Virus record (IMG/VR): IMGVR_UViG_3300023174_000040
Location: 124,001-188,000 of that record
DNA: 64,000 nt
Direction: 5' to 3' (one strand)
Shown here: one piece after another, positions 1-64,000 of the stretch
Layout: the number at the start of each line of letters is the position of its first letter
Numbering within the stretch: position 1 is the first letter of the stretch
The notes under the pieces: generated by a model
Told to the model about the DNA's origin: nothing
The model's input: only the letters and a program-made list of their open reading frames with translations
Database searches by the model: none
Made by a program: the position numbers and the translations under genes

Positions 1-5
1 AAATT

Positions 6-404
6 TTGGCGAGTCTTAAAAAGAATTATCCCAACACTGGATTCATTACTATCTCTTATGAGGGAAGTGGAGATAGTTTCAATGATTTCTACGACTGCAA
101 TGCCTATGCTAAGTGTAGTTTGAAAAATCCTAAACTTTTGGATAGTTTTAGTGAAAAAGGCCGACCGCAAAGTGAAGACCTTAAAGATATAAGCAAAGAT
201 CTTCATGAGACTAAAAACATTCTGGATAGTTGTATTTGGAGTGTTCTTGAGAGTCATGATGAAGTGAATTTTAACAACGATGGTTGCGAGGGCGAAATTA
301 CATTTGATCTAGATAATGATAAGATCATTGTTTATAATCGTTACCGTGTAACAGAAACAGTGGACTCTCCTGACTACGAATACAAGGCAGGTGATTTTGA
401 ATAA
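6..404 (+). CDS. DUF6878-like hypothetical protein (probably 5'-truncated by window edge)
   Basis: YEGSGDS motif and NNDGCEGEITFD; carries KLLDSF. Confidence 0.5.
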   Translation: MASLKKNYPNTGFITISYEGSGDSFNDFYDCNAYAKCSLKNPKLLDSFSEKGRPQSEDLKDISKDLHETKNILDSCIWSVLESHDEVNFNNDGCEGEITFDLDNDKIIVYNRYRVTETVDSPDYEYKAGDFE

Positions 405-477
405 TATAAATCCGGCTCCAGGCGTCATTAACGCAAATTATCTTAACAACAACAATCACTCAACCAATAATTATAAA

Positions 478-1119
478 ATGAATAATACTAAAGCGGCTCC
501 CAAACTTTCCCCTAGTCAAGAAGCACTTGTAGCCGCCCTTAATGAAGGAAAGCGAAACAAGGATCTTGAAAAGATTATCCTTGAGGATGCTCAGTGCTGT
601 GTTGATTATGCAAGGTATATAATCAAGGGTCGTTGGCCGGAAGCAGAAGATATCATTGTTAATGCCTCCCTTAATACTAAGGTGCTTGGAGAAAAGTCTT
701 GGGGTCGTACCAAGACTTTAGTTTATGTTTATGCGAACTTGATTAAAGATCGCTTCCATAAAGCAGAAGAAAAGATGACTAATGATAAGAGTTGGTATGG
801 GCATAATTACGCCTACACTAAACTTATTCTTAGGCTTAAGGGTGAAATTGTAGATTTCAATAAGCCCGGTATTGTTGTGTGGCTGATGGATGATATTAAT
901 AAGGGTAAAATTGGCAAGCGAATCAAGACTGAAAAGAAGTGGGAAATTCTCGATCAACTCTACAAGAGAATTACCTTGTTCGCTTTTAGCCACCCAGGGG
1001 ATCGTAATATTAAGAAATATGTCAATGAGCAGAAAAAGTTCAAGCAATCTATGATGCTCGAACTTCGTCGGCAAGATAAAGATATGACTGTCGAACAGTT
1101 GATTGAAAAGTTGAAGTAA
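478..1119 (+). CDS. helical-repeat phage protein (YAxxxxxGRWxEAE family)
   Basis: DYARYIIKGRWPEAEDII repeat unit; ATG 478 preferred over upstream low-complexity extension. Confidence 0.6.
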   Translation: MNNTKAAPKLSPSQEALVAALNEGKRNKDLEKIILEDAQCCVDYARYIIKGRWPEAEDIIVNASLNTKVLGEKSWGRTKTLVYVYANLIKDRFHKAEEKMTNDKSWYGHNYAYTKLILRLKGEIVDFNKPGIVVWLMDDINKGKIGKRIKTEKKWEILDQLYKRITLFAFSHPGDRNIKKYVNEQKKFKQSMMLELRRQDKDMTVEQLIEKLK

Positions 1120-1200
1120 TGGAATATCCTGACTTACAACCTTGGTTTGATAATCCCTCTGATGAATATCATGAGTTGGTTTGTGTAGAAGAATTTCCAT

Positions 1201-2052
1201 ATGATGAATAAGCGTGGAACCACCCTTGTTGAACTGCTGGTTAGCGTAACCATCATTGCAGTTTTATCTGGGCTGGTTCTCAGTGCTGTTCAAGCAACAA
1301 GAAAGTCTGCTGGTTACGTTGTTCATCTAAATTGGCTTAGACAGCGTAAATTAGATAATGCTCCCTATAGCAAGACATTAAAAATAGTCTTTATCGGTAA
1401 TAGCCATACATATTTCTCTGATATTCCAGGGGTTATTGTTGAGTTCGCAAAAACAGTAGGAGTGGAAATAAAGACTAAGGTAGTTGTTGTTGGGGGTCAA
1501 TCTTTAGAGGGTCATTGGAGTGGCCCTGATGCTCAAAACGCAATAACAAGTGAATTGAGTAATTTTGTTGTATTGCAAGATATTAGTCAGCGACCATATA
1601 CAGACCCGGATTTATATCAAGAATATGTAAAGAAATTCTGTGATCTGATCGACAATAAATCTGTTCCGATATTATACTTAGTTTGGGCACATAAAACTAA
1701 TTTATGGGTTCAAGGAAGTTTAACTGCTCAAGCTGTTCAAGCTATGAAAGACAATACCTATAGCGAAGTTTGTTTTGTTGGCGAAGCATGGAAAATAGTT
1801 CGTAATGAAAAACCAGATCTTGAATTATTTCTTGATGAAGTTCATGAAAATCCTACCGGGGCTTATTTGACAGCATGTGTTTTTCACAGTATAATTCATA
1901 GATTAGATCCAAGGGGATTGCCTTGCGAAGTTACTACTGAATCGGGGTCTACGGTTAGCGTTAGTCCTGAACTTGCAAATTATTTTCAAACAGTTGCTTG
2001 GCAAGTATCTGAAAAATACAGAAAAAAGTATAAAGCCTACTATCTAAAATGA
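1201..2052 (+). CDS. prepilin-type N-terminal leader fused to SGNH/GDSL hydrolase-like domain
   Basis: KRGTTLVELLVSVTIIAVLSGLVLSAVQATR leader; FIGNSHTY block I; DEVH catalytic DxxH. Confidence 0.75.
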   Translation: MMNKRGTTLVELLVSVTIIAVLSGLVLSAVQATRKSAGYVVHLNWLRQRKLDNAPYSKTLKIVFIGNSHTYFSDIPGVIVEFAKTVGVEIKTKVVVVGGQSLEGHWSGPDAQNAITSELSNFVVLQDISQRPYTDPDLYQEYVKKFCDLIDNKSVPILYLVWAHKTNLWVQGSLTAQAVQAMKDNTYSEVCFVGEAWKIVRNEKPDLELFLDEVHENPTGAYLTACVFHSIIHRLDPRGLPCEVTTESGSTVSVSPELANYFQTVAWQVSEKYRKKYKAYYLK

Positions 2053-2447
2053 AAACCAAGATCACCCTAAAAGATTATCTAATCAGTGTCAATTACTCAA
2101 TTACTGATGGGGCTGAATTTCTTTGGGATTGTTACGGGGAAAATGCTCGCATAATCTCAAATGATAAGAAAAGGGGCAAAAATTTTATTTGCTCTACTGG
2201 TGTGGTTTTTGATGCTGACAAGCAAACTGTTTATGAGATGACTGTTTGGGATTATGAAAAAAATGAGCAATATCGTTGGATAAGTCCGAGATATTCAAAG
2301 AAGCATAGAGAAGAAGAAATAAAAAGAGGCTTTGTGGCAGGACAATCAATTGATAAGTTAAGTTTCATTGAAGTTGAAATAGAAAAAATACTGTCGAAAG
2401 CAAAAGAACTATGCCACACAAAATCAGCAAAAAAGAAAAAATGCTAG
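2049..2447 (+). CDS. hypothetical phage protein
   Basis: ORF overlaps upstream stop; phage-like composition. Confidence 0.6.
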   Translation: MKTKITLKDYLISVNYSITDGAEFLWDCYGENARIISNDKKRGKNFICSTGVVFDADKQTVYEMTVWDYEKNEQYRWISPRYSKKHREEEIKRGFVAGQSIDKLSFIEVEIEKILSKAKELCHTKSAKKKKC

Positions 2448-2860
2448 GTTCTTTTGTCCCTGTAACAGGAGAGTTCTTGGATTTCGTAAAAAATAACACA
2501 CATATTCAATTAAATAATCTAGACCTTGAAAAAGTCTTAAATGCCTATAAGGCTTCTATAGTTAGAGGCATGGATTATGCTATAGTCGAATACTATGATA
2601 AATACAAAAAACCCAATCTCTTGTTCTTCGCTAGGGAGCATTTTAAACAAACGGTTTTGCGTCATTATTATAATTCTCTTAAATTATACAAGCCTCGTTT
2701 TAAGTGCCCTAAAAAATTAAAAAAAGATTCCAATTTTAAGAACCGCACTCACAGACTTTATCGAATCTTTGACTTGAAAAACAACAAAGATATTAGTGGA
2801 ATTCGTATGTTTGAATATTGCAAAAAAACACTTCAAAGAAAGGTCGTTGTTCCAAACTAA
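2441..2860 (+). CDS. hypothetical protein starting MLGSF
   Basis: ATG overlapping the end of the previous gene. Confidence 0.55.
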   Translation: MLGSFVPVTGEFLDFVKNNTHIQLNNLDLEKVLNAYKASIVRGMDYAIVEYYDKYKKPNLLFFAREHFKQTVLRHYYNSLKLYKPRFKCPKKLKKDSNFKNRTHRLYRIFDLKNNKDISGIRMFEYCKKTLQRKVVVPN

Positions 2861-3040
2861 AAATTAGTACCCGTATATACAACAATACCATCTTGTTGGT
2901 AACAAAAAAATAGTGGTCGATCACTATACTGTTACTGGGTTGAGGTTATCGACAGCCAATAGAGTGTAAGTTAAATTTAATATACATTACGCAGTGGTCT
3001 ACACGGAACTGCGATACTAATTTTTTTGGAAAATTTCACT

Positions 3041-3796
3041 ATGTTAAGAACCAGATTCAATTACTGGACTTGTAGCAAATTTGCAAATTGGGTTAGAGGT
3101 GAAGATAAGCCTCTTGGACTCACAATGGAAGGTTGGGAAGATTGGAGAAAGGAACAAGAGAACAAAAGACCGATTAGATATTATCTCTCCGATACTCTTC
3201 TTGGTAATCTTCAAGACTTTGTAAATTACCCTTCAGATCTCTACAATTCCATAAAAACTTATTTAAATAATAGGTTTGTAGATAAGACTCATTATTTAAA
3301 GACCGGCCTAGAGCCAGGACATTATCATGAAGTAGATGAAAAGATACTCTATGGTTTGTTTACTGAGTTATCTGAGTTTGTGGAGGATGAACTTTCTTGG
3401 ATGAATTATCTAAGCAAAGATAAAAAAGAGAGAGGAAAATATAAGAGATCCGCAGAAGGCGGTATCGAATATCTTAATTGGGCGATGGGCCTTAAAAAAG
3501 ATGAAGAAAATGGATACCAGAAAGAATATACTGAGGGTTACGGCGAGCCAACACCCCAAGCAGAATCTTCTAAAGAAATCTTAGAAATTTATAATTGGTG
3601 GAAAAACGTTAGACCATATCGTGAACATCCTCACGATATTAGCAAGTGGAGAGATATCTGCGAGAGTAGGATAAAAGATAAAGAGATTATAAGAGAGAGT
3701 CTCGATAAACTCACAAGCATCGAAGAACAATATGATAAAGAAGATGAAGATATGATGATCAGATTGATCAAAATTAGAAAAAGCTTGTGGACATGA
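3041..3796 (+). CDS. hypothetical phage protein
   Basis: 251-aa ORF; ends LIKIRKSLWT. Confidence 0.65.
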   Translation: MLRTRFNYWTCSKFANWVRGEDKPLGLTMEGWEDWRKEQENKRPIRYYLSDTLLGNLQDFVNYPSDLYNSIKTYLNNRFVDKTHYLKTGLEPGHYHEVDEKILYGLFTELSEFVEDELSWMNYLSKDKKERGKYKRSAEGGIEYLNWAMGLKKDEENGYQKEYTEGYGEPTPQAESSKEILEIYNWWKNVRPYREHPHDISKWRDICESRIKDKEIIRESLDKLTSIEEQYDKEDEDMMIRLIKIRKSLWT

Positions 3797-4053
3797 AATT
3801 CCATAAAGTTTTTATAACAATATTTATAGGAATTCTATTTTATGTCTTCCTTGGAGTAATAATATACAATCAGAGAACAACAATATACAATCAGAAAAAA
3901 AATTACATCAAACATAGAAACATAATTAGTGATTTAGAATACCAGAACAAGAAACTAGAGTATCAGAATGATAAATTAGTAAACCATATAGAAATCTTAA
4001 ATAATAGAATCGTAATCTTATCGGCAAGATCTAGTGAACTACCCACCCCCTAA
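3793..4053 (+). CDS. membrane-anchored coiled-coil protein, C-terminus altered by IS insertion
   Basis: N-terminal TM segment; removing 4034-5338 restores ...LSARSNKEEKSR-stop at 5361. Confidence 0.6.
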   Translation: MKFHKVFITIFIGILFYVFLGVIIYNQRTTIYNQKKNYIKHRNIISDLEYQNKKLEYQNDKLVNHIEILNNRIVILSARSSELPTP

Positions 4054-5338
4054 AGGGAGTGGGCTTCCTGTTTCAACCTCGGTTGCCCTTGATTGCTCTC
4101 AGGTCTTACACCAAGTCCACAGGCTATTCCCGTAGTTCCTACGGTTCTTTTCGCTTCATTAAGTATGTTAATCGCAGCATTGGTGTCACGATCATGCCTA
4201 ATCTTGCACTTCGGACACTCCCAACTACGAACACTCAACGGTAAACTTTCTACTACAAAATTACACTTTGAACAAGTCTTACTTGAAGGAAACCACCTTC
4301 CAACCTTAATGACTGTTCTACCGTGCCAGTTTGCCTTGTATTCAATTTGACGAACGAATTCGCTCATTGATACATCAGCGACACTCTTGCTCAAACACCT
4401 GTTCTTCATCATGCCACTTACATTCAAGTCTTCCAAACAAATCACTTGGTTCTCGTTGATTATTTGGCGACTTACCTTATGTAAGTGGTCATTACGGATG
4501 TTTGCTATCTTCAAGTGCAATTTTGCCAATCGTTTTCTTGATTTCTCCTTGTTTTTACTACCCTTATTTCTTCGGCTGTGTTCTTTGTTCAACATGCGTA
4601 GTCTGACTTCAAGGTTCTTGTAACTGCGGATATTCTTGTATTTCTTGCCGTCACTCAATGTTGCAAGGCTGTTGATTCCAAGATCAACGCCAACCTTGTT
4701 TTTGTTCTTTTTAAGAGGTTTGATTTCTTTTTCAACCAAGATTGAAACAAAGTATTGTCCTGCCTTATTCATAGTCAATGTTGCGTGTCGTATATTTCCG
4801 TTGATCGGACGGTGTAGTTTTACCTTTATGCCTTCATTGAACTTAGGGAAGTGTATTTTGTTTTCCTTCACCTCCACGAACTGAGGCACAGTAAAACTTT
4901 GTTTGTCTCGTCTGCTGTGGAACTTGGGTAATTTTGCTCTTTTGCTAAAGAAATTGTTATATGCTATATCAAGGCACTTTAGTTCAAACTGCAATACTTG
5001 ACTGTTGGTTCCGTACAGCCAATCCTTTTCTTTCTTGAGATTGGTCAGTTCTTTTGCTTGTTTGTAGTAGTTTGGACTTTTCTTGGTTTTGATGTATGAT
5101 GTTTTCCTCTGGTCAAGGAAGTGGTTGTACACAAACCTACAACAACCAAAGTGAATGGCTAGTTTGTTTTGTTGCTCCTTGTTCGGATACAGTCTGTATT
5201 TGTAAGTGTAGTGAACCATAATTATGCAAGGGTTTAAAGCCTGCATAATTATGTATGCACTTGAGTTGAAATTTTTTTCAGAGTTTACCGCCATTCATCC
5301 CAGCCCCTAAAGGGACTGGGTTTTCTGGCGGCGAGGAT
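4034..5338 (-). mobile_element. IS200/IS605-family (IS1341-type, tnpB-only) insertion sequence
   Basis: subterminal hairpins CCCACCCCCTAAAGGGAGTGGG (~4042) and CCCAGCCCCTAAAGGGACTGGG (~5299); right end TTCAC; TTTAT 5' of left end; empty site restores reading frame. Confidence 0.85.
4050..5219 (-). CDS. tnpB: RNA-guided endonuclease TnpB
   Basis: YKYRLYP HTH; GVDLG RuvC-I; EDL RuvC-II; CxxC..CxxC zinc ribbon; DRDTNAAINI RuvC-III. Confidence 0.95.
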   Translation of the reverse strand: MVHYTYKYRLYPNKEQQNKLAIHFGCCRFVYNHFLDQRKTSYIKTKKSPNYYKQAKELTNLKKEKDWLYGTNSQVLQFELKCLDIAYNNFFSKRAKLPKFHSRRDKQSFTVPQFVEVKENKIHFPKFNEGIKVKLHRPINGNIRHATLTMNKAGQYFVSILVEKEIKPLKKNKNKVGVDLGINSLATLSDGKKYKNIRSYKNLEVRLRMLNKEHSRRNKGSKNKEKSRKRLAKLHLKIANIRNDHLHKVSRQIINENQVICLEDLNVSGMMKNRCLSKSVADVSMSEFVRQIEYKANWHGRTVIKVGRWFPSSKTCSKCNFVVESLPLSVRSWECPKCKIRHDRDTNAAINILNEAKRTVGTTGIACGLGVRPESNQGQPRLKQEAHSL

Positions 5339-5365
5339 ATAAAGAGGAAAAATCCAGGTAATATC

Positions 5366-5743
5366 ATGCTTAAAGTTCGATTTCATTTGGGTGCTGGGGA
5401 GAATTATAAGCATTGGCAGATTCGCAACATAATTACGAATTCAGTCGAATATCATGATCCCAATAAAGTTCAATTATTGCTTATGGGATGTACGTTAAAA
5501 AATGAATCAAAAACAGCAGAGAAAGTTTTTGCTAAACAAAAGAGGGATGTTTGCGGATGGGTGCAATGCGAAAACATTGAGTTTTCATATAATTTTGTGA
5601 AACCTTCTGGCCATAGACTTTTTTATGATCCTAAAATCAGCCCCTACTGGCAATATAAAGATGATCCATCTAATCTCGATGGAATGGGATTTGAAAATTT
5701 GATTACATTAGGGCATCATATTTTTATAGAAACAAAAAACTGA
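5366..5743 (+). CDS. hypothetical phage protein
   Basis: clean ORF followed by terminator. Confidence 0.6.
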   Translation: MLKVRFHLGAGENYKHWQIRNIITNSVEYHDPNKVQLLLMGCTLKNESKTAEKVFAKQKRDVCGWVQCENIEFSYNFVKPSGHRLFYDPKISPYWQYKDDPSNLDGMGFENLITLGHHIFIETKN

Positions 5744-5780
5744 AAGAGAAAGCCATATGATTAACGGCTTTCTTTCAGTT
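5738..5780. terminator. bidirectional hairpin terminator
   Basis: AACTGAAAGAGAAAGCC...GGCTTTCTTTCAGTT between convergent genes. Confidence 0.6.
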
Positions 5781-5801
5781 ATAGGTTGAATATTAGTGGA
5801 C

Positions 5802-5981
5802 TCACTCAGAACGGGCCAGCACCCTTAGCCTCGCCCGAAAGTCGGCTCCACCGGCTGGCTCAATAACCGCAACCTTTTTTTGCTCTTTTTTATACCCTAG
5901 GGCAACGCAATAAACTAATACCCCCATACCACAGATTAGGGTTATTGCTATTCCCATTATAAAAAGAAAGAAATTATCCAT
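5802..5981 (-). CDS. small membrane protein
   Basis: MDNFFLFIMGIAITLICGMG hydrophobic segment; TAATG overlap with upstream gene. Confidence 0.55.
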   Translation of the reverse strand: MDNFFLFIMGIAITLICGMGVLVYCVALGYKKEQKKVAVIEPAGGADFRARLRVLARSE

Positions 5982-6130
5982 TAATCGAAATACCTCCCTA
6001 GACACAATATGCTAGGAACCCATATTCCAACAAAAATAGCTTGATTTTCATTTTTAAATAAAAACCATATGGTTACACTCAAAACAAAACTTAAAAATGC
6101 TGCTGTTATAAACAAATATCTACTTTTCAT
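5981..6130 (-). CDS. small 2-TM membrane protein (49 aa, absent from ORF track)
   Basis: MKSRYLFITAAFLSFVLSVTIWF...AIFVGIWVPSIL; GGAG upstream. Confidence 0.55.
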   Translation of the reverse strand: MKSRYLFITAAFLSFVLSVTIWFLFKNENQAIFVGIWVPSILCLGRYFD

Positions 6131-6155
6131 TCTTTTTGTCTCCTTTTTTTAGATC

Positions 6156-6338
6156 TCATCGAGTCTTTTTGACCCAAGGCTTGTTGTCAACTAACAATTC
6201 TTCTCTAACAATACTACAGTTCTTTGGGGCTTCCACGCCTATCCTTGCTCTATTTCCCTCGACACTTACAAGGGTAATCGTTACGTTTAATTCTGGGATG
6301 TGAATTTTTTCGCTTTCCTTGCGGCACAGCACTAGCAC
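6156..6338 (-). CDS. csrA: carbon storage regulator CsrA/RsmA
   Basis: MLVLxRKxxExI...V+IGVEAPK..IVREEL family signature. Confidence 0.85.
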   Translation of the reverse strand: MLVLCRKESEKIHIPELNVTITLVSVEGNRARIGVEAPKNCSIVREELLVDNKPWVKKTR

Positions 6339-6415
6339 TATATGTTCCTTTTGTTTTATTTTTAGAAAAATCAGACAACAAAAACAATATAGCAGGTCAG
6401 TCCAAAAGAGTCAAG

Positions 6416-6441
6416 TTTCTTTCGGGTACGGTTGTTGGTAG
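6416..6441 (+). promoter_or_regulatory. GGTACGG-N9-R motif, first of ~50 copies (class A, GTTTCYYTYYGGTACGGT)
   Basis: class A cores at 6425, 8508, 10652, 12675, 15366, 18209, 22573, 27422, 29429, 44340, 44658, 45372; all intergenic and + strand. Confidence 0.75.
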
Positions 6442-6473
6442 GAACAGATTAAAACTTTTTTTAAGAGACCAAT

Positions 6474-6719
6474 ATGAAGTACGCTAAAATTACTGGTAAT
6501 GGTGAATTTCCACTGGATATGCTCCGGTATGATACTGCATCCCCTGCCACAGAGGAAATGAGCAGTAAGATTGAGGGTACAATCAAGAACTACCAGCGTG
6601 GTTGGGAAGTCTACGTTAAAAGCGAAAGCAAGTTTCCTTGGACTGTGGGGCGTTGGGAAAGTTTTGGTTGCAAGATTGAAAGTATGCCCAAGAATTGGAG
6701 TACGGGATGTATTCGTTAA
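6474..6719 (+). CDS. hypothetical phage protein (FPxDMLRYD family)
   Basis: FPLDMLRYD...TVGRWESFG; directly after a motif copy. Confidence 0.65.
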   Translation: MKYAKITGNGEFPLDMLRYDTASPATEEMSSKIEGTIKNYQRGWEVYVKSESKFPWTVGRWESFGCKIESMPKNWSTGCIR

Positions 6720-6825
6720 TTATTATTTCTGTATTATCTATTTTGTTTTCAATTGGCATTGCCTTGAGTCCAATTCCTTGGATTATATTTGGAATGATTG
6801 ATCGTCTTATTCAAAGGTATTTGTA

Positions 6826-7035
6826 ATGAATAATCTTGATATTGCCGAATACAAAAACAAAACCGATTGGTATTTTGAGAATGAATACAGCACACTTCCT
6901 CTTTATGAGATTCTGGCGAATTATCCAGAGAGCATTTATGATGGAGTGGACAGCATCATAGAAGAAGCCCACGCAAAGGGCTTGCATTTTATTGAGACTG
7001 CCCGTATGCTCCGAGACTTTCTTGGAGAAATGTAA
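6826..7035 (+). CDS. hypothetical protein
   Basis: TAATG coupling at both ends. Confidence 0.55.
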   Translation: MNNLDIAEYKNKTDWYFENEYSTLPLYEILANYPESIYDGVDSIIEEAHAKGLHFIETARMLRDFLGEM

Positions 7036-7226
7036 TGAATGAACCTAATGTAAAAAGCCAAAAATGCAATTGTGGAAGCGGTAAGATTAGCGAGTGGATC
7101 TACGATGGATATAATATTCCATTGACTAAATGCTGTTCTAGTTGTAAAAAAGAAAAGTTGGGTAAATTTCGTACGGATATTATGAGTCAATATGACGCAT
7201 ATGAACCCATCGAACCGGAATTTTGA
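7035..7226 (+). CDS. small Cys-rich (SEC-C-like CxCGSGK) protein
   Basis: CNCGSGK and CCSSC. Confidence 0.55.
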   Translation: MNEPNVKSQKCNCGSGKISEWIYDGYNIPLTKCCSSCKKEKLGKFRTDIMSQYDAYEPIEPEF

Positions 7227-7368
7227 ATAGGTTAGGTAAGATGGGCAAAACAATTTATTCCACTTGCCAAAATTGATTCAATGCACTACAGTATTCTGGT
7301 TCCCGGTATGGGGAGTTTGATTAGGAGGAAACATATCATACCATATGTTTCATTTCATGGAGGTTAGT

Positions 7369-7776
7369 ATGAATCGTCTTGTTGCTGCTCTTTTTGTTTG
7401 TGTTCTGATTAGCGGTGTTGCTCACGCTCGTCCTCGACGCAGTTATAACACCTATAATACCCCGACTTATTCTGCCCCAAAGACATACAGTTATACTGGG
7501 GAAGATACCCCACGGCAATATAGTTATACTTCTGAAACTCCAACCAGAAGTTATAGCAATACCAGTTCGGCTCAGGGTGTTGCCGAAATCATGGCTCGTA
7601 CGGGCCGTGTTGGTCACTGGGGGGGCAACAATGGGTATGAGGGTTGCGGGAGCGGTTCCTCCCAACAGGCCGCATACAACAACTGCTGCTATGCTAATAG
7701 CAACCTCACGACTGTTGACGTAGGTTATGCACAAGGCAATAATGGCAAATGGTATTGCTGCCGCCGTTATCGCTAA
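7369..7776 (+). CDS. secreted Cys-rich protein, CAP/SCP-like C-terminus
   Basis: signal peptide ending VAHA; MAR..GH...EG.G..CCY..GKWYCC; GGAGG RBS. Confidence 0.55.
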   Translation: MNRLVAALFVCVLISGVAHARPRRSYNTYNTPTYSAPKTYSYTGEDTPRQYSYTSETPTRSYSNTSSAQGVAEIMARTGRVGHWGGNNGYEGCGSGSSQQAAYNNCCYANSNLTTVDVGYAQGNNGKWYCCRRYR

Positions 7777-7792
7777 TCTAATTTATTGTTAA

Positions 7793-7863
7793 AAACCCTC
7801 CGCACGACACTCTAATAGGTTCGTGACCCTAATAGGTTCGTGCGGAGGGTTATTTTATTTTTT
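7793..7863 (+). terminator. rho-independent terminator
   Basis: AACCCTCCGCACGA...TCGTGCGGAGGGTT followed by T-run. Confidence 0.7.
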
Positions 7864-8475
7864 ATGAAAAAAATTACTATTTTGGGTGATGTTCACGGCA
7901 AATATAGACGTATGCACGAAATAATTCGTGAGAAAGATCGTCATGAATACATAGTCCAAATTGGCGACCTGGGTTTCGATTTTTCTACATTAGATAATGT
8001 CGATCCAAAAAAGTTTGTTATTGTCGGCGGTAATCACGATAACTATTCAAAAATAATTAATATTCCACATTATCTTGGCGACTATGGATACATGGTTAAT
8101 TTCAACGGAATAGATTTTTTCTACTACCGTGGAGCATATAGTATTGATAAACAATACAGAACTATCGGAATTGATTGGTGGTCAGAAGAACAAGTGTCTG
8201 TTGAACAATTCATGAAGGCTAGGGAACTTTATAGAAGCATCAAGCCGGATATTATGCTCACGCATGATTGTCCGGAAACTATTTCTCCTTATTTGTTGGA
8301 TCCACATACTCAGATGTATCAAAATCAAACAGGATATTTCTTGCAAGAATTGTTTAATATTCACCAACCAAAAAGTTGGTATTTTGGACACTACCATAAG
8401 AGTTGGCAAATGACAGTCAATGGAACTAATTTTAGATGCTTAAATGAATTAGAAACTTGTAGTCTTGAAATATAA
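7864..8475 (+). CDS. calcineurin-like metallophosphoesterase
   Basis: GDVHG, GDLG, GNHD, THD, GHYH motifs. Confidence 0.9.
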   Translation: MKKITILGDVHGKYRRMHEIIREKDRHEYIVQIGDLGFDFSTLDNVDPKKFVIVGGNHDNYSKIINIPHYLGDYGYMVNFNGIDFFYYRGAYSIDKQYRTIGIDWWSEEQVSVEQFMKARELYRSIKPDIMLTHDCPETISPYLLDPHTQMYQNQTGYFLQELFNIHQPKSWYFGHYHKSWQMTVNGTNFRCLNELETCSLEI

Positions 8476-8555
8476 TCCCCCCCTCCTTGCCCTCCTGGTT
8501 TCCCTGCGGTACGGTTTGGTATCGGGTAGACTTCACAAATACAGGAGAAAAATAA

Positions 8556-8831
8556 ATGAGTGATATTACGATTCGTATGCCGGCTGGCGGTGTTAGTCTG
8601 CCAGATAATGCACAGTGGACTAACCGTATCCAGATTCGCAGCGAAAGCAGCAATCGCATCTATATTGTTGCACAGAATAAGGAATCTGGTCGTTGGGGCT
8701 GTTCTTGTCCTGCATATTGTAGCCGTCGATATTGCAAGCATCTTTTGAATGGTTGTAATCTTGATCCTAGTGAGATTCACGGCAATACTGCCATTGCCGA
8801 TAATCGTCCTAAGAACAAGAGGCTGAAGTAA
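8556..8831 (+). CDS. SWIM zinc-finger protein
   Basis: WGCSCPAYCSRRYCKH. Confidence 0.75.
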   Translation: MSDITIRMPAGGVSLPDNAQWTNRIQIRSESSNRIYIVAQNKESGRWGCSCPAYCSRRYCKHLLNGCNLDPSEIHGNTAIADNRPKNKRLK

Positions 8832-9208
8832 TGTCTCACCCATATCATCACTCTATCAGTAGTGCTAAAAAGTGGGGAGGAATTCCCGCCGATTATCAGG
8901 CCATTCATGATTGGTTTGATGAAAGCAAGAGTCATATGGCCGATATTCGCCATCGTGCTTTGAGGCATCATAGCGAAGGAATCTTTATGTGTGAAAAGAT
9001 TTTCGGCATTACAATCACCAATAGCAATGGCAGGGAAATTCCTGTTCGTTTTATTGGCGAGCAGCACGTTAAAGAAGATTTGGGATTCATCCCCACTGTC
9101 AGCGATTATTTTCGTGAGATGAAAATTAAGAGTTGGATGACAGGCAACAGGGATTTTAAGGCTCCGACAGTCTTTGAAATGAAAGACGAAGAAGAAGTTT
9201 CAGTTTAA
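8831..9208 (+). CDS. DUF6915-like protein
   Basis: HPYHHSxSSAKKWGG..DY..IHDWFDESK..RHRALRHH..EQHVKED. Confidence 0.7.
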   Translation: MSHPYHHSISSAKKWGGIPADYQAIHDWFDESKSHMADIRHRALRHHSEGIFMCEKIFGITITNSNGREIPVRFIGEQHVKEDLGFIPTVSDYFREMKIKSWMTGNRDFKAPTVFEMKDEEEVSV

Positions 9209-9517
9209 TGTCCCCGTTAGGAGATTAGGTTATGGAAAACAAGTTCTGCGAACTCGGTGAAAAAATCCTTAAACTCATGGAAGAATACAACATGAAAGTT
9301 TACGATTTAGAATTCATCAACGAACTGATTGAAAAAACTGTTGAGCGTGATGAAAAAGAGTGTTCTTATTAGGGTTTTGGCCCTATTTTTGGCCACTTAA
9401 TTGAACTTTACCGAGCGGGAAATTTTTGGTATATTTAGTGTTTTTTTAACGTAAATTTCCCCGCTCGGTAAAGTTTTTCCTATTTTTTTGGCCGCTATTT
9501 TGGCCGGTTCCAAAAAT

Positions 9518-9910
9518 ATGAATAAAAAACTTCTTGATATTTTTGTTGATCCAAAAATTCTTCTCAAAGAAGCAATAGAAAAAGATCTAAAAGAGATTGA
9601 AAAATTTCTTAAGAAAAAGATCTATGTGGTTGAATACTGGCATCTAGACGGAAAAGAATTAAAAACTGTTAGGAAAATAAAAGATCAATTAATTCTTCTC
9701 GGTAAGAATCTTGATATAATGGAAAACATAAAGTCTAAAACTTATCGCTATCATTGTTTCCGCATCAAATCATCTATAGATATAGATGATTTAAGAGAAT
9801 TGTTGAGAGTTTTTACAAGAAATACTATAGAAGCACTTATTAATCAAAAAATTCAAGTAGAATGTTCTACTAACGACGCCCAGCAGTGCATAATAGAATG
9901 TCCAGAATAA
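9518..9910 (+). CDS. hypothetical protein
   Basis: ORF from ATG 9518. Confidence 0.55.
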   Translation: MNKKLLDIFVDPKILLKEAIEKDLKEIEKFLKKKIYVVEYWHLDGKELKTVRKIKDQLILLGKNLDIMENIKSKTYRYHCFRIKSSIDIDDLRELLRVFTRNTIEALINQKIQVECSTNDAQQCIIECPE

Positions 9911-10428
9911 ACAATGACAAACACAGAAATTTTCATCACAGGTTATCTGCTAGGTATTGTTGGCATAGTTGCGATTTTATCTAGAAATATTCAAAAAGAA
10001 ATGAAACTACAAGATAAAATTAATAGTCTCTTATCTAAAAGAGTAGATATTCTTTCAGACCAATTAGATGCTGTTTATGAAATAGTCAAACTAGAGTCAA
10101 AAAGATTAGACATTTACAATGATGACAATAATGATGCTGATTGGTGGAAAAATAAATAAACCCAATACATCAAATTTCCGACTCTATTATCCTCTTGTGC
10201 AGGTCATTTATTATCTCTGAATAGAAATTTTCATTGAACTTTTTATCATTTTCTGCTCTAATCATGGCTTCATAGTGAAGTACGTTAAAAGAAAACGAGC
10301 CAATTAAAAAAGAAACTAAAAAAATCACTAATAATCTATATTTCATTATGTCCTCCAACTTATCTATGAGTATTCGATTTTATATTTTGTTAGGATTTGA
10401 TTAGTGAAATCTTTAGAAGGAGTTTTTC

Positions 10429-10635
10429 ATGGAAGAAAAAATTAAAAATATCATTTTCAATAAGTTCAATAGAGAGGTTGATAAAAACACAAATCTCTCA
10501 GAACTGGTAGAAGATAGTTTTGCCAAAGTTGAAATGCTATTTGCCATAGAAGAAGAATTGGGTAAGAGATTGACCGAGGACGAAATTCTTCAGATAGAAA
10601 ATATCGGGGATATTATAAACGTTTTCCAAAAGTAG
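10429..10635 (+). CDS. acyl carrier protein-like
   Basis: acidic 68 aa; EDSFAKVEMLFAIEEELG resembles the DSL phosphopantetheine helix. Confidence 0.65.
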   Translation: MEEKIKNIIFNKFNREVDKNTNLSELVEDSFAKVEMLFAIEEELGKRLTEDEILQIENIGDIINVFQK

Positions 10636-10667
10636 CCAGAAGTTTCCCTCCGGTACGGTTTGAGGAT

Positions 10668-11180
10668 ATGGGAAATCCCGATTATATCCGGCTTAATCTG
10701 GAGCGGGTTAGTGATCTTGGCGATATGCTAATCACTAAATCGAAAGAATTCTATGATACCGCAATATCAAATCTTAAAATAGAATTAAGATTTGATACCG
10801 TTAGCAATTATCATGGATCTCCTTTGAATGAAGAAACTAATTGGGGCGGTTATAAGAAACATATACCAACGGGATATAACGGCTGGATCGGTAGTATTAG
10901 TTGTCTTGTAAATTCTAATCAAAATCCATATTGCCGTATAGGGCATCTCACCGACGCAGACCAGCATCTTTTTGGCTATAAAGGATTCAGGGGATTCCAT
11001 ACAGGTAGTGGTTGTCCCGGTCATAAATTCGGAAAATGTCCAATGAATATTGGATTCTATTTCTTTATGGATGACTTTCCACTTTTGAAATCAAGATATG
11101 ATAAGTGGAAGATATTGAGTAGTTTTGAGAAGAATAAGAGTTGGGAAAATTCAAACCTTAATTACGAACAAGGATTGTGA
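10668..11180 (+). CDS. hypothetical protein, candidate leaderless gene
   Basis: ATG 9 nt after GGTACGG; ILSSF near C-terminus. Confidence 0.65.
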   Translation: MGNPDYIRLNLERVSDLGDMLITKSKEFYDTAISNLKIELRFDTVSNYHGSPLNEETNWGGYKKHIPTGYNGWIGSISCLVNSNQNPYCRIGHLTDADQHLFGYKGFRGFHTGSGCPGHKFGKCPMNIGFYFFMDDFPLLKSRYDKWKILSSFEKNKSWENSNLNYEQGL

Positions 11181-11869
11181 ACATGAGAATTAAAATTGAT
11201 ATGTATGTTTCAAAGAAGGACAGGCAGGCAGAGAATATTATTCTCAATGCCATTCCTTGCAAATATGAAGCAGCACACAAGGCGTGTGAATATGCTCGAC
11301 ATGTTCTAATGAAGCCTTGGCCCAAGGCCGAGAAAACAATTCTTCAGTGTCCACGAAGTAGTTATCTTTATGCCAGATATGTATTGAAAAAGCGTTGGCC
11401 GGAAGCAGAATCTATTATCGCAAAAGAAGCGTATAGCAGTTACTCTTATTCAAGGTTTGTTATCAAGGGAAGGTTTAAACTCGCTGAGAATAATAAAACA
11501 GAAGGATCTGTTTTTAATCCTCGTTGGGATACTAACTATAGTTTTCTTTATGCAAAAAACATTTCAAAAGAAAGGCTCAAAAGGTCAGTTGAAAATAAGA
11601 TTGCTTGCTCAAGCAGGAATGTTGATTACGCAAAAACCTTCTTGAAAAATAGAAGGTGGAAGACGGCAGAAAAATGGATTTTAGACCAAGGATATTGTAA
11701 GATACAAGAATATATGAAGATTCTTACTGAAAAAGATAAGAAGGATTTTCACAAAAAAATATTGTTGAGTGCGATGGCAAAGCAGCAAAGTCATTATAAT
11801 CCTGCTAAGGTTTGGATTGAAACTTATGGTCAAGATTTCTTGAAGGAGAGTACTAGTGGGATTGGATAA
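11177..11869 (+). CDS. helical-repeat phage protein
   Basis: several YARxVLxxxWPxAE repeats. Confidence 0.65.
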   Translation: MNMRIKIDMYVSKKDRQAENIILNAIPCKYEAAHKACEYARHVLMKPWPKAEKTILQCPRSSYLYARYVLKKRWPEAESIIAKEAYSSYSYSRFVIKGRFKLAENNKTEGSVFNPRWDTNYSFLYAKNISKERLKRSVENKIACSSRNVDYAKTFLKNRRWKTAEKWILDQGYCKIQEYMKILTEKDKKDFHKKILLSAMAKQQSHYNPAKVWIETYGQDFLKESTSGIG

Positions 11870-12194
11870 TTACTGGCAAATGGAAGATGGAAAGCCAGCA
11901 AATATTGATGGAGAATATAATGTTAGTGGCGGCATTTGTAGCGGTCATGGAAATCAAAGTTTTCGTGGCAAGGTCTACAATAGTTTTGTAGAAAAATTGA
12001 CAGGAGTGAGTCTTTACTCAAACATTATTGAAGTTGATGATGTGATGAAAGTCGCAGACATTCTTCGCAATGTTGGGTATGAGAAGGCAAAGAAGTATTT
12101 TGAATATCCCATTGACGAAAAAGAGTACGAAGATTTCGTTGAAATGTGGATAGCACACGCTATGAATGGTCATCGACTTGTAAGTTGGTACTAA
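11856..12194 (+). CDS. hypothetical phage protein
   Basis: MGLD start, SFRGKVY motif. Confidence 0.6.
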   Translation: MGLDNYWQMEDGKPANIDGEYNVSGGICSGHGNQSFRGKVYNSFVEKLTGVSLYSNIIEVDDVMKVADILRNVGYEKAKKYFEYPIDEKEYEDFVEMWIAHAMNGHRLVSWY

Positions 12195-12208
12195 AAAGAG
12201 AAATTAAA

Positions 12209-12649
12209 ATGACAACCATTGCAAAATTTGACGCAACTAAGTTTGGTGGATATAATGATGCACCTCCTAACCTGAGAGAAATCACAGAGAAAGAATGGGC
12301 TAGAAGTCCATATTTTAGCGTCCATAGTTTCTTTCATAAAGAATTTCGCCAATTCATAATTAAGAGTTTGCCTACTAGAGATGAAAAGACCGGTGAAATT
12401 CTTCATGAAGGCCGGGATACTTATCATGATTTCAATTTGTATTACATTGACGAACATCATGGCTATGCTATTACCAATGATTATTGGGAGGGTAAAGTTC
12501 GTGTATTTCATTTTGGTTGTGATCACAAATATCACGAACTGAGTTTCCAAGAATGTAATTACAGAGGTATTAAGCATCTTGGAAATTGTTGGCACGTTCA
12601 TGAATGCAGTGAATGTGGCAATATTTATGGTTGCGATAGTAGCGACTAG
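12209..12649 (+). CDS. hypothetical protein with C-terminal Zn-binding motif
   Basis: CxH...CWH..CxxCG..DSSD. Confidence 0.6.
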   Translation: MTTIAKFDATKFGGYNDAPPNLREITEKEWARSPYFSVHSFFHKEFRQFIIKSLPTRDEKTGEILHEGRDTYHDFNLYYIDEHHGYAITNDYWEGKVRVFHFGCDHKYHELSFQECNYRGIKHLGNCWHVHECSECGNIYGCDSSD

Positions 12650-12694
12650 GATCAAGAGGATCAAGTTTCCCTCTGGTACGGTTGTGGGTTGTCC

Positions 12695-12788
12695 TGAACA
12701 AATGTAGAACTATTCGCAGCCAACTGTCTTATTAACAGTTCCTTCTAATGGGCGGCCGGTAAGGAAGGGTTCGACTCCCTATGGTTCA
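12695..12788 (+). ncRNA. atypical tRNA-like RNA (possible anticodon TAT)
   Basis: T-arm AGGG-TTCGACT-CCCT; 6-bp stem AACTGT/ACAGTT with 7-nt loop; long variable arm; acceptor-like pairing to ATGGTTCA. Confidence 0.5.
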
Positions 12789-12817
12789 ATTTGCTTGATT
12801 TGGTTAAATTAAATTAA

Positions 12818-13030
12818 ATGCTTATCCCCTCTGAAATCACAAACTTGTTAGTCGAGGACGTTCTCAAGCCTTTCGTTTTATTGAGAGATAGGCTCAAAGA
12901 AATCCAAAGAGAAATCCAAAGAATTGAAACAAACCTTGACACAAATCTTGGCAAGGTTGTTGATTTAATCAGAGATAGCGAAAAAAAACGAACCAAAATG
13001 CTGGATAGTTTCAGGAAAGAAAATGGCTAA
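12818..13030 (+). CDS. small coiled-coil protein ending KMLDSFRKENG
   Basis: ORF; heptad pattern. Confidence 0.55.
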   Translation: MLIPSEITNLLVEDVLKPFVLLRDRLKEIQREIQRIETNLDTNLGKVVDLIRDSEKKRTKMLDSFRKENG

Positions 13031-13334
13031 GAAAAGAAACTTTAGCGATATTTTTTCTCGCTATAAAACTTACGATGATTCTCACGGCAGGGGAAACGTA
13101 AAAGAGTGGAATCAAACATTCACTGAAAAGATGAATCTTGACGAAGCCAGAAGGCAAATCAAGAACAATGATCCTCTTTCTGTGATGGGTTTCAATGAAA
13201 TGCCAAGCATTGAAGCACTGAATGATTCGTATAGAAATCTAATGAAAATTCACCATCCAGATAGAGGCGGTGATCCAATAGTTGCGAAAAAAATTATCGC
13301 AGCGTATACTGTGCTTTCGGAACAACTTCGATAA
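13023..13334 (+). CDS. J-domain (DnaJ-like) protein
   Basis: YRxLxxxHHPDRGGD..I..AY..L with HPD. Confidence 0.8.
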   Translation: MAKKRNFSDIFSRYKTYDDSHGRGNVKEWNQTFTEKMNLDEARRQIKNNDPLSVMGFNEMPSIEALNDSYRNLMKIHHPDRGGDPIVAKKIIAAYTVLSEQLR

Positions 13335-13398
13335 ACATTTTTAATAGAAATAATTCATGGTTGCCGAAGAGCCATCAAAGGCAATTTTTATCTAAAAA

Positions 13399-13713
13399 AT
13401 GGCTAAAAATAAAGGTATAGATTGTTTTAGAGAAATTTCACTAAAAGAAATTCTAGAGCATTTTAATAGCGATCATATTTTTATAGAAGTTGATCATAAT
13501 GAAGATCGACTCTATAGCCCTTGCCATGATATAGAATATCACGATAGTGAATTAGGTCTTTTTTGGGGCGGAAGTTGTGAATTAACAATGAGCCCAGATG
13601 ATAAAGTCAAGATACTAGACCACGATACTGTTAAAATAATTAAGAGCAAAAACGAGTATAATTTGGGTAAGATTTTAAGATTTTTTGTTTGTAAACCTCA
13701 CAGTTTTATTTAA
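13399..13713 (+). CDS. hypothetical protein
   Basis: ORF in co-oriented run. Confidence 0.5.
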   Translation: MAKNKGIDCFREISLKEILEHFNSDHIFIEVDHNEDRLYSPCHDIEYHDSELGLFWGGSCELTMSPDDKVKILDHDTVKIIKSKNEYNLGKILRFFVCKPHSFI

Positions 13714-13999
13714 AGAAAGGATAAATACAGTGAAGCTTAAAGCTGAAAAAGTAAAGGAAAACATGGATAAAAATGAGGCGGTTAGTATCAGTGACGACCA
13801 AGTTCTTAATTTGCTTTTCAAGCAGGTTGAAAAGCCAAAGAATTATTTCAAGATCAAGGTTGTAAATGTTTTCGGTTATAACTATAGAATCAATATTTGG
13901 TCTAATATCGAAGAAGATGGATTGACCAAGTGTAAGATCTCCCACAGTTATTTTGTTCGTGTTGTGGATGATATTCTTACCATCTATCATTGATGATGA

Positions 14000-14578
14000 A
14001 TGAGAAATTTCACATATAATATAGAATTCAATCCAAAGTTTGCATACTTGTATGCTCTCAATGTTTTGAAAGGATCATACTCCGGGGAAGATGAAGGGCT
14101 AGTCTTTTCATCAGTTTCCCCAAAGTATGCCTGTCTGTATGCTGTGAAGATCAAAAAAGACCGACTTTGCGATAGACTGCATAGTGAAATACTTTTGAGG
14201 ATGATTGAGAACACCTACAATAGTATTGACAAAAGATTTGTTAAAGCTTATATTGATTTTGTAACAAAAAATGAGTCAAAAGAACTTGAGTCTATCCTTT
14301 GCTATTCACCAGGTTATTCAAGTTCTTGGTCGGAAGAAAATATAGAAGAAATTAAATGCTTCGTAACAGATGATTACTGTTGCGATATTGAAATTGATCA
14401 TAACAATGAGCCAGAGTGGAACGACTGTACGGCTGTAAATGGTACTGGTGCGAGGGTATCGGTCAGCGAAAGTCTTTCTGACATATTGTTTGGTGAATAT
14501 TACGATGAAATCGAGGAAAATTGCCATCAATATGACTACGAAGATGTTTATGATGCTCCAACAGACGATGAAGCATAA
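14000..14578 (+). CDS. helical-repeat family protein with acidic tail
   Basis: PKFAYLYALNVLKG / PKYACLYAVKIKK repeats. Confidence 0.55.
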   Translation: MRNFTYNIEFNPKFAYLYALNVLKGSYSGEDEGLVFSSVSPKYACLYAVKIKKDRLCDRLHSEILLRMIENTYNSIDKRFVKAYIDFVTKNESKELESILCYSPGYSSSWSEENIEEIKCFVTDDYCCDIEIDHNNEPEWNDCTAVNGTGARVSVSESLSDILFGEYYDEIEENCHQYDYEDVYDAPTDDEA

Positions 14579-14996
14579 AGAATTATTATCTTCGTTCTTA
14601 GAAGTACCCGATTCATTCCATGATTGGATTGGAGATAAAAATTATTTCGTTAAATATAATGAAGAAGAAGCGAAGAAAATATACCAAAAAAATTATAACC
14701 CCAATAATTTTGGAATTATTTTCAAAAGCTTTAATATAACTGACGTTTCAATTTCAATGTATCCTATAGAAACTCCAATGTATCCTGGCAACTCAATATT
14801 TCGTAGTGCAATACCTCAATTTGATATTAGTGGAAATGGTTCTGGTTTCTCTGAATTATTTTTTGGATCAAAAAACGAATGTAAAAATATAATTTTAAGT
14901 TTATTGGGAAATCGAAGTTGTGTTGTGAATTTTTCTCCCATCTACAGTTTTAAGGATGGAATCTGCCTTAAAGATTACTCTATTGCTCTAAAATAA
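14568..14996 (+). CDS. hypothetical protein starting MKHKELLSSF
   Basis: ATG overlapping the end of the previous gene. Confidence 0.55.
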   Translation: MKHKELLSSFLEVPDSFHDWIGDKNYFVKYNEEEAKKIYQKNYNPNNFGIIFKSFNITDVSISMYPIETPMYPGNSIFRSAIPQFDISGNGSGFSELFFGSKNECKNIILSLLGNRSCVVNFSPIYSFKDGICLKDYSIALK

Positions 14997-15015
14997 ATGA
15001 ATAAAAAGATGAAGC

Positions 15016-15345
15016 ATGAGTATTCGTGAAGTTATTATCGAAACTGATAATGGTGAATTGTTCGGAGAAAATATTCTCGCAAGTTTTGTTTGCGATGTTG
15101 ATTGCGAGTATATTCCTTACGAACCAGAAACAGAATATTCTCCAAAAGAAGGTGGATATACAGATATTTATGGATATACTTTTAAAATGACACTCTATAG
15201 TGCCGATGGAAAAAATGATCTCCTCGGTAGTTTTATAAAGTATGAAAATCTTAGTGAAGAAAAGAAAAAAGAAATCAATAACTGGGTTGGTTGGTGGATT
15301 GAAGAGCATTTCAAAAAAGAAGAAGATTATAATTGGGATGAATAA
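15016..15345 (+). CDS. acidic hypothetical protein
   Basis: contains ILASF and LLGSF. Confidence 0.55.
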   Translation: MSIREVIIETDNGELFGENILASFVCDVDCEYIPYEPETEYSPKEGGYTDIYGYTFKMTLYSADGKNDLLGSFIKYENLSEEKKKEINNWVGWWIEEHFKKEEDYNWDE

Positions 15346-15438
15346 TTTAGGCAAGGTTTCCTTCCGGTACGGTTGACCAGTGCAGGTCGCCAAGGGTTAT
15401 TGGCGATAATCTAATTTCCACTTTACAAGGGTTGAATA

Positions 15439-16497
15439 ATGAGCGACGGATTGAATCTCCATAAGAATCTTATCAACGGCCGAATCACTGATGTTGTTCG
15501 TCGTAATCGCAACATCAATCTTCCTATGATGATTTTTGGCCCTCCCGGCATTGGTAAGAGCGAACAGGTTCATCAGAGTCGTGATGGCGATGATGATATG
15601 ATGATTGATCTTCGCCTTAATATCCTCGACAGTATTGATCTTCGTGGACTCCCTATCATTCAGAAGAATGAAAAGGGGACTGCAACCCATGTTGAATGGG
15701 TTAGGCCAGAGTTCATCCCGTGGCAGGGTCGAGGAATTATCTTCCTTGATGAAATTAATACTGCTCCCCCATCAACTCAAAATGCAGCGTTGCAGTTGGT
15801 TCTTGACCGCAAGGTTGGGCCTCACCATCTTGGCAAGGACTGGTATATTGTTGCTGCTGGTAATCGGGCAGAAGATAAGTGCCATGTTCATCCTCTTAGT
15901 GGAGCCCTTCTTGACCGATTTGCGGTCTATGATTACACTCCAGATTATGATACCTGGGTTGATTGGGCAATCAAGAGCAATGTTCATGAGGATGTTATCG
16001 GCTTCATTAGTTGGAGGAAGGATTTGCTTCTCCAAGATCGAAGTGATGAATATAGTGTGAGTACGAATCCTCGTAGTTGGGGGTATGTCAGCAAGCATTT
16101 GTTTGCCGGTAGCAAGAATCTTGCCGATATTCGTGCCTGTGTCGGAAGTCCTGCTACTGAACTTCTGAGTTATCTTGATATTTGCAAGAATCTTCCCAAC
16201 ATGGAAGATCTTATTGCCGGAAAGAGTAAGTGGAAGGAAGATAACAAGAGGATCAGCGTCAGTTATGCTGTTGCTAATAATCTTGCAAGCACCTTGCTTT
16301 CTAGCAAGACTCCTGCTAAGATTCTTGATAACTGCATGAAGGTCGTAATTGATATTAGTCCTGAGCCGGGTGCGTTGTTTATTCGTCGTGTTCTGACCAA
16401 TGATAAGATTCGTGATCTTTGCTACAAGAGCGATATGGTGAGTAAGTGGCTTGAAAAGAATCAGGAACTTATTTCCAGTAGCATGATGCTCGCATAA
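15439..16497 (+). CDS. MoxR-like AAA+ ATPase
   Basis: Walker A GPPGIGKS; Walker B IIFLDEIN; AAGNR; LLDRF. Confidence 0.9.
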   Translation: MSDGLNLHKNLINGRITDVVRRNRNINLPMMIFGPPGIGKSEQVHQSRDGDDDMMIDLRLNILDSIDLRGLPIIQKNEKGTATHVEWVRPEFIPWQGRGIIFLDEINTAPPSTQNAALQLVLDRKVGPHHLGKDWYIVAAGNRAEDKCHVHPLSGALLDRFAVYDYTPDYDTWVDWAIKSNVHEDVIGFISWRKDLLLQDRSDEYSVSTNPRSWGYVSKHLFAGSKNLADIRACVGSPATELLSYLDICKNLPNMEDLIAGKSKWKEDNKRISVSYAVANNLASTLLSSKTPAKILDNCMKVVIDISPEPGALFIRRVLTNDKIRDLCYKSDMVSKWLEKNQELISSSMMLA

Positions 16498-16573
16498 AGG
16501 ATCAACATACTACAATGATGTCATTACTCGGAATACTGAGCGGAATAATCGAAATAATCAGGAAGAAATAACA

Positions 16574-17917
16574 ATGTCACAAGCACTTGCAAAAAAGAGT
16601 AAGGTTAAGAAGGAAGTAGCCGATCTATTCTCCACAGTCACCAAAGAAGAACAGGATAGTTTCCGAAAGAAACTTGATGTTATTATCTTTGGATTCGCTC
16701 ATCATTTTCCATTCTTTGGAAGTGTTAGTGAAAGGTGTCGATATAGTTTGACCAAGGATGATAATTTTATCCCTACCGCTGGTATTGATAAAAACGGCCA
16801 TATCATCTTTAATCTCAATTTCGTCAATTCTCTTGACAATAAGCAATTCTTGTTTCTTGTTGCACATGAGATTGGTCACTTTATTTTTGAACATAGTTCA
16901 AGAATTATGAATCGAAATCATATTCTGTGGAATAAGGCCGCAGACTATGCGATTAATCTTTTCTTGTATTATCAGTTTGGAAGCAAAGAGTATTTTCCAA
17001 TCATTGATAAGATTTGCTTTGATAAGAATTGGGATGTTAATTCATCTGAGAACAAGTATGACAAGATGAATGTTGAGCAAATCTACAATATCATTGAAAA
17101 GGAAGCCGATAAACTTCCAAAAATCAAGATTGATATTTTTATTGAATCATTCGATGAAAATGAAGGCGAAGATAATCAGGAAGGCGATGGTAGCGGAGAT
17201 GGCAAAAAGTATGTAGATATTCGTGAGCGACGAGTTCCTCTGCCCAAGAAGAATGGCAAGAATAAGGAACAAATTAGTCGTGAAATGAAGGACTATGTAC
17301 GTCGAGCAGTTTCGGATGCCTTCAATATCAGTAAGAGTCAGGGTTTGCTTCCTGCTGGTATGGAGCGTATGATTGTCAGTCATCTTCGTCCCAAGATTGA
17401 TTGGCTTAGTAAGTTACGTGAGAAACTCAGGTTTGGAACTGACCGTCTTGCTAAGGCTGATACTAATTGGAGTATGCCCAACAAGCGATTCCTTGATCGT
17501 GATTTCGTGTTCCCGAGTTATCACGGGCCTAATCAGCCTAAGATTGCATACGCCATTGATACAAGTGGCAGCATGAGTGAAGAAGATCTCAAAAATGCAG
17601 TTTCGGAACTTGATGGTATCCGAAAGCAATTGAATGCTAATATTTACTTTATGGACTGCGATGCAGATGTTTACACTGGTCGTTGGATTAATAGCAATCA
17701 ACCCCTGCCTTGTTTGCAGGGTGGTGGCGGGACTGATTTCGTTCCGGTGTTCAAGCATCTTGTTGACAAAAAGATTCGCCCAGATTATTGTGTATTTTTC
17801 ACAGATGGTTATGGGGAATTTGGAGAAGATCCTAAAAAGTTCAATACATTGTGGGTATTGACCAGTGATGTTAAGCCTCCGTTTGGTGATGTTATTCGAT
17901 ACAATGACTTACAGTAA
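16574..17917 (+). CDS. DUF2201-type metallopeptidase plus VWA-domain protein
   Basis: HEIGH (HExxH); WNxAADYAIN; MIDAS DTSGS; GGGGTDF; FTDG. Confidence 0.85.
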   Translation: MSQALAKKSKVKKEVADLFSTVTKEEQDSFRKKLDVIIFGFAHHFPFFGSVSERCRYSLTKDDNFIPTAGIDKNGHIIFNLNFVNSLDNKQFLFLVAHEIGHFIFEHSSRIMNRNHILWNKAADYAINLFLYYQFGSKEYFPIIDKICFDKNWDVNSSENKYDKMNVEQIYNIIEKEADKLPKIKIDIFIESFDENEGEDNQEGDGSGDGKKYVDIRERRVPLPKKNGKNKEQISREMKDYVRRAVSDAFNISKSQGLLPAGMERMIVSHLRPKIDWLSKLREKLRFGTDRLAKADTNWSMPNKRFLDRDFVFPSYHGPNQPKIAYAIDTSGSMSEEDLKNAVSELDGIRKQLNANIYFMDCDADVYTGRWINSNQPLPCLQGGGGTDFVPVFKHLVDKKIRPDYCVFFTDGYGEFGEDPKKFNTLWVLTSDVKPPFGDVIRYNDLQ

Positions 17918-17926
17918 GGAAACAAA

Positions 17927-18199
17927 ATGATTGATCCTCATAATCCAGATGTTCAACCAGATATTCCATCTGTGATCGAATTAAGCAAAGAAGCTAAAGT
18001 TCAATTGCTATTGGAACAATCTAAAATTGTTGAATGGGAAGATCATCCTAAACAAGTATTGTGGATGATTACAGATAAGAAAAATGTTGGTATTGTGGTT
18101 CATTCAGAAGATTCTGATATTAAACTTGGTTCTACTACAAAATTGGCTAAACTTAAACTGAAGCCTTTTATTGGTAGTTTGACTATTGACTCGAAGTAG
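17927..18199 (+). CDS. hypothetical protein
   Basis: AGGA RBS, ORF. Confidence 0.55.
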   Translation: MIDPHNPDVQPDIPSVIELSKEAKVQLLLEQSKIVEWEDHPKQVLWMITDKKNVGIVVHSEDSDIKLGSTTKLAKLKLKPFIGSLTIDSK

Positions 18200-18271
18200 T
18201 TTCTTTCTGGTACGGTGGTGCTATGCGGGTGTTCCGTGTAGCAAGATAAATCATATAGGGATAAAAATACA

Positions 18272-18964
18272 ATGGCTAAGGCTAAGACTTCCGGTAGTGG
18301 TTTCGGTGGCGTTGTTGATACTAAGGCAACCAGTGCCGCTAGTAAGAAGAAGGATTACGAAAAGATTGATTTCAATACTACCAGTAGTGTTGATGGTGTA
18401 AATCTTTTCGATAAGGTCAGTGCTTTGAAGCAGGCTAAGGCCATGCTTGAAAATGAACTCAAGATTTTTGAGGATGAACTCAAGGAGCAGATTCGGGCCA
18501 AGTTTGCCGAGATTGGTATTCGTGATGGAGCCAAGCCTGAAAGTATTGAGGGTCATGGTGATATTGCTACTGCTCGATGTGATTGCCGCCGTAGTGTTAG
18601 CACTTTGGATCAAGGCACGGTTAGCGATCTTGAATCAATGGGCATTGATGTTGAGTGCAAGGAGACTGTTAGTTTCAAGAAAAGCGTTCTTGATAATGAG
18701 GAAACAGTCCAGAATATTATTGCCGTTCTTCAAGAGCATGGTGGATTCAATGTTAGTGATCTTCTTGATCGTACGGTTAAGTATACTGCCGGCGAGCGAA
18801 CCCTTGATGATCTTTTCCGCAAGGTGAGTGATCCGGTTGTTGTTAATCGTTATCTGGAGAAGGTTAGCACGATTGCTATTGCCAACCCTAGCCTTGGGGA
18901 TGATCCCACCGCAAGCAAGTTCGCAATTTGCGATATTGTGAATAAGAGTGGTATCTTCCGTTAA
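18272..18964 (+). CDS. hypothetical protein
   Basis: own motif copy upstream and terminator downstream. Confidence 0.7.
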   Translation: MAKAKTSGSGFGGVVDTKATSAASKKKDYEKIDFNTTSSVDGVNLFDKVSALKQAKAMLENELKIFEDELKEQIRAKFAEIGIRDGAKPESIEGHGDIATARCDCRRSVSTLDQGTVSDLESMGIDVECKETVSFKKSVLDNEETVQNIIAVLQEHGGFNVSDLLDRTVKYTAGERTLDDLFRKVSDPVVVNRYLEKVSTIAIANPSLGDDPTASKFAICDIVNKSGIFR

Positions 18965-18989
18965 AAAACGGAACTAGTATCCTCATTTC

Positions 18990-19035
18990 AAACCCACTAG
19001 GTTCTTAATTGAATCTAGTGGGTTTTTTTATTTTT
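18990..19035 (+). terminator. rho-independent terminator
   Basis: AAACCCACTAGGTTC...GAATCTAGTGGGTTT plus T-run. Confidence 0.7.
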
Positions 19036-19256
19036 ATAGATGCGTATGAAAAAATAATTGAAATAAAACAAAAAAGTTGGATTATCGGTATCGGTACAGT
19101 CACCAATAAATAACCAGAAAATAAAAGACAAACAAACCCCAGTATATTTCTAATTACTTGAGGAATAAATTCAATTTTGGAAATAAGATAAACAACAGGT
19201 CCGCACAATAGTGTGAAAAGTAATACGGCACACGCTAAAACAGCTAATGATATCAT
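19005..19256 (-). CDS. small multi-TM membrane protein
   Basis: three hydrophobic segments; TAAATA upstream. Confidence 0.55.
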   Translation of the reverse strand: MISLAVLACAVLLFTLLCGPVVYLISKIEFIPQVIRNILGFVCLLFSGYLLVTVPIPIIQLFCFISIIFSYASIKIKKPTRFN

Positions 19257-19291
19257 AATTTATATTTAGTTTTATACTACTATATATTTGA

Positions 19292-20128
19292 ATGATAATA
19301 TACAAGGCCACTTATGGCGGAAAAGACGTAAAATCAATACTTGATTCAAAGATAGCCAATGGAACTTTGAAAGTAAAGGTTAGTAATGATTTATTTGGAG
19401 ATCCAAGACCTGGTGTGTTCAAACATTTAGAAGTAGAGTCTAGCCATGGATCTAGAAAAATTCCCGAAAATGCTTACCTATCTTTACCTGATACCAATAA
19501 TGAAAAATTAGGTATTTTTTACACAAATAATAATGTAAACAAAGTTGTAAGTCAAAGTTTAAAATCCCTGGAAAAATTTGAAAATGTTGACATATTAACT
19601 TGTGTTTGGCAGCCAATAATGGGCAACAAATTTTATGAGACTCAGGCTTTAACAAAAAGCAGCAGTCATTTGAATATCATAATCCAAATTCTACAACTTC
19701 TTTATGTTGCCAAGCAAACAGGAAATTATAAATATGTAAGTTTTTTGGAGCATGATGTCCTATACCCAGATGGTTATTTTGATTACCCAGATTTCGACAA
19801 TGGTGTAACCACAAATATGAACTATATGGGGATATGCGATAGAGGTTTTCAAAAAAAGACAGCCGATCATGAGCCGCTTCATCAAATGACCATGATATTT
19901 AGTCAAGCAGTAGACCACTTTGAAAGCTTATTTAAAGAAGCAATCAGAAACGGTGGAGTTCTACTTGAACCAGGAAGAAACAGACAGAAATGGGTTTGCC
20001 GTAACCCGGCCATTCATGTGAACCACGGAAAGCACTTCACGTCACATTTTAGCATATACAGCAGAGATACATACGATGTGGACGCTTATTGGGGAGAATC
20101 CTCTGAGCTAATCAAAAGACTATTTTGA
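19292..20128 (+). CDS. SUEL/galactose-lectin-like N-domain plus glycosyltransferase-like domain
   Basis: A.YG...N.LFGDP.PG..K.L; FLEHDVLY. Confidence 0.6.
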   Translation: MIIYKATYGGKDVKSILDSKIANGTLKVKVSNDLFGDPRPGVFKHLEVESSHGSRKIPENAYLSLPDTNNEKLGIFYTNNNVNKVVSQSLKSLEKFENVDILTCVWQPIMGNKFYETQALTKSSSHLNIIIQILQLLYVAKQTGNYKYVSFLEHDVLYPDGYFDYPDFDNGVTTNMNYMGICDRGFQKKTADHEPLHQMTMIFSQAVDHFESLFKEAIRNGGVLLEPGRNRQKWVCRNPAIHVNHGKHFTSHFSIYSRDTYDVDAYWGESSELIKRLF

Positions 20129-20778
20129 TAGTCTTTTTCAAAGTGTGGATTTAAGAATATCTTGCCTTTTTCAAAAACCAATCTCTTATCAATTTCCTCC
20201 TGATTGTTTTCTCTTGAAGCATGATAATAGTTTTTATTCTCTCTTTTAAACCATCTGTATATTAGATGTATCTTTTCCATCTTGAAAGATTTTACGTTGT
20301 TGCCAAACGTGATATCAATATCTTCACCGACCATCTTATCTGGAAATACTATTCTGTCTAAGTATTTCTTACTATAAACATTACCTGTATTGGTTCCTGA
20401 GTTAATTTTTTCAAACTCATTGTTAAAAAACAGATAATTATAAATTGGTCTGTATAACTCATAATCAGGATTTTTGTTTATTGTTTCCATAGTGTTAGAT
20501 AACGCAAAGTTCATCATCAAATCATCATCATCTAATCGGAAGATATAATCTCCCTTGCATTTTTGGTACGAATACTTTAGTTTATTTCCTATTGAATTGA
20601 ATCTCTCTTTAGAGTTGATTATTCTTATTCTTGGGTGATCGTATTCATATTCAACATCAGGGCTATCGTTAACCACAACCAGCTCAGATTCTTGTTTATA
20701 ATCCTGCTGTAAGTAGGAAAAGATGGCTTCTTCTAATAGATTTTTTCTTTGATAAGTTAAAGTTAAAACAGATATCAT
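20086..20778 (-). CDS. glycosyltransferase family 2
   Basis: ISVLTLTY.R; VVVND; LDDDD; GED. Confidence 0.85.
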   Translation of the reverse strand: MISVLTLTYQRKNLLEEAIFSYLQQDYKQESELVVVNDSPDVEYEYDHPRIRIINSKERFNSIGNKLKYSYQKCKGDYIFRLDDDDLMMNFALSNTMETINKNPDYELYRPIYNYLFFNNEFEKINSGTNTGNVYSKKYLDRIVFPDKMVGEDIDITFGNNVKSFKMEKIHLIYRWFKRENKNYYHASRENNQEEIDKRLVFEKGKIFLNPHFEKDYQNSLLISSEDSPQ

Positions 20779-20781
20779 AAA

Positions 20782-21363
20782 TCAAGTCAATCTTTTTAAT
20801 GCCCAATCATGATCTTCTTCGTTTAATACAAAAAAATTGAAATTATTTTTGATCACAAATTCATCTACCGCCTCTATGACTCCAAAATCATCAAACCTTG
20901 AATAGTCGTGACCAGCCATTATTCCTTCTTTTTTTAGTTTATAAAGATAATAATTCAGATCAGATTTTACGCAATCATATAAATGACAAGAGTCTATGTA
21001 AATTAAATCAAAAAAATTATCTGGGTAATTTTTAACCGCATCGTATGAAAAATTTCTATCTATGATAACTTGTTCTGACTTTATTTCATTGGAGAAGCCT
21101 TGAATTACTTGTTGATATTCTCCTTCGCCCGAATATGCTGTGTTCATATTGCCTAAAGCAGACCCATATGTTTCATTTTTTCCATTTTTATCACTTCCGG
21201 ATAACCATGGATCAACCAAATAAAGTTTGCTTGGCTTGAGTATATTTAAAATCTTTCTTGAGAACTCTCCATTATAAACACCCAATTCTATACATTGAGG
21301 ATTTTTGGGCATGTGATGTGAAATTATTTCTAAAAATTCATCTCTATTTTTTGTTTTGATCAT
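20782..21363 (-). CDS. class I SAM methyltransferase (Methyltransf_24-like)
   Basis: IELGVYNG; LVDPW; DLIYIDSCH; GHDY. Confidence 0.85.
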   Translation of the reverse strand: MIKTKNRDEFLEIISHHMPKNPQCIELGVYNGEFSRKILNILKPSKLYLVDPWLSGSDKNGKNETYGSALGNMNTAYSGEGEYQQVIQGFSNEIKSEQVIIDRNFSYDAVKNYPDNFFDLIYIDSCHLYDCVKSDLNYYLYKLKKEGIMAGHDYSRFDDFGVIEAVDEFVIKNNFNFFVLNEEDHDWALKRLT

Positions 21364-21432
21364 ATGATATATACTAGTATGAAAAAATTCACAAATTGGC
21401 TAGAAAATAAAGCCCTGCTTATAAAAGAACAT

Positions 21433-21720
21433 TCAATCTATTGTGTATCTATTGATGAATATTTTTTCATACCTATCAATAAATTTTATCTTACCTTCTG
21501 TTCTCATTTCAAAAACCTCTTCCTTAGTCAACATGAGAGGTTCAACCAACTCATATCTATAGTTATTATCCAAACAGAATTGCTCTGCCGCTAATTTTTT
21601 GGAAATAACGGACGGAGATGTTCTTAATTTTTTAGGCTTTACTTCAACTATTATCTCATTATTTACTAGAAAGTCAGGCCTATATGTATTATCTACGCAG
21701 TCAACACTCAGAAATACCCC
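21433..21720 (-). pseudogene. start-less fragment of TnsA-like PD-(D/E)xK endonuclease
   Basis: minus-strand translation TYRPDFLVNNEIIVEVKPKK...AAEQFC; in-frame TGA at 21721-21723 and no start codon before the catalytic motif. Confidence 0.65.
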
Positions 21721-21753
21721 TCAAAAAAATAATTTAATTTCAATATATATTAT

Positions 21754-22245
21754 ATGAAAAAATTCACAGTTTGGCTTGAGAATAAAGGTAGTAAACAACT
21801 CATACTAATGAGAGGCGTATCATCCACGGGAAAAAGTACACTCGCTAAAAAATTAGTTGGAAATGGTAAAATATTTTCCACCGATGATTACTTTATGCAG
21901 GATGGAAAATATAATTTTGATGTGACTAAAATAGGTCGTTATCATAAACTAAATCAAGAAAGAACTGAAGAAGCCATGAAGAATGGTTTATCTCCAATAG
22001 TTGTTGATAATACTATGACTCAAGCATGGGAAGGTTCAGAGTATGTCAGGCTTGCCGATAAGTACGGTTATTCGGTTAGAATAGAAGAACTTCCAATTCC
22101 GGATATTGATGAATTAATGAAACGTCAAGAAAGTAGAAAAAATATAAACAAAGCTCTTCCAAGAGAAGTTGTTGAAAGAATGATTGGTAAATTTCAACCA
22201 GGACTAACAGTAGATGATATTAGAAAAGGAAAAAAGAGTTCCTAG
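21754..22245 (+). CDS. P-loop kinase (AAA_33 / polynucleotide-kinase-like)
   Basis: LILMRGVSSTGKSTLA; STDDYF; IVVDNT. Confidence 0.85.
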   Translation: MKKFTVWLENKGSKQLILMRGVSSTGKSTLAKKLVGNGKIFSTDDYFMQDGKYNFDVTKIGRYHKLNQERTEEAMKNGLSPIVVDNTMTQAWEGSEYVRLADKYGYSVRIEELPIPDIDELMKRQESRKNINKALPREVVERMIGKFQPGLTVDDIRKGKKSS

Positions 22246-22336
22246 AATCTTGAATCATTAATATAAAAATATATAACATCTATTGCCAAATTTCTTCTAG
22301 TTGATATAATAACTTTTTATCAACTGGGAGGGGTAA

Positions 22337-22555
22337 ATGAAAAATAAAAAGCCAGGCCCTTATCACAAATTATTAGCAGTAAACAATGGCATAGCCAGAG
22401 TTAAAAAACACTGTGGCTTTTGCGACCGAACTCATGTGGTAAACTTCCCATTAGATGATATTGGGATTGAAAGACGCATGAATACTTTTTGCAATGACTG
22501 CGAGAGAAATGTAGTCAAGATAAAGAAAAGACAGAATAGAGAAAAAGAAATGTAG
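22337..22555 (+). CDS. small zinc-ribbon protein
   Basis: CGFC...CNDC; GGAGG RBS. Confidence 0.55.
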   Translation: MKNKKPGPYHKLLAVNNGIARVKKHCGFCDRTHVVNFPLDDIGIERRMNTFCNDCERNVVKIKKRQNREKEM

Positions 22556-22646
22556 ACACTCCGTTTCCCTCCGGTACGGTTCTCTGGTGTTGCGATTAGC
22601 AATCGTTTAGGTTGCCGCAACACAAATCTCTACCGGAGGAATCGAA

Positions 22647-22979
22647 ATGGAAATCCAGTATGGTCTGAATCTTTCTACTGGCTGTCGTGATGTTGATTTT
22701 AAGCCTGAGTCTAACTTTTACAGTCCCAAGGCTAAGACTAGCGGGCGTAATTATAAGGTTAGTCTGAATCAGTTTATTCATACCATCAATGCAGTTTTTG
22801 GTAACGGCGGCGACTATTCTGATGTTGCCAAGGAACTTGGCGTCACTAATAGTGCCGTCTATAGCAGGGTTAAGAAGTTGCGGGAAACAGTCCCAACGCT
22901 TCCCAAGATTGATAACCGTTCTAGCGATACTGCTGTTGAGGCGGCTGCTATTCTCGCTAAACTCGGTATCAACCAGTAA
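22647..22979 (+). CDS. HTH protein, paralog 1 of 6
   Basis: GGDYSDVAKELGVTNSAVYSRVKKLRE. Confidence 0.75.
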   Translation: MEIQYGLNLSTGCRDVDFKPESNFYSPKAKTSGRNYKVSLNQFIHTINAVFGNGGDYSDVAKELGVTNSAVYSRVKKLRETVPTLPKIDNRSSDTAVEAAAILAKLGINQ

Positions 22980-23211
22980 TAATAGGGAGATATATCATGG
23001 AAGATAAGATTCCGTCTTATATGTTGGAAGATTATTATTCTAATCTCTTGTCTTATATCCGAATGGAATATATGACAGAATACACAGAGATGACAGAGCC
23101 TATGAAAAAATGCTTCTTGCATCTTTGGACTAATAATACTCCGATCCCTAATGCTGCGTTTTATTTTCATAATAGTTTTCGATCTGATTATACACTATAA
23201 GGGGATATAAA

Positions 23212-23673
23212 ATGAATCGTGAAGAATGTCGTGTTGGTATGAATGTTATTTTCGGTAGTGGCAACGGCGAGAAAACTCGTGGAGTTGTAATTAAAGTAAA
23301 TCCAACTAAGGCCAAGGTTAGAACGACCGAAAATCGTGGATACAGGCATGAGGCAGGTACTGTTTGGACTGTTCCTTATTCCTTACTCCAGGCCATTGAT
23401 GATAATGGAACGGTTGTTGAGAAGGAAATTAAATATAATCCATTCACCCATGTTGATAATTTGATTCTTGAGGCCGTTCTTTGTTGTTATGGGGAACTTA
23501 GTCCCGAAAATTTGAGTTGCGACGGAGAAGCCAGTTATCTCCAGATTGTTAATAAGAAGAACAGTATCAGCAAGAAGTTGAAGGGCTTGCTTATGGCCTA
23601 TGGGATGGAGGTTAGTGAAAAGCAAATCTATGATTGGCACGATAGCAAGCGTCAGTATGAAAGGAACAAGTGA
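23212..23673 (+). CDS. hypothetical phage protein (SH3/KOW-like N-terminus)
   Basis: VG.NV.FG..G.V.KVN..AKV; LSPENLSCDGE. Confidence 0.6.
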   Translation: MNREECRVGMNVIFGSGNGEKTRGVVIKVNPTKAKVRTTENRGYRHEAGTVWTVPYSLLQAIDDNGTVVEKEIKYNPFTHVDNLILEAVLCCYGELSPENLSCDGEASYLQIVNKKNSISKKLKGLLMAYGMEVSEKQIYDWHDSKRQYERNK

Positions 23674-24260
23674 TGTCTGATCAAATTGATAGGGTATTTG
23701 CTTTTGAAGCATATGATATTGCAATTAAGAAGGGAAGGCATCCCGAACTTGAAAAACTGATAGCAATGTCACCGGAATCGAGTGTATCTTATGCCATCCA
23801 TCTTAAAGCCTCGCAAGGCGATAGTTTTAAAGAAGGAGAGGAAAGTATTTCCAAAGACCCTGTTTGCTCTTTGAACTATGCTAAAAAGGTATTAGAGGGC
23901 CGTTTTAAACTTGGCGAACCCGCCATTTCAAAAGATGCCAAAAGTTCTTATGAGTATGCCTTAGACGTTATTGGCGGTCGATTTAAAATGGGAGAGCAAG
24001 CAATCTTAGATTCTGCTCGTAGAGGAAAAGATGTTAAACTGGCCGCTCTTTATGCCGCATCTATAATTGGGGGCAGATGGGAAGAAGCAGAGCCCTTTAT
24101 AATGCAGGTTCCAACACTCATTCTTCCTTATGCCACCGAGCTTATTAAGGGCCGCTGGCATGAGGCAGAGAGTAAGTTGGTAGAATACAGTGACCTTTCA
24201 AGAAAATATGCCAAAGAAATGATTAAACTTCAAATCCCAGTTCTTTCTTTTGTTGAATAA
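23673..24260 (+). CDS. helical-repeat phage protein
   Basis: ~6 copies of YAxxVxxGRF/WxxGExAI. Confidence 0.7.
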   Translation: MSDQIDRVFAFEAYDIAIKKGRHPELEKLIAMSPESSVSYAIHLKASQGDSFKEGEESISKDPVCSLNYAKKVLEGRFKLGEPAISKDAKSSYEYALDVIGGRFKMGEQAILDSARRGKDVKLAALYAASIIGGRWEEAEPFIMQVPTLILPYATELIKGRWHEAESKLVEYSDLSRKYAKEMIKLQIPVLSFVE

Positions 24261-24262
24261 AA

Positions 24263-24847
24263 ATGAAACTTAAATTTGATCTTGATTTGACGGATAATAA
24301 GCACCTTCGCAATCATTTGGTAAGGAATGTTCTTTGGTATTTTAAAGATAATATCGACAGAACCAAAGAACTTGATGATTATTTCTGCACCAGTCCAGCA
24401 CTTGCCTATAAGTATCTAAAAGTGTTTCTTGAAAAAGGGGATAAAGCCTCTCCTGAGATTGAGAAGGTTCTGAGCAAAAACATTCATTATCTTTTTTCTT
24501 ATTTTCAGCACACCGAAAATCATAAAGTTCAAGACGAAAAGTTGCAGAAAAGACTTGATAAGAAGATCTACAATGATCCCCGCCTCTCATACTGTTATGC
24601 TTATAGTGTTCTAAAGTCTAGAATACCAGAAGAACATGAAGGTGTTTTCCTCAAAAACTACGACTTTGCATATCGCTATGCTTGCGAAGTAATCGGGGAC
24701 AAATTCCCAGATAGTATTCACAAAATGCTACTTCTTTCGAGTTTTGAAGAAAATGACAAGGAAAAATATGGTCTTAAAAAGTATATTGAATGTTGCGAGA
24801 AAAAAGAATTTAAATATGTTGGAAGAAATTGGTATGATAAGTTTTAA
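24263..24847 (+). CDS. helical-repeat phage protein
   Basis: YCYAYSVLKSR, YRYACEVIG; HKMLLLSSF. Confidence 0.65.
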   Translation: MKLKFDLDLTDNKHLRNHLVRNVLWYFKDNIDRTKELDDYFCTSPALAYKYLKVFLEKGDKASPEIEKVLSKNIHYLFSYFQHTENHKVQDEKLQKRLDKKIYNDPRLSYCYAYSVLKSRIPEEHEGVFLKNYDFAYRYACEVIGDKFPDSIHKMLLLSSFEENDKEKYGLKKYIECCEKKEFKYVGRNWYDKF

Positions 24848-25566
24848 TTTAATAAAGAAAATCTAGGTTTCTCATCCTTATAACTTTCAAAATCGTGCCT
24901 ATCGGCATAGGGATTAGTTACTATAACGCTCATGGCAACTGCCTTTAAAGGACTCTTTGTAAAAACCCAAAACTCTGGGTCGTTATAACGTGGGCCTATT
25001 GGTATATCTAATCTCTTAATATGGGATCCTTTAGCCCACCAGAAATTTCCAGAATAATGGGGCGGTGGATTATCGTCTAAATCACAACTTATTCTACAAC
25101 TATCCGGAGTGAACTCTCCCCAATAATTTGGGCCAACTAAGTCGTATTCATTTAAAAAATCTAGGCATTCTTGGTGTTTATCCACAACAAAATACATTAA
25201 TTTATCAGTCCATGATTTTATATTTGGGAAGCAAGAATCATTCATTTTACTTGCTCCTTTTGAGTGAAAGTATAAAACTTTATCCTCGGGTTTGGCTATT
25301 GAATATAGCTTATGAAGTGTAGTTCTCTCTCCTTCATTTTCTTCATCTGTTAGGTTTATAGTGAACTTGGGAGAAATTCCTCTGATATTGTTTGCTACGA
25401 ACTCTCTAGAAATGCCAGTTATGATTATGTTAAAATAATCAAGCCTATCTAAAATCCCAGAATTAACAGTTCTTTCTAATATAGGCTTTATCACCCCTAG
25501 ACTTCTCTCTGACGGTGCGTAAATATGATGAAATGCCAGATTTGACATGAAATAATATAGTTTCAA
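24844..25566 (-). CDS. glycosyltransferase-like protein
   Basis: YFHSKG...HYSGNFWWA..EFW motifs. Confidence 0.6.
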   Translation of the reverse strand: MKLYYFMSNLAFHHIYAPSERSLGVIKPILERTVNSGILDRLDYFNIIITGISREFVANNIRGISPKFTINLTDEENEGERTTLHKLYSIAKPEDKVLYFHSKGASKMNDSCFPNIKSWTDKLMYFVVDKHQECLDFLNEYDLVGPNYWGEFTPDSCRISCDLDDNPPPHYSGNFWWAKGSHIKRLDIPIGPRYNDPEFWVFTKSPLKAVAMSVIVTNPYADRHDFESYKDEKPRFSLLN

Positions 25567-25647
25567 CTAGTAAGAAATAAAAATCATTTATAGCAAGCAT
25601 ATATAATATTGGATGGAATAATCCATCCAATTACAAGGAGGTTTATT

Positions 25648-25860
25648 ATGAACGATTATCTAGCTAAGCTCTATGTTACACCAAATAACAAGTATACAAC
25701 TGAGGGTTGCTTAGACACCAGTGTTTATAACGGTGTTAGTTTACAAAGAACACTCAACATGATTTCAACACCAGAAGAAATCGTTGTTGTTGTTAAAGAC
25801 GGAGCCGGTTTTTCAACAAGTGCCGAACTAACCGTCACCCCAGGTTTCATCGCTGACTGA
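25648..25860 (+). CDS. small hypothetical protein
   Basis: AAGGAGG RBS; CATATATA upstream; terminator 25890-25930. Confidence 0.6.
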   Translation: MNDYLAKLYVTPNNKYTTEGCLDTSVYNGVSLQRTLNMISTPEEIVVVVKDGAGFSTSAELTVTPGFIAD

Positions 25861-25956
25861 TATTTTTAATTTATAATTTAGATTATAAATGCACCCATGG
25901 GAGTAAAATCCTGTGGGTGTTTTCTTTTTTTATGATCCATGATATAACCAAGAATC

Positions 25957-26337
25957 ATGAAAATAGAAATGACAGAAGATGATTTAGTGCTAGCGGCAAA
26001 TAAAATAAGAAAAAATATTCATAGAAATATGATAAAACAAATAAAATCAGGAAGAAAGGCTAAGGATTTAGTTGGAAAGGTTCAAGAATATCTTGAAAAA
26101 AGCAAATTAGACTCGTTTTTAATGCTTGAAGAAACTGTTCTAATTATGAGAGCCTTCTGCAAAAAGAAAAATGATCTACTAATCATAAGCGATGATGAAA
26201 AAACAGCAGAGAAAATAGCTAATGATCTTTTCCAAAGAGGGGTAAATAATATATTGAATATCATGGCAAAAGAAGATGTTCTAGATTGTAGTTTTGACAA
26301 TGATACTAATGATTTTTATTTCAATATGAAACAATGA
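25957..26337 (+). CDS. hypothetical protein
   Basis: ORF. Confidence 0.55.
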   Translation: MKIEMTEDDLVLAANKIRKNIHRNMIKQIKSGRKAKDLVGKVQEYLEKSKLDSFLMLEETVLIMRAFCKKKNDLLIISDDEKTAEKIANDLFQRGVNNILNIMAKEDVLDCSFDNDTNDFYFNMKQ

Positions 26338-27269
26338 AAAAATATAATTGCTTAATAATGAATAATGAGGTCTGGCTCCTGGAGGCTAGACTGGAGTATG
26401 ACTTAAAATATTTTGATTTTATAATTTTAGCCGAAGCAAATTCTACTTTTAGCGGTTTAAGTAAGCCCTTTTTCTATGAAAAATATAAAGACATATTTAA
26501 AAAATATGAAGATAGGATCTTATATGTTAAACTCGAAAATTTACCAAAACCATACAAGGGTAATTTTTTAGGACATAATAATTTCAAGGCAAAAGAAAAT
26601 CGTTGGATAGTTGAATTTTACCATAGAAACTATTTACAAAACGCAATACTGCAGATTGCCAAAGAAGGAGATTTGATTTGCAACCAAGATATTGATGAAA
26701 TTCAAAATATAGATTCTTTAAACAAAATAGACAATCTAAATTACATAAATTATTTATCGTACTATGATTTTAGATTCACTATTTTAGATGATCCATTATC
26801 AAATTTTGCAGAAAAGGCATGGCACAAAGGCTTTGTAACTTCTTTTGAAAATTTACAAAAAATCAATATACACGACTATAGGAATATAAATAAGCATGAT
26901 GATTATTTTTACTTAAGTCATATCACCCCGGCAGATTTTAGATTCGATGATCAAGATCAAAATCACATGGTGTATAATTCATACAGGGCCCCTGTCCAAG
27001 ACATTAGCATTATTTACTCACCAATTGGTTGGCATGTATCATCTATGTCTTGTCACTCAGATAATAACACAAAAGTAAAATGTTTTGCACATCAAGAATT
27101 CGCAAACACTTTTGATAAAATTATAGATTTTGACTTAGAAAAAACAACAGAAGATATCGTAAATAAATTCATAGACAAAGATGATAAGAATGAAATTCAT
27201 GCGTTAGCACCACAATTTTTGCAAAATTCAAGATTCACCTCTCTATTCAAACAGCATTTAAAGGAGTAA
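26334..27269 (+). CDS. GT17-like (beta-1,4-GlcNAc transferase-like) glycosyltransferase
   Basis: NE..LLE.RL; EAN.TFSG..KP; DIDEI; GWH; FAHQE. Confidence 0.75.
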   Translation: MKKYNCLIMNNEVWLLEARLEYDLKYFDFIILAEANSTFSGLSKPFFYEKYKDIFKKYEDRILYVKLENLPKPYKGNFLGHNNFKAKENRWIVEFYHRNYLQNAILQIAKEGDLICNQDIDEIQNIDSLNKIDNLNYINYLSYYDFRFTILDDPLSNFAEKAWHKGFVTSFENLQKINIHDYRNINKHDDYFYLSHITPADFRFDDQDQNHMVYNSYRAPVQDISIIYSPIGWHVSSMSCHSDNNTKVKCFAHQEFANTFDKIIDFDLEKTTEDIVNKFIDKDDKNEIHALAPQFLQNSRFTSLFKQHLKE

Positions 27270-27471
27270 AAATGAAAGACGAGATTCACATTGAAGAACA
27301 AGATCTGTATAGCGAATACGTTGCAATGTCGGAAATAATGTATTGTTATGAATTGGAAGAAATTAATAATAAATTAGCAGAAATTTATATAGAAGAATAT
27401 CTTGACAAATAGTTTCCCTCCGGTACGGTCTAGGGGTGTCGAGAGAGAAGCCCCAGAGGAAACTATTTAAT

Positions 27472-27675
27472 ATGAACGACTTGATTGAAAAAGCCCTCGT
27501 TCGTTTCCCGAAAGCGAAAAGAATCGCCGTAGAGAACTTTACTATGGGCTATGAAAGTCTTAGTAGTGAGGCTCAATCTAATTTGGAGTTGGACGCTAGA
27601 CTTTACGATTGGAATAAAGACACAATTAACGCCATTATTAGCATTTTATCTTCAAAGGAAATAGGGAGAGGCTGA
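27472..27675 (+). CDS. hypothetical protein
   Basis: follows motif copy at 27422. Confidence 0.6.
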   Translation: MNDLIEKALVRFPKAKRIAVENFTMGYESLSSEAQSNLELDARLYDWNKDTINAIISILSSKEIGRG

Positions 27676-27676
27676 A

Positions 27677-27967
27677 ATGGATTCTAATAATTTCATGAGG
27701 ATTTTTGACGATAGGAATGAGCATAAACTTAGCATTGTTGCCTGTGGAAATGGGTATGATCTTTGCTGCCCAAACGGCAAGGTGGTTTACTGCGGGGTTG
27801 ATCCAGAACTCGTTGAAGTTCTTGAAGATTATCTTATTGTTAAAGAATTCAATCTTATTGTTAAAGAATTCAATCTTATTGATAAAGAATTCAATCTTAA
27901 AGAATTCAATCTTATTGATAAAGAATTCAATCTTATTGATAAAGAATTCAATCTTATTGACGTATGA
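27677..27967 (+). CDS. hypothetical protein with LI(V/D)KEFN tandem tail
   Basis: GGAGAGG RBS; repeat is in frame. Confidence 0.55.
   Translation: MDSNNFMRIFDDRNEHKLSIVACGNGYDLCCPNGKVVYCGVDPELVEVLEDYLIVKEFNLIVKEFNLIDKEFNLKEFNLIDKEFNLIDKEFNLIDV
27831..27960. repeat. 21-bp tandem repeat (ATCTTATTGWTAAAGAATTCA) x~6, one unit shortened to 15 bp
   Basis: read directly; no spacers. Confidence 0.9.
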
Positions 27968-28719
27968 CCATGAATAATATCTTCGATAAGTATAGTGCAT
28001 ATGAATTGCGACAAATATACGCAAGTCCCATTAGTGATTGGCCCGAACCATTTAAGAACTGGATTCACAAAGAAATAGCAGAATCACTTTTGGATTCTTG
28101 GCTTAAGAATGTTGATGACAATGAATATCGTGATCGTGTTCACGAAATTGTAGAGAATATGACATACGGTTATCCAGACAAAAATGGCAACAAAATGCTA
28201 GATTTGCCAATATACTTGGCGGCTGGCACACCAGTAAAAGCCAACATAAATGGAGAGTGGCTAGTTGGTAAAAAATTAGAAACTCCCAAAAAATTTGAAA
28301 TGCTGGGTAGTTTTTCAGATAATAAAACTATCCTAGTTGAAATAGATGGAAAAGAACTAGCAGTAAACAAAGATTTGGTGAAAGTTTTTGAACCTTTGAT
28401 GGTTGATGACAATGGAAATAAACCTAAACTAGAAGAATTTAAAAAAGATTTTAAGATTCTTGCGATTAATCTAAGTGACCCAATCAACAAAATTAATATC
28501 GACTATAATAAAGCCGAAATTGGCAATGAATTCATCAGAATATATCCAATAATCCAAGAACACGAATACAGATATGCTTTTCGAGAATATCCTTGTTGGG
28601 CTGTTGAGCAAGTTATTTTGGGAAAAAGAATAATAATTGCAACACCAATTGATACCATGATAGCAGTAAATTTATTTATAGACCGGCTTAAGTTTATCAA
28701 GTCTCGTTGGTTATTTTAA
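27964..28719 (+). CDS. hypothetical protein
   Basis: 251-aa ORF; contains EMLGSF. Confidence 0.6.
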   Translation: MTMNNIFDKYSAYELRQIYASPISDWPEPFKNWIHKEIAESLLDSWLKNVDDNEYRDRVHEIVENMTYGYPDKNGNKMLDLPIYLAAGTPVKANINGEWLVGKKLETPKKFEMLGSFSDNKTILVEIDGKELAVNKDLVKVFEPLMVDDNGNKPKLEEFKKDFKILAINLSDPINKINIDYNKAEIGNEFIRIYPIIQEHEYRYAFREYPCWAVEQVILGKRIIIATPIDTMIAVNLFIDRLKFIKSRWLF

Positions 28720-29660
28720 ATATAATAACATATATCACAGCGTGATGAATAAATAACTTTATGGAGAGCAAAATCTAATATTTAAAATTTAAGGAGGAAT
28801 ATGTGGGAATGGAATCTCTATATTTTGTTGAAAAGAAATGAATCTTGGGAGATAGTTGAAAAAAATAGTGGCATTGCCTCTGGTATTGCCTCTCTATCAT
28901 TAGGTGCTATACTTGGTTTCTTACTGGCCTGCTTGGTGGGATATTATCTATGAGCGAGATACTAGCACCTAGATTCCCTATGGTTGAAACCAATTCAATG
29001 GAATCTTATACAATCGAACAAATCAAAGATTCCCCGTATCTTTTGTGCAAATACTCGTTTCAAAAATCAAAAGGCAAATTGCCAAAAGATTTGCACGATG
29101 CAATGACATTACACGGTATGATTAATGCCAAAGATTGGTATGTTAGATTTTATTTTGACCGGATTCTATCCGGAGAAAATATTGATGATATTCTTCCCTG
29201 AGAAATCCAAATGTTAGTCAGCGAAATTAAATCCTGGGCGAAGAAGAATGGCTACATAGTCAAAACTGTAAAGGGTGTTGGCTATGAATGGAATAAAGAA
29301 GGCACAGATGAAAAGAACACCGATGATGACTTGAATGAAATGGCTCGCAAGATTTTCAATAAAATAACGGATAACAAATTTATTGATTATCAAGAAGAAC
29401 AGAAACTAAAGTGATGTTGTTTCCTTCCGGTACGGTTTCCTCAAAGGAGTCTGCTATGTTGTATCTACTTTTCACTTTTTATCTTTGGACGATGGGTGTG
29501 GTTAATTTCGATAATAATACAGATGATGTAGAAAATATGATCGCTAGGGCCAGATGCCGACAAATATCAGTTGACAACAACAACTGCGTCACCGTAAAAT
29601 TCCTCAACAGGGAGGATGCAGAACTTTTCGCAAAAGACCTCAAACGCCTCACAAAGTAAC

Positions 29661-30035
29661 ATGAAAACTAAACTTTCTTTTGAAAAACTTGAAAATAAGA
29701 TTACTCTGAGTTCCATTAATCTTTCCCTTCCTAATGTTCATAGCCAACCAGAAGTTTATCACTTACAGCAAAAACATATAAAGGAAACGAAATTTTCTTC
29801 TCAATTGCATAATTGCTTATGGAAAGAGCATGGCAATTACTTTCAAAATAATTATAATATTAAAAATCCAAATCAGTCACAAATAATAATCACCAAGTCT
29901 GGTCAGATTATAAATTATATTCCACCTACGCCTACTCGGCCTTTCCCGCTTTTTATTGAAATAAAGTTTCCTGATAGGCCAATCGGTCGTCCAAGCCCAC
30001 CTATCCAAATTAGCCCGCCTATCCAGATCAAATGA
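29661..30035 (+). CDS. protein with planctomycete-type LEPRxLL-like leader and Pro-rich tail
   Basis: MKTKLSFEKLENKITLS resembles RLxxExLExRxLLA. Confidence 0.55.
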   Translation: MKTKLSFEKLENKITLSSINLSLPNVHSQPEVYHLQQKHIKETKFSSQLHNCLWKEHGNYFQNNYNIKNPNQSQIIITKSGQIINYIPPTPTRPFPLFIEIKFPDRPIGRPSPPIQISPPIQIK

Positions 30036-30263
30036 CATATCAAGAAGAAGTCAAAAAACTTTCTGAGATATTTGGAATATCAATCTATAGAGGGAATAAT
30101 TCTATAGTAGCATATCCTCCAATCGGAAATGTATTTGATGCTAGTTATCTTCATTTAGCAGATGCTCCATTGTATGAAGATGTTGAAAAAACATATAAGA
30201 TTCTTAAAGATCAAATAGGGACTGGAATTCTTCCTTGTGAAGATCCAAATTGCACTTATTGCC

Positions 30264-30740
30264 ATGTCTAAATCCAAACTTCTCAATAGTTTTCTTCCAT
30301 TAGAAATTCAGTTAGAAGATGCTGCTAAAAAAGATCTAAAGTATATTCTCCAAAAGAAAAAAGATAGTGAAAAACTATCAAATGATTTTTATAAGATATA
30401 CAATAAATTCGTTAAGGCCAACCCAGATATAACCGATATTATCGAAGTAAACAATGTTGACGCTACAGGACAATTTCCCGGTATTGCAAGAGATTTGATT
30501 TCTGTAGCGAAAGAAATAGTTGTTGATAATGATGGATTCGTATTTGATTTTAGTTGGGATGAATCAGACTTTGACTTACATGACCGTAATCACATGTCAA
30601 ATCTATTGGTGTGTTTTTCAAATACATTTAAAATATTTGAAAAACTTCACCAAAAGAATCAGTTCTTTACAGTTCAAGTAGAAGATAGAAATGTGACTGT
30701 AGATTGGGGATTTGAACAAGGATTCATGTATTATGACTAG
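30264..30740 (+). CDS. hypothetical protein starting MSKSKLLNSF
   Basis: ATG overlapping the end of the previous gene. Confidence 0.6.
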   Translation: MSKSKLLNSFLPLEIQLEDAAKKDLKYILQKKKDSEKLSNDFYKIYNKFVKANPDITDIIEVNNVDATGQFPGIARDLISVAKEIVVDNDGFVFDFSWDESDFDLHDRNHMSNLLVCFSNTFKIFEKLHQKNQFFTVQVEDRNVTVDWGFEQGFMYYD

Positions 30741-31441
30741 CCAGATAAACAAAATCAAAAAATATGATCATCACCTTGCTAGTAAAATAGAAGAACAGCA
30801 TGGGTTTTTAACCTCTGGCGATATTGAGCGATTATCTGATTTTTTACCCGATCATATGGTTTTAGTTCGTTGTGGTAACGGCAGATTTATTACTCGGGCG
30901 TCAAGTGCAAATCATTTTGTTGATGTTGTGCGTTGTAGCCATGATTATGTCAGGGATGTATCTTTACTTGTAGATGATTATAAAGTAAACTAATTCCAAT
31001 ATGGAGAATAATAATGATTGTAAAAAATGATCCCAGCAATATCTCAAAACGAGGTCTTGACAAAAACAAACTATCCTATACAATCAAAATATTACATTGA
31101 TAAAACTTATGGAATTTACTTGGCGGCGGAGTCTTTCCATTAATTTGAAAGAAATGAAAAAAAACGAAATCACAATCCAGCGTGACTCGTTTGATTTGTT
31201 CGACTAATGAGCAAAAGGCTTTGGAGAATGAATAACTAATGGAAGATAATTACTCTTACATACAATCTCAAAGAATTCAAAAAGAAAAGCAATACTGGAC
31301 AAAATTAAGACAACTATCAGATAATGATAATGTTAAAGAATTCTATCAATTATATATGGAATATTTAGAGTGGAGTAATATTCTATCTAACGACAGAAAA
31401 GCAATTTATAAAATGGCTAAAAAAATAGCGGAGAATAACTA

Positions 31442-31726
31442 ATGACTGAAATTAAAATGAAAAAAGGATTTACACTTGTAGAGGCTTTGGCTTATTTGTT
31501 TATTGTTTTGACTCTTATTGGGCTATTAGTCCCGGCAATTCAACAATCTCTCATCAACAATAATAAGCCCACAGAGAATGGTGAGAAGCCTATGCCAGAT
31601 GGTCGGATGTATAACTTTGTTACTGTGAAGCACGACAACCATCTTTTTATAAGAGATGGGCATGATATTATTCATCATCCTGATTGTCCTTGTTTCACAC
31701 TAACTGCCGAAAAGGGAGAAAAATAA
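31442..31726 (+). CDS. prepilin-type leader protein
   Basis: KKGFTLVEALAYLFIVLTLIGLLVPAIQQ; HHPDCPC. Confidence 0.7.
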   Translation: MTEIKMKKGFTLVEALAYLFIVLTLIGLLVPAIQQSLINNNKPTENGEKPMPDGRMYNFVTVKHDNHLFIRDGHDIIHHPDCPCFTLTAEKGEK

Positions 31727-31936
31727 TGATGATTGAACAAGAGCCTATGGCATGGGCCGTTATGCAACCAGACTCTTATAGAGTTTTTGTCTCATATAAT
31801 CAGGCTTTGGTTTTTGTCTCATATAATCAGGCTTTGATTCATCAAGAGATATGGAGATTTTTTCTAATGATGATCTTCACCATGTTTATTGGAACATACC
31901 TTATGGTGAAATTTAAGGAATAAAAGGAATATAACT

Positions 31937-32305
31937 ATGAAAAAAACAGTTGCTACAAAGTGGGTTAAGGCTCTTAGGAGCGGTAAGTTTAAGCAGGCAG
32001 AATCATTCTTAAAGATAGATGATGATGACGGAAATCCTACACATTGTTGTTTGGGTGTTCTTTGTGAATTGTATAACGACGAAATGAGAAAGAGTAAGAA
32101 GAAAACCTTGCCAGTTAGGTCGTCAGACAATTTACTTCCTAGAAAAGTAATGAATTGGGCTGGTATGCAAAGTCGTGATGGGAAATTTGGGATAGATACT
32201 TATTATGAGAGTTTGAATCCTAGTGATCTTACTAGGATGAATGATGGTGGTAAATCTTTTAAAGTTATAGCGAATACTATTGAAAAGAATGCGGAAAGTC
32301 TTTAA
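31937..32305 (+). CDS. hypothetical phage protein
   Basis: KWVKALRSG.FKQ..CCLGVLC..MND.G.SF..IA. Confidence 0.7.
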   Translation: MKKTVATKWVKALRSGKFKQAESFLKIDDDDGNPTHCCLGVLCELYNDEMRKSKKKTLPVRSSDNLLPRKVMNWAGMQSRDGKFGIDTYYESLNPSDLTRMNDGGKSFKVIANTIEKNAESL

Positions 32306-32873
32306 TGAGATCATTATCAGATAGTGATATAATTAATGGACCTAATGGAAAAATAGAAAGAATGATATGAGTTCTAACCAAGCCCCAAATTGGAAAAAGG
32401 GTGATATAATTTGTCTATTAAATATCTATGGTAGAGTATTATCAGTTTTTGAGGCAGAACATGATCCTCATTATGGAGTCAATTCTTGGACATCTAAAGA
32501 AGATTGGCATTATGGTTTAAGAAACTGCAAAGAACTTAGATTAGCAAATCAAGAAGATATAGACCAAGAAATAAAAATTCAAATAGAAAACGTAAAAAGA
32601 GAAAAAACACGCTTAAATAAATTGCTCAATTTTAGGGAGCGTTTGTCAAAATGAATAATGACCACAACACGATAATTCCTTTAGTCGGTGGCCCATTGTG
32701 CGGTAATATCCTAACTTCTAAAGATGGTAGAATACCATCTACTGTTCCTATGTTTCACGAAGGTAAGTTTTATAATTATGAACTAATTATTGAACAGGGC
32801 GAGTTTTGGACAAATATTCACTATCAATATACTAACGAGGTACTTGAAGTGAATAATACTTTGGAGAAAAATA

Positions 32874-33053
32874 ATGATTGTCAAAAATGAATCAAAACAT
32901 TATATTGATAAAACTTATGGAATTTATATGGAGATTTTTTCTAATGATGATCTTCGCCATGTTTCCTTATACAATGACAAGAAAGAATCTAACGTGTCAT
33001 TTAGCGTAGACAATGAAGGAATCAAGAGGTTGGCCGATTTTATCAATAACTAA
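32874..33053 (+). CDS. small protein (59 aa), paralog of 34910-35107
   Basis: HYIDK...VS.YND...LADFI shared with 34910 ORF. Confidence 0.55.
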   Translation: MIVKNESKHYIDKTYGIYMEIFSNDDLRHVSLYNDKKESNVSFSVDNEGIKRLADFINN

Positions 33054-33234
33054 ATATTGACTATGATGAGTCGCATGGGACTTTCCATGATGATAAGTCG
33101 TATACTTACCTACGGGAGACTAAACCAGACCGAATCGTGAAATAATAGTTCCAAATATCCTATTATTATAGCGGCCCTCTTTTAGTGGAATAAATTGTAG
33201 GGACGGGTGCAGTTGGTACATCGTAGTCAATATT
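33053..33234. ncRNA. candidate structured RNA
   Basis: 16-bp closing stem AATATTGACTATGATG/CATCGTAGTCAATATT with internal hairpins; intergenic. Confidence 0.55.
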
Positions 33235-33248
33235 ATGGAGAATAACTA

Positions 33249-33512
33249 ATGAACGATATTAGGAAAATAGGACTCAAAAAAAATGGAAGATATACTATAG
33301 ATGAAGCGCTCAAATCTTGGAACTCATCTAATCGTAGAATGGGGTGTGTAGCAGCCACTAACTGGTTTTGTAGTAAGGTTCCGTCGTTCTACCCAGAACG
33401 CTTAACTAGATATACCTCAAAAGGTGAAGTTTTTCAACACGTTGTTGCAACAGATGGTAAAGTAAGAATTGATCTAGCACCCTATGCTGATAAACCTAGC
33501 GGAGATTATTGA
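33249..33512 (+). CDS. hypothetical protein
   Basis: GGAGAATAACTAATG start context. Confidence 0.6.
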   Translation: MNDIRKIGLKKNGRYTIDEALKSWNSSNRRMGCVAATNWFCSKVPSFYPERLTRYTSKGEVFQHVVATDGKVRIDLAPYADKPSGDY

Positions 33513-35338
33513 CTCCTGTATACAAGTAAGAGGACATAATATTGAAGATGGTGAAGAAAACGATACTTGAAGTGAGTAATAATTTGGAGAAAAATAATGA
33601 CACTAAATGAACTTATAGAAAGACTTAACTGGCTGAAAGAGGACGGAGTTGATGGAGATACTGTTATAAGTAATATTCGTCTCTTTAAGAGTTATATTCA
33701 AATTGAATTTCAGAATGGCATAATTAGTCAAGTTAGTATGAGTTGTGCTGGTGGAAATATTATACCACTTTATAAACAAGTAGAAGTTTTGTTAAATGAG
33801 GAACAAAAACAAGCAATACAATATTTTATTGATGACTCAGATTCTTATGACAGAGTGGGAATCAAAGAAACAAAAATAGCAGCAGACTTATTGAGATCTA
33901 TTTTACAAAAATAAACAATAAAGGCGAATCCTAAAGACAGCCCTGTGATTTTAAAACCCACTAAAGAACAGAAAGAAATTTGAATGAATATCGACACGAT
34001 CTTGAACACTATACAAAATTTAGTGCATATCATAATTTTCCTTTTTATATGGTTCTTTGTTTACTTTTGGTGGCTAATGAGTCGGTGGGGAGACAATATT
34101 TATTATGAGACTGAACTAATTAGAATAATATTATCAGTGATTCCAGCAATATTTTACCTTTACATTTGTAGATTGATCTGAAAAGTTAGCCGATTTTATC
34201 TATAACTATTTGGAGAATAACTAATGAACATTAATCTTGAAAAAAAAGACATTAAGACTATTCTTGATTCTTTAGAAGAATATAAGATTAGGGTCGAGGG
34301 TTGGGCTAATGATAAAACTATGAATGTGAATTTGTATCCTTGCACTGAGAATGAAGTGGGAAATTTGATCAATCGTCTAACTAATACTTTGGAGAATAAC
34401 TAATGTTTACTTACTCAAATGATAATTTAATTGAGATACAATCTTTGCCTGTTTTAAATCAACAAACTAAAACAAACGTAGAAAATCTCAAAAAACTCAT
34501 AGAAGAAGGTGAAAATGCTAAAAGAAAATTAAACGATTTACAAAATGCTTGTAAACATGAATATTTTTATGACGAGGCAGGATACCCCTATGATTATAGA
34601 TATTGTTCAAGTTGTGGCAAATTTATGTATGGTATTTAACCTTAACTCAAATAGGAAATTAAAATGAATTATATTGAAGTTAGTTCTACGGGTGGTGTTG
34701 GTATCATTAAAACTAAAAATATTGACACTGTATTCTGCTGCCCTCCATCTGGATGGCCGAACCATAATATGCCAGAATCTAAATTTTATCATATTAAGTT
34801 TTACTTAAAAAGGGGCGACCCAATTATTTCATTTTATCAAACTGAAGAAAAAATGATGGAAGAATATCGAAATATCTTTAATAAATTATTTAATAACTAG
34901 AGGAAAATAATGACTAATAAAACAGTTCAATATTATATTGATAAAGATAAACTGATTGATATTCAGATTGAAAATTGGAGTAATGGCAACATGGCTGTTA
35001 GTATTTACAATGATCGAAATAATAATTGTGTGACCTATATTTGTAATAAAAAAGAACTAAAGGGTTTGGCCGATTTTATTTATCAAACTATTGGAGAAAA
35101 GAAATGAATTTGAGCGACACAAGAAGTATGATTCTGTGGATAATTACTCTATTTACAGTAGCACCGATATCATTTTACCTTGGTTCATTTTTTGAATACA
35201 AAGCGATGACTGAGGAAGCAATTAAAAATCATGTTGGCGAGTGGGTTATAGATAGCACAACTGGTGCTGTGGATTTCAAATGGCGAGATAAAACTATTTG
35301 GATTTCAAATGGCGAGATAAAACTATTGGAGAAAAATA

Positions 35339-35848
35339 ATGAGTAATTTTGAACAACACGCACTAACTGAATTTCGTTCTGCTGGTTGGGTTGATGAAGA
35401 TGGAAAATTTAAAGACGAAATGCAGGAAATGATATGCAAACATGTATTAAAATTGTTAGAAGTTTTTAGTAACGAAGGTCACTCAGGATCTAGTGCTAAT
35501 TATGCAATTGATCTATTTAAGACACTTGCGAATTTTGAGCCAATTGTTCCATTAACTGGCGAGGATTTTGAGTGGGTTGTTGTTGGTAATGGGTTTTATC
35601 AAAATAAACGCATGGGTTCTGTATTTAAGGCATCTGACCGTTTTGATGGCAAACCATATTGGATGGATGGTAAAGTATTTTGGGAGTGGGCTTCTAGTCC
35701 TGATATTGATGATGGCAAACCATTTAAAACACATTTTACAAATATTGATTCGGCTGTTATAATTGAATTTCCTTGGACAAAACCAGACAGTCCCGAATAT
35801 ATTTTTAGACCCACAGAACAATACCCCAATGAACATATTAAAGGTTAA
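35339..35848 (+). CDS. hypothetical phage protein
   Basis: FSNEGHSGSSA..PLTGE..EW..QNKR. Confidence 0.7.
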   Translation: MSNFEQHALTEFRSAGWVDEDGKFKDEMQEMICKHVLKLLEVFSNEGHSGSSANYAIDLFKTLANFEPIVPLTGEDFEWVVVGNGFYQNKRMGSVFKASDRFDGKPYWMDGKVFWEWASSPDIDDGKPFKTHFTNIDSAVIIEFPWTKPDSPEYIFRPTEQYPNEHIKG

Positions 35849-36689
35849 ATCAATGACACTCGATGAAATCAAAAATCTATCCAATACGGAATTACTCGAC
35901 TTATATTCTTTATATGTTAAAATACATCATTACGATCCATTTGAAACACCAGAAAAGATCAAAATTTTGTACAAAAATAATATATCAATAGATGACCTAT
36001 ATGAGATTCTACTTGATAGATTGGAGAAAAAATAATGGACGATTCTGATAAAACCCTTGTTTATATTGTTATTTTCTTGTTGTGGGGTGCTTTTAGTGCT
36101 ATTGTTGGGAGTTGTGAAGCAGGTAAAAGTATTAGGCAAGATGCTGTAAAAAATAATGTTGCACAATGGGTTGCTGATGAAAATGGTGCTATTAAATTCC
36201 AGTGGAAAGTTATAACTGAAAAGGAGAATAAATGATGAGATGGATCAGCCCCAATTATCGTGATGGTGATACTAGGATACATACGTTTTTTGCATGGTTT
36301 CCAGTTAGTGTAATAGCAGAAGATATTCGTGAAACAAGATGGTTAACTATGGTAACCGTAAAACAACGCTTGTATTGTGGTAGTAGGTACAATCATTGGA
36401 TTAATAGTGAATTTATATGAATAAAACACAAATACAAAAAATCGTCATATTATACGGTGTTGTTGCAATTTATATGTGTTCTCTTTTTTTGTGGCATGAC
36501 CCATTAATATCTCTGTTATCTATGGGGTTTTTATTGGGTTTTTTATGGAATGAAACTTTTTTTGCAGGGAAAGAAAAATACTATAGATGATGAGACTATG
36601 GGATTGGCCGATATTTTTGGAAACGGCTATTGGTCTACTAGAGGAAACTATTAAGGAATAGATCTAAACTAGGATTATTCATCACTGTC

Positions 36690-37361
36690 ATGAAAGATTA
36701 TTTCTACAAAGCTATAAAAGAAAACGAAAAAGAAAATAACGTTCTTTTTTGGGGATGTGTTCACCTAAATCATCTATCAGAGCATTGGACGATTCCAATT
36801 TGGAAGCACAGAGGCTATAACAGTATTGAAGAATATAATCTTGGCCTAGTCAATAACTGGAATAGTAAGGCAAACCATAATACTATCGGATTTCTTCTTG
36901 GCGATAGTATCTTCGGACATAATGCCGAAGAAAAATTCATAAAGTTTCTAAAAGACATAAGTTTTAAGAAACTTTATGTTATGCCTGGAAATCATCAGGG
37001 CGGATATAAGCAGATCTTTGAAAGCATTGAAGAAAATGTTTATCTTCCAGAAGAAGATAAAAAGGTGATCTTTGTTCCTAATTATCTTGAAGCAACCATA
37101 GGTGGACAAGAAATTGTAATGAGCCATTATCCTTTGGCAAGTTGGAACCGCCAAAGTAAAGGTTCATTTATGATCCACAGTCATTGTCACGCAAATCTAT
37201 ACAAAAGCGAAATTGGCAAGATTCTCTATAAAGCCAAAATTATTGATGTTGGTGTAGAGAATTGCCCATATCCAATATCTCTGGCTGAAGTTAAAAAGAA
37301 GTTCAGAGACATGGAAAATTTGTCTTTTGATCATCACACAAAAGATACTTTGATGCCATAA
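36690..37361 (+). CDS. calcineurin-like phosphoesterase (phage type)
   Basis: H.NH; WN; LGD; GNH; SHYP; HSHCH; DVGV; first Asp appears replaced by Cys. Confidence 0.75.
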   Translation: MKDYFYKAIKENEKENNVLFWGCVHLNHLSEHWTIPIWKHRGYNSIEEYNLGLVNNWNSKANHNTIGFLLGDSIFGHNAEEKFIKFLKDISFKKLYVMPGNHQGGYKQIFESIEENVYLPEEDKKVIFVPNYLEATIGGQEIVMSHYPLASWNRQSKGSFMIHSHCHANLYKSEIGKILYKAKIIDVGVENCPYPISLAEVKKKFRDMENLSFDHHTKDTLMP

Positions 37362-37388
37362 AAAAAGAGTTTGGTTCATATATAATGT

Positions 37389-37604
37389 ATGAACTTTAAG
37401 GAATGGCTATTAAGCGAAAAAACAACAAGAGCAGGGACTATGCACTGGGCATATCCCGATGGTTATATTCGCTCGCATTACCCCGCAAGTTATTTCACCC
37501 CAGTTGCCGCTGACGCTATTCAGAAAATGGGGCCGAAATTAGATGATGATGAAGTAGATCATGGTGAAATGAAGTGGAAAAACCACGACAACACAAAAAA
37601 GTAA
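37389..37604 (+). CDS. small protein with capsid-targeting-like N-terminus
   Basis: MNFKEWLLSE; CATATATA upstream; terminator 37611-37640. Confidence 0.6.
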   Translation: MNFKEWLLSEKTTRAGTMHWAYPDGYIRSHYPASYFTPVAADAIQKMGPKLDDDEVDHGEMKWKNHDNTKK

Positions 37605-37654
37605 ATTACTAACCCTGCCCAAAAGGCAGGGTTTTTTTATACACTAGGAGAATA

Positions 37655-38326
37655 ATGTGGAGTCATGATCATCAAGATATTAAATTAGAGGGTAAACTCA
37701 AAAATCTTTATATAACAGGGGTATATGAGAACTTTGAATATTTCTTTTTAGACTATAGTGAAGAATATTTAAAAGAAATAATAAAAGAGAGAGACGCATT
37801 TTATCTTAATAAGTGTCCAATATATCATAGACCTTTTAATGATATAAATACCAAAGAAAAACTATACAGTGTTGCCAAAGTATCTAAGGCATTATTAACA
37901 GACGAAGAAATTCTTCATCCTCATCAATGGAGTGACAGTGCAATATATTCTGTATTCGAAAGTCTTGTAAATTCTATTAGTTTTGAGATATTTTCAGTAG
38001 AACATAAAAGAGAAAAATTTAAATACCGAAAACTAGTTAATGATACATACTCAGACATCTACAAAACCCCAAAAGTAATTGAAGATAAAAGCAAAGAAGT
38101 TGATGCCTGGTATATGATACTAGAATCATTAAGCGATGAACTGCTTGAGAATAGAATGTTTGAACACTCTAGGGCCAAAAAGATACTCGATGCAGACCCA
38201 GAAAAATCAATTGATTTAAAAATTAAAAATAAGATCCCAATTAATTATTACACTGAGACAATTGGTTATATACCAGAAAAAGAATTCAGAGATAGTGTTG
38301 ATTACCTAATGGAACTTGTAAAATAA
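37655..38326 (+). CDS. hypothetical protein
   Basis: AGGAG RBS; 223 aa. Confidence 0.6.
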   Translation: MWSHDHQDIKLEGKLKNLYITGVYENFEYFFLDYSEEYLKEIIKERDAFYLNKCPIYHRPFNDINTKEKLYSVAKVSKALLTDEEILHPHQWSDSAIYSVFESLVNSISFEIFSVEHKREKFKYRKLVNDTYSDIYKTPKVIEDKSKEVDAWYMILESLSDELLENRMFEHSRAKKILDADPEKSIDLKIKNKIPINYYTETIGYIPEKEFRDSVDYLMELVK

Positions 38327-38340
38327 ATTAGATATAGACT

Positions 38341-39477
38341 TCATAAAAAATGGTATTTTAACTTTCCTATTTCTACTCTTTGTGCAAGTTCAATTACGAT
38401 ATTAGACAATAATTTTAAACGATGTTCATGTATTTCTTCAGATTTCATTTCTATGCTTGTTTTGTCTATCTTTGTGAGTTGAACAATAAACTCTGAACCA
38501 TTTTCGGAGTCATCTTGAACTATTTTATTTACCATTAGATCAATAAAACCTAAAACCAACAATTCAAAAAATAAAAGCTTGAAACTGCTGGGTGTGAAAG
38601 CCCAATTGTGACAATCAGTATGATTTTCAGAAAGTAAATTGTCTTGATATAACTTCCATGAAACTTCAAGTTTTTGAGGATAAAGAACAACTTCTTGAGA
38701 AGAATGTGGCCTCCAAGCACTTTGTTTGTCAGCCCAAGATTGATGATTTATGGAATCTAAGTAGACTTCAGAAGAATGTCTTTTGGTTTTATTGTTATAT
38801 ACCGATAATACTTGACCAAGAGGGGAAGGATTTCTAAAAAAATCAAAGTTATATCTTAAATCTGGGACTGCCAAGTTAAATACTCCACTCTCTTTAAGCA
38901 GGTTAGAGCAAGATTTTAAAAAATCAAGAATATCAACCACATGTTCTATTGAATGACTGCTTATTATATAATCTAAATTGTTACCAACTTTATTTTTTAC
39001 CGCTTCCTCTAAAGACTCATTTTTCCAATCCCACAAAATGTCTATATCTTCTATATTTTTAGACAATCCATGCGACATGATTTCTGGCGATAGTTTTTTG
39101 ATTAAATCTTCTTTAGAACATATATCGACTATTGTTGTTTGCCATCCGTCTTTTTTTGGTGCAATTGGATGATAAAAAGGTCCAATTTCCAATCCTTTAT
39201 CTGTTTTTGATATGTTTCTAAGTAATAGTTTATAGCGTTTGTATATTTGAGTGTTTTTTACTAAATACTCAAGTTCATCTTTATTGTGACTGATTTCTGA
39301 TTCTGATACTATTGGCGTATAGGGCGTCACTCTAGATTTCATATCAATATAACAAATTATTTGATATTCATTTTTATCTTTAGTGTCGAATATTTTGCCC
39401 GCTAGTATTTCGTTGGTTTCTTTATTGTAAAAATATACTTCTTCGTCTTTTGAAAATCTACTCATTTCTCTGACCAC
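38341..39477 (-). CDS. SAM-dependent methyltransferase (type 11-like)
   Basis: GLEIGP; DYIISSHSIEHV; LAVPD.RY.FD. Confidence 0.8.
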   Translation of the reverse strand: MVREMSRFSKDEEVYFYNKETNEILAGKIFDTKDKNEYQIICYIDMKSRVTPYTPIVSESEISHNKDELEYLVKNTQIYKRYKLLLRNISKTDKGLEIGPFYHPIAPKKDGWQTTIVDICSKEDLIKKLSPEIMSHGLSKNIEDIDILWDWKNESLEEAVKNKVGNNLDYIISSHSIEHVVDILDFLKSCSNLLKESGVFNLAVPDLRYNFDFFRNPSPLGQVLSVYNNKTKRHSSEVYLDSINHQSWADKQSAWRPHSSQEVVLYPQKLEVSWKLYQDNLLSENHTDCHNWAFTPSSFKLLFFELLVLGFIDLMVNKIVQDDSENGSEFIVQLTKIDKTSIEMKSEEIHEHRLKLLSNIVIELAQRVEIGKLKYHFL

Positions 39478-40283
39478 TCTTCAATTCTTTTCTTTGCTTG
39501 TTCTATAGCATCATTCATCCATAGTCTAGCATTTTGAGCGTATTGTTCAAAATAAATCATAGAACTTGGAAGTGAACGACAATGATCAATGTTATTATCA
39601 TTTGTTCTCTCATAGTTCTGCTCTGAACCTATTAGTAGAGAATTTATACCGTTTTGTTTAAGTTGATAGTTAATTAATAGTTCTGTGTCAGGCCAATTTG
39701 GACCACATACTGCTGGTTTGAGTTCTACTCCACGATTATTACATAATCTTCGGAGACCCCAAGTTGCATCAATTTTGTCTAGTGCTATTACATCAAACAT
39801 AGTGCAAGTATGCCCTAGCATCCATTCCCAATCTGGATGTGGTCTAGGACTAAGTTGATAACCAACTGCTTTATGCACTTCGCAGAGTTCAACCATTTCA
39901 GCTAATAATTCTCTTCTTTTAAGAAAACAGTCTGAATGGGTGCAAAACAAGAACCTTGTGTGAACGAACGATAAACTCAAATCCATAGCCGCTGTTACTG
40001 GTTCACTTGGATGCCGCCAACTATTGGAACGAATAAAATGAATCTCAACATCCTCATCCCTTAAATCTTCAATACTCCTAGTATCCTCGCTCCCAGTATC
40101 AACAACAACAATATAAGGTCTTTCAGTTTGTAGTCTGAGAGTTTCAATCACTAATGGTAAACTATCCATAGCATTGATACAAGGTATGACCGCTGTGACC
40201 TTATATTCCCAAGGCTTTTTAACAACTGATCCTTCCCAAGGCGTTGGTAATGATTTATCAGGAGCAATAGATGGTTTTTTCAT
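39462..40283 (-). CDS. glycosyltransferase family 2
   Basis: VTAVIP; VVVDTGS; THSDCF. Confidence 0.8.
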   Translation of the reverse strand: MKKPSIAPDKSLPTPWEGSVVKKPWEYKVTAVIPCINAMDSLPLVIETLRLQTERPYIVVVDTGSEDTRSIEDLRDEDVEIHFIRSNSWRHPSEPVTAAMDLSLSFVHTRFLFCTHSDCFLKRRELLAEMVELCEVHKAVGYQLSPRPHPDWEWMLGHTCTMFDVIALDKIDATWGLRRLCNNRGVELKPAVCGPNWPDTELLINYQLKQNGINSLLIGSEQNYERTNDNNIDHCRSLPSSMIYFEQYAQNARLWMNDAIEQAKKRIEEWSEK

Positions 40284-40722
40284 TACACTATTATAGTAAA
40301 TTAAAAAAAATTATCTAATAGTTAACTCTAGCAATTATTCTCTCCCCTCTCTCTAGATGTTCAACTCTATTTTGAAGATTATTAAACTGCTTTTCTGTTA
40401 TGATTTCTATTTTTAATAGAGTTTCAATAGAGTCTTGAGTTAATTTTAAGGTTTTATCATGAACACTGTTGCTAGCCAGAATGGATCCTATGGCTAGGTA
40501 TGATATTAATATTAAAATTAAATGTGCGTTATTGTTTTTCATAGAGTCTATTATTGCAGAATATTTGAATTTTGTCAAAGACCCTATTGAAAAAATCTAT
40601 AATTTAACTATAAATAACATATCCTCGACAAATGACCTATTGTCTAGGTTCTTTATGCGAACAAAGAACCATCGCTCAAGATGAGGAATTGAGTATAATT
40701 TTTAGGTTTAAAGGAGGTTCGT

Positions 40723-41607
40723 ATGGTTTATTCAAACAAGTTTGTAATGTGTATTATTATTGACGGTAAAATTCAAAAAGAATTAGCAAATGGAACCGTA
40801 ATCATACCCTTTGGAAGTGAATACACAATCAGGTTTAGAAATAAAAACGACCGCAGAGCAGTCGTTAAATTTAAAATAGACGGTGAAAATGCAAGTGCTG
40901 ATGGTTATGTTATAAACGCCAACAGTTTTATAGACATAAAAAGATATGCCCATAAAGATTGTGCATTCAAGTTTGTTTCTTTAGACAGTGAAGAAGCAAT
41001 AGATTTTGGAAAAAACGGAAATAATGATGATAAAGTAAAAGGTTTGATTGAATCTGTTTTTTATTTAGAAAAGCAACTTCCTGTTACTTATACATACAAT
41101 CCTTCAATTTGGAATCACAATAAGTGGCCAAATACCTCAAATACCTATTGGATGTCATCAACTACCCCATGTAGTTGGAATGCTACTTGTGATTCACACA
41201 CATACAATAAACACGCTCCTCGATCCCTACACAGAAATAATAATTCAGATCACTCTGGAATCCAAAATTCATATCCAACCCATGATCAGATTCTTAATAG
41301 CGATATCAAGGACGGGGCTACAGTTGAAGGCAAACCAACGCAGCAAAATTTTTATGAAGTCTCAATTGATTTAGAATCTGATTTTGTTACTTTAAAATTA
41401 TTTTTACAAGGAACAAAGCGTATCAATGGATCTTATCCTGTGCATGTCTCATCAGATAAAGAAAATAATATAAAAATAAAAATAGAAAAAGAAAACGAAG
41501 ATCTTAGGAAACAAATAGAAGAACAAAAAAAGCAAAAAGAATTAGATTTTCTTTTAAAAGAAAATCTAAAACTAAAAGAAGAATTAGAAAAATTAAAAAA
41601 TCAGTAG
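40723..41607 (+). CDS. hypothetical protein with coiled-coil tail
   Basis: AAGGAGG RBS; PFGSEYTIRFRN..IDG; terminator 41630-41670. Confidence 0.7.
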   Translation: MVYSNKFVMCIIIDGKIQKELANGTVIIPFGSEYTIRFRNKNDRRAVVKFKIDGENASADGYVINANSFIDIKRYAHKDCAFKFVSLDSEEAIDFGKNGNNDDKVKGLIESVFYLEKQLPVTYTYNPSIWNHNKWPNTSNTYWMSSTTPCSWNATCDSHTYNKHAPRSLHRNNNSDHSGIQNSYPTHDQILNSDIKDGATVEGKPTQQNFYEVSIDLESDFVTLKLFLQGTKRINGSYPVHVSSDKENNIKIKIEKENEDLRKQIEEQKKQKELDFLLKENLKLKEELEKLKNQ

Positions 41608-42354
41608 AATTGGAAGATGGATTAAAGAACATGAAGGGTCAAGTTTTAAAAGGCTTGACCCTTCACTATTTCTCAAACTGATTTTTTAATAATCCTCAGT
41701 ATATTTCTGGCTAGACTAGCACTTCCTATCATTCTGCCGTCTGTATAATCATCCAGACCATAGCCACCTTTTTTATTCTTCTCAGTTTGTTTGTTTATTG
41801 CACTCTCACAGAGTTTAATTATCTCCAGAATTTTGTCTTTTTCTTTCATAAAAACTAAACTGTGAAGCGTGATAAACTTTAACAAAGAATAACTTTGTGG
41901 GTTATAGGCCCAAAGTCAGAAATATAAAGAATAACTTTGTGGGTTATAGGCCCAAAATCAAAAAAAAGATTTTTTTCATGTTTGTTTAAAGTGCCTTTTT
42001 TTATGGGCATATAGAAAGAAAATAAAAAGAAAATAAAAAGATGAAATGAAGATGGCCTGGCCCCTCCGCTTTATAGCCGCTCTTTATTCCCTCTATTATC
42101 TCCATTTTTAGCTTTTGACGGCTTTTTAATCTTTTTTAATCATCCCACAGCCTGATTTTTAAAAAAGCTTTAAAAGGCCTTATAGGAGCTTATGATCTTA
42201 TAACTATTTGGGTTTAGTTTTTCTACTTCAACTTCCAGCCGTTATTTTTGAAGTTTTGGAAGAAAATGGAGGCAAGGTTCTTGAAATTGACGAAAATACC
42301 TACAAAGTATCCTATATAAATTGGTGGACAGTGCAGACTTGGAGAGCAAATAAC

Positions 42355-43167
42355 ATGAAATCCTTCTACGAAATGCTCAGAATACTAGAAAGCGAACAGG
42401 TGAAAACCCCCGGCGGATATTCACTTACTCCCGAAGAACTGGAGGGATACGAAAATGAACGAAGTTCTATGTATAAGGCTTTATTTCTTAAAGATATAGA
42501 TGCTAAAAGAAAAGCCGAAGAAGAAAGAAGCCCAGAAAGAGTTACGGCCAAAGAAGCGGAAAGAAAAAGACAAGAAGATGAAAAAATACGGCAAAAAAAA
42601 GAATTAAAAGAAAAAGAATTAAAAGAAAAAGAACGGACAACAGAAAATAAATCTCCTAGACAAAAATATGATTATGTAATTAAGGCTTCCGGACTTTTAC
42701 TCAATGAATTGCCAAATAAATACATAGAAGGAGTGATGTTATCATTGGGAATAAAAAAAGAAAATTTAAATTGGATGGTAAAAACTCATTTGGGAAATTT
42801 TTCCTTAGTTCCTTATGACGGACCCATGGAAGAACCAAAAGAAGATAGAGACTACGAGTTCGTTCAAAGGTTATTGAACTTGCTAATTCTTGAATGGAAA
42901 AATTTATACGGTTATGATTACATAACTGGGGAGTGGAATCCTTTAAATATTAAAGAAGATCACAAAATCATTGAGAATGTCTTTAAGAAAATAGGAGTAG
43001 AAAGAACAGGAGAAATAGGAGAATATCTTAATTTTAATGGAATTTATCACGATACAATAAGCGATGCGGAAGTAGGGCAGAAAGTTATTGTCCGAGTGCC
43101 GGGATTTATATTTAGAACTCCAAGAGGACCAATTATTCTCAGCAAATCAATAGTGGAGCCAGCATGA
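42355..43167 (+). CDS. protein with capsid-targeting-like N-terminus and GrpE-like C-terminal segment
   Basis: GGAG RBS before MKSFYEMLRILESE; GVE..GE...F.G..H...G..V.V..PGF. Confidence 0.5.
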   Translation: MKSFYEMLRILESEQVKTPGGYSLTPEELEGYENERSSMYKALFLKDIDAKRKAEEERSPERVTAKEAERKRQEDEKIRQKKELKEKELKEKERTTENKSPRQKYDYVIKASGLLLNELPNKYIEGVMLSLGIKKENLNWMVKTHLGNFSLVPYDGPMEEPKEDRDYEFVQRLLNLLILEWKNLYGYDYITGEWNPLNIKEDHKIIENVFKKIGVERTGEIGEYLNFNGIYHDTISDAEVGQKVIVRVPGFIFRTPRGPIILSKSIVEPA

Positions 43168-43351
43168 AGTTTATAAATAACAAGTTAATGTCTGGGTACG
43201 TAGTGTTGGTGGAACTCTGGGAAAAACCGGAATCGTGGATGTACGAATCGCTGGCCAGTTTTAAGTAGCTCAAAAACCATGATGGTTGATAATTTATTTA
43301 TATTTTCGTTTCAGTTTCATTACTAGTCATTATTGGAATTTCACTTGAGAC

Positions 43352-43741
43352 TCATGCTCCTAACTTAGTATATTTATTATTTTTCAAACGATAGCCTGGA
43401 ACACCACATAAACTAAACATTAATATTTCTTCACCATTCTTTGTTGAAAAGTCATGGTATAAGTTGTTTACTTCTTCAAGAGTAGCTTTAGTTACTATTT
43501 TTTTAAGTTCATCTTCACCAGATTCAATTAAGCCTTTTCTCATGTCTTTTGCTATTATATTGCCGCTCACTGTGCTTAGGAGAAGTTTTTCACCATTTGA
43601 TAAATTGTTCTGTGTGACCACTAATACATTGTTATCAACTGAATGGACTTTAATGTCTTTTGGTCCTCTGCCTAAGAACACAATGTAGAACATTGAAAAA
43701 TCCTTACACATCAGTTCTTCTGCTTCACCTTGAGTTTTCAT
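43352..43741 (-). CDS. DUF2294 / MpsC-family protein
   Basis: MKTQGE.E...LGRGPKDI...G......R..LIE....HD.ST..GEE. Confidence 0.75.
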   Translation of the reverse strand: MKTQGEAEELMCKDFSMFYIVFLGRGPKDIKVHSVDNNVLVVTQNNLSNGEKLLLSTVSGNIIAKDMRKGLIESGEDELKKIVTKATLEEVNNLYHDFSTKNGEEILMFSLCGVPGYRLKNNKYTKLGA

Positions 43742-44028
43742 TCTTTAGTTCCTTTTCTCACTTCCTTGTGAAACCATCTTCCGCAAATACACTCTATACT
43801 GTAGAACCCCCCTGTCAAGGTACCACATTTGAGTTATTTTATTTTTTTTGTATTAAAAATATAATTTACAAATGTGTCATACCTGCAACTTTGCCGGACA
43901 TGATGATGACTATAGTGTTCACACATTTTTGAACCTAAGATTTCTTCAGGTGCTCCTATATAAGGGTGTGACATACTATATAACATTTCTAGATATTATC
44001 GATCTACCAGACGAAAGTGAGGAATGGT

Positions 44029-44319
44029 ATGAAAACATATAAAGAATGGAAAATTAGTGAAGATGTGATGAGCAGATCAGGATTCCTTAGTCATAACAAA
44101 ATACCTCATGGTGAATATCATCCAAAGAACTTTGACAGATACAAGTTCAAGACAGATGAGAAAAAAGTTCAAGACTATCTTTCAAAAATGAAGAATTCAA
44201 TTCTGAATGATGTTTTAATAGGAAGTGAAGCATTGAGCGGATTTTATAATAATGATCAAATTGTGAAACTATTAGACAATTATTTGACAGAACTAGCTAA
44301 TCTTGGAGTCAAGTTTTGA
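44029..44319 (+). CDS. small protein with capsid-targeting-like N-terminus
   Basis: MKTYKEWKISE. Confidence 0.55.
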   Translation: MKTYKEWKISEDVMSRSGFLSHNKIPHGEYHPKNFDRYKFKTDEKKVQDYLSKMKNSILNDVLIGSEALSGFYNNDQIVKLLDNYLTELANLGVKF

Positions 44320-44355
44320 AAGTTTCTCTGTTTCTTTTTGGTACGGTCTCTGCTT

Positions 44356-44646
44356 ATGGAAACTAGTAAAAACAGTATGCTTGCCAGTTTCGACCAGAAA
44401 CTCGCTGAATACAAGACTCTCCTAGAGAGTCACGACTGGTATTACAGTTGGAGCGACGATAATAGGGTCTGGAGTAGTGGTGAACAGAACCTCAAGCGTC
44501 TGAAAGAAATTGCAGAGTTTGGTGGTTTGGCTTACCAGATCCTGTTTAACGAGGAATACCAGAAGCATTTTAATGAGGGGTGTTTTAAGACTAGTTTTTC
44601 ACACACTGGTAATCCCTCTTGTGGATCTCCTCCTTTTAAAGTCTAG
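44356..44646 (+). CDS. hypothetical phage protein, candidate leaderless
   Basis: ATG 9 nt after motif; HDWYY.WSDD; MLASF. Confidence 0.65.
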   Translation: METSKNSMLASFDQKLAEYKTLLESHDWYYSWSDDNRVWSSGEQNLKRLKEIAEFGGLAYQILFNEEYQKHFNEGCFKTSFSHTGNPSCGSPPFKV

Positions 44647-44673
44647 AGTTTCCCTCTGGTACGGTTTTTGACT

Positions 44674-44889
44674 ATGCAAAACATTAGTATCTCCTGCCGA
44701 CTCTGCGGTGCAAAAAAAGATATTAGTGTTGATCCCTCCACATATGTGAAGTGGAGTACGGGACAAGGTTTGGTTCAAGACTTGTTTTCCAATCTTAGTG
44801 CAGATGATCGGGAATTGATGATTAGTCAGACTTGTGGAACCTGTTTCGACAACTTGTTTCCACCAGAGAATGATTATGATGAAGATTAA
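44674..44889 (+). CDS. small Zn-binding phage protein, candidate leaderless
   Basis: CxxC...LSADDRELMIS.TC..C; ATG 9 nt after motif. Confidence 0.65.
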   Translation: MQNISISCRLCGAKKDISVDPSTYVKWSTGQGLVQDLFSNLSADDRELMISQTCGTCFDNLFPPENDYDED

Positions 44890-45361
44890 TCCTCATCCTG
44901 ACTGGATTGAAACTGGCCTAAAAACCCGTCCAGATTGTTATCATTATATACGCAAAGTGAGTCTAGTCACCTCTACTGAAGGCAAGGGTTATTGGAGCAG
45001 AGTGGCTAAAGATGTGAAGATAATCAAACTAGATTTGAATACCTACGAAGGACACGATGATCGGTTTGAATTAAGGGCGTATTTTTCCAAGAAAACTTGG
45101 AATGTTGAAAAGCATGGCTTAATTTATACTGACAAACTTTGGCTCACTACCTTTAAGAAAAGTCTAGTTGATTCTGGTTTCAGTAAAAAGGGACTCAATG
45201 CAGTAGACTATAGTGAACAGGGTATGCAGGGCGATGATTATGTGAGTATGGATGTATCGTCGCCCGGTGTTCACGATCAAGTTGATAGTTTCATTAAAGA
45301 TTACGAAAAAGTTCTTTATAGTGTCAAAGACAGGTTTTTAGGTAGTTTAAGAAAGAAGTAA
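44876..45361 (+). CDS. hypothetical phage protein
   Basis: GLIYTD..YSEQGMQG.DYVS. Confidence 0.65.
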   Translation: MMKINPHPDWIETGLKTRPDCYHYIRKVSLVTSTEGKGYWSRVAKDVKIIKLDLNTYEGHDDRFELRAYFSKKTWNVEKHGLIYTDKLWLTTFKKSLVDSGFSKKGLNAVDYSEQGMQGDDYVSMDVSSPGVHDQVDSFIKDYEKVLYSVKDRFLGSLRKK

Positions 45362-45445
45362 GTTTCCTTTTGGTACGGTTGGTGGTTGTTCCCGATTCAA
45401 CGTGAGTCTGGAAGAAAGGGTTGTTTAAAGAGGGAGTTTAATACT

Positions 45446-45700
45446 ATGGGTCGTGCTAAGGGTCAGGCTGGTGTGTCGCTGGAGCGTTTCCTTACCTGTG
45501 TCATCGAGACGCAGCGGGCTGGTGGTAGCGTTGAGGATGTTGCGAACGAACTGGGCATTGTGGCCGGTTCGGTTTCGGTGCGTCTTTCGCAGTTGCGGAA
45601 GAAGCATGGTCTGAACATCCCTCGCTTTGAGGGTGGTGGTCGGACTAGCAACACCGCTGAACGGGCAGCGATGATCCTCGCCTCGCTTGGGGTTGAGTGA
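45446..45700 (+). CDS. HTH protein, paralog 2 of 6
   Basis: GGSVEDVANELGIVAGSVSVRLSQLRKK; GGAG RBS; GC hairpin after. Confidence 0.8.
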   Translation: MGRAKGQAGVSLERFLTCVIETQRAGGSVEDVANELGIVAGSVSVRLSQLRKKHGLNIPRFEGGGRTSNTAERAAMILASLGVE

Positions 45701-45858
45701 TAGTTAAATCTTCTCCCCTCCCCCTTTAATGTGGGGGAGGGGAGGGGTTGACGAAAAGTTTGTTTCTGGTACGGTAGTGTTTTGTTGCGGCTTTAGTTAA
45801 AAAGCAATAGTATGTTGCTATGGTTGAAACTTTGTGGAAAAACTTTAAGGAATAACTA

Positions 45859-46305
45859 ATGACTGCTACTTTTACAAAAGACGTTACATTCGATGTTGAA
45901 ATCGAATATAATATCAAGGCAACTAGCGATGTTGTAATTAAGGATACAGGTGATGTTGTAAAATTCGATAAAAATAATGTTCAGAAACGTAAGATTACAC
46001 TTAGCGGCGAAACACTGGATGATATGCAACAGGACTTTTCTTACGCTGTTGGTTATAATCTCTCTATAGAACAAATGCTAGAAGTTATTTTTAGCGATGT
46101 TGATATGATGAATGATGTTCTTATGTTTGGAGGAAGCACAGATAGCGGAGCAAAAGATAATTTTAGCAATGCTTTTGGCAAGTTTGTTCTCAAGGATGAT
46201 CGCCATTGGCCCAAGGGTGGTGATCCTAATGAATATACGAAGAAGTATTTTGATGACTTGAATGAAACAGCAGTTGAATTGGGTTACGTTAAAATTCCAA
46301 GTTGA
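45859..46305 (+). CDS. hypothetical protein
   Basis: flanked by duplicated hairpin plus motif module. Confidence 0.6.
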   Translation: MTATFTKDVTFDVEIEYNIKATSDVVIKDTGDVVKFDKNNVQKRKITLSGETLDDMQQDFSYAVGYNLSIEQMLEVIFSDVDMMNDVLMFGGSTDSGAKDNFSNAFGKFVLKDDRHWPKGGDPNEYTKKYFDDLNETAVELGYVKIPS

Positions 46306-46406
46306 CTTCTTAGCGGTTGAGTGAAGAATTAAATCTTCCCCTCCCCTTTATATGGGGGAGGGGAGGGTGACGAAAAGTCTGTTTCTGGTACGGTAGTGTT
46401 TAGCCT

Positions 46407-46479
46407 GCGGCTTTAGCTCAATTGGCAGAGCAAGGGGCTTTTAACCTCTAGGTTCCGGGTTCGATTCCCGGAGGCCGCA
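46407..46479 (+). tRNA. tRNA-Lys(TTT)
   Basis: acceptor GCGGCTT/AGGCCGC; AGGGG-CT-TTT-AA-CCTCT; TTCGATT T-loop; no encoded CCA. Confidence 0.95.
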
Positions 46480-46502
46480 CTCTTTCTGTACGGTGAGTGA
46501 GC

Positions 46503-46856
46503 ATGGAAACAATCCAAAAAGAAAAACTCCTCACCAGTTTTGTTGAAGTTAAGAAAATTTATCTTCATGCTCGTCGATGGTTTCAACGCTCTTATGGTAA
46601 TACCTACCATACCGTTGAAATTTGGGTAAATGACCGATTGGTTCATAAGATTCCTTTCACGATTCTAGATCGTAAATCTGCTGGGTATGACCATCAATGG
46701 TCATGCGATGCCTGTAAGTGGCTGGTTGATAATGGTTATGGACGTTTTAATGGAGTCTATCCAATCAGCAGTTTATTTCTTTTTATATATTGCCGAGAAA
46801 TTGGAATAGAGTATAATCATACTGTTGAAGATGTTAAAAGAAAGAGGGATCTTTAA
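46503..46856 (+). CDS. hypothetical protein, candidate leaderless
   Basis: ATG 9 nt after TGTACGG; KLLTSF. Confidence 0.65.
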   Translation: METIQKEKLLTSFVEVKKIYLHARRWFQRSYGNTYHTVEIWVNDRLVHKIPFTILDRKSAGYDHQWSCDACKWLVDNGYGRFNGVYPISSLFLFIYCREIGIEYNHTVEDVKRKRDL

Positions 46857-47095
46857 TGAGTGATCAACATTCTAATTGGTGGCACAAATTTATTAGTGGT
46901 ATGCCTCCACTTAACAAGATTAGCAAGGACTTTGAAACTTCGTCTCAAACATTTAGTGAAAAAGTCGCAGATTTACGATCTAGAATCAAAAAGTTCAAAG
47001 AACAAGTTGAATCAGAGACTAAGGCTTTTTATAAGAAGAAGAAAAAAATTCTTCGTCGTGACCCTGCCCGCCCCTGGTGAAAAGGAAATTTAATT

Positions 47096-47449
47096 ATGAC
47101 TACCTTGACTAAAATTATAATGCCAAACGTGGAAGTTCTTCGTAAGACTGGTTATAAGGTTCGTGTTTATCACGGGCGAACTTATCTCCGTTGTGAAACT
47201 AATGAAAGGCTTAATACTCCAGAGATCGTTTGTGAGTATATGAGCAAGCGTGAATATGAACACTTCAATAATGAAGTTCGCCGGGTGAACTGGGAACTCA
47301 GTTGCAAGGGCGGCTTTACTATTGTGGAGATTACTACTCCTGATGGTCGTGATCTGAGGGGTAAGTTTAATGTTCCAGCAGGCGGAATGTTTAATCGTAA
47401 ACTGGGCGTGAAGATTGCTACTAATCGGGCTCTTAAGAGTGGGGCATAA
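47096..47449 (+). CDS. hypothetical protein
   Basis: AAGGA RBS. Confidence 0.6.
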   Translation: MTTLTKIIMPNVEVLRKTGYKVRVYHGRTYLRCETNERLNTPEIVCEYMSKREYEHFNNEVRRVNWELSCKGGFTIVEITTPDGRDLRGKFNVPAGGMFNRKLGVKIATNRALKSGA

Positions 47450-47810
47450 AATGAAGATTTTTGTAGTATTTGATTTTCCGGAAATTAAAGATGCTAATAG
47501 CGAGGAAGCCACTTTTGAGATTGATAGTCTGAGTGAGGATGTCAATGGTCTTGGTTATAATTGGTATATTGATGAAGTTATAGGAGAAGAGGATAAAGGT
47601 TGACCAATATCCTCTATTAGATTATAATAGAGGTATTATGGAAAAATATAATTGGATTGTTTGGAAGAACAACCGAATAGCAGGGTATGTATCTGCTTAT
47701 AGCGAATGGGACGCAATTAGATTTGCCAGAATGAAGTTTGGTTGTGAAACCTGGGTAGAAAGAACGGTAGAATCTGGTACGGTGTGAGGGCGTCACACGG
47801 AGAACTCTAG

Positions 47811-48041
47811 ATGCTAGACGATATTGACTTTAGTGATTTCATTCTTGGTGGTGAAACTGAAACCGCTCAGAAGAAGAATAAGAGAATCCCCCTTGAAGTT
47901 TTCCTCAAGAGTATTGTAGAAGCCGTCAAGAATGGCGGAAACAGTATTAGTGTTGCAAATGAATTGGGGATCTCTCCTCAAGCAGTAAGGCAGCGTTGTC
48001 ATAAACTCCGGGCTAAGGGAGCCCCTGTGCCACAATGGTGA
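47811..48041 (+). CDS. HTH protein, paralog 3 of 6
   Basis: GGNSISVANELGISPQAVRQRCHKLRAKG. Confidence 0.75.
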   Translation: MLDDIDFSDFILGGETETAQKKNKRIPLEVFLKSIVEAVKNGGNSISVANELGISPQAVRQRCHKLRAKGAPVPQW

Positions 48042-48326
48042 ATCTTATGGATAAGGAACAGGCCACACTATTTTGTAAGATCGCAGGTAAACTTTCTTAT
48101 TCAAAGAGTTTAACTCAAGATAATGTTCTCAAGAATAGTTTAGATGATATTCTCGAGATGATTAGTTTGTATTGTGATACCGCCCCTGATAATCTACTTC
48201 GTAATAATATCGACGTTGTTATGGAGCATAAGAATTGGCAGATACAAAAGGGTTTGGTACAATAAAAACCCCCAAGAGGTTTAAGTCTTGGGGGTTTACA
48301 CCAAAAGTTTTCAGATTTGGTACGGT

Positions 48327-48413
48327 GGAATCTTGGCCGAGCGGATTATGGCAGCGGTTTACTAAACCGCCGAAGGTTAAAATCTTCCGGGGGTTCGAAT
48401 CCCTCAGATTCCG
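48327..48413 (+). tRNA. tRNA-Ser(ACT), class II
   Basis: acceptor GGAATCT/AGATTCC; G73; GCGGT-TT-ACT-AA-ACCGC; long variable arm; TTCGAAT. Confidence 0.9.
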
Positions 48414-48466
48414 TTTTATGGAATAATAATATGGATTGGAACGGTTTTCGGTACGGAATAAAAAAG

Positions 48467-48854
48467 ATGCGTAAGATTGAACAAGAGATGATTGATAGCA
48501 TCTTGAACAAGAAGAATCATTCTTGTGGCAACACTAGGGTTGAAGTTGCCGATGATGTGATTCTTGTCTTTTTGTTTAATAACCTGATTGCTAAAATTAC
48601 CAACAAGACTGTAGGGATTAATAATCAGGGATACACTACATATGTTACCAAGAGCCGGCTTAATTGTATCCTTCGTAAATTTTGTGAAGGTAGAAATATT
48701 TACCAGAAAGATTTCAACTGAAGGTAGAAATATTTACCAGAAAGATTTCAACTGGTATATTAGTGGCGAGCCCATATTAAACAATAGTTCAGAATACCCC
48801 AGTAATGTTTGGAATTACTTTCCAAATGTGGTACTATTGAAAAGTTTTGAATGA
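48467..48854 (+). pseudogene. phage gene frameshifted by 34-bp tandem duplication
   Basis: TGAAGGTAGAAATATTTACCAGAAAGATTTCAAC x2 (48685-48752); removing one copy joins MRKIEQ... to ...LLKSFE. Confidence 0.7.
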
Positions 48855-49247
48855 AACAATACGTCATAATTGATACAAAGAAAAAATTTGTTGATGGTGA
48901 ATATCCGTCAGGTGGTTTTGAAATATATTTATTGAGTGATGGTAAAGAGTTATATATCGACTCTAGTCCCGATTGGGATAGTGTATCAAATTTTGTGAAG
49001 ATGGCCAGTAAAAATTCTACCATTCAGGTTGAATACAGGTCTCTGCTAAATAATAGTAATGTTTTACGTTCACATTTACTATGAACAAGGGCAAATCAAA
49101 TACGGCCCATATGAGAATCCAGAAACATTACATAATTTTTTGGATAATCTTCCTTATGATGAAAATTTAATTGTCATGGAAACAGTTAAGGAAGAAACGG
49201 CCCGATAGTTTTTGGTACGGTAGAGTAGTAACGAAAGGATAGAAAAA

Positions 49248-49604
49248 ATGGAACATTATCGTTATTATTGCACTGTTAAACTCAACAACATTGAGGACAG
49301 GCTCAATATTTATAACTGCGATCCCGGTGATGCCACTATGTGGTACGGCGGAATCTGTGAAGTTATGGAAATCTTTGGAGGTACGGTTAGTAACCTTATG
49401 GGTGAACCTGTAACTCAGGATCAAATCCTAGAGGAATTTAGGAAGGAAGAAAGTGACGCTAAACTTAGTTTCTGCCTAGCGACTGGCATGACCCGCCGTG
49501 ATGCTAGTTCTGTGACGGTTAGTTTCAAACCTTCTGTGAATGTTTCTTCTGAGAACCCTGTAGACGAAAATAACAACAATAGTCCACTAAGGTTCCCAGA
49601 ATAA
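49248..49604 (+). CDS. hypothetical protein
   Basis: after motif 49214. Confidence 0.6.
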   Translation: MEHYRYYCTVKLNNIEDRLNIYNCDPGDATMWYGGICEVMEIFGGTVSNLMGEPVTQDQILEEFRKEESDAKLSFCLATGMTRRDASSVTVSFKPSVNVSSENPVDENNNNSPLRFPE

Positions 49605-50010
49605 TGAATGAACATATCAAGACTTTTTTAAGTGAAGGTTTCGACTTTATAATCGGTAATCATGTAAGCGGATTTAGAGTTGCAGTTAGAGATAGTGAAT
49701 ATGGTGAAGTAACTTTTAGTACAGGCAATGATGTTGAAACTTTAATGCTTGATTGCATTAAACAGTTTGACAATAGTGTGAAAGTTAAAGCGGCTGAGAA
49801 GGTTAAGAGACTGGCGAGAAGGAAGAAGGAAATACAGAAGGAACTTGAAGAAGTTTCAACTGAACTGGCAAATATAACTCTGAACTCATTCCAGAAATAA
49901 AAAGAAATAAACAGAGAAACTTGTCTTTTGGTACGGTTGATGGACGTTGCGACGGTGAGCCACTTCGGCAAACGGCAACAAAGGGTTGAATAACGCAGGA
50001 GATTACTACT

Positions 50011-50265
50011 ATGGGTCGTCAAGTTGGACAGAAGGGTGTCGCTCTGGAGAAGTTCCTGACCACGGTGGTCGAGACGCAGCGGGCCGGCGGTTCGGTGCAG
50101 GACGTTGCCGATGCTCTGGGCATCACGGCCGGTTCGGTGTCGGTGCGTCTCTCGCAGTTGCGGAAGAAGCACGGTGTGAACGTCCCCCGGTTCGAGGGGT
50201 CGGGCCGCACCAGCAACACCGCAGAGCGGGCGGCTGAGATTCTCGCCAGCCTTGGGGTTGGTTGA
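50011..50265 (+). CDS. HTH protein, paralog 4 of 6
   Basis: GGSVQDVADALGITAGSVSVRLSQLRKK; terminator 50298-50340. Confidence 0.8.
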   Translation: MGRQVGQKGVALEKFLTTVVETQRAGGSVQDVADALGITAGSVSVRLSQLRKKHGVNVPRFEGSGRTSNTAERAAEILASLGVG

Positions 50266-50363
50266 AGTTAAAGGCTGATATAATAATCGGCCATAAGAAC
50301 CCCCTCCCGTAAAACGGAGGGGGTTTATTTTTTATTTGTTATAGACTATATTGTTTTTGGTAC

Positions 50364-50438
50364 GGCCCTATCGTATAGCCCGGTCTAGTACATCCCCCTT
50401 TCACGGGGAAAACATCGGTTCAAATCCGATTAGGGTCA
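50364..50438 (+). tRNA. tRNA-Glu(TTC)
   Basis: acceptor GGCCCTA/TAGGGTC; TCCCC-CT-TTC-AC-GGGGA; TTCAAAT. Confidence 0.92.
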
Positions 50439-51143
50439 TTTAATCCACTTCTTGATTGTGTTGCCTGTAACACCATATTTTCTTCCTGTGGCATTATAGC
50501 CGTTTACTTTTATTTCATTTAAAAGCAAATCCATTTCAGGTCTTTCTACTTTTCTCATCTTCATAACTTGTTGTTTATGTATATGGGATACGTAACATCC
50601 AGCACAATATTTGCTGCTCTTTGAAACTTTTTTATCACATAAGATACACAAGTGTTTAACAAACCTTTTGCCACTATGAGTATGTGTTTGGCTATGACAG
50701 TTAGGACAAAGTAATCTTAAGTTTTCAATTCTATTGTCATTTGATATACCGTTAATATGATCTAATTGTATTGTTAATGGTTCACCATGCCACTCACCAT
50801 TGTTTCCACATTTAGAACATTTATTTTCCCATCCTAGTTCAATAAGTAATCTTCTTTTTAAATTACATCTATTATAGGTTGAGTTTTTAACCATAACTTG
50901 TGAAAGAGGAATTTTCTCTGATTGAAACTTCCTTCCCTTATTACTACCTAAGCCTAATTTAATATGGGAATAATCAATCTGCTCTTCGTCCAATCTTCGT
51001 TTAAGTATTTTGTACGATGCTCCACTTGAAACCATTTCGCATTTCCGTATAATCTCTGCTATGCTACTTGAAGATTTAACAATCTCCATCATTGTCTCTT
51101 TAGGTATCTTCCAGAATAAACTTGTTCGCTCCCTTTCACGCAT
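50436..51143 (-). CDS. HNH homing endonuclease
   Basis: CxxC..LDHING...DNR.ENLRLLCPNCHSQT; C-terminal HTH; stop overlaps tRNA-Glu 3' end. Confidence 0.9.
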   Translation of the reverse strand: MRERERTSLFWKIPKETMMEIVKSSSSIAEIIRKCEMVSSGASYKILKRRLDEEQIDYSHIKLGLGSNKGRKFQSEKIPLSQVMVKNSTYNRCNLKRRLLIELGWENKCSKCGNNGEWHGEPLTIQLDHINGISNDNRIENLRLLCPNCHSQTHTHSGKRFVKHLCILCDKKVSKSSKYCAGCYVSHIHKQQVMKMRKVERPEMDLLLNEIKVNGYNATGRKYGVTGNTIKKWIK

Positions 51144-51428
51144 AAATCTCCTTTAAAGTTAGAACCGTGTATACACTAATATAGTGTCCTAACTTTAAAT
51201 TTTAAAAACATTATGAAACGATCAAATAACTATTCTGTGAAAGAAGAAGGCCGCTGGTTTGTGGTTTATAAGGATCACAAGCCAGTCACCGATAAAGGCG
51301 ATATTCACCAAAAGCCATTTGTAGTCAAATGGCAGAATAAAGAATCAGCTGAAAAGTATATAAAAGAATTAAACAAAAACTTTGACGGTGAAACAATAGC
51401 CGGTCTGTATTCGGTACGGTAAGACAAC

Positions 51429-51707
51429 ATGAACACATGGAAAAGCAGTCATAACTTCCCTCCGGAAAAGGATCAGGAAGTTTATTACTTCGGCCCTAAT
51501 ATTGGGATCGGTATTGGCAAATACCATTACGAAGAACGTGAAATAAAGGGGACTAAACTTTGTCCTCATATCTTTGTGAATAATAAGTTCGGAGTAGTAG
51601 ACGCTTGTGATGCTCCATTCTGGATGCCTTATGATAATGAAAAGGCTAAAGGTTGGTGTCCAATCATTCCAAAAGAATATACTAAGGGCATATACGAGAA
51701 CGATTGA
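51429..51707 (+). CDS. hypothetical protein, candidate leaderless
   Basis: ATG 9 nt after motif. Confidence 0.6.
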   Translation: MNTWKSSHNFPPEKDQEVYYFGPNIGIGIGKYHYEEREIKGTKLCPHIFVNNKFGVVDACDAPFWMPYDNEKAKGWCPIIPKEYTKGIYEND

Positions 51708-51860
51708 TTTTGGTACGGTGTGGAGTCAACGAGATACAAACTGTGTGTCTGCCGACAGTATGGCACGGATGAAGATTACGGATATTTCGGGGATAGTGAT
51801 TTTTGATTTTGGTACGGTTGTGGGTTGTTCCGAAACAAACATTCTTCAAAGGATTAGAAA

Positions 51861-52163
51861 ATGTTTTACCTTCAGATTGCCAGTTTAGTTGTTGGATTAC
51901 TTGTTGCTTGTCTCCAGTGTGGTAAGGAAGCCGCTCCTGTTGTTCACACTATTGTGGAGGCAAGAAAGCATCATCACAATGAACCCCAATATAATGTCTA
52001 TAGGGGTTATGATAATAACTACCGGTATTGGAGTGATTCTACCGGAACATATTGGTGCAGGGTGGATCGTCAAGGCTCTATGGAGATTGCTGTGGTGAAT
52101 CAGTCCTCACAATCTCAGCAGCAGATTATGATTTGTCAGACGCCCAACAACACGATTCGTTGA
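51861..52163 (+). CDS. possible lipoprotein or secreted protein
   Basis: hydrophobic N-terminus ending LVAC. Confidence 0.5.
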   Translation: MFYLQIASLVVGLLVACLQCGKEAAPVVHTIVEARKHHHNEPQYNVYRGYDNNYRYWSDSTGTYWCRVDRQGSMEIAVVNQSSQSQQQIMICQTPNNTIR

Positions 52164-52650
52164 TTCCGGTACGGTTCAAGAATACCTCAAAGGAGAAAAA
52201 CAGTGGACAACTGGACTATTATCGACGATACTAAACTCCGCCACGTTTGGCGTTGTGCAGATTGTGATTGTGTTACTCATGTTACTCCGTGGTGGTATGA
52301 AGATGCCGGAACCCCGGTATGCGAAAAGTGCGGCGAAGATATGAAGTATCTTAGCACAGAGTTCAATAACATCTAGTACGGGTTTACCTTACCCAAGGAG
52401 CGGAGCAAAAGATGAACACTGAACTGGAACAAATCGCAAGGGCTATCATCGGCATTAGCGTTGCCGATCTTACTAACGCCGAAAGAATCATCTATAAGAT
52501 TCTGAAGAAGCGTAACATCGTTTGTGAACGGGGTCATTATGTTGAACTTACTAATGATCCAGAACTCAATGCCCACTATGATGAAATGGAAATGTATAGT
52601 CAGAGTCAAGAGTGGCCCGAAGATTATCCCTTCTAGTACGGTGAATAAAA

Positions 52651-52824
52651 GTGAAAATCATTATTGAAGTGAACATGGACAACGATAGTTTCAATGATAA
52701 CCCCAACGAACTGGGTGAGATTCTAACTCAAATCCCCCATAACATTAAAGCGGGGGATAGCGGTAATCTCAAAGACTCTAACGGCAACAAGGTGGGATTT
52801 TGGGACGTATTTGAAAGTTTCTAG
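52651..52824 (+). CDS. small protein (57 aa, GTG start), candidate leaderless
   Basis: GTG 9 nt after AGTACGG; D.NGNKVG.W. Confidence 0.55.
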   Translation: MKIIIEVNMDNDSFNDNPNELGEILTQIPHNIKAGDSGNLKDSNGNKVGFWDVFESF

Positions 52825-53944
52825 TACAGGTATCCTATAAGCGGTGGAAGTCAAAAACGCCACTGGACGTTAGACCAGTATGGATACTTCTAAGGAAAAG
52901 AAAATGTATTGGATTTCTCGCTGGAAAGTTTTCACAATGAAAAACTGGATTTGCTACAATCTGTTTGGTGAACATCCAGATGATGTTGACACTTTTGGCA
53001 TGGTTAGTGGGCTAGGCATTTTGGCTTTCTTGATTTTTTGGACTAGTTATCTTTTTATCTATATTCCTCTTTATTTCTGTCGCTAAAGGATTGAACTAAT
53101 GGATACCATTGATACTCTCAAGATTTGATACTCTCAAGATGCTCAGGTGATACTCTCAAGATGCTCAGGATTTTTGTGGATACTGCTCCCCTGAATAGTC
53201 AGGGTATGGTTGAGCCTGATACTCTCAACTTCATTAGCATGAGGCTGGGTAGTATTGTTGAAACTCTGGAGCGAGAAAAAACTCTCTCTGATGAACTCCG
53301 TCAGATTTTGGTACGGTAAAGGTTTGTCCTAAACATCACTAAACATCACTAAAGAGTAATAAAAATGACAATAACAGACATTTTCATCATCGGTATGTAT
53401 CTAACTAGTCTTTTTGGTACGGTTGTGATCGTAGCGAGTTTCTTTTGGGTGATTGACACTTTGGTCAATGCACTTTACAAGCCAACCTCTAAGATTAAAA
53501 CCATGATTGCTGAGGATGGTAATGAATGGCAGGTGGGGTACATTGACGAGTTCCCCGGCTATAAGAAACTTTTTTAGTACGATCAATCATCAAGGAGAAA
53601 ACCAATGAACGACTTCTACGATGGATTCTATGAAGATTGGTGGGGGACTAAGAATGTGAAGGGTCACGACGCCCACAAGGGATACAATAAACACGATATT
53701 GCCTCAAGGAGAAACTATCGGGACAGGGTATTAGAATACCTTAGACTGGAGTTTTGTGATATTGGGGATTGGTGGCATCTCCCCATCAGCGGTGTTAATA
53801 TCAACAGGGTATTGTTAATCAGCCTTATTAACGACTGCCAGAATGATAATATGAAGATCAACAACGCCAGCGGTGTTGTCTATGAATGGCTGAAGGGCAG
53901 GAATCTGATTTAGTACGGTGAATAGGCAACAGAGGAGAGTAACA

Positions 53945-54265
53945 ATGCAAGAACAAGTCGAACTTTGGCTCGCTGCTTTGACTGAGAAGTCTAACACCAC
54001 TGGGGCTGAGACTAAATACATTCTTGAACCGGGGCGAAAGTATACTAGAGTGGTTCGTCAAGAGCGTTGGCTGGGTAGTAACGGGGAACCGCTGTGGGCG
54101 GTTAACAAAAGTGTCCATGCCTTTATAGACCAAAATGGGGATATTTATAAGGCAGCAAGTTGGAAGGCTCCGGCCAAAAATGGAGCAAGATTTAATGTTG
54201 TGAACGATATTCAACGGTTGGTCGAAGTTTGTGATCCCTATGGTAGTTATCTCTACAAGAGGTAA
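53945..54265 (+). CDS. T4-like-phage hypothetical protein
   Basis: GRKY...VHAFID..GDIYKAASWKAPAK..RFN. Confidence 0.7.
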   Translation: MQEQVELWLAALTEKSNTTGAETKYILEPGRKYTRVVRQERWLGSNGEPLWAVNKSVHAFIDQNGDIYKAASWKAPAKNGARFNVVNDIQRLVEVCDPYGSYLYKR

Positions 54266-54881
54266 GATCAGGTACGGTTATCAACCAGAGGAGAATAACA
54301 ATGCTTTGGCAAAAGAAAAAGAATCGGTATAATACCAAGCCGTATTACGAAGCAAAAGAGGGAGATGTTGTGTATCAACTCCGATATATTCCCTTCAAGG
54401 GTTGGCAAGCATCAAGGCAGGAAGGCAACAGTTGCACCCTGCCGGGAATAAAGAAGGACATGGCGGAGGCTATGGGCTGGTGCATGAGTAACCTTTCGGT
54501 ACGGTAGAGAGATATGGAAAACAGTTTTTACGGTTTCTGGTCAAAGGGAGAAAAAATGCCAGACGATACAAAAACTAGTAGTGGTCTTGACCGGCAAACT
54601 TTGAGTTTCCTTGAAGATTATTACGCAAGGGAGACTGTGAAGCCGGTTTCAAGCCTTATCGAAGCCGCCACACAGTTTGAAAAGGAGCCAGATTTTAAGA
54701 ACTATCTGGCTATGAGGGATCTTTTTAGGGATATTGAAGCAAATATGACACGGAGAGACGCCTTCCGTTGTCATAATCGGTAAAGGATAAGATTCGGTAC
54801 GGTTAGGGTTTGTTCCGACAGCAAGCCAATGAGGCAAGCGGGAACCAAAGGGTTGGTAACTATAAGCAGGAGATGATTACT

Positions 54882-55142
54882 ATGGGTCGCCAAGTTGGTC
54901 AGAAGGGTGTTGATCTTGAGACGTTTCTCACCACGGTTATCGAAGTGCAGCGGGCTGGTGGCAGCGTCGAGGACGTTGCAAGCAAGTTGGGCATCGTTCC
55001 GGGTTCGGTGAGTGTTCGTCTGAGCCAGTTGCGGAAGAAGCACGGGCTGAACATCCCGAAGTTTGAGGGTGGTGGTCGCACCAGCAATACCAAGGAGCGT
55101 GCGACGGAGATTCTCGCCAGCCTTGGCGTCGAGATGCTCTGA
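54882..55142 (+). CDS. HTH protein, paralog 5 of 6
   Basis: GGSVEDVASKLGIVPGSVSVRLSQLRKK; GC hairpin 55154-55189. Confidence 0.8.
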   Translation: MGRQVGQKGVDLETFLTTVIEVQRAGGSVEDVASKLGIVPGSVSVRLSQLRKKHGLNIPKFEGGGRTSNTKERATEILASLGVEML

Positions 55143-55362
55143 AGTTAGTCACACTCACCCCCCGGCCAAATAACAGGCCGGGGGGTGAGGCCCACGGGTT
55201 TCCAGTGGGTACGGTTGGTGGTTCCTGGTTGAAGCCGGGAATCTGACTGGTTGTGAATAACTAAGAGAATAACTAAGAGTTTCATCATGATGTGCTTCCT
55301 TGGATTGTGTAGCGGTATTATTTCTATTATCATTGATAATAACAACCCACGCTAAACAATCT

Positions 55363-55409
55363 TCGACCGTCCCGTTTGGGGATTCACTAGGTTCAATCCT
55401 AGCGGTCGA
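55363..55409 (+). ncRNA. mini tRNA-like structure without anticodon arm
   Basis: TCGACCG/CGGTCGA stem; CCC-GTTT-GGG hairpin; CTAGG-TTCAAT-CCTAG T-arm. Confidence 0.4.
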
Positions 55410-56520
55410 TTTTGGTACGTCGATTTTGGTACGGTAAAACTTCAAAGGAGAATCCAAATGTGGCTTGCAATGGTCATTCGTGACAGTGTTCCTGAGAGTG
55501 TTACCAGTTTCGACAACTACTATGATGCAGTGGGTTGTGCGGACGATTGGATTATTAAGTTTGACCCGTCAGTAACTCATTCAACCCTCCCCCGATATTC
55601 TAGGGGTGAGAGTTACCATAAGGATGGTTTGAGGGTAGATATTCTAGAAATCAACTAGAAACTAGAATCTGGTACGGTCGGGAGTTGTTACCCGAAACGA
55701 AAGGAAATCATGGCGTTAGAAACCACTATTGATGATCTGGTTCAGCGGTTCGGAGAAGAGCCGTTCCCATGCACCTTCATCCATCGGTTCGACCCCGAAA
55801 GGGTGGCGGCATTCGACCGTGAACGGGCGGTACACTGGCTCATCGGCAAGGTCAATGGACCGAAGATCATGTTATCACTCCTGCCGGATCGTCTTGTGTT
55901 CGAGGAGTTGATTGATTCATTGGATTCCTATGGTTGGAATCTGCTGGTCGAGGGTGGCATTAACTATCGCATCAAGAGGCATGACTAGAATCCGGTACGG
56001 GTTAGTGTTGTTCCCTTACCACTTCTCAGGAGTTAAAGATGAAAGTTAGTAAGACTCGTCGCCTGAAGTTGCTCAAGGACATGGAAGCCTCAAAGGAGAT
56101 TCACCAGCGGGGTCACTACACTGTCAACGAGCGGGTTCTGGTTGATACCATCGTCGGCATCATTGAGAATCAGCGGATGATTGAAATATCGGAGGTTGTG
56201 GAACCGGAATCTAGTACGGGTTAGATTTGTACGGTATATTATTTGTAACAACAACCCCTCAAGGAAAAATCAAGATGAACCTCCAGATTAAAGTCGAGAA
56301 GTATATGGACGTTGTGAACGGCAAAATGGCACGGAAGGATTGGATCGAATCTTGCTTTGCAGGTGATATGTATGAAGCAGTTATGTTCGTGAAAAGACTT
56401 TTTCAGAAGGGCGTTAAACTTCCCTGCGGAGATCGTCTTCCTTATCCTAAGGAGGGTTGATAAGGAAAATAGATTCCAGTACGGTTTAGAGTTGAGACCC
56501 AACCACTAAGGAACCAGAAG

Positions 56521-56925
56521 ATGCCGTGGCAAATCGTTGATGAACCCAAGCCAGTCCAGTTCTATCCGGTCGAGACAGATAATGGCACAGAGTTTCGTCG
56601 GGTTGGTGGTCTTATGGTCAAGGGAACCATTCGACACTCCAAGGCTGACGAGGATCAAGTCTGGCGGGTTGTTTATACTAATCGGGCCGGAAGAGGCACT
56701 TTTAGTATTACGGCTCCAGATCGCACCGTAGAGCGTCAGAATCACAAACTAGACTTTGTGAAAGTAAAGGCTAAGGCTACGGTCTACAGGAACGGGAATC
56801 GTAAAGGTGGAATGACCCCTCACGCTTTCCAGCGGGAACTAGCAGAAATGTGCGGTGGAAACTTCGCTGGTAGTTTCTATGGTCAAATGGTCAATGCTGT
56901 GAAGGTGGCATTGGGGGCCGAATAA
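56521..56925 (+). CDS. hypothetical protein
   Basis: motif upstream; long hairpin terminator 56938-57005. Confidence 0.65.
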   Translation: MPWQIVDEPKPVQFYPVETDNGTEFRRVGGLMVKGTIRHSKADEDQVWRVVYTNRAGRGTFSITAPDRTVERQNHKLDFVKVKAKATVYRNGNRKGGMTPHAFQRELAEMCGGNFAGSFYGQMVNAVKVALGAE

Positions 56926-58535
56926 AGAGGAATAAAGTCCCCCCGATCATATTGCCGATTCCACGCTTTGCGTAGAGTTTTCAATATGATCGGGGGATTT
57001 TTTTGTTCTTTCCTTTTATGTTTTTGGTACGGTAAAAAACCAAAAGGAGAAAAAGTGATGACCCCAGAGCAAAAAAATATCATCGACCGTGCTCTTAGCA
57101 CTCTTATCTGGGAGACTAAGAAGAATATTCTGGACACCCAGAATAGCGGTGAGTTTGATGCCGCAGTCAAACAGTTCCTCGTTGAACAGAGGAAGTTATT
57201 GGAGGATGCAACCATACTCCGAAAGGAACTCAGGGAAGAAAGTCTTTGGAATCCAGTACGGTAAAGGTTTGTCTTAACCCTAGCCCAAAGGAAAAACAAA
57301 TGTTCAAGAACATCAAGTGGTTCGATGGATTGTCTTGGGTCAGTGGTTACATTCTGGAGATCATGTTCAAGGACGGTAAGAAGGGTTACATTAAGAATAC
57401 TGACCGCAAAAAGATTAGTCATCTTTTTGAAACTTTGTGGAACGACCACAACATCATCGGTTTGACCGTCTATAATATTGATGAAAAGGTTGAGGATGCT
57501 AAGTATCGTTATCTTGGTTGAAATAGGTACGGTAAACTCTTGTTCCATCAACAAAGAGGACTAAAAGAAATGACTGCCGTTATCACTGGCCCGAATGTTG
57601 AAAAGTATCGTCTGCTCAGTCTCAAGAGTGCATTGAAGTTGGAGACTAAAGGATTGAAGCACTCAAGGTTCAACGTCAGCCAGATTGTGAAAGGTATTCT
57701 GGCCGAAAAGGGAATCAAGCCTAAGAATAATAAGATTCTGTTGCTCGTCCAGTTTGAAACCTACTTGGAGGGGGTCATCTGAGGCTTATGTCTGGTACGT
57801 AAAAGGCTTACCCCCGGAGAACTTGTGATGGCCGCTCGTTACGTTACCATCTCTGAAAACATGATTGAGCCTAGGCTCCTTGTTGAAGGTTACTTAAACG
57901 CAAACACAATAGCAGAACGCAGAGAGGCATTTCACTTATATCGTGTATTAACTGAAAGTGAAATGAGTCAAGTCGCTAGAGAAATGGGTTACATTGCCTT
58001 GGTTGATCTTAATCCAAGGTGGATTGAAACCAGTTACTGTAGATTTTATGTTCGGTTAACCTAGGGTAAAACCTAGGTTAACTTTTTAAGTTAACAACTT
58101 AATGTCTGGGTACGTAGAAGGGGTACGCTTTCGGTACGGTAAACTCTTGCCGATAACTCTGGGAGTTTCATCATGAAGAAGTATGAAGTAACCTGTTGTG
58201 ACACGGGTAAAACAATAGTCTTGACTCATAAAGAGATGGTCGAAAAGTTCGGCAAGGTTGAGTTCAAAGAGATTCTGAAAGGATACCTTCCCCATCTGGT
58301 CGCTGTTGAAGTATTCAGTACGGTAGATGGTTGTGAACCCAACACTCAAAGGAGAGTCTAATGGATGACTTTGACCACTTTGATATGATGCAGGAAACAG
58401 TCCTCTGGCCTTGGGTTGATGATCCAAGTTATGACAATGAAGATGCAGAGGATGAATGTAACTATGATCCAACGGAAGAAGAAAACTAGTACGGTAAGAA
58501 ACTGTTATCTTTCAATAACCAATAAAGGAAAAACC

Positions 58536-58781
58536 ATGAAGCGTCAGACTGTTAGCGTTGAAACGTTCGTCAATGTCATCATGCGGCATCTCAACAATGG
58601 TGGAAACCAAACCAGTGTTGCTAAGGAGTTGGGAATCACTCCGGCAGCGGTTTGCCTCCGCCTCAAGTATCTCCGTCAGAACGGTGCTTGTGTTCCTAAG
58701 ACTAAGAAAGAGTTGAAGTCTCGCCGGAACAAGGCAAGTATCGTGGCCGCTGCCAACAAGGAAATGAAGGGTTGGAAGTGA
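58536..58781 (+). CDS. HTH protein, paralog 6 of 6
   Basis: GGNQTSVAKELGITPAAVCLRLKYLRQNG; GC hairpin after. Confidence 0.75.
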   Translation: MKRQTVSVETFVNVIMRHLNNGGNQTSVAKELGITPAAVCLRLKYLRQNGACVPKTKKELKSRRNKASIVAAANKEMKGWK

Positions 58782-58870
58782 AAAGGGGAGAGGGGGGAGA
58801 AACAAAAAACTCCCCCCTCTCCTTCTGGTACGGTTAATGTTTGTAACCTTAACCAAAAAGGAAGTTTCAA

Positions 58871-58981
58871 ATGCGTAAGACTCGTTGTGCTGGCAAGGCG
58901 GTTGGAATGAGTTATTGCAAGCATCTTCGCAAGTTTGGCAAGCGGGTCGCTAACAAGGCAACCCGCCGGGAAAAGTTCTAA
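58871..58981 (+). CDS. 36-aa highly basic peptide
   Basis: MRKTRCAGKAVGMSYCKHLRKFGKRVANKATRREKF; AAGGA RBS, motif upstream. Confidence 0.5.
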   Translation: MRKTRCAGKAVGMSYCKHLRKFGKRVANKATRREKF

Positions 58982-59246
58982 TCTGGTACGGTGTCAGCGA
59001 TTGAGACTGACAAACTGTTGTTGAAAGCAAATGATAAGGGAGGGATTAAAGGGATGAAAAAGATCATTGTCGAGATCGAGGCCAGCGATTGGACTCAGGA
59101 AAACATTGATAGTTTACATGATTGGCTTCAGGACGAACTACAAATGGGCAACATGGGAACTGGCGATGATGCTCATGTCGTGAGCATCAAGTTTGCTGAA
59201 AGTCTCTGAGGCAACCCGCCGGGAAAAGTTCTAATCTGGTACGGTG
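58956..59246 (+). repeat. ~37-bp exact direct repeat flanking a small gene (59054-59209)
   Basis: AGGCAACCCGCCGGGAAAAGTTCTAATCTGGTACGGTG at ~58956 and ~59209. Confidence 0.9.
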
Positions 59247-59523
59247 GTTGAGTGTAAGGAACTTCAACCTCTGGAGAAAACAGATGACTCCTGTTGAGAT
59301 TGCCATTAAGGCCAAAGACTTCTTGAAGGGTAAAAAGTATCCTTCAGAGAGAATGATCCAAGACGCATTAGAAGCCAGCATGGTTTCTTGTGGCATTGAT
59401 CCCGAATCGGGTGCGGGGATGTTTCTTTATGGTCTGTCCTTGCAAGTCTGGTCTGAGCAGCGGTGATAGTATCTGGTACGGTTACTGAGTGTAAGGAACC
59501 TTCAACCCTCTGGAGTTTAGAAG

Positions 59524-59997
59524 ATGAACGACATTCAAATGCTGGCTCTGAGCAAAGTGAAGTTCGACCGGGATAACATTCCGGTTGGGGATCATACGGT
59601 TGATTTCACGGTTCGGGTCAGTGGAACCGTCAAGGTGGGCGACGATTACGAAAGGGACGCTACCACTAGCATCCCGTGGTTGGAATCGGTGGCTCTGTGG
59701 CAGGAAACCGCTAGTGCTGCTTGGGATAGCCTTATCAGTCGCATGGATAAGGGGGAGACTATCACCCGTAGTGATCTGGTTGCAATGCGTAAGACTGGCC
59801 CGCTTGCCACTGGGGTGCTCGTAGATTGCATTAGAACGGCGTTGGTCAAGGGGGAGTCTGCGGTAGGGTCTATCCTTGATCGTGTCACAGAAGTCAAAGA
59901 GGGCGTCGAGAACGTGAAGCGGGAGTTGGTGAAACAACTCCCCAAGCAAAGTTGCAAGGGGGCAACTAAGGTAGTCTGCGATTGGCAGATAGTCTAG
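59524..59997 (+). CDS. hypothetical protein
   Basis: GGAG RBS; last gene of the motif array. Confidence 0.65.
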   Translation: MNDIQMLALSKVKFDRDNIPVGDHTVDFTVRVSGTVKVGDDYERDATTSIPWLESVALWQETASAAWDSLISRMDKGETITRSDLVAMRKTGPLATGVLVDCIRTALVKGESAVGSILDRVTEVKEGVENVKRELVKQLPKQSCKGATKVVCDWQIV

Positions 59998-60015
59998 GTT
60001 GTCTATTCGATTCCT

Positions 60016-60091
60016 GGCAGCGAGTAATGGGTACAGCCGGGCGTTAGGCCCGTGCCGAGGCCATGCAGCCATTAGTGTGGCGCTCGCTGCC
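60016..60091. ncRNA. candidate GC-rich structured RNA
   Basis: GGCAGCGAG/CTCGCTGCC, TAATGG/CCATTA and CGGGC/GCCCG nested stems. Confidence 0.45.
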
Positions 60092-60495
60092 GGGGGGAGG
60101 GGCTAAACTCTCCCCCCCTTATTACTGGCGGGTAGGATTCTGGTACGGATTCGTGGTATGTGAGAAGAATCCGGTACGGTTCCTTGAAAAATGAAAACAG
60201 TTTTTGGTACGGTATATTTTTACAAAGTTAAAAACTGAAAAACTAAAACTGAAAAACCCTGGGGGTAGGGTTTGGTACGGGTACCGGTTCAACGCCATTA
60301 CGCCCTTTTTCTTTTCCCTTTATATTTCTTTTTCCCGAGCCATGAACTTTAAATGAACTTTAGAATGGGCTTCCCTACTTTTTTTCAAAGTTATATCCAA
60401 TTAACTTTAAACATACCCCCATAAACCTATAATTTTCCAAAAACGGTTTCTAAAAAAATCCGGCGGGTATAATTTTTGAGATACTGTAGGGTTTT

Positions 60496-60882
60496 TTACA
60501 ATTCCCCATCAGGAGAAGGCTGGAATACATTATAGTCATATGTTAACTCTTCCCCAGCTTTAATGTCTCTCAGAGCTATGTCAATTCCTTCTTGTTCATC
60601 TTCACTGCGTATATTAATCACATTGTTATTATCAGAGTGATTAAAGAATCTAGCGTCGTCTGTGCATAATATGTAATTTCCTGTGGTTCTGCTAACATAG
60701 GCATATTTAAGAAACTGCAGTCTGCTAGTGATATACAGTTTTTCTGGATAGTCCGGGGGGAATTCCTGATCATATCCTTTGGTAAACTTCCAGATTAAAG
60801 TTCCCCTTGCTATATCTTCATCGGCAAAACATCCAATTCCGTGTATAGAGCTTTCTTTTAATTTTGTTTTAACGTATAGCAT
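60496..60882 (-). CDS. SET-domain lysine methyltransferase-like protein
   Basis: S.IHG.G.FA..DI..G; RFFNHS; ALRDI.AGEELTYDY. Confidence 0.92.
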   Translation of the reverse strand: MLYVKTKLKESSIHGIGCFADEDIARGTLIWKFTKGYDQEFPPDYPEKLYITSRLQFLKYAYVSRTTGNYILCTDDARFFNHSDNNNVINIRSEDEQEGIDIALRDIKAGEELTYDYNVFQPSPDGEL

Positions 60883-60932
60883 ATGTTTCTCCAGTAGTAT
60901 CTAATATCTATGATAATTTACTCTCATATGTT

Positions 60933-62168
60933 ATGAGAAATAAAAAAATAAACAAAAAAAGATTAGCATATGGTAATGTGGGGGAAAGAAGATTCCATGA
61001 ATTCTTGAAACAAATATGCAAAGAAATGAATCTCAATGTTGTGAGGCATCCACATGGAGTAAATAGAGTAGATTTCATTGTAAGCGATCCAGAATCCGAG
61101 AAGGATATTCTTATAGAAGTTGAAAGAAGAAAAATAGAAAAGTGGAAAAATAAATTCCCTTATGATACTGTTGATTTTTATGGAAGAAGAACCATAAGGA
61201 AGAACTGCCTGGAGATTGTGTTAAATGACCCATGCAATAGATCTTTGATATATTCGCATGACGTGATTGAAAATTATGAAATTGAAAAAATATATGGCCC
61301 GGGAAAGCCTTATTATGCTCGCCAGGTAAACACCAAACATTCTAAAGAATTTTCTTTATTGAAAGATGTTGACAAGATTAAAGACATTATTTATAATGCA
61401 ATGAACGGTAGATTAAACAATTTAAATCTAAACAATAAAGGAAAGGTTAATATGTCGAAAGAAACCAATATGTCTGATGCGATCAAATGGATAGATGATA
61501 ATCTATCTCTTGCCGCTCAGTACCTGTACTACTATCGTCAGATCTATTCATTTAGATTAGCTTCCAAGAAACCCAATAGTATCATTTCTCCTACACAAGA
61601 ACTTTTAAAGAGTATCAGCCAGGTCTACAAGAATAATAATAAAAACTCCCAGCATAATGTGGAAAATATTATTATTAATAACTGGGAACAACATGGTGCG
61701 GGTCGTATTGCCGATGAGATAATTAATACGCTATCTGGTGGCGTTGAATTCCTGATTGACAGGGAGAAATATGGATTTGTTGCGAAACAATATAAAAATA
61801 CTTTTGTTTCTATCTGGCTTCAGTCAGTTGACGTCAAAGATTGGTGGGAGGGTTCCATCAAGTCAAAAGACCCAATAAAGTATATCGAAGAGAAAATAAA
61901 GCAACGTCTCGTGTTGTTGGAGCCAAAGGCAGCGACGGCACTGGTTGCTGATTGTCAGATTAAGATGCCTGTTTTAAAGCAATCCACCCCAGCTAATGCT
62001 GGTATCCAGGAGTCTATTGCTGAAAAATTGGGTGATACACCAAAAACTTCGAGTTCTCTTTCCATAGAGGCTTTTCAACTAATGAAAGATATTGCTCCTT
62101 ATTTGAAAAACTATACCAAAGAATGCATCGATGAGGCATTTTATGTAATGTCTCACTGGAATCAGTAG
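60933..62168 (+). CDS. protein with N-terminal PD-(D/E)xK-like nuclease region; possibly two fused genes
   Basis: GE..F...VDFIV...LIEVERR; internal RBS AAAGGA before MSKETN. Confidence 0.45.
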   Translation: MRNKKINKKRLAYGNVGERRFHEFLKQICKEMNLNVVRHPHGVNRVDFIVSDPESEKDILIEVERRKIEKWKNKFPYDTVDFYGRRTIRKNCLEIVLNDPCNRSLIYSHDVIENYEIEKIYGPGKPYYARQVNTKHSKEFSLLKDVDKIKDIIYNAMNGRLNNLNLNNKGKVNMSKETNMSDAIKWIDDNLSLAAQYLYYYRQIYSFRLASKKPNSIISPTQELLKSISQVYKNNNKNSQHNVENIIINNWEQHGAGRIADEIINTLSGGVEFLIDREKYGFVAKQYKNTFVSIWLQSVDVKDWWEGSIKSKDPIKYIEEKIKQRLVLLEPKAATALVADCQIKMPVLKQSTPANAGIQESIAEKLGDTPKTSSSLSIEAFQLMKDIAPYLKNYTKECIDEAFYVMSHWNQ

Positions 62169-62303
62169 AATATTTTCTTTGTATTTAATATTTCGGAGGC
62201 TGACGCTGGTTATGTGAGGAAATTAAAAGGGAAATTAAAACCTTCCCTTTTAATTTCCATTCGAGAGAAATATCTTTTCGGTTTTTTTGAATGACTGGTC
62301 TTA

Positions 62304-62337
62304 GCCAGTGTAGCTCAGTTGGTAGAGTAGCAGTTTT
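62304..62337 (+). pseudogene. 5' half of a tRNA, truncated at the anticodon loop (Thr-like)
   Basis: GCCAGTGTAGCTCAGTTGGTAGAG-TA-GCAGTTTT then runs into tRNA-Gln. Confidence 0.65.
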
Positions 62338-62339
62338 AT

Positions 62340-62411
62340 TGCCCGGTAGCTCAAAGATAGAGCGGCTGACTTTGGATCAGCGGGTTGCAGGTTTGAATCC
62401 TGCCCGGGCAT
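62340..62411 (+). tRNA. tRNA-Gln(TTG)
   Basis: acceptor TGCCCGG/CCGGGCA; GCTGA-CT-TTG-GA-TCAGC; T-loop TTTGAAT. Confidence 0.88.
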
Positions 62412-62413
62412 CT

Positions 62414-63274
62414 TTAATTTTTTGGTTTGGTCCAACCCAATGATGATTTAATTTTTCCTCTTAAAAGAAGCATAATATTTCCTCTGTTTAAATTATTGTC
62501 TCGGCAGAATTTATTTAAATTTTTTATTTTAATTAAATTTCCATTTGGATCAATTATACTAAATTCTTTAGCATATTTCTCAGCTAATTTTTTGTGCCCT
62601 TTTGCCCTACCTTCCTTGTTTCTTGGGTTATTTTGATCGTGTATTCCATTTTTATTTTCATGAGCTTTTTTGCCGCCAATTTTTCCACCATTTGCTCCGA
62701 TTTTTTTGTAGTATTGATAGATGTCTGATTCGTTTAATCTATCCAATCTTTTTAAAATTCCTCTTCTTTGTATTGATTTTCTTTCCTCGTTTGACATTTT
62801 GCCCAATCCAGCCGCATATGCTCTCTTGGCATTTTCACGTAGCTGTTCTTTTGTCATTGAAAACAATCCTTTTTTTAAAGTCTTGCATTTCATTCCAATT
62901 TCCCTAAGAGTTTCAATATCACAAGTCGGAGAAAATCTACTTCCATTCAGGCAACCTTCTTTGCCATAATGTTCTTCTGTTAGTTTATTTTCAAAATCAG
63001 AACATTTTATTTCGTCGCAAAACAAGCATATTATCTCTTTTATTATTTTGTTGTTTTTTTCTATTTGTTCTAAAAATACTTTTCTGTTAACTTTGGGGCT
63101 TCCAATATATTTGTCACTTAAAATATCCCCTTTAAACTTTCTTTTTCCGTAATAATACGGAACAACTCCATTCTCTATTGCATCTGGGAAACTTGTTTTA
63201 TATATGTAAAAATTACCTTCTACTTCCTTGTAAGATAATTTTATTTCTACATTACTGTAAAAAATTCTTTTCAT
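62414..63274 (-). CDS. GIY-YIG-like (Seg-type) homing endonuclease with C-terminal NUMOD-like DNA-binding domain
   Basis: FYIYKT...YYYGKR...D.YIGS; DPNG....I.NL.KFCR.NNL..GW; start revised to ATG 63274. Confidence 0.75.
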   Translation of the reverse strand: MKRIFYSNVEIKLSYKEVEGNFYIYKTSFPDAIENGVVPYYYGKRKFKGDILSDKYIGSPKVNRKVFLEQIEKNNKIIKEIICLFCDEIKCSDFENKLTEEHYGKEGCLNGSRFSPTCDIETLREIGMKCKTLKKGLFSMTKEQLRENAKRAYAAGLGKMSNEERKSIQRRGILKRLDRLNESDIYQYYKKIGANGGKIGGKKAHENKNGIHDQNNPRNKEGRAKGHKKLAEKYAKEFSIIDPNGNLIKIKNLNKFCRDNNLNRGNIMLLLRGKIKSSLGWTKPKN

Positions 63275-63619
63275 AATTATATAATAGTTATTAAAATCCA
63301 ATCCCACTCTTTTTTTATCTTTAATCTTTGCTATAATATGTTCTCGGAGGCTGATGCTAGTGATCTGTATTGAGAAATTAAAATCTTCATTTTTAATTTC
63401 CGTTCGAGAGAATAACGTTTTCGCCATGGAGGGCGATGAGGGCAATTTATGCTTAACCTCGAAAAAATTAGTGATTTTCATTATAAAAGCTTTTACGGAT
63501 ACTTTTTATTTAAAAAGAATGAATCTAGCTGGGTGTTCATTCCTTTTGAAAAAGAATTTAACACCGAAGAGTTGATGGAAGTATTTGGTATCTTAAAGAG
63601 TCTTGATAATCAAAAATTT

Positions 63620-64000
63620 TCAAATAGTTGATTCTTTATTTCCGTTCGAAGATAAGACCTTTTCGCCGGTGTTTTTGATGTCGTAGTAAAAAGAATCGGT
63701 GTCTTCTGTTGTCCACCGGTCTGCATTCTCACAAACGAATATTTGTTTATCCACTTTATATTTAGGAATATTGTCGATCTTTAATGGGTTATTAATAAAG
63801 TTGCTATCTCTCCATAGTATTCTATTGTTTGGCTGAAGAGCAAAGTGTCCATTATCAAGTTTGATTAGGTGTGCATTTTTATAATCTTGGGGAGTATCGC
63901 TATAAGAGTTATTTTCCCAATCAAAGGTCATCATGTATGTTCCCCATACTAATGATTTATCTTTTAATATAACTTCACATCTTTTATTAACAAGATAAGT
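63620..64000 (-). CDS. hypothetical phage protein (5' end outside window)
   Basis: TFDW...H.I.LDNG.FALQPNNRILW. Confidence 0.55.
   Translation of the reverse strand, partial: TYLVNKRCEVILKDKSLVWGTYMMTFDWENNSYSDTPQDYKNAHLIKLDNGHFALQPNNRILWRDSNFINNPLKIDNIPKYKVDKQIFVCENADRWTTEDTDSFYYDIKNTGEKVLSSNGNKESTI

What the first reader, a model, noticed from the sequence alone, without database searches (positions are those of the whole stretch)
44330..59530. The motif also behaves as a cassette junction for gene shuffling
Seen: four ORFs end in Val-Arg-stop encoded by the motif itself (GTA CGG TAA/TAG: 51422, 53319, 54507, 57264), and others stop inside TAGTACGG (52636, 53913). An exact ~37-bp repeat ending in the motif brackets gene 59054-59209. 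The leaders after 59238 and 59475 are near-copies (TGAGTGTAAGGAAC..TTCAACC.TCTGGAG). A ~95-bp hairpin plus motif module is duplicated at ~45705-45800 and ~46329-46420, the first copy keeping only the first ~11 nt of tRNA-Lys. Known: T4-like phages shuffle early-gene modules by recombination between repeated promoter/stem-loop elements. Inference: an integron-like but probably integrase-free expandable array.
Basis: partly seen in the sequence, partly recalled or inferred. Interest (0 to 1): 0.65.

Follow-up and report, generated by a model that had tools for sequence, protein, structure and literature searches.

The report
Motif-bounded gene cassettes in giant phage
In an uncultured freshwater giant phage, a 16-kb row of about 50 tiny genes and three tRNAs, each preceded by the same 18-base promoter-like signal, gains and loses single genes at that signal between related strains; this is the shuffling already described for T4-like phages, not an integron.

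Summary
All four observations are real. The window lies in a 323-kb lake virus record. GTACGG occurs 97 times on the + strand and 5 on the - strand. 48 copies sit in window 44341-60275. 41 of 47 curated cores lie 4-90 nt upstream of a gene or tRNA, and 24 of 49 stop codons fall inside or beside the motif.

Four other haplotypes of the array were found, most of them assembled independently from several samples. Gene order is conserved, but single units come and go. Against the closest relative (about 94% identity) there are 13 indels of 30 bp or more in 16 kb. 15 of 26 breakpoints lie within -12..+10 of a motif core (7.5% expected if uniform, 26% if only intergenic sites are allowed). The genome lacking a cassette keeps one motif copy. 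The 38-bp repeat brackets a cassette absent from all other lineages.

No integrase, resolvase or RecA was found in the held record. Crossover positions and repeat lengths vary from 4 to about 105 nt. Allelic recombination switch-points are not enriched at the motif.

The best reading is homology-driven cassette gain and loss at a repeated promoter-like element, analogous to T4-type PeSLs, plus HNH homing beside the tRNAs. The integron analogy fails every defining feature tested. Promoter function and circular intermediates remain untested.

The parts
44341..60280 (+). Hyperplastic array: 48 GTACGG copies, all on the + strand, about 49 small ORFs and 3 tRNAs. 47 curated motif cores.
   Evidence: 41 of 47 cores have a gene or tRNA start 4-90 nt downstream (median 38).
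58956..58993 (+). 38-bp exact repeat, copy 1. It contains the last 26 nt of ORF 58871-58981 plus the motif.
   Evidence: D9.
59209..59246 (+). 38-bp exact repeat, copy 2, non-coding here, starting at the last base (A of TGA) of the stop codon of ORF 59054-59209.
   Evidence: D9.
58994..59208 (+). Cassette W40 (leader plus 51-aa ORF 59054-59209). It is present only in the window lineage. G001 and L058 have one copy of the repeat and no cassette.
57788..58126 (+). Cassette W35 (degenerate motif GGTACGT at 57794, ORF 57828-58064, hairpin 58054-58083, two further degenerate GTACG copies). Absent from G001 and L060. Junction microhomology is GCTT, 3 nt upstream of the resident motif.
56176..56468 (+). 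Private segment (ORF 56275-56460 with two motif copies 15 nt apart at 56214 and 56229), replaced by 93 bp in G001. The right breakpoint is 10 nt before core 56479.
45695..45799 (+). Hairpin plus motif module, copy 1. It ends with the first 10-11 nt of tRNA-Lys.
45859..46305 (+). 148-aa ORFan between the two module copies. It is private to the window lineage and has no Pfam, PHROG or IMG/VR relative.
46318..46418 (+). Hairpin plus motif module, copy 2, running into tRNA-Lys.
46407..46480 (+). tRNA-Lys(UUU), with motif cores 19 nt upstream (46388) and 8 nt downstream (46488). The allele is 76% identical to that of G001 and L060.
48320..48460 (+). tRNA-Ser(ACU) unit bounded by cores 48320 and 48451. 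Present in the window and L058. G001 has 1123 bp with two minus-strand ORFs instead.
50360..51205 (.). Core 50360 overlapping the first two bases of tRNA-Glu (50364-50438), plus an HNH endonuclease gene at 50436-51143 on the minus strand. G001 has 88 bp (another tRNA-Glu allele) instead of these 840 bp. The left breakpoint is at +6 of the core.
51713..51811 (+). 99-nt remnant unit between two cores. G001 carries 874 bp more here, including tRNA-Leu.
54499..54508 (+). Motif core where G001 carries an extra 195-bp cassette flanked by two motif copies.
55409..55436 (+). 14-nt tandem duplication TCGATTTTGGTACG x2 (two cores 14 nt apart). G001 has a 258-bp cassette inserted at the same core, flanked by GTACGGTAAA. 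L060 and L058 have one plain copy.
57015..57033 (+). Motif where G001 carries an extra 190-bp cassette. The junction homology is 17 nt and includes the core.
59239..59283 (+). Motif plus leader of ORF 59284-59466, a near-copy of the next leader.
   Evidence: D7.
59476..59523 (+). Motif plus leader of ORF 59524-59997, a near-copy of the previous leader.
   Evidence: D7.
60143..60280 (+). Four motif copies in 138 nt with no gene behind them, conserved in G001, L058 and R2. This is the end of the array, ahead of a convergent SET-domain gene.
45446..45700 (+). Small HTH gene, type A copy 1. The paralogues are at 50011-50265, 54882-55142, 47811-48041 and 58536-58781. They are conserved anchors of the array in all lineages. 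The A copies are 55-60% GC, and each is followed by a poly-C/poly-G hairpin.

Best explanation
Window 44.3-60.3 kb is the hyperplastic, probably early-gene, region of an uncultured freshwater giant phage. Each small gene or tRNA carries its own copy of an 18-nt strand-specific signal, GTTTCyTTyyG-GTACGG-T; in the array the upstream half is looser and often supplies the stop codon of the preceding gene. The signal is most likely a promoter read by a phage-specific polymerase or factor that has not been identified.

The signal is the only sequence shared between otherwise unrelated neighbouring units. It therefore acts as the homology patch at which general, recombinase-independent recombination or template switching inserts, deletes and replaces single-gene cassettes. 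These events could occur between co-infecting relatives or between copies within one genome. Some junctions include a poly-C/poly-G terminator hairpin or the leader, so the flanking repeats range from 4 to about 105 nt.

A crossover inside the motif leaves the upstream gene with a stop codon and the downstream gene with a promoter, so such recombinants stay viable. A second, independent source of change is HNH homing endonuclease genes beside the tRNA genes.

Shown: the anatomy, the cassette differences, the breakpoint positions and the single retained motif copy. Inferred: promoter function, the recombination pathway, and circular intermediates.
For: Motif anatomy:
- The motif is strand-specific, 97 copies against 5.
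- It has contiguous information from -11 to +6.
- 41 of 47 array cores lie 4-90 nt upstream of a start. These include tRNAs that begin at +4, +7 and +19.
- GTAC is otherwise avoided in this genome.

The haplotypes are real. Five array haplotypes were found, and several were assembled independently at 99.98-100% identity from different samples, so the differences are not assembly artefacts.

Indel density. The array has 13 indels in 16 kb against G001. The structural half of the genome has about 0.08 per kb.

Breakpoints at the motif:
- 15 of 26 breakpoints lie at -12..+10 of a core. The chance probability is 5e-11 against a uniform null and 6e-4 against an intergenic-only null.
- In the multi-lineage set, 53 of 116 breakpoints lie within +-20 nt, against 11-13% expected.
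- Genomes lacking a cassette keep exactly one motif, and the aligned blocks overlap by 4-54 nt across it.

Gains. With the other lineages as outgroups, four cassettes are lineage-specific gains at a motif: G001 +258 and +190, and window 57788-58126 and 58994-59208.

By-products of recombination. Motif pile-ups occur at 55415/55429, 56214/56229, 58110-58134 and 60143-60275. A 38-bp exact repeat, a roughly 45-nt repeat and a roughly 105-nt repeat flank private cassettes.

Hairpins. 9 of 47 cores have a strong poly-C/poly-G hairpin just upstream, at -31 to -38 kcal/mol. PeSLs are described the same way.

Precedent. PMC2839356 links 10 of 14 differential ORFans in phi1/RB49 to a contiguous PeSL.
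Against: - Promoter activity is not shown, and no RNA polymerase, sigma factor or RecA-type recombinase was found in the held 64% of the genome.
- Three of 13 indels (47451-47599, the in-frame 54 bp at 52905, and 60006-60091) have no motif at either end.
- Several events in more distant pairs show only 3-12 nt of microhomology away from the motif.
- Intergenic space is short and the motif fills about a quarter of it, so selection for intact genes explains part of the enrichment.
- Allelic recombination switch-points among three lineages are not enriched at the motif: 6 of 24 against 4.8 expected. The motif is therefore not a general hot spot.
- Gene order never changes among the five lineages, so true shuffling is unproven.
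- No donor was found for any private cassette.
- Read-level evidence could not be obtained.
Confidence: 0.6

Rival explanations
1. The motif is a bystander. Indels arise by random illegitimate recombination anywhere, and only those that remove or add whole genes survive. Every intergenic gap contains the motif, so the breakpoints merely look motif-linked.
For: - Only 19% of the array is intergenic, and 26-42% of intergenic positions lie next to a core.
- Some events use 3-12 nt of microhomology away from the motif.
- Three of 13 indels between the window and G001 ignore the motif.
- Allelic switch-points are not enriched at the motif.
Against: - Breakpoints are still enriched inside the 23-nt motif zone under the intergenic-only null: 15 of 26 against 26%, P about 6e-4.
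- Chimeric leaders, which this model predicts, are rare.
- Junctions keep exactly one motif, with 10-38 nt of shared sequence spanning the core.
- Tandem half-motif duplications and motif pile-ups point to events in the motif itself.
Confidence: 0.22
2. The array is a true site-specific cassette system, integron-like. A dedicated recombinase, or a nickase acting at GTAC, recognises the motif as its site and excises and integrates cassettes as circles.
For: - The core GGTACGGT is highly conserved and single-stranded in orientation, and is kept despite genome-wide GTAC avoidance.
- Cassettes are bounded by it.
- 36% of the genome is missing, so an enzyme could be encoded there.
Against: - No tyrosine or serine recombinase was found in 323 kb.
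- Crossover positions vary from -30 to +19, and flanking repeats from 4 to about 105 nt. A site-specific enzyme would cut at one fixed bond.
- The same motif precedes large conserved genes far outside the array.
- The motif is not an inverted repeat.
- Variable cassettes are spread along the array rather than at one entry site.
Confidence: 0.04
3. Homing endonucleases are the main driver. HNH genes in the array cut near the tRNA genes, and repair from a co-infecting genome replaces the flanking DNA.
For: - HNH genes lie beside tRNA-Glu in the window (50436-51143) and beside tRNA-Lys in G001.
- They differ between lineages.
- The three replacement events at 45788, 48312 and 50366 all involve a tRNA unit with an HNH or other minus-strand genes.
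Against: - This accounts for only 3 of 13 events.
- The simple one-gene gains and losses at 54508, 55419, 57031, 57788 and 58993 have no endonuclease gene nearby.
- Even the HNH-linked replacements have their left edge at a motif, at +6 to +19.
Confidence: 0.12

Closest known systems
PeSL (promoter-early stem-loop) cassettes of T4-type phages (Arbiol et al. 2010, PMC2839356; Comeau et al. 2014, PMC4122927)
   Same: - A repeated regulatory element sits in front of ORFans in a hyperplastic region.
- The stop codon of the upstream gene lies inside or next to the element.
- Poly-G/poly-C terminator hairpins occur beside it.
- Most indels and replacements between close relatives are bounded by the element, and the genome lacking a gene keeps one copy.
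- The proportions are similar: 10 of 14 there, 10 of 13 here.
   Different: - The element here is a contiguous 18-nt motif with no resemblance to sigma-70 -35/-10 boxes.
- Only 9 of 47 copies have a hairpin.
- The shared homology is much shorter than the roughly 100 bp of a PeSL.
- tRNA genes are cassettes too.
- The phage is an uncultured lake giant phage, not shown to be T4-like.
- Promoter and terminator activity and mini-circles are untested here.
Morons of lambdoid phages (promoter-gene-terminator units inserted between genes; my own knowledge, Juhala et al. 2000)
   Same: Single extra genes carry their own promoter-like signal, and sometimes a terminator, and are inserted between neighbours that are adjacent in relatives.
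   Different: Morons are scattered, use host-type promoters and do not share one common junction sequence. Here about 45 units share one motif in a single array.
Integrons
   Same: A one-directional array of small single-gene cassettes separated by a recurring short site, with cassette content differing between close relatives.
   Different: - No IntI-type integrase was found.
- The site is not an attC hairpin.
- Every cassette has its own promoter-like motif, instead of one Pc promoter.
- There is no single attI entry point.
- Crossover points are variable.
Homing endonuclease genes in the T4 tRNA region (SegB; my own knowledge)
   Same: Endonuclease genes sit next to phage tRNA genes and vary between relatives.
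   Different: The enzymes here are HNH rather than GIY-YIG, their activity is untested, and they explain only the tRNA-linked replacements.

Membership tests
PeSL-type regulatory cassette (T4-type phages) | A repeated element concentrated in a hyperplastic region, immediately upstream of ORFans | tested here: met
   48 of the 97 genomic GTACGG copies lie in 16 kb. 41 of 47 cores are 4-90 nt upstream of a start. Most products have no Pfam or PHROG hit.
PeSL-type regulatory cassette (T4-type phages) | The element contains a sigma-70-like early promoter (-35/-10 with an AT-rich upstream region) | tested here: not met
   The consensus GTTTCyTTyyGGTACGGT has no -35/-10 boxes. Sigma-70-like matches number 43 against 32+-5 in shuffles and do not sit at the junctions.
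PeSL-type regulatory cassette (T4-type phages) | The element contains a stem-loop terminator or attenuator | tested here: inconclusive
   Strong poly-C/poly-G hairpins precede 9 of 47 cores. The other copies have none.
PeSL-type regulatory cassette (T4-type phages) | Indels and replacements between close relatives are bounded by the element, with one copy left in the genome lacking the gene | tested here: met
   10 of 13 indels have at least one breakpoint at the motif, and 6-7 have both. The blocks overlap by 4-54 nt across the retained motif.
PeSL-type regulatory cassette (T4-type phages) | Circular excision products (mini-circles) | not testable with these tools
The predicted circle junction has no reference sequence and was not typed in.
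Integron | An IntI tyrosine recombinase gene next to the array | tested here: not met
   PF00589 gave no match in the 323-kb record, and the control search worked in 14 of 14 genomes. PF00239 also gave none. Caveat: the record is about 64% complete.
Integron | attC sites: imperfect inverted repeats that fold as single-strand hairpins, with crossover at a fixed bond | tested here: not met
   The motif is a direct, asymmetric 18-mer. Crossover positions range from -30 to +19.
Integron | Promoterless cassettes expressed from one common promoter, with new cassettes entering at attI | tested here: not met
   Every unit has its own motif copy. Private units are spread over 45.8-59.2 kb. Expression itself was not tested.

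The most novel reading that the evidence does not exclude
The 18-nt motif is more than a passive homology patch. It would be a combined stop-codon, promoter and recombination site that this phage lineage actively uses to capture foreign genes and tRNAs. One route would be a phage enzyme nicking at the otherwise avoided GTAC. Another would be transcription-linked template switching by an unknown phage polymerase. This would amount to an integrase-free gene-capture system.
Probability: 0.08. Interest if true: 0.75.

Novelty: new variant of a known kind. Interest (0 to 1): 0.45.

Why it matters
Promoter-repeat-mediated modular shuffling would not be limited to T4-type phages and their sigma-70-like PeSLs. 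It would also operate in an unrelated, uncultured giant-phage lineage, on a short phage-specific signal of only about 18 nt. That would make it a general route by which phages renew their early ORFan and tRNA repertoire.

The natural haplotypes from several lakes give a ready-made series of recent gain and loss events. These can be used to measure how much homology such recombination needs.

The motif itself also points to an unidentified transcription system.

Tried and rejected
Searches that found nothing:
- Phage GenBank megablast with the array: no match.
- Own-record family searches all gave nothing: PF00940 (T7-type RNAP; the control did not ring, so this is uninformative), PF04542, PF00562, PF00623, PF00589, PF00239 and PF00154, plus a regex for the beta' DFDGD motif.
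- Pfam and PHROG scans of the largest ORFs gave only structural, RCC1-repeat and protease-like hits. They identified neither a polymerase nor the phage family.
- The private cassette proteins (148 aa and 78 aa) have no relative in IMG/VR. The 51-aa protein is found only in the same strain. No donor was identified.
- A literature search for the motif string returned only primer hits.
- Rfam found only the tRNAs.
- A profile of the small HTH proteins against PDB gave only generic HTH matches.

Steps that could not be run:
- The predicted mini-circle junction exists in no reference. It was therefore not searched as typed letters.

Analyses set aside or corrected:
- A simple fixed-offset script for flanking repeats is unreliable for the more diverged pairs. 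I rely on the window-G001 junctions read by eye.
- My first reading of 55415-55428 as a deletion scar was wrong. Two outgroup lineages show a plain single motif there, so it is a 14-nt tandem duplication.
- The motif is not a general recombination hot spot: allelic switch-points were 6 of 24 against 4.8 expected.

No alternative genetic code was used.

Full report
**Context**

The window is bases 124001-188000 of a 323,267-bp IMG/VR virus record. The record is 36% G+C and about 64% complete by CheckV, and corresponds to JGI sample 3300023174. The right half of the record carries portal, baseplate and other virion genes. The left half, including the finding, carries mostly small genes on the + strand.

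**The motif**

GTACGG occurs 97 times on the + strand and 5 times on the - strand of the record.
- 48 copies, all on the + strand, lie between window 44341 and 60275.
- Aligning 63 sites gives a contiguous 18-nt signal from -11 to +6: G-T-T-T-C-y-T-T-y-y-G-GTACGG-T.
- Outside the array the upstream half is the tight GTTTCCyTCy (26 hits to GTTTCYYTYYGGTACGGT — 25 on the + strand, 1 on the - strand). Inside the array it is looser and A/T-rich.
- GTAC is otherwise strongly avoided in this genome, at 0.34x of expectation. 102 of the 358 GTAC sites are in this motif.

**Checking the observation**

All four points hold.
- The ORFs ending at 51422, 53319, 54507 and 57264 finish with GTA-CGG-stop inside the motif. 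Those ending at 52376, 52636, 53913 and 58489 finish on the TAG of TAGTACGG.
- In a curated gene list, 24 of 49 stop codons start between -16 and +8 of a core. 41 of 47 cores have a gene or tRNA start 4-90 nt downstream, with a median of 38.
- tRNA-Glu starts at +4 of its core, tRNA-Ser at +7 and tRNA-Lys at +19.
- The repeat around ORF 59054-59209 is 38 bp and exact (D9).
- The two leaders after 59239 and 59476 are near-copies (D7).
- The hairpin-plus-motif module is duplicated at 45695-45799 and 46318-46418. Copy 1 retains the first 10-11 nt of tRNA-Lys. Both hairpins fold at about -33 kcal/mol.

**Relatives**

A motif search in IMG/VR found a 251-kb relative, G001. It is colinear with the whole record at about 94-98% identity. 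Protein-anchored searches added a more distant contig, R2, at 70-86% identity. They also added seven metagenome contigs that carry the array.

These collapse to five haplotypes:
- W, the window, with a 99.8% twin from an ENA sample;
- G1, assembled three times at 100% or 99.995% identity;
- L060, assembled three times at 99.98%;
- L058;
- R2.

Independent assembly of the same haplotype rules out assembly artefacts.

**Cassette map**

I cut each array at its motif cores and clustered the units. The order is conserved and colinear. 16 unit families are in all five lineages, 10 are in four, 4 are in three, and 27 are private to one. No unit changes its relative position, so I see gain, loss and replacement but no reordering.

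The five paralogous small HTH genes are fixed anchors. tRNA units also vary:
- tRNA-Ser(ACU) is present only in W and L058.
- tRNA-Leu is present in G1 and degenerate in L058.
- There are two tRNA-Glu alleles and three tRNA-Lys alleles.

**Breakpoints, window against G001**

There are 13 indels of 30 bp or more in the 16-kb array, or 0.8 per kb. The structural half has about 0.08 per kb and the rest of the left half about 0.23 per kb.

Six events have both breakpoints within 20 nt of a core. A seventh is the 38-bp repeat, whose alignment ambiguity spans the core. The seven are:
- the 45788-46487 replacement;
- the tRNA-Ser unit at 48312-48460;
- G001 +195 bp at 54508;
- G001 +258 bp at 55419;
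- G001 +190 bp at 57031;
- window +339 bp at 57788-58126;
- window +216 bp at 58993-59208.

Three events have one breakpoint at a core:
- 50366-51205, the tRNA-Glu plus HNH segment;
- the 874-bp difference at 51761;
- 56176-56468.

Three events have none:
- 47451-47599;
- an in-frame 54 bp at 52905;
- 60006-60091.

15 of 26 breakpoints lie between -12 and +10 of a core. This compares with 7.5% of array positions (binomial P about 5e-11) and 26% of intergenic positions (P about 6e-4). The two ends of one event are not independent, so these P values are approximate.

Across all lineage pairs, 53 of 116 partly redundant breakpoints lie within 20 nt of a core, against 11-13% expected.

**Junction anatomy**

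The genome lacking a cassette keeps exactly one motif. The flanking alignment blocks overlap by 4-54 nt across it.

L060 and L058 serve as outgroups at four sites.
- The G001 cassettes at 55419 and 57031 are gains. At 55419 the insert is flanked by the direct repeat GTACGGTAAA and brings its own upstream flank.
- The window cassettes 57788-58126 and 58994-59208 are also gains.
- The 57788 insert carries degenerate motif copies at both of its ends. It sits 3 nt upstream of the resident motif, with GCTT microhomology.
- The 38-bp repeat includes 26 coding bases of the upstream gene, re-used as non-coding DNA after the inserted gene. The right-hand junction of that insertion is therefore not in the core.

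Adjacent motif copies 14-35 nt apart occur at 55415/55429, 56214/56229, 58110-58134 and 60143-60275. These have no obvious use as promoters. They fit by-products of imprecise events at the motif.

**What it is not**

- No tyrosine or serine recombinase was found in the held 323 kb. No RecA, sigma-70 region 2, RNAP beta or beta' domain, or DFDGD motif was found either. About a third of the genome is missing.
- Crossover positions (-30 to +19) and flanking repeat lengths (4, 10, 17, 38, about 45 and about 105 nt) are too variable for a site-specific enzyme.
- The motif also precedes large conserved genes far from the array.
- Homologous exchange between lineages is frequent. The nearest relative of the window changes from unit to unit, for example 86.7% against 97.2% identity in unit 56479-57026.
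- Its switch-points are not enriched at the motif: 6 of 24 against 4.8 expected, P = 0.31.
- The motif therefore matters where neighbours are unrelated and it is the only homology available. It is not a general hot spot.

**Second mechanism: HNH homing**

HNH endonuclease genes lie on the minus strand beside tRNA-Glu in the window and beside tRNA-Lys in G001. The three tRNA-linked replacements involve such genes or other minus-strand ORFs. Homing with co-conversion of the flanks is the likely cause of these three events. This step is an inference from the known behaviour of phage homing endonucleases.

**Mechanism proposed**

- Shown: a repeated, strand-specific motif proximal to gene starts; cassette-level differences among natural haplotypes; breakpoints concentrated in the motif; one motif copy retained.
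- Inferred: that the motif is a promoter. Its contiguous 18 nt ending in GG at the tRNA 5' ends resembles single-subunit polymerase promoters more than sigma-70 ones, but no polymerase was found.
- Also inferred: that short-homology recombination or template switching at the motif creates the indels, that selection keeps the recombinants which retain a stop codon and a promoter, and that excised circles may exist.

**Comparison with known systems**

The closest match is PeSL-mediated modular shuffling in T4-type phages (PMC2839356 and PMC4122927).
- Shared features are repeated promoter elements with poly-G/poly-C stem-loops in hyperplastic regions, stop codons of upstream genes inside the element, and 10 of 14 differential ORFans next to a PeSL.
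- The element here fails the sigma-70 criterion.
- Only 9 of 47 copies have a hairpin.
- I therefore class it as a variant that works like a PeSL, not as a PeSL.

It fails every integron criterion that could be tested.

**Limits**

The predicted circle junction has no reference and was not typed in. Promoter function, the recombination pathway and the donors of the private cassettes remain open.

Noticed in passing
whole record G000 (window included): The tetranucleotide CGCG is completely absent from 323 kb, against about 329 expected from base composition. GTAC, ACGT and GCGC are at about one third of expectation. This looks like strong restriction-site avoidance.
   Followed up: partly
window 48326-48414: tRNA-Ser with anticodon ACU (A at position 34), also present in lineage L058. 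This is an unusual anticodon for a bacterial-type tRNA-Ser.
   Followed up: no
window 48685-48752: An exact 34-bp tandem duplication inside the Kyano_Gp96-like gene (PF23790, E 1e-22). It truncates the gene to 84-96 aa, against 117-119 aa in the other lineages.
   Followed up: partly
window 45446-45700, 50011-50265, 54882-55142, 47811-48041, 58536-58781: Five paralogous small HTH proteins, conserved in all five lineages.
- Three copies are 55-60% G+C in a 36% G+C genome.
- Each of those three has a 73-85-nt leader and a strong poly-C/poly-G terminator.
- The 50011 copy is 99.3-99.8% identical across lineages whose neighbouring units are 83-95% identical.
- They are candidate factors for the motif.
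   Followed up: partly
window 60143-60280: Four motif copies in 138 nt with no gene behind them, conserved in G001, L058 and R2. They point into the convergent SET-domain gene at 60496-60882 on the minus strand, so they might drive an antisense or non-coding RNA.
   Followed up: no
window 62303-62335: A fragment resembling the 5' half of a tRNA (D-arm sequence) lies just upstream of tRNA-Gln at 62340-62412.
   Followed up: no
window 47600-47628: A near-consensus sigma-70-type promoter (TTGACC, 17 nt, TATAAT) lies in front of gene 47638, inside a motif-free operon. Host-type promoters may therefore coexist with the motif.
   Followed up: no
L060 6162-6251 and 6415-6504: A 90-nt direct repeat (95.6% identical, 253 nt apart) next to a truncated HNH remnant downstream of tRNA-Lys in lineage L060. 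This duplication does not involve the motif.
   Followed up: no
window 44341, 44659, 46488, 48451, 51414, 52636, 54499: Seven units have the start codon exactly 15-16 nt after the core and no Shine-Dalgarno sequence. If transcription starts in the core, these mRNAs would be nearly leaderless.
   Followed up: no

Follow-up and report, generated by a model that had tools for sequence, protein, structure and literature searches.

A natural serine tRNA with an ACU anticodon in a lake-water jumbo phage and its relatives in viruses and bacteria

INTRODUCTION

Why would a phage carry a serine tRNA with an A at the wobble position, and which codons could such a tRNA read? The bacterial norm for the serine codons of the split AGN box is a tRNA with the anticodon GCU, and the near-absence of tRNAs with an unmodified wobble A, above all in split boxes, is a recognized puzzle. 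Here, we analyze a gene for tRNA-Ser(ACU), which places A34 in that box, from a lake-water jumbo phage. The gene lies in a window of 64,000 nt, the whole stretch of DNA analyzed, which corresponds to bases 124001–188000 of a 323,267-bp IMG/VR virus record that is approximately 64% complete according to CheckV; coordinates are those of the window unless marked as record positions. The record has a GC content of 35.8%, and its open reading frame (ORF) coverage is normal under the standard code (table 11). A megablast search against GenBank phages gave no match to the phage, and nine of ten large phage proteins tested gave no informative match in PHROGs.

RESULTS

The phage gene encodes a class II serine tRNA with A34

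ARAGORN predicted four tRNAs in the window, among them tRNA-Ser(act) at 48326–48414, and the Rfam model RF00005 matched 48327–48413 with all 71 model positions aligned (49.8 bits, E = 1.2e-7). The gene (48327–48413, plus strand) specifies a class II tRNA without an encoded CCA, and its anticodon, ACT (A34, C35, and T36; 48361–48363, plus strand), lies within the loop TTACTAA. An earlier note on this DNA had described a class II tRNA-Ser with this anticodon and had pointed out that A34 falls in the split AGN box, where bacteria normally use GCU; ARAGORN, Rfam, and the sequence itself agree with the coordinates and the anticodon, and the placing of A34 and the bacterial norm were both correctly given. 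The acceptor stem (GGAATCT/AGATTCC, 7 bp) is followed by the discriminator base G73 at 48413, the anticodon stem (GCGGT/ACCGC, 5 bp) closes a 7-nt loop with U33, the variable arm (48372–48387) has a 6-bp stem and a 4-nt loop, the T loop reads TTCGAAT, and the D arm contains C11:G24. The cloverleaf and the long variable arm are those of a bacterial-type class II tRNA-Ser. G73, G1:C72, G2:C71, A3:U70, and C11:G24, which we take to be the serine identity elements of E. coli tRNA-Ser, are all present. Seryl-tRNA synthetase (SerRS) recognizes its tRNA by the acceptor stem, G73, and the long variable arm, not by the anticodon. Because the synthetase ignores the anticodon and the identity elements are intact, charging with serine is expected.

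A sigma-70-like consensus match (TTGGCA, a 17-nt spacer, and TACAAT, with TG; 48235–48263, plus strand) is located 64 nt upstream of the tRNA, and a G+C-rich 12-bp hairpin (48266–48297) between the upstream ORF and the tRNA has a terminator-like score on the minus strand. The other three tRNAs of the window, identified by both ARAGORN and Rfam and all on the plus strand, are tRNA-Lys(UUU) at 46407–46479, tRNA-Glu(UUC) at 50364–50438, and tRNA-Gln(UUG) at 62340–62411, and they belong to the same dispersed phage tRNA set. Between 44000 and 60000, the GC content of the window is 0.39–0.455, compared with 0.32–0.35 in the preceding 20 kb, and this region holds dense small plus-strand ORFs with the tRNA genes dispersed between them.

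Independent assemblies agree on the wobble base

The phage is present in lake and freshwater metagenomes of more than ten studies, dated from 2017 to 2025. We compared Logan contigs from four independent freshwater runs and studies, taken as assembled contigs rather than raw reads, over window positions 47300–49400. The check proposed in the earlier note, whether G might be found at base 48361, returned no letter but A in the contigs of all four independent runs. Two of the four contigs are identical to the window across the tRNA; one comes from a strain with approximately 97% identity, in which four other tRNA positions have changed and the A at 48361 is kept; and one is a different contig with a homologous tRNA. 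A sequencing or assembly error at this base was ruled out by the independent assemblies together with the presence of A in the whole family described below.

A Logan contig from a close strain (a 2017 freshwater run) skips the 141 bases from 48244 to 48384, which take in the promoter-like site, the hairpin, and two-thirds of the tRNA from its 5′ end. The skip may represent a natural strain that lacks the tRNA or an artifact of the assembly graph, the latter because the joint falls within sequence shared with another tRNA-Ser contig from the same run. A close-strain contig without most of the gene implies that the tRNA may be dispensable.

tRNA-Ser(ACU) forms a conserved family in viruses and bacteria

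An exact scan of IMG/VR for the 18-nt anticodon arm, in its ACU and GCU versions, located the ACU arm in 82 viral contigs and the same arm with GCU in 99, so the gene does have counterparts in other viral contigs. A scan of prokaryotic genomes, with one genome per species, returned at least 120 loci with the ACU arm, and ARAGORN confirmed tRNA-Ser(ACU) in at least 118 bacterial genomes (118 of the 120 loci listed). The phage tRNA, previously treated as a one-off, therefore takes its place among 82 viral and at least 118 bacterial copies, numbers which argue that tRNA-Ser(ACU) is an overlooked natural tRNA type and not an error. Among the bacterial matches listed, most are on Patescibacteria chromosomes, in contigs of up to 1.1 Mb; the others listed come from Phycisphaerales/Planctomycetota and Verrucomicrobiota metagenome-assembled genomes (MAGs). 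In the Planctomycetota and Verrucomicrobiota MAGs, the ACU gene has housekeeping neighbors, such as xanthine dehydrogenase, MoeA, DXP synthase, and isocitrate dehydrogenase. Of 301 evenly sampled Patescibacteria genomes, approximately 15–17 had a convincing ACU copy, as judged with a structured pattern that was noisy (approximately 40 matches to the control pattern); the tRNA is thus recurrent in this group but not universal. The Phycisphaerales ACU tRNAs are 79–81% identical to the window tRNA, a likeness that the search pattern in part imposed. Among GenBank phage isolates, the nearest have a tRNA with UGA or GCU, not ACU.

Some ACU loci are titled uncultured Gammaproteobacteria or Pseudomonadales. 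They have the same tRNA sequence type as loci from Gottesmanbacteria and Levyibacteria and come from MAGs of approximately 1 Mb; the Gammaproteobacteria and Pseudomonadales labels of these MAGs are probably wrong.

A34 occurs in 47 viral and 108 bacterial unique sequences of the family, in which the stems are intact and co-vary and the serine identity elements are kept. Across 133 unique ACU tRNAs, the pairs of the acceptor, D, and T stems and most pairs of the variable arm are paired in 82–100% of sequences, with many pair types and many double (compensatory) changes, the usual 13:22 position excepted. The first five variable-arm pairs alone are kept in 82–100% of these relatives and likewise occur as many pair types, and a compensatory swap of A-U to G-C in this arm sets the window tRNA apart from the sequences closest to it. 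G73 is present in 131 of the 133 tRNAs, G1:C72 in 132, G2:C71 in 133, A3:U70 in 130, and C11:G24 in 95; the anticodon arm was fixed by the design of the search and is uninformative on conservation.

We built a tRNA tree with position 34 masked; its columns are few and its resolution is weak. In this tree, 15 viral ACU rows, the window tRNA among them, form a starred clade. This clade is nested in a larger starred clade of 37 viral ACU, 24 viral GCU, and seven bacterial ACU rows, and at least ten A/G switches at position 34 are required over the whole tree. The nesting among viral GCU rows suggests that the phage ACU tRNAs derive from phage-type GCU serine tRNAs and are not copies from Patescibacteria. 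As read from the tree, the switch from G34 to A34 appears to be recurrent, having taken place several times in phages and bacteria.

ACU replaces GCU in viral arrays and accompanies it in bacteria

The two tRNAs share a class II body, the GCGGT/ACCGC anticodon stem, the loop TT-N-CTAA, and the serine identity elements. GCU was found in none of the 82 viral ACU loci and ACU in none of the 87 viral GCU loci, and because they never occur together in one locus, we conclude that both occupy one position in phage tRNA arrays. The ACU-bearing arrays are made up of tRNAs for Asn (GUU), Thr (UGU), Gln (UUG), Lys (UUU), Glu (UUC), Arg (UCU), and Gly (UCC); they do not contain Thr (CGU), Lys (CUU), Leu (GAG), Gln (CUG), or Thr (GGU), each of which is found in 11–15 GCU loci. 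A tRNA-Ile(UAU) is also common in the ACU-bearing arrays (24 of 82 loci). Other A34 tRNAs were seen in IMG/VR tRNA arrays, namely Thr (agt) in four loci, Leu (aag) in two, Ser (aga) in two, and His (atg) in one, and it may be generally true of phage tRNA sets that they include unusual wobble bases.

Both tRNAs are present in nine of ten whole bacterial genomes checked, with the ACU and GCU genes approximately 200 nt apart in two of the Patescibacteria genomes among them, and half of the 8-kb bacterial loci listed contain both. Their presence side by side indicates that ACU is an extra isoacceptor in cells. Freshwater Planctomycetota (four loci) and Verrucomicrobiota (two loci) with 51–60% GC have a chromosomal ACU gene plus GCU. 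These GC-rich bacteria use fewer AGT than AGC codons, and since they keep the ACU gene, AT-richness alone cannot explain tRNA-Ser(ACU).

AGT codons are frequent where the ACU tRNA is found

Another genetic code was ruled out for the phage: its ORF coverage is normal under table 11, and the codons AGA and AGT stand at an invariant Arg and at conserved Ser residues, respectively. Of the 7,381 Ser codons in 387 long ORFs from the 323-kb record, 1,818 (25%) are AGT, level with TCT, which bears out the earlier impression that AGT is common here. A supporting count, that 11 of 13 LLxSF motifs use AGT, could not be reproduced; we found six of 13 in a six-frame search and six of seven in frames of at least 50 amino acids. 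The AGT/AGC ratio of the phage (1.63) is at the low end among T/C-ending codon pairs, so the abundance of AGT reflects general AT-richness and no special preference for AGT.

The phage encodes tRNAs for Lys (UUU), Glu (UUC), Gln (UUG), Leu (UAA), Gly (UCC), Arg (UCU), Asp (GUC), Met, and Ser (ACU), and each except those for Asp and Met fits the codon used most, or jointly most, for its amino acid: AAA (70% of Lys codons), GAA (75% of Glu), CAA (73% of Gln), TTA (32% of Leu), GGA (41% of Gly), AGA (56% of Arg), and AGT (25% of Ser). Outside the window, ARAGORN in intron mode predicted tRNA-Arg(UCU), tRNA-Asp(GUC), tRNA-Gly(UCC), and tRNA-Met(CAU) with inserts of 27–202 nt. These insert-bearing tRNAs are at record positions 90541–91017, 106394–106493, and 118779–119043, and Rfam also recognizes two, as tRNAs of excessive length (140 and 99 nt).

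We compared codon use between viral loci with either anticodon, at approximately 2,300 codons per locus and with statistics that ignore relatedness. In IMG/VR ORFs, ACU loci have 16.6 AGT per 1,000 codons and GCU loci have 12.8 (p = 2e-6), and when each unique tRNA is represented by a single locus, the figures become 16.1 and 11.8 per 1,000 (p = 4e-6). Lower GC explains part of the AGT excess in ACU loci, and after adjustment for GC the effect is +2.4 (t = 2.8). The frequencies of AGC and AGA do not differ between viral ACU and GCU loci, and in the full locus set AGT/(AGT+AGC) is 0.60 for ACU and 0.56 for GCU, which is not significant (p = 0.21). Of the three proposals in the earlier note, codon supply in an AT-rich phage is the only one to gain support: the A/U-ending top codons are matched by phage tRNAs and AGT is more frequent in ACU loci.

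Escape from an anticodon nuclease is a doubtful main driver

A different reason to keep A34 would be resistance to a host anticodon nuclease that cuts tRNA-Ser(GCU), such that AGY decoding survives the depletion of that tRNA. The phage is equipped for tRNA upkeep. It encodes an RNA ligase of the T4 Rnl1 type (record 53885–54940, outside the window; phrog_562, E = 1.3e-59), two CCA-adding-type enzymes, and a transfer-messenger RNA (tmRNA; record 113483–113842, outside the window) that has the tag GTVNYAMAA and adjoins tRNA-Leu(UAA). Rnl1 in T4 repairs cleaved tRNA, and the presence of such a ligase in this phage suggests that its host attacks tRNAs. It has also been proposed that phage tRNAs evade anticodon nucleases through changes in the loop (PMC10264068). 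However, our literature search found no nuclease against tRNA-Ser(GCU), and Ser(GCU) is described as untargeted in mycobacteria (PMC10264068). The ACU gene is also chromosomal beside GCU in Patescibacteria, Planctomycetota, and Verrucomicrobiota, which would have no obvious need to escape a nuclease of their own, and its presence in those chromosomes weakens nuclease escape as the main driver. Furthermore, an A34 tRNA would read AGC poorly and so make a weak substitute for GCU, and across viral loci the presence of ACU follows AGT density. Nuclease escape may play a part in why tRNA-Ser(ACU) is kept, but it is not the best-supported driver, and we consider it unlikely to be the main one.

The tmRNA of the phage had no BLAST match in five Planctomycetota/Verrucomicrobiota genomes.

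Wobble inosine and misreading of AGA are improbable

The earlier note also raised the idea of deliberate mistranslation: if A34 were deaminated to inosine by host TadA or by a phage deaminase, the tRNA would read AGU, AGC, and AGA and insert Ser at AGA Arg codons. E. coli TadA does modify some anticodons other than ACG, such as that of Phe-tRNA(AAA) (bioRxiv 10.64898/2026.05.15.725136), and the phage itself encodes a 141-amino-acid protein with a cytidine deaminase (CDA) fold, directly upstream of the Rnl1-type ligase. The codon evidence is set against this. AGA makes up 56% of the phage Arg codons (1,960 codons) and is served by a phage-encoded tRNA-Arg(UCU), it specifies an invariant Arg in a conserved phage protein, and it is undepleted in ACU-bearing phage and Patescibacteria loci (12–17 per 1,000 codons). 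The loop UUACUAA presents UACU, with U36 in place of the required G36, whereas TadA needs UACG (PMC13170351), and in E. coli the A34 of an ACU tRNA escaped deamination (PMC11066159). Given a major and invariant Arg codon, an unsuitable loop, and the E. coli result, mistranslation via inosine is unsupported, and we judge it very unlikely.

The phage deaminase (record 53463–53888, outside the window) is divergent; it has invariant HSE and PCxGC motifs and scores below the Pfam cut-off for PF00383. Its family is well conserved (62–93% identity) and found on jumbo-phage contigs of up to 490 kb. Its stop codon is overlapped by the start of the RNA ligase gene by 4 nt, but this adjacency is not conserved in relatives, where the deaminase has other neighbors. 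The record, itself approximately 64% complete, contains no match to the MafB19/TadA Pfam family (PF14437). The best matches of the protein are dCMP, cytidine, and blasticidin-S deaminases, with TadA at rank 41, and sequence, profile, and fold searches favor dCMP and cytidine deaminases over an identification as TadA; it looks most like a dCMP deaminase.

Readings in which the gene drifts neutrally or decays, stems from an assembly error, or goes unexpressed are scarcely credible. The close-strain contig that lacks the 5′ two-thirds of the gene is outweighed by conservation across the family's 47 viral and 108 bacterial unique A34 sequences, which largely refutes these readings, and by independent assemblies from 2017 to 2025 that agree on A at 48361.

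DISCUSSION

A probable dedicated reader of AGU

We observed an intact gene, conservation and covariation in its relatives, a wide distribution, and a link with AGT use; the account that we consider probable is that tRNA-Ser(ACU) is a functional phage serine tRNA, charged by SerRS, that retains an unmodified A34 and acts as a dedicated reader of AGU within a tRNA set for A/U-ending codons. The tRNA would have arisen by a switch from G34 to A34 in a phage lineage of GCU-type serine tRNAs. Once expressed, as we infer it to be, as part of the phage set serving A/U-ending codons, it would receive its CCA end from one of the two phage nucleotidyltransferases or from a host enzyme. Two proteins of the PolyA_pol family are encoded in the record outside the window (205465–206778, 437 amino acids; 232139–233344, 401 amino acids); both are probably CCA-adding enzymes, and two such enzymes fit a tRNA gene without an encoded CCA. 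The host seryl-tRNA synthetase would then charge the tRNA, and A34, if left unmodified, would pair with U3 in Watson-Crick geometry and restrict reading to AGU. In this way, tRNA-Ser(ACU) may supplement or replace the wobble reading of AGU by the host tRNA-Ser(GCU).

Relation to known tRNAs

For all their likeness in body and array position, the two serine tRNAs should differ in what they read: GCU pairs with AGC in Watson-Crick fashion and with AGU by wobble, whereas ACU, with A34, is expected to read AGU by Watson-Crick pairing and little AGC. The closest experimental counterpart is an engineered tRNA(ACU) with the same anticodon in E. coli (PMC11066159; bioRxiv 10.64898/2026.05.15.725136). 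As an orthogonal tRNA, it kept an undeaminated A34 and read AGU at 9.4% and AGG at 0.36%, with AGC and AGA below detection (PMC11066159), and overexpression of Ser-tRNA(ACU) on a native backbone improved the growth of E. coli (bioRxiv 10.64898/2026.05.15.725136). Taken together, the engineered tRNAs had an unmodified A34, were AGU selective, and were neutral or beneficial for fitness (PMC11066159; bioRxiv 10.64898/2026.05.15.725136). Those are laboratory constructs on M. jannaschii or E. coli backbones, whereas the phage tRNA is a natural, conserved gene known from sequence.

Mycoplasma tRNA-Thr(AGU) and tRNA-Leu(AAG) of lactic acid bacteria resemble tRNA-Ser(ACU) in that an encoded A34, besides that of Arg (ACG), has been retained in evolution, and they are found mostly in AT-rich genomes (bioRxiv 10.64898/2026.05.15.725136). 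Unlike tRNA-Ser(ACU), they serve four-fold boxes in which misreading is harmless, and they have replaced the GNN gene. tRNA-Ser(ACU) belongs to the split AGN box, shared with Arg, which AGA encodes in this phage, and stands beside GCU in bacteria. The tRNA sets of T4-like cyanophages (PMC3152331) are similar to the present one in being small and in having anticodons that fit preferred A/U-ending codons, but such sets in AT-rich phages mostly use U34 for NNA codons, whereas tRNA-Ser(ACU) uses A34 for an NNU codon of a split box. We found no description of A34 serving a split-box NNU codon in the literature searched. A 2026 survey of 4,047 bacterial genomes in GtRNAdb reported that split-box ANN tRNAs are sporadic and always accompanied by the GNN form (bioRxiv 10.64898/2026.05.15.725136). 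Our literature search, which was incomplete, found no paper describing a natural bacterial or phage tRNA-Ser(ACU), and automatic annotations may list it.

Significance

A broader claim, to which we give equal weight for and against, is that tRNA-Ser(ACU) constitutes a widespread and unrecognized class of split-box A34 tRNAs, derived repeatedly from GCU, with an unmodified A34 and reading only AGU. The range claimed for this class takes in freshwater phages, Patescibacteria, Planctomycetota, and Verrucomicrobiota. If true, it would contradict, with an example from nature, the view that unmodified ANN anticodons are almost universally absent, and phages would use this form nearly as frequently as the canonical GCU. 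Clear structural selection conserves Ser(ACU) across 82 viral contigs and the genomes of at least 118 bacterial species, and annotators should not dismiss ACU serine tRNAs as errors. These tRNAs offer a natural system in which to test why A34 is usually avoided, how specific the A34:U pairing is for AGU, and how misreading of the neighboring Arg codons is prevented. For the phages themselves, tRNA-Ser(ACU) would be an added way of supplying U-ending codons.
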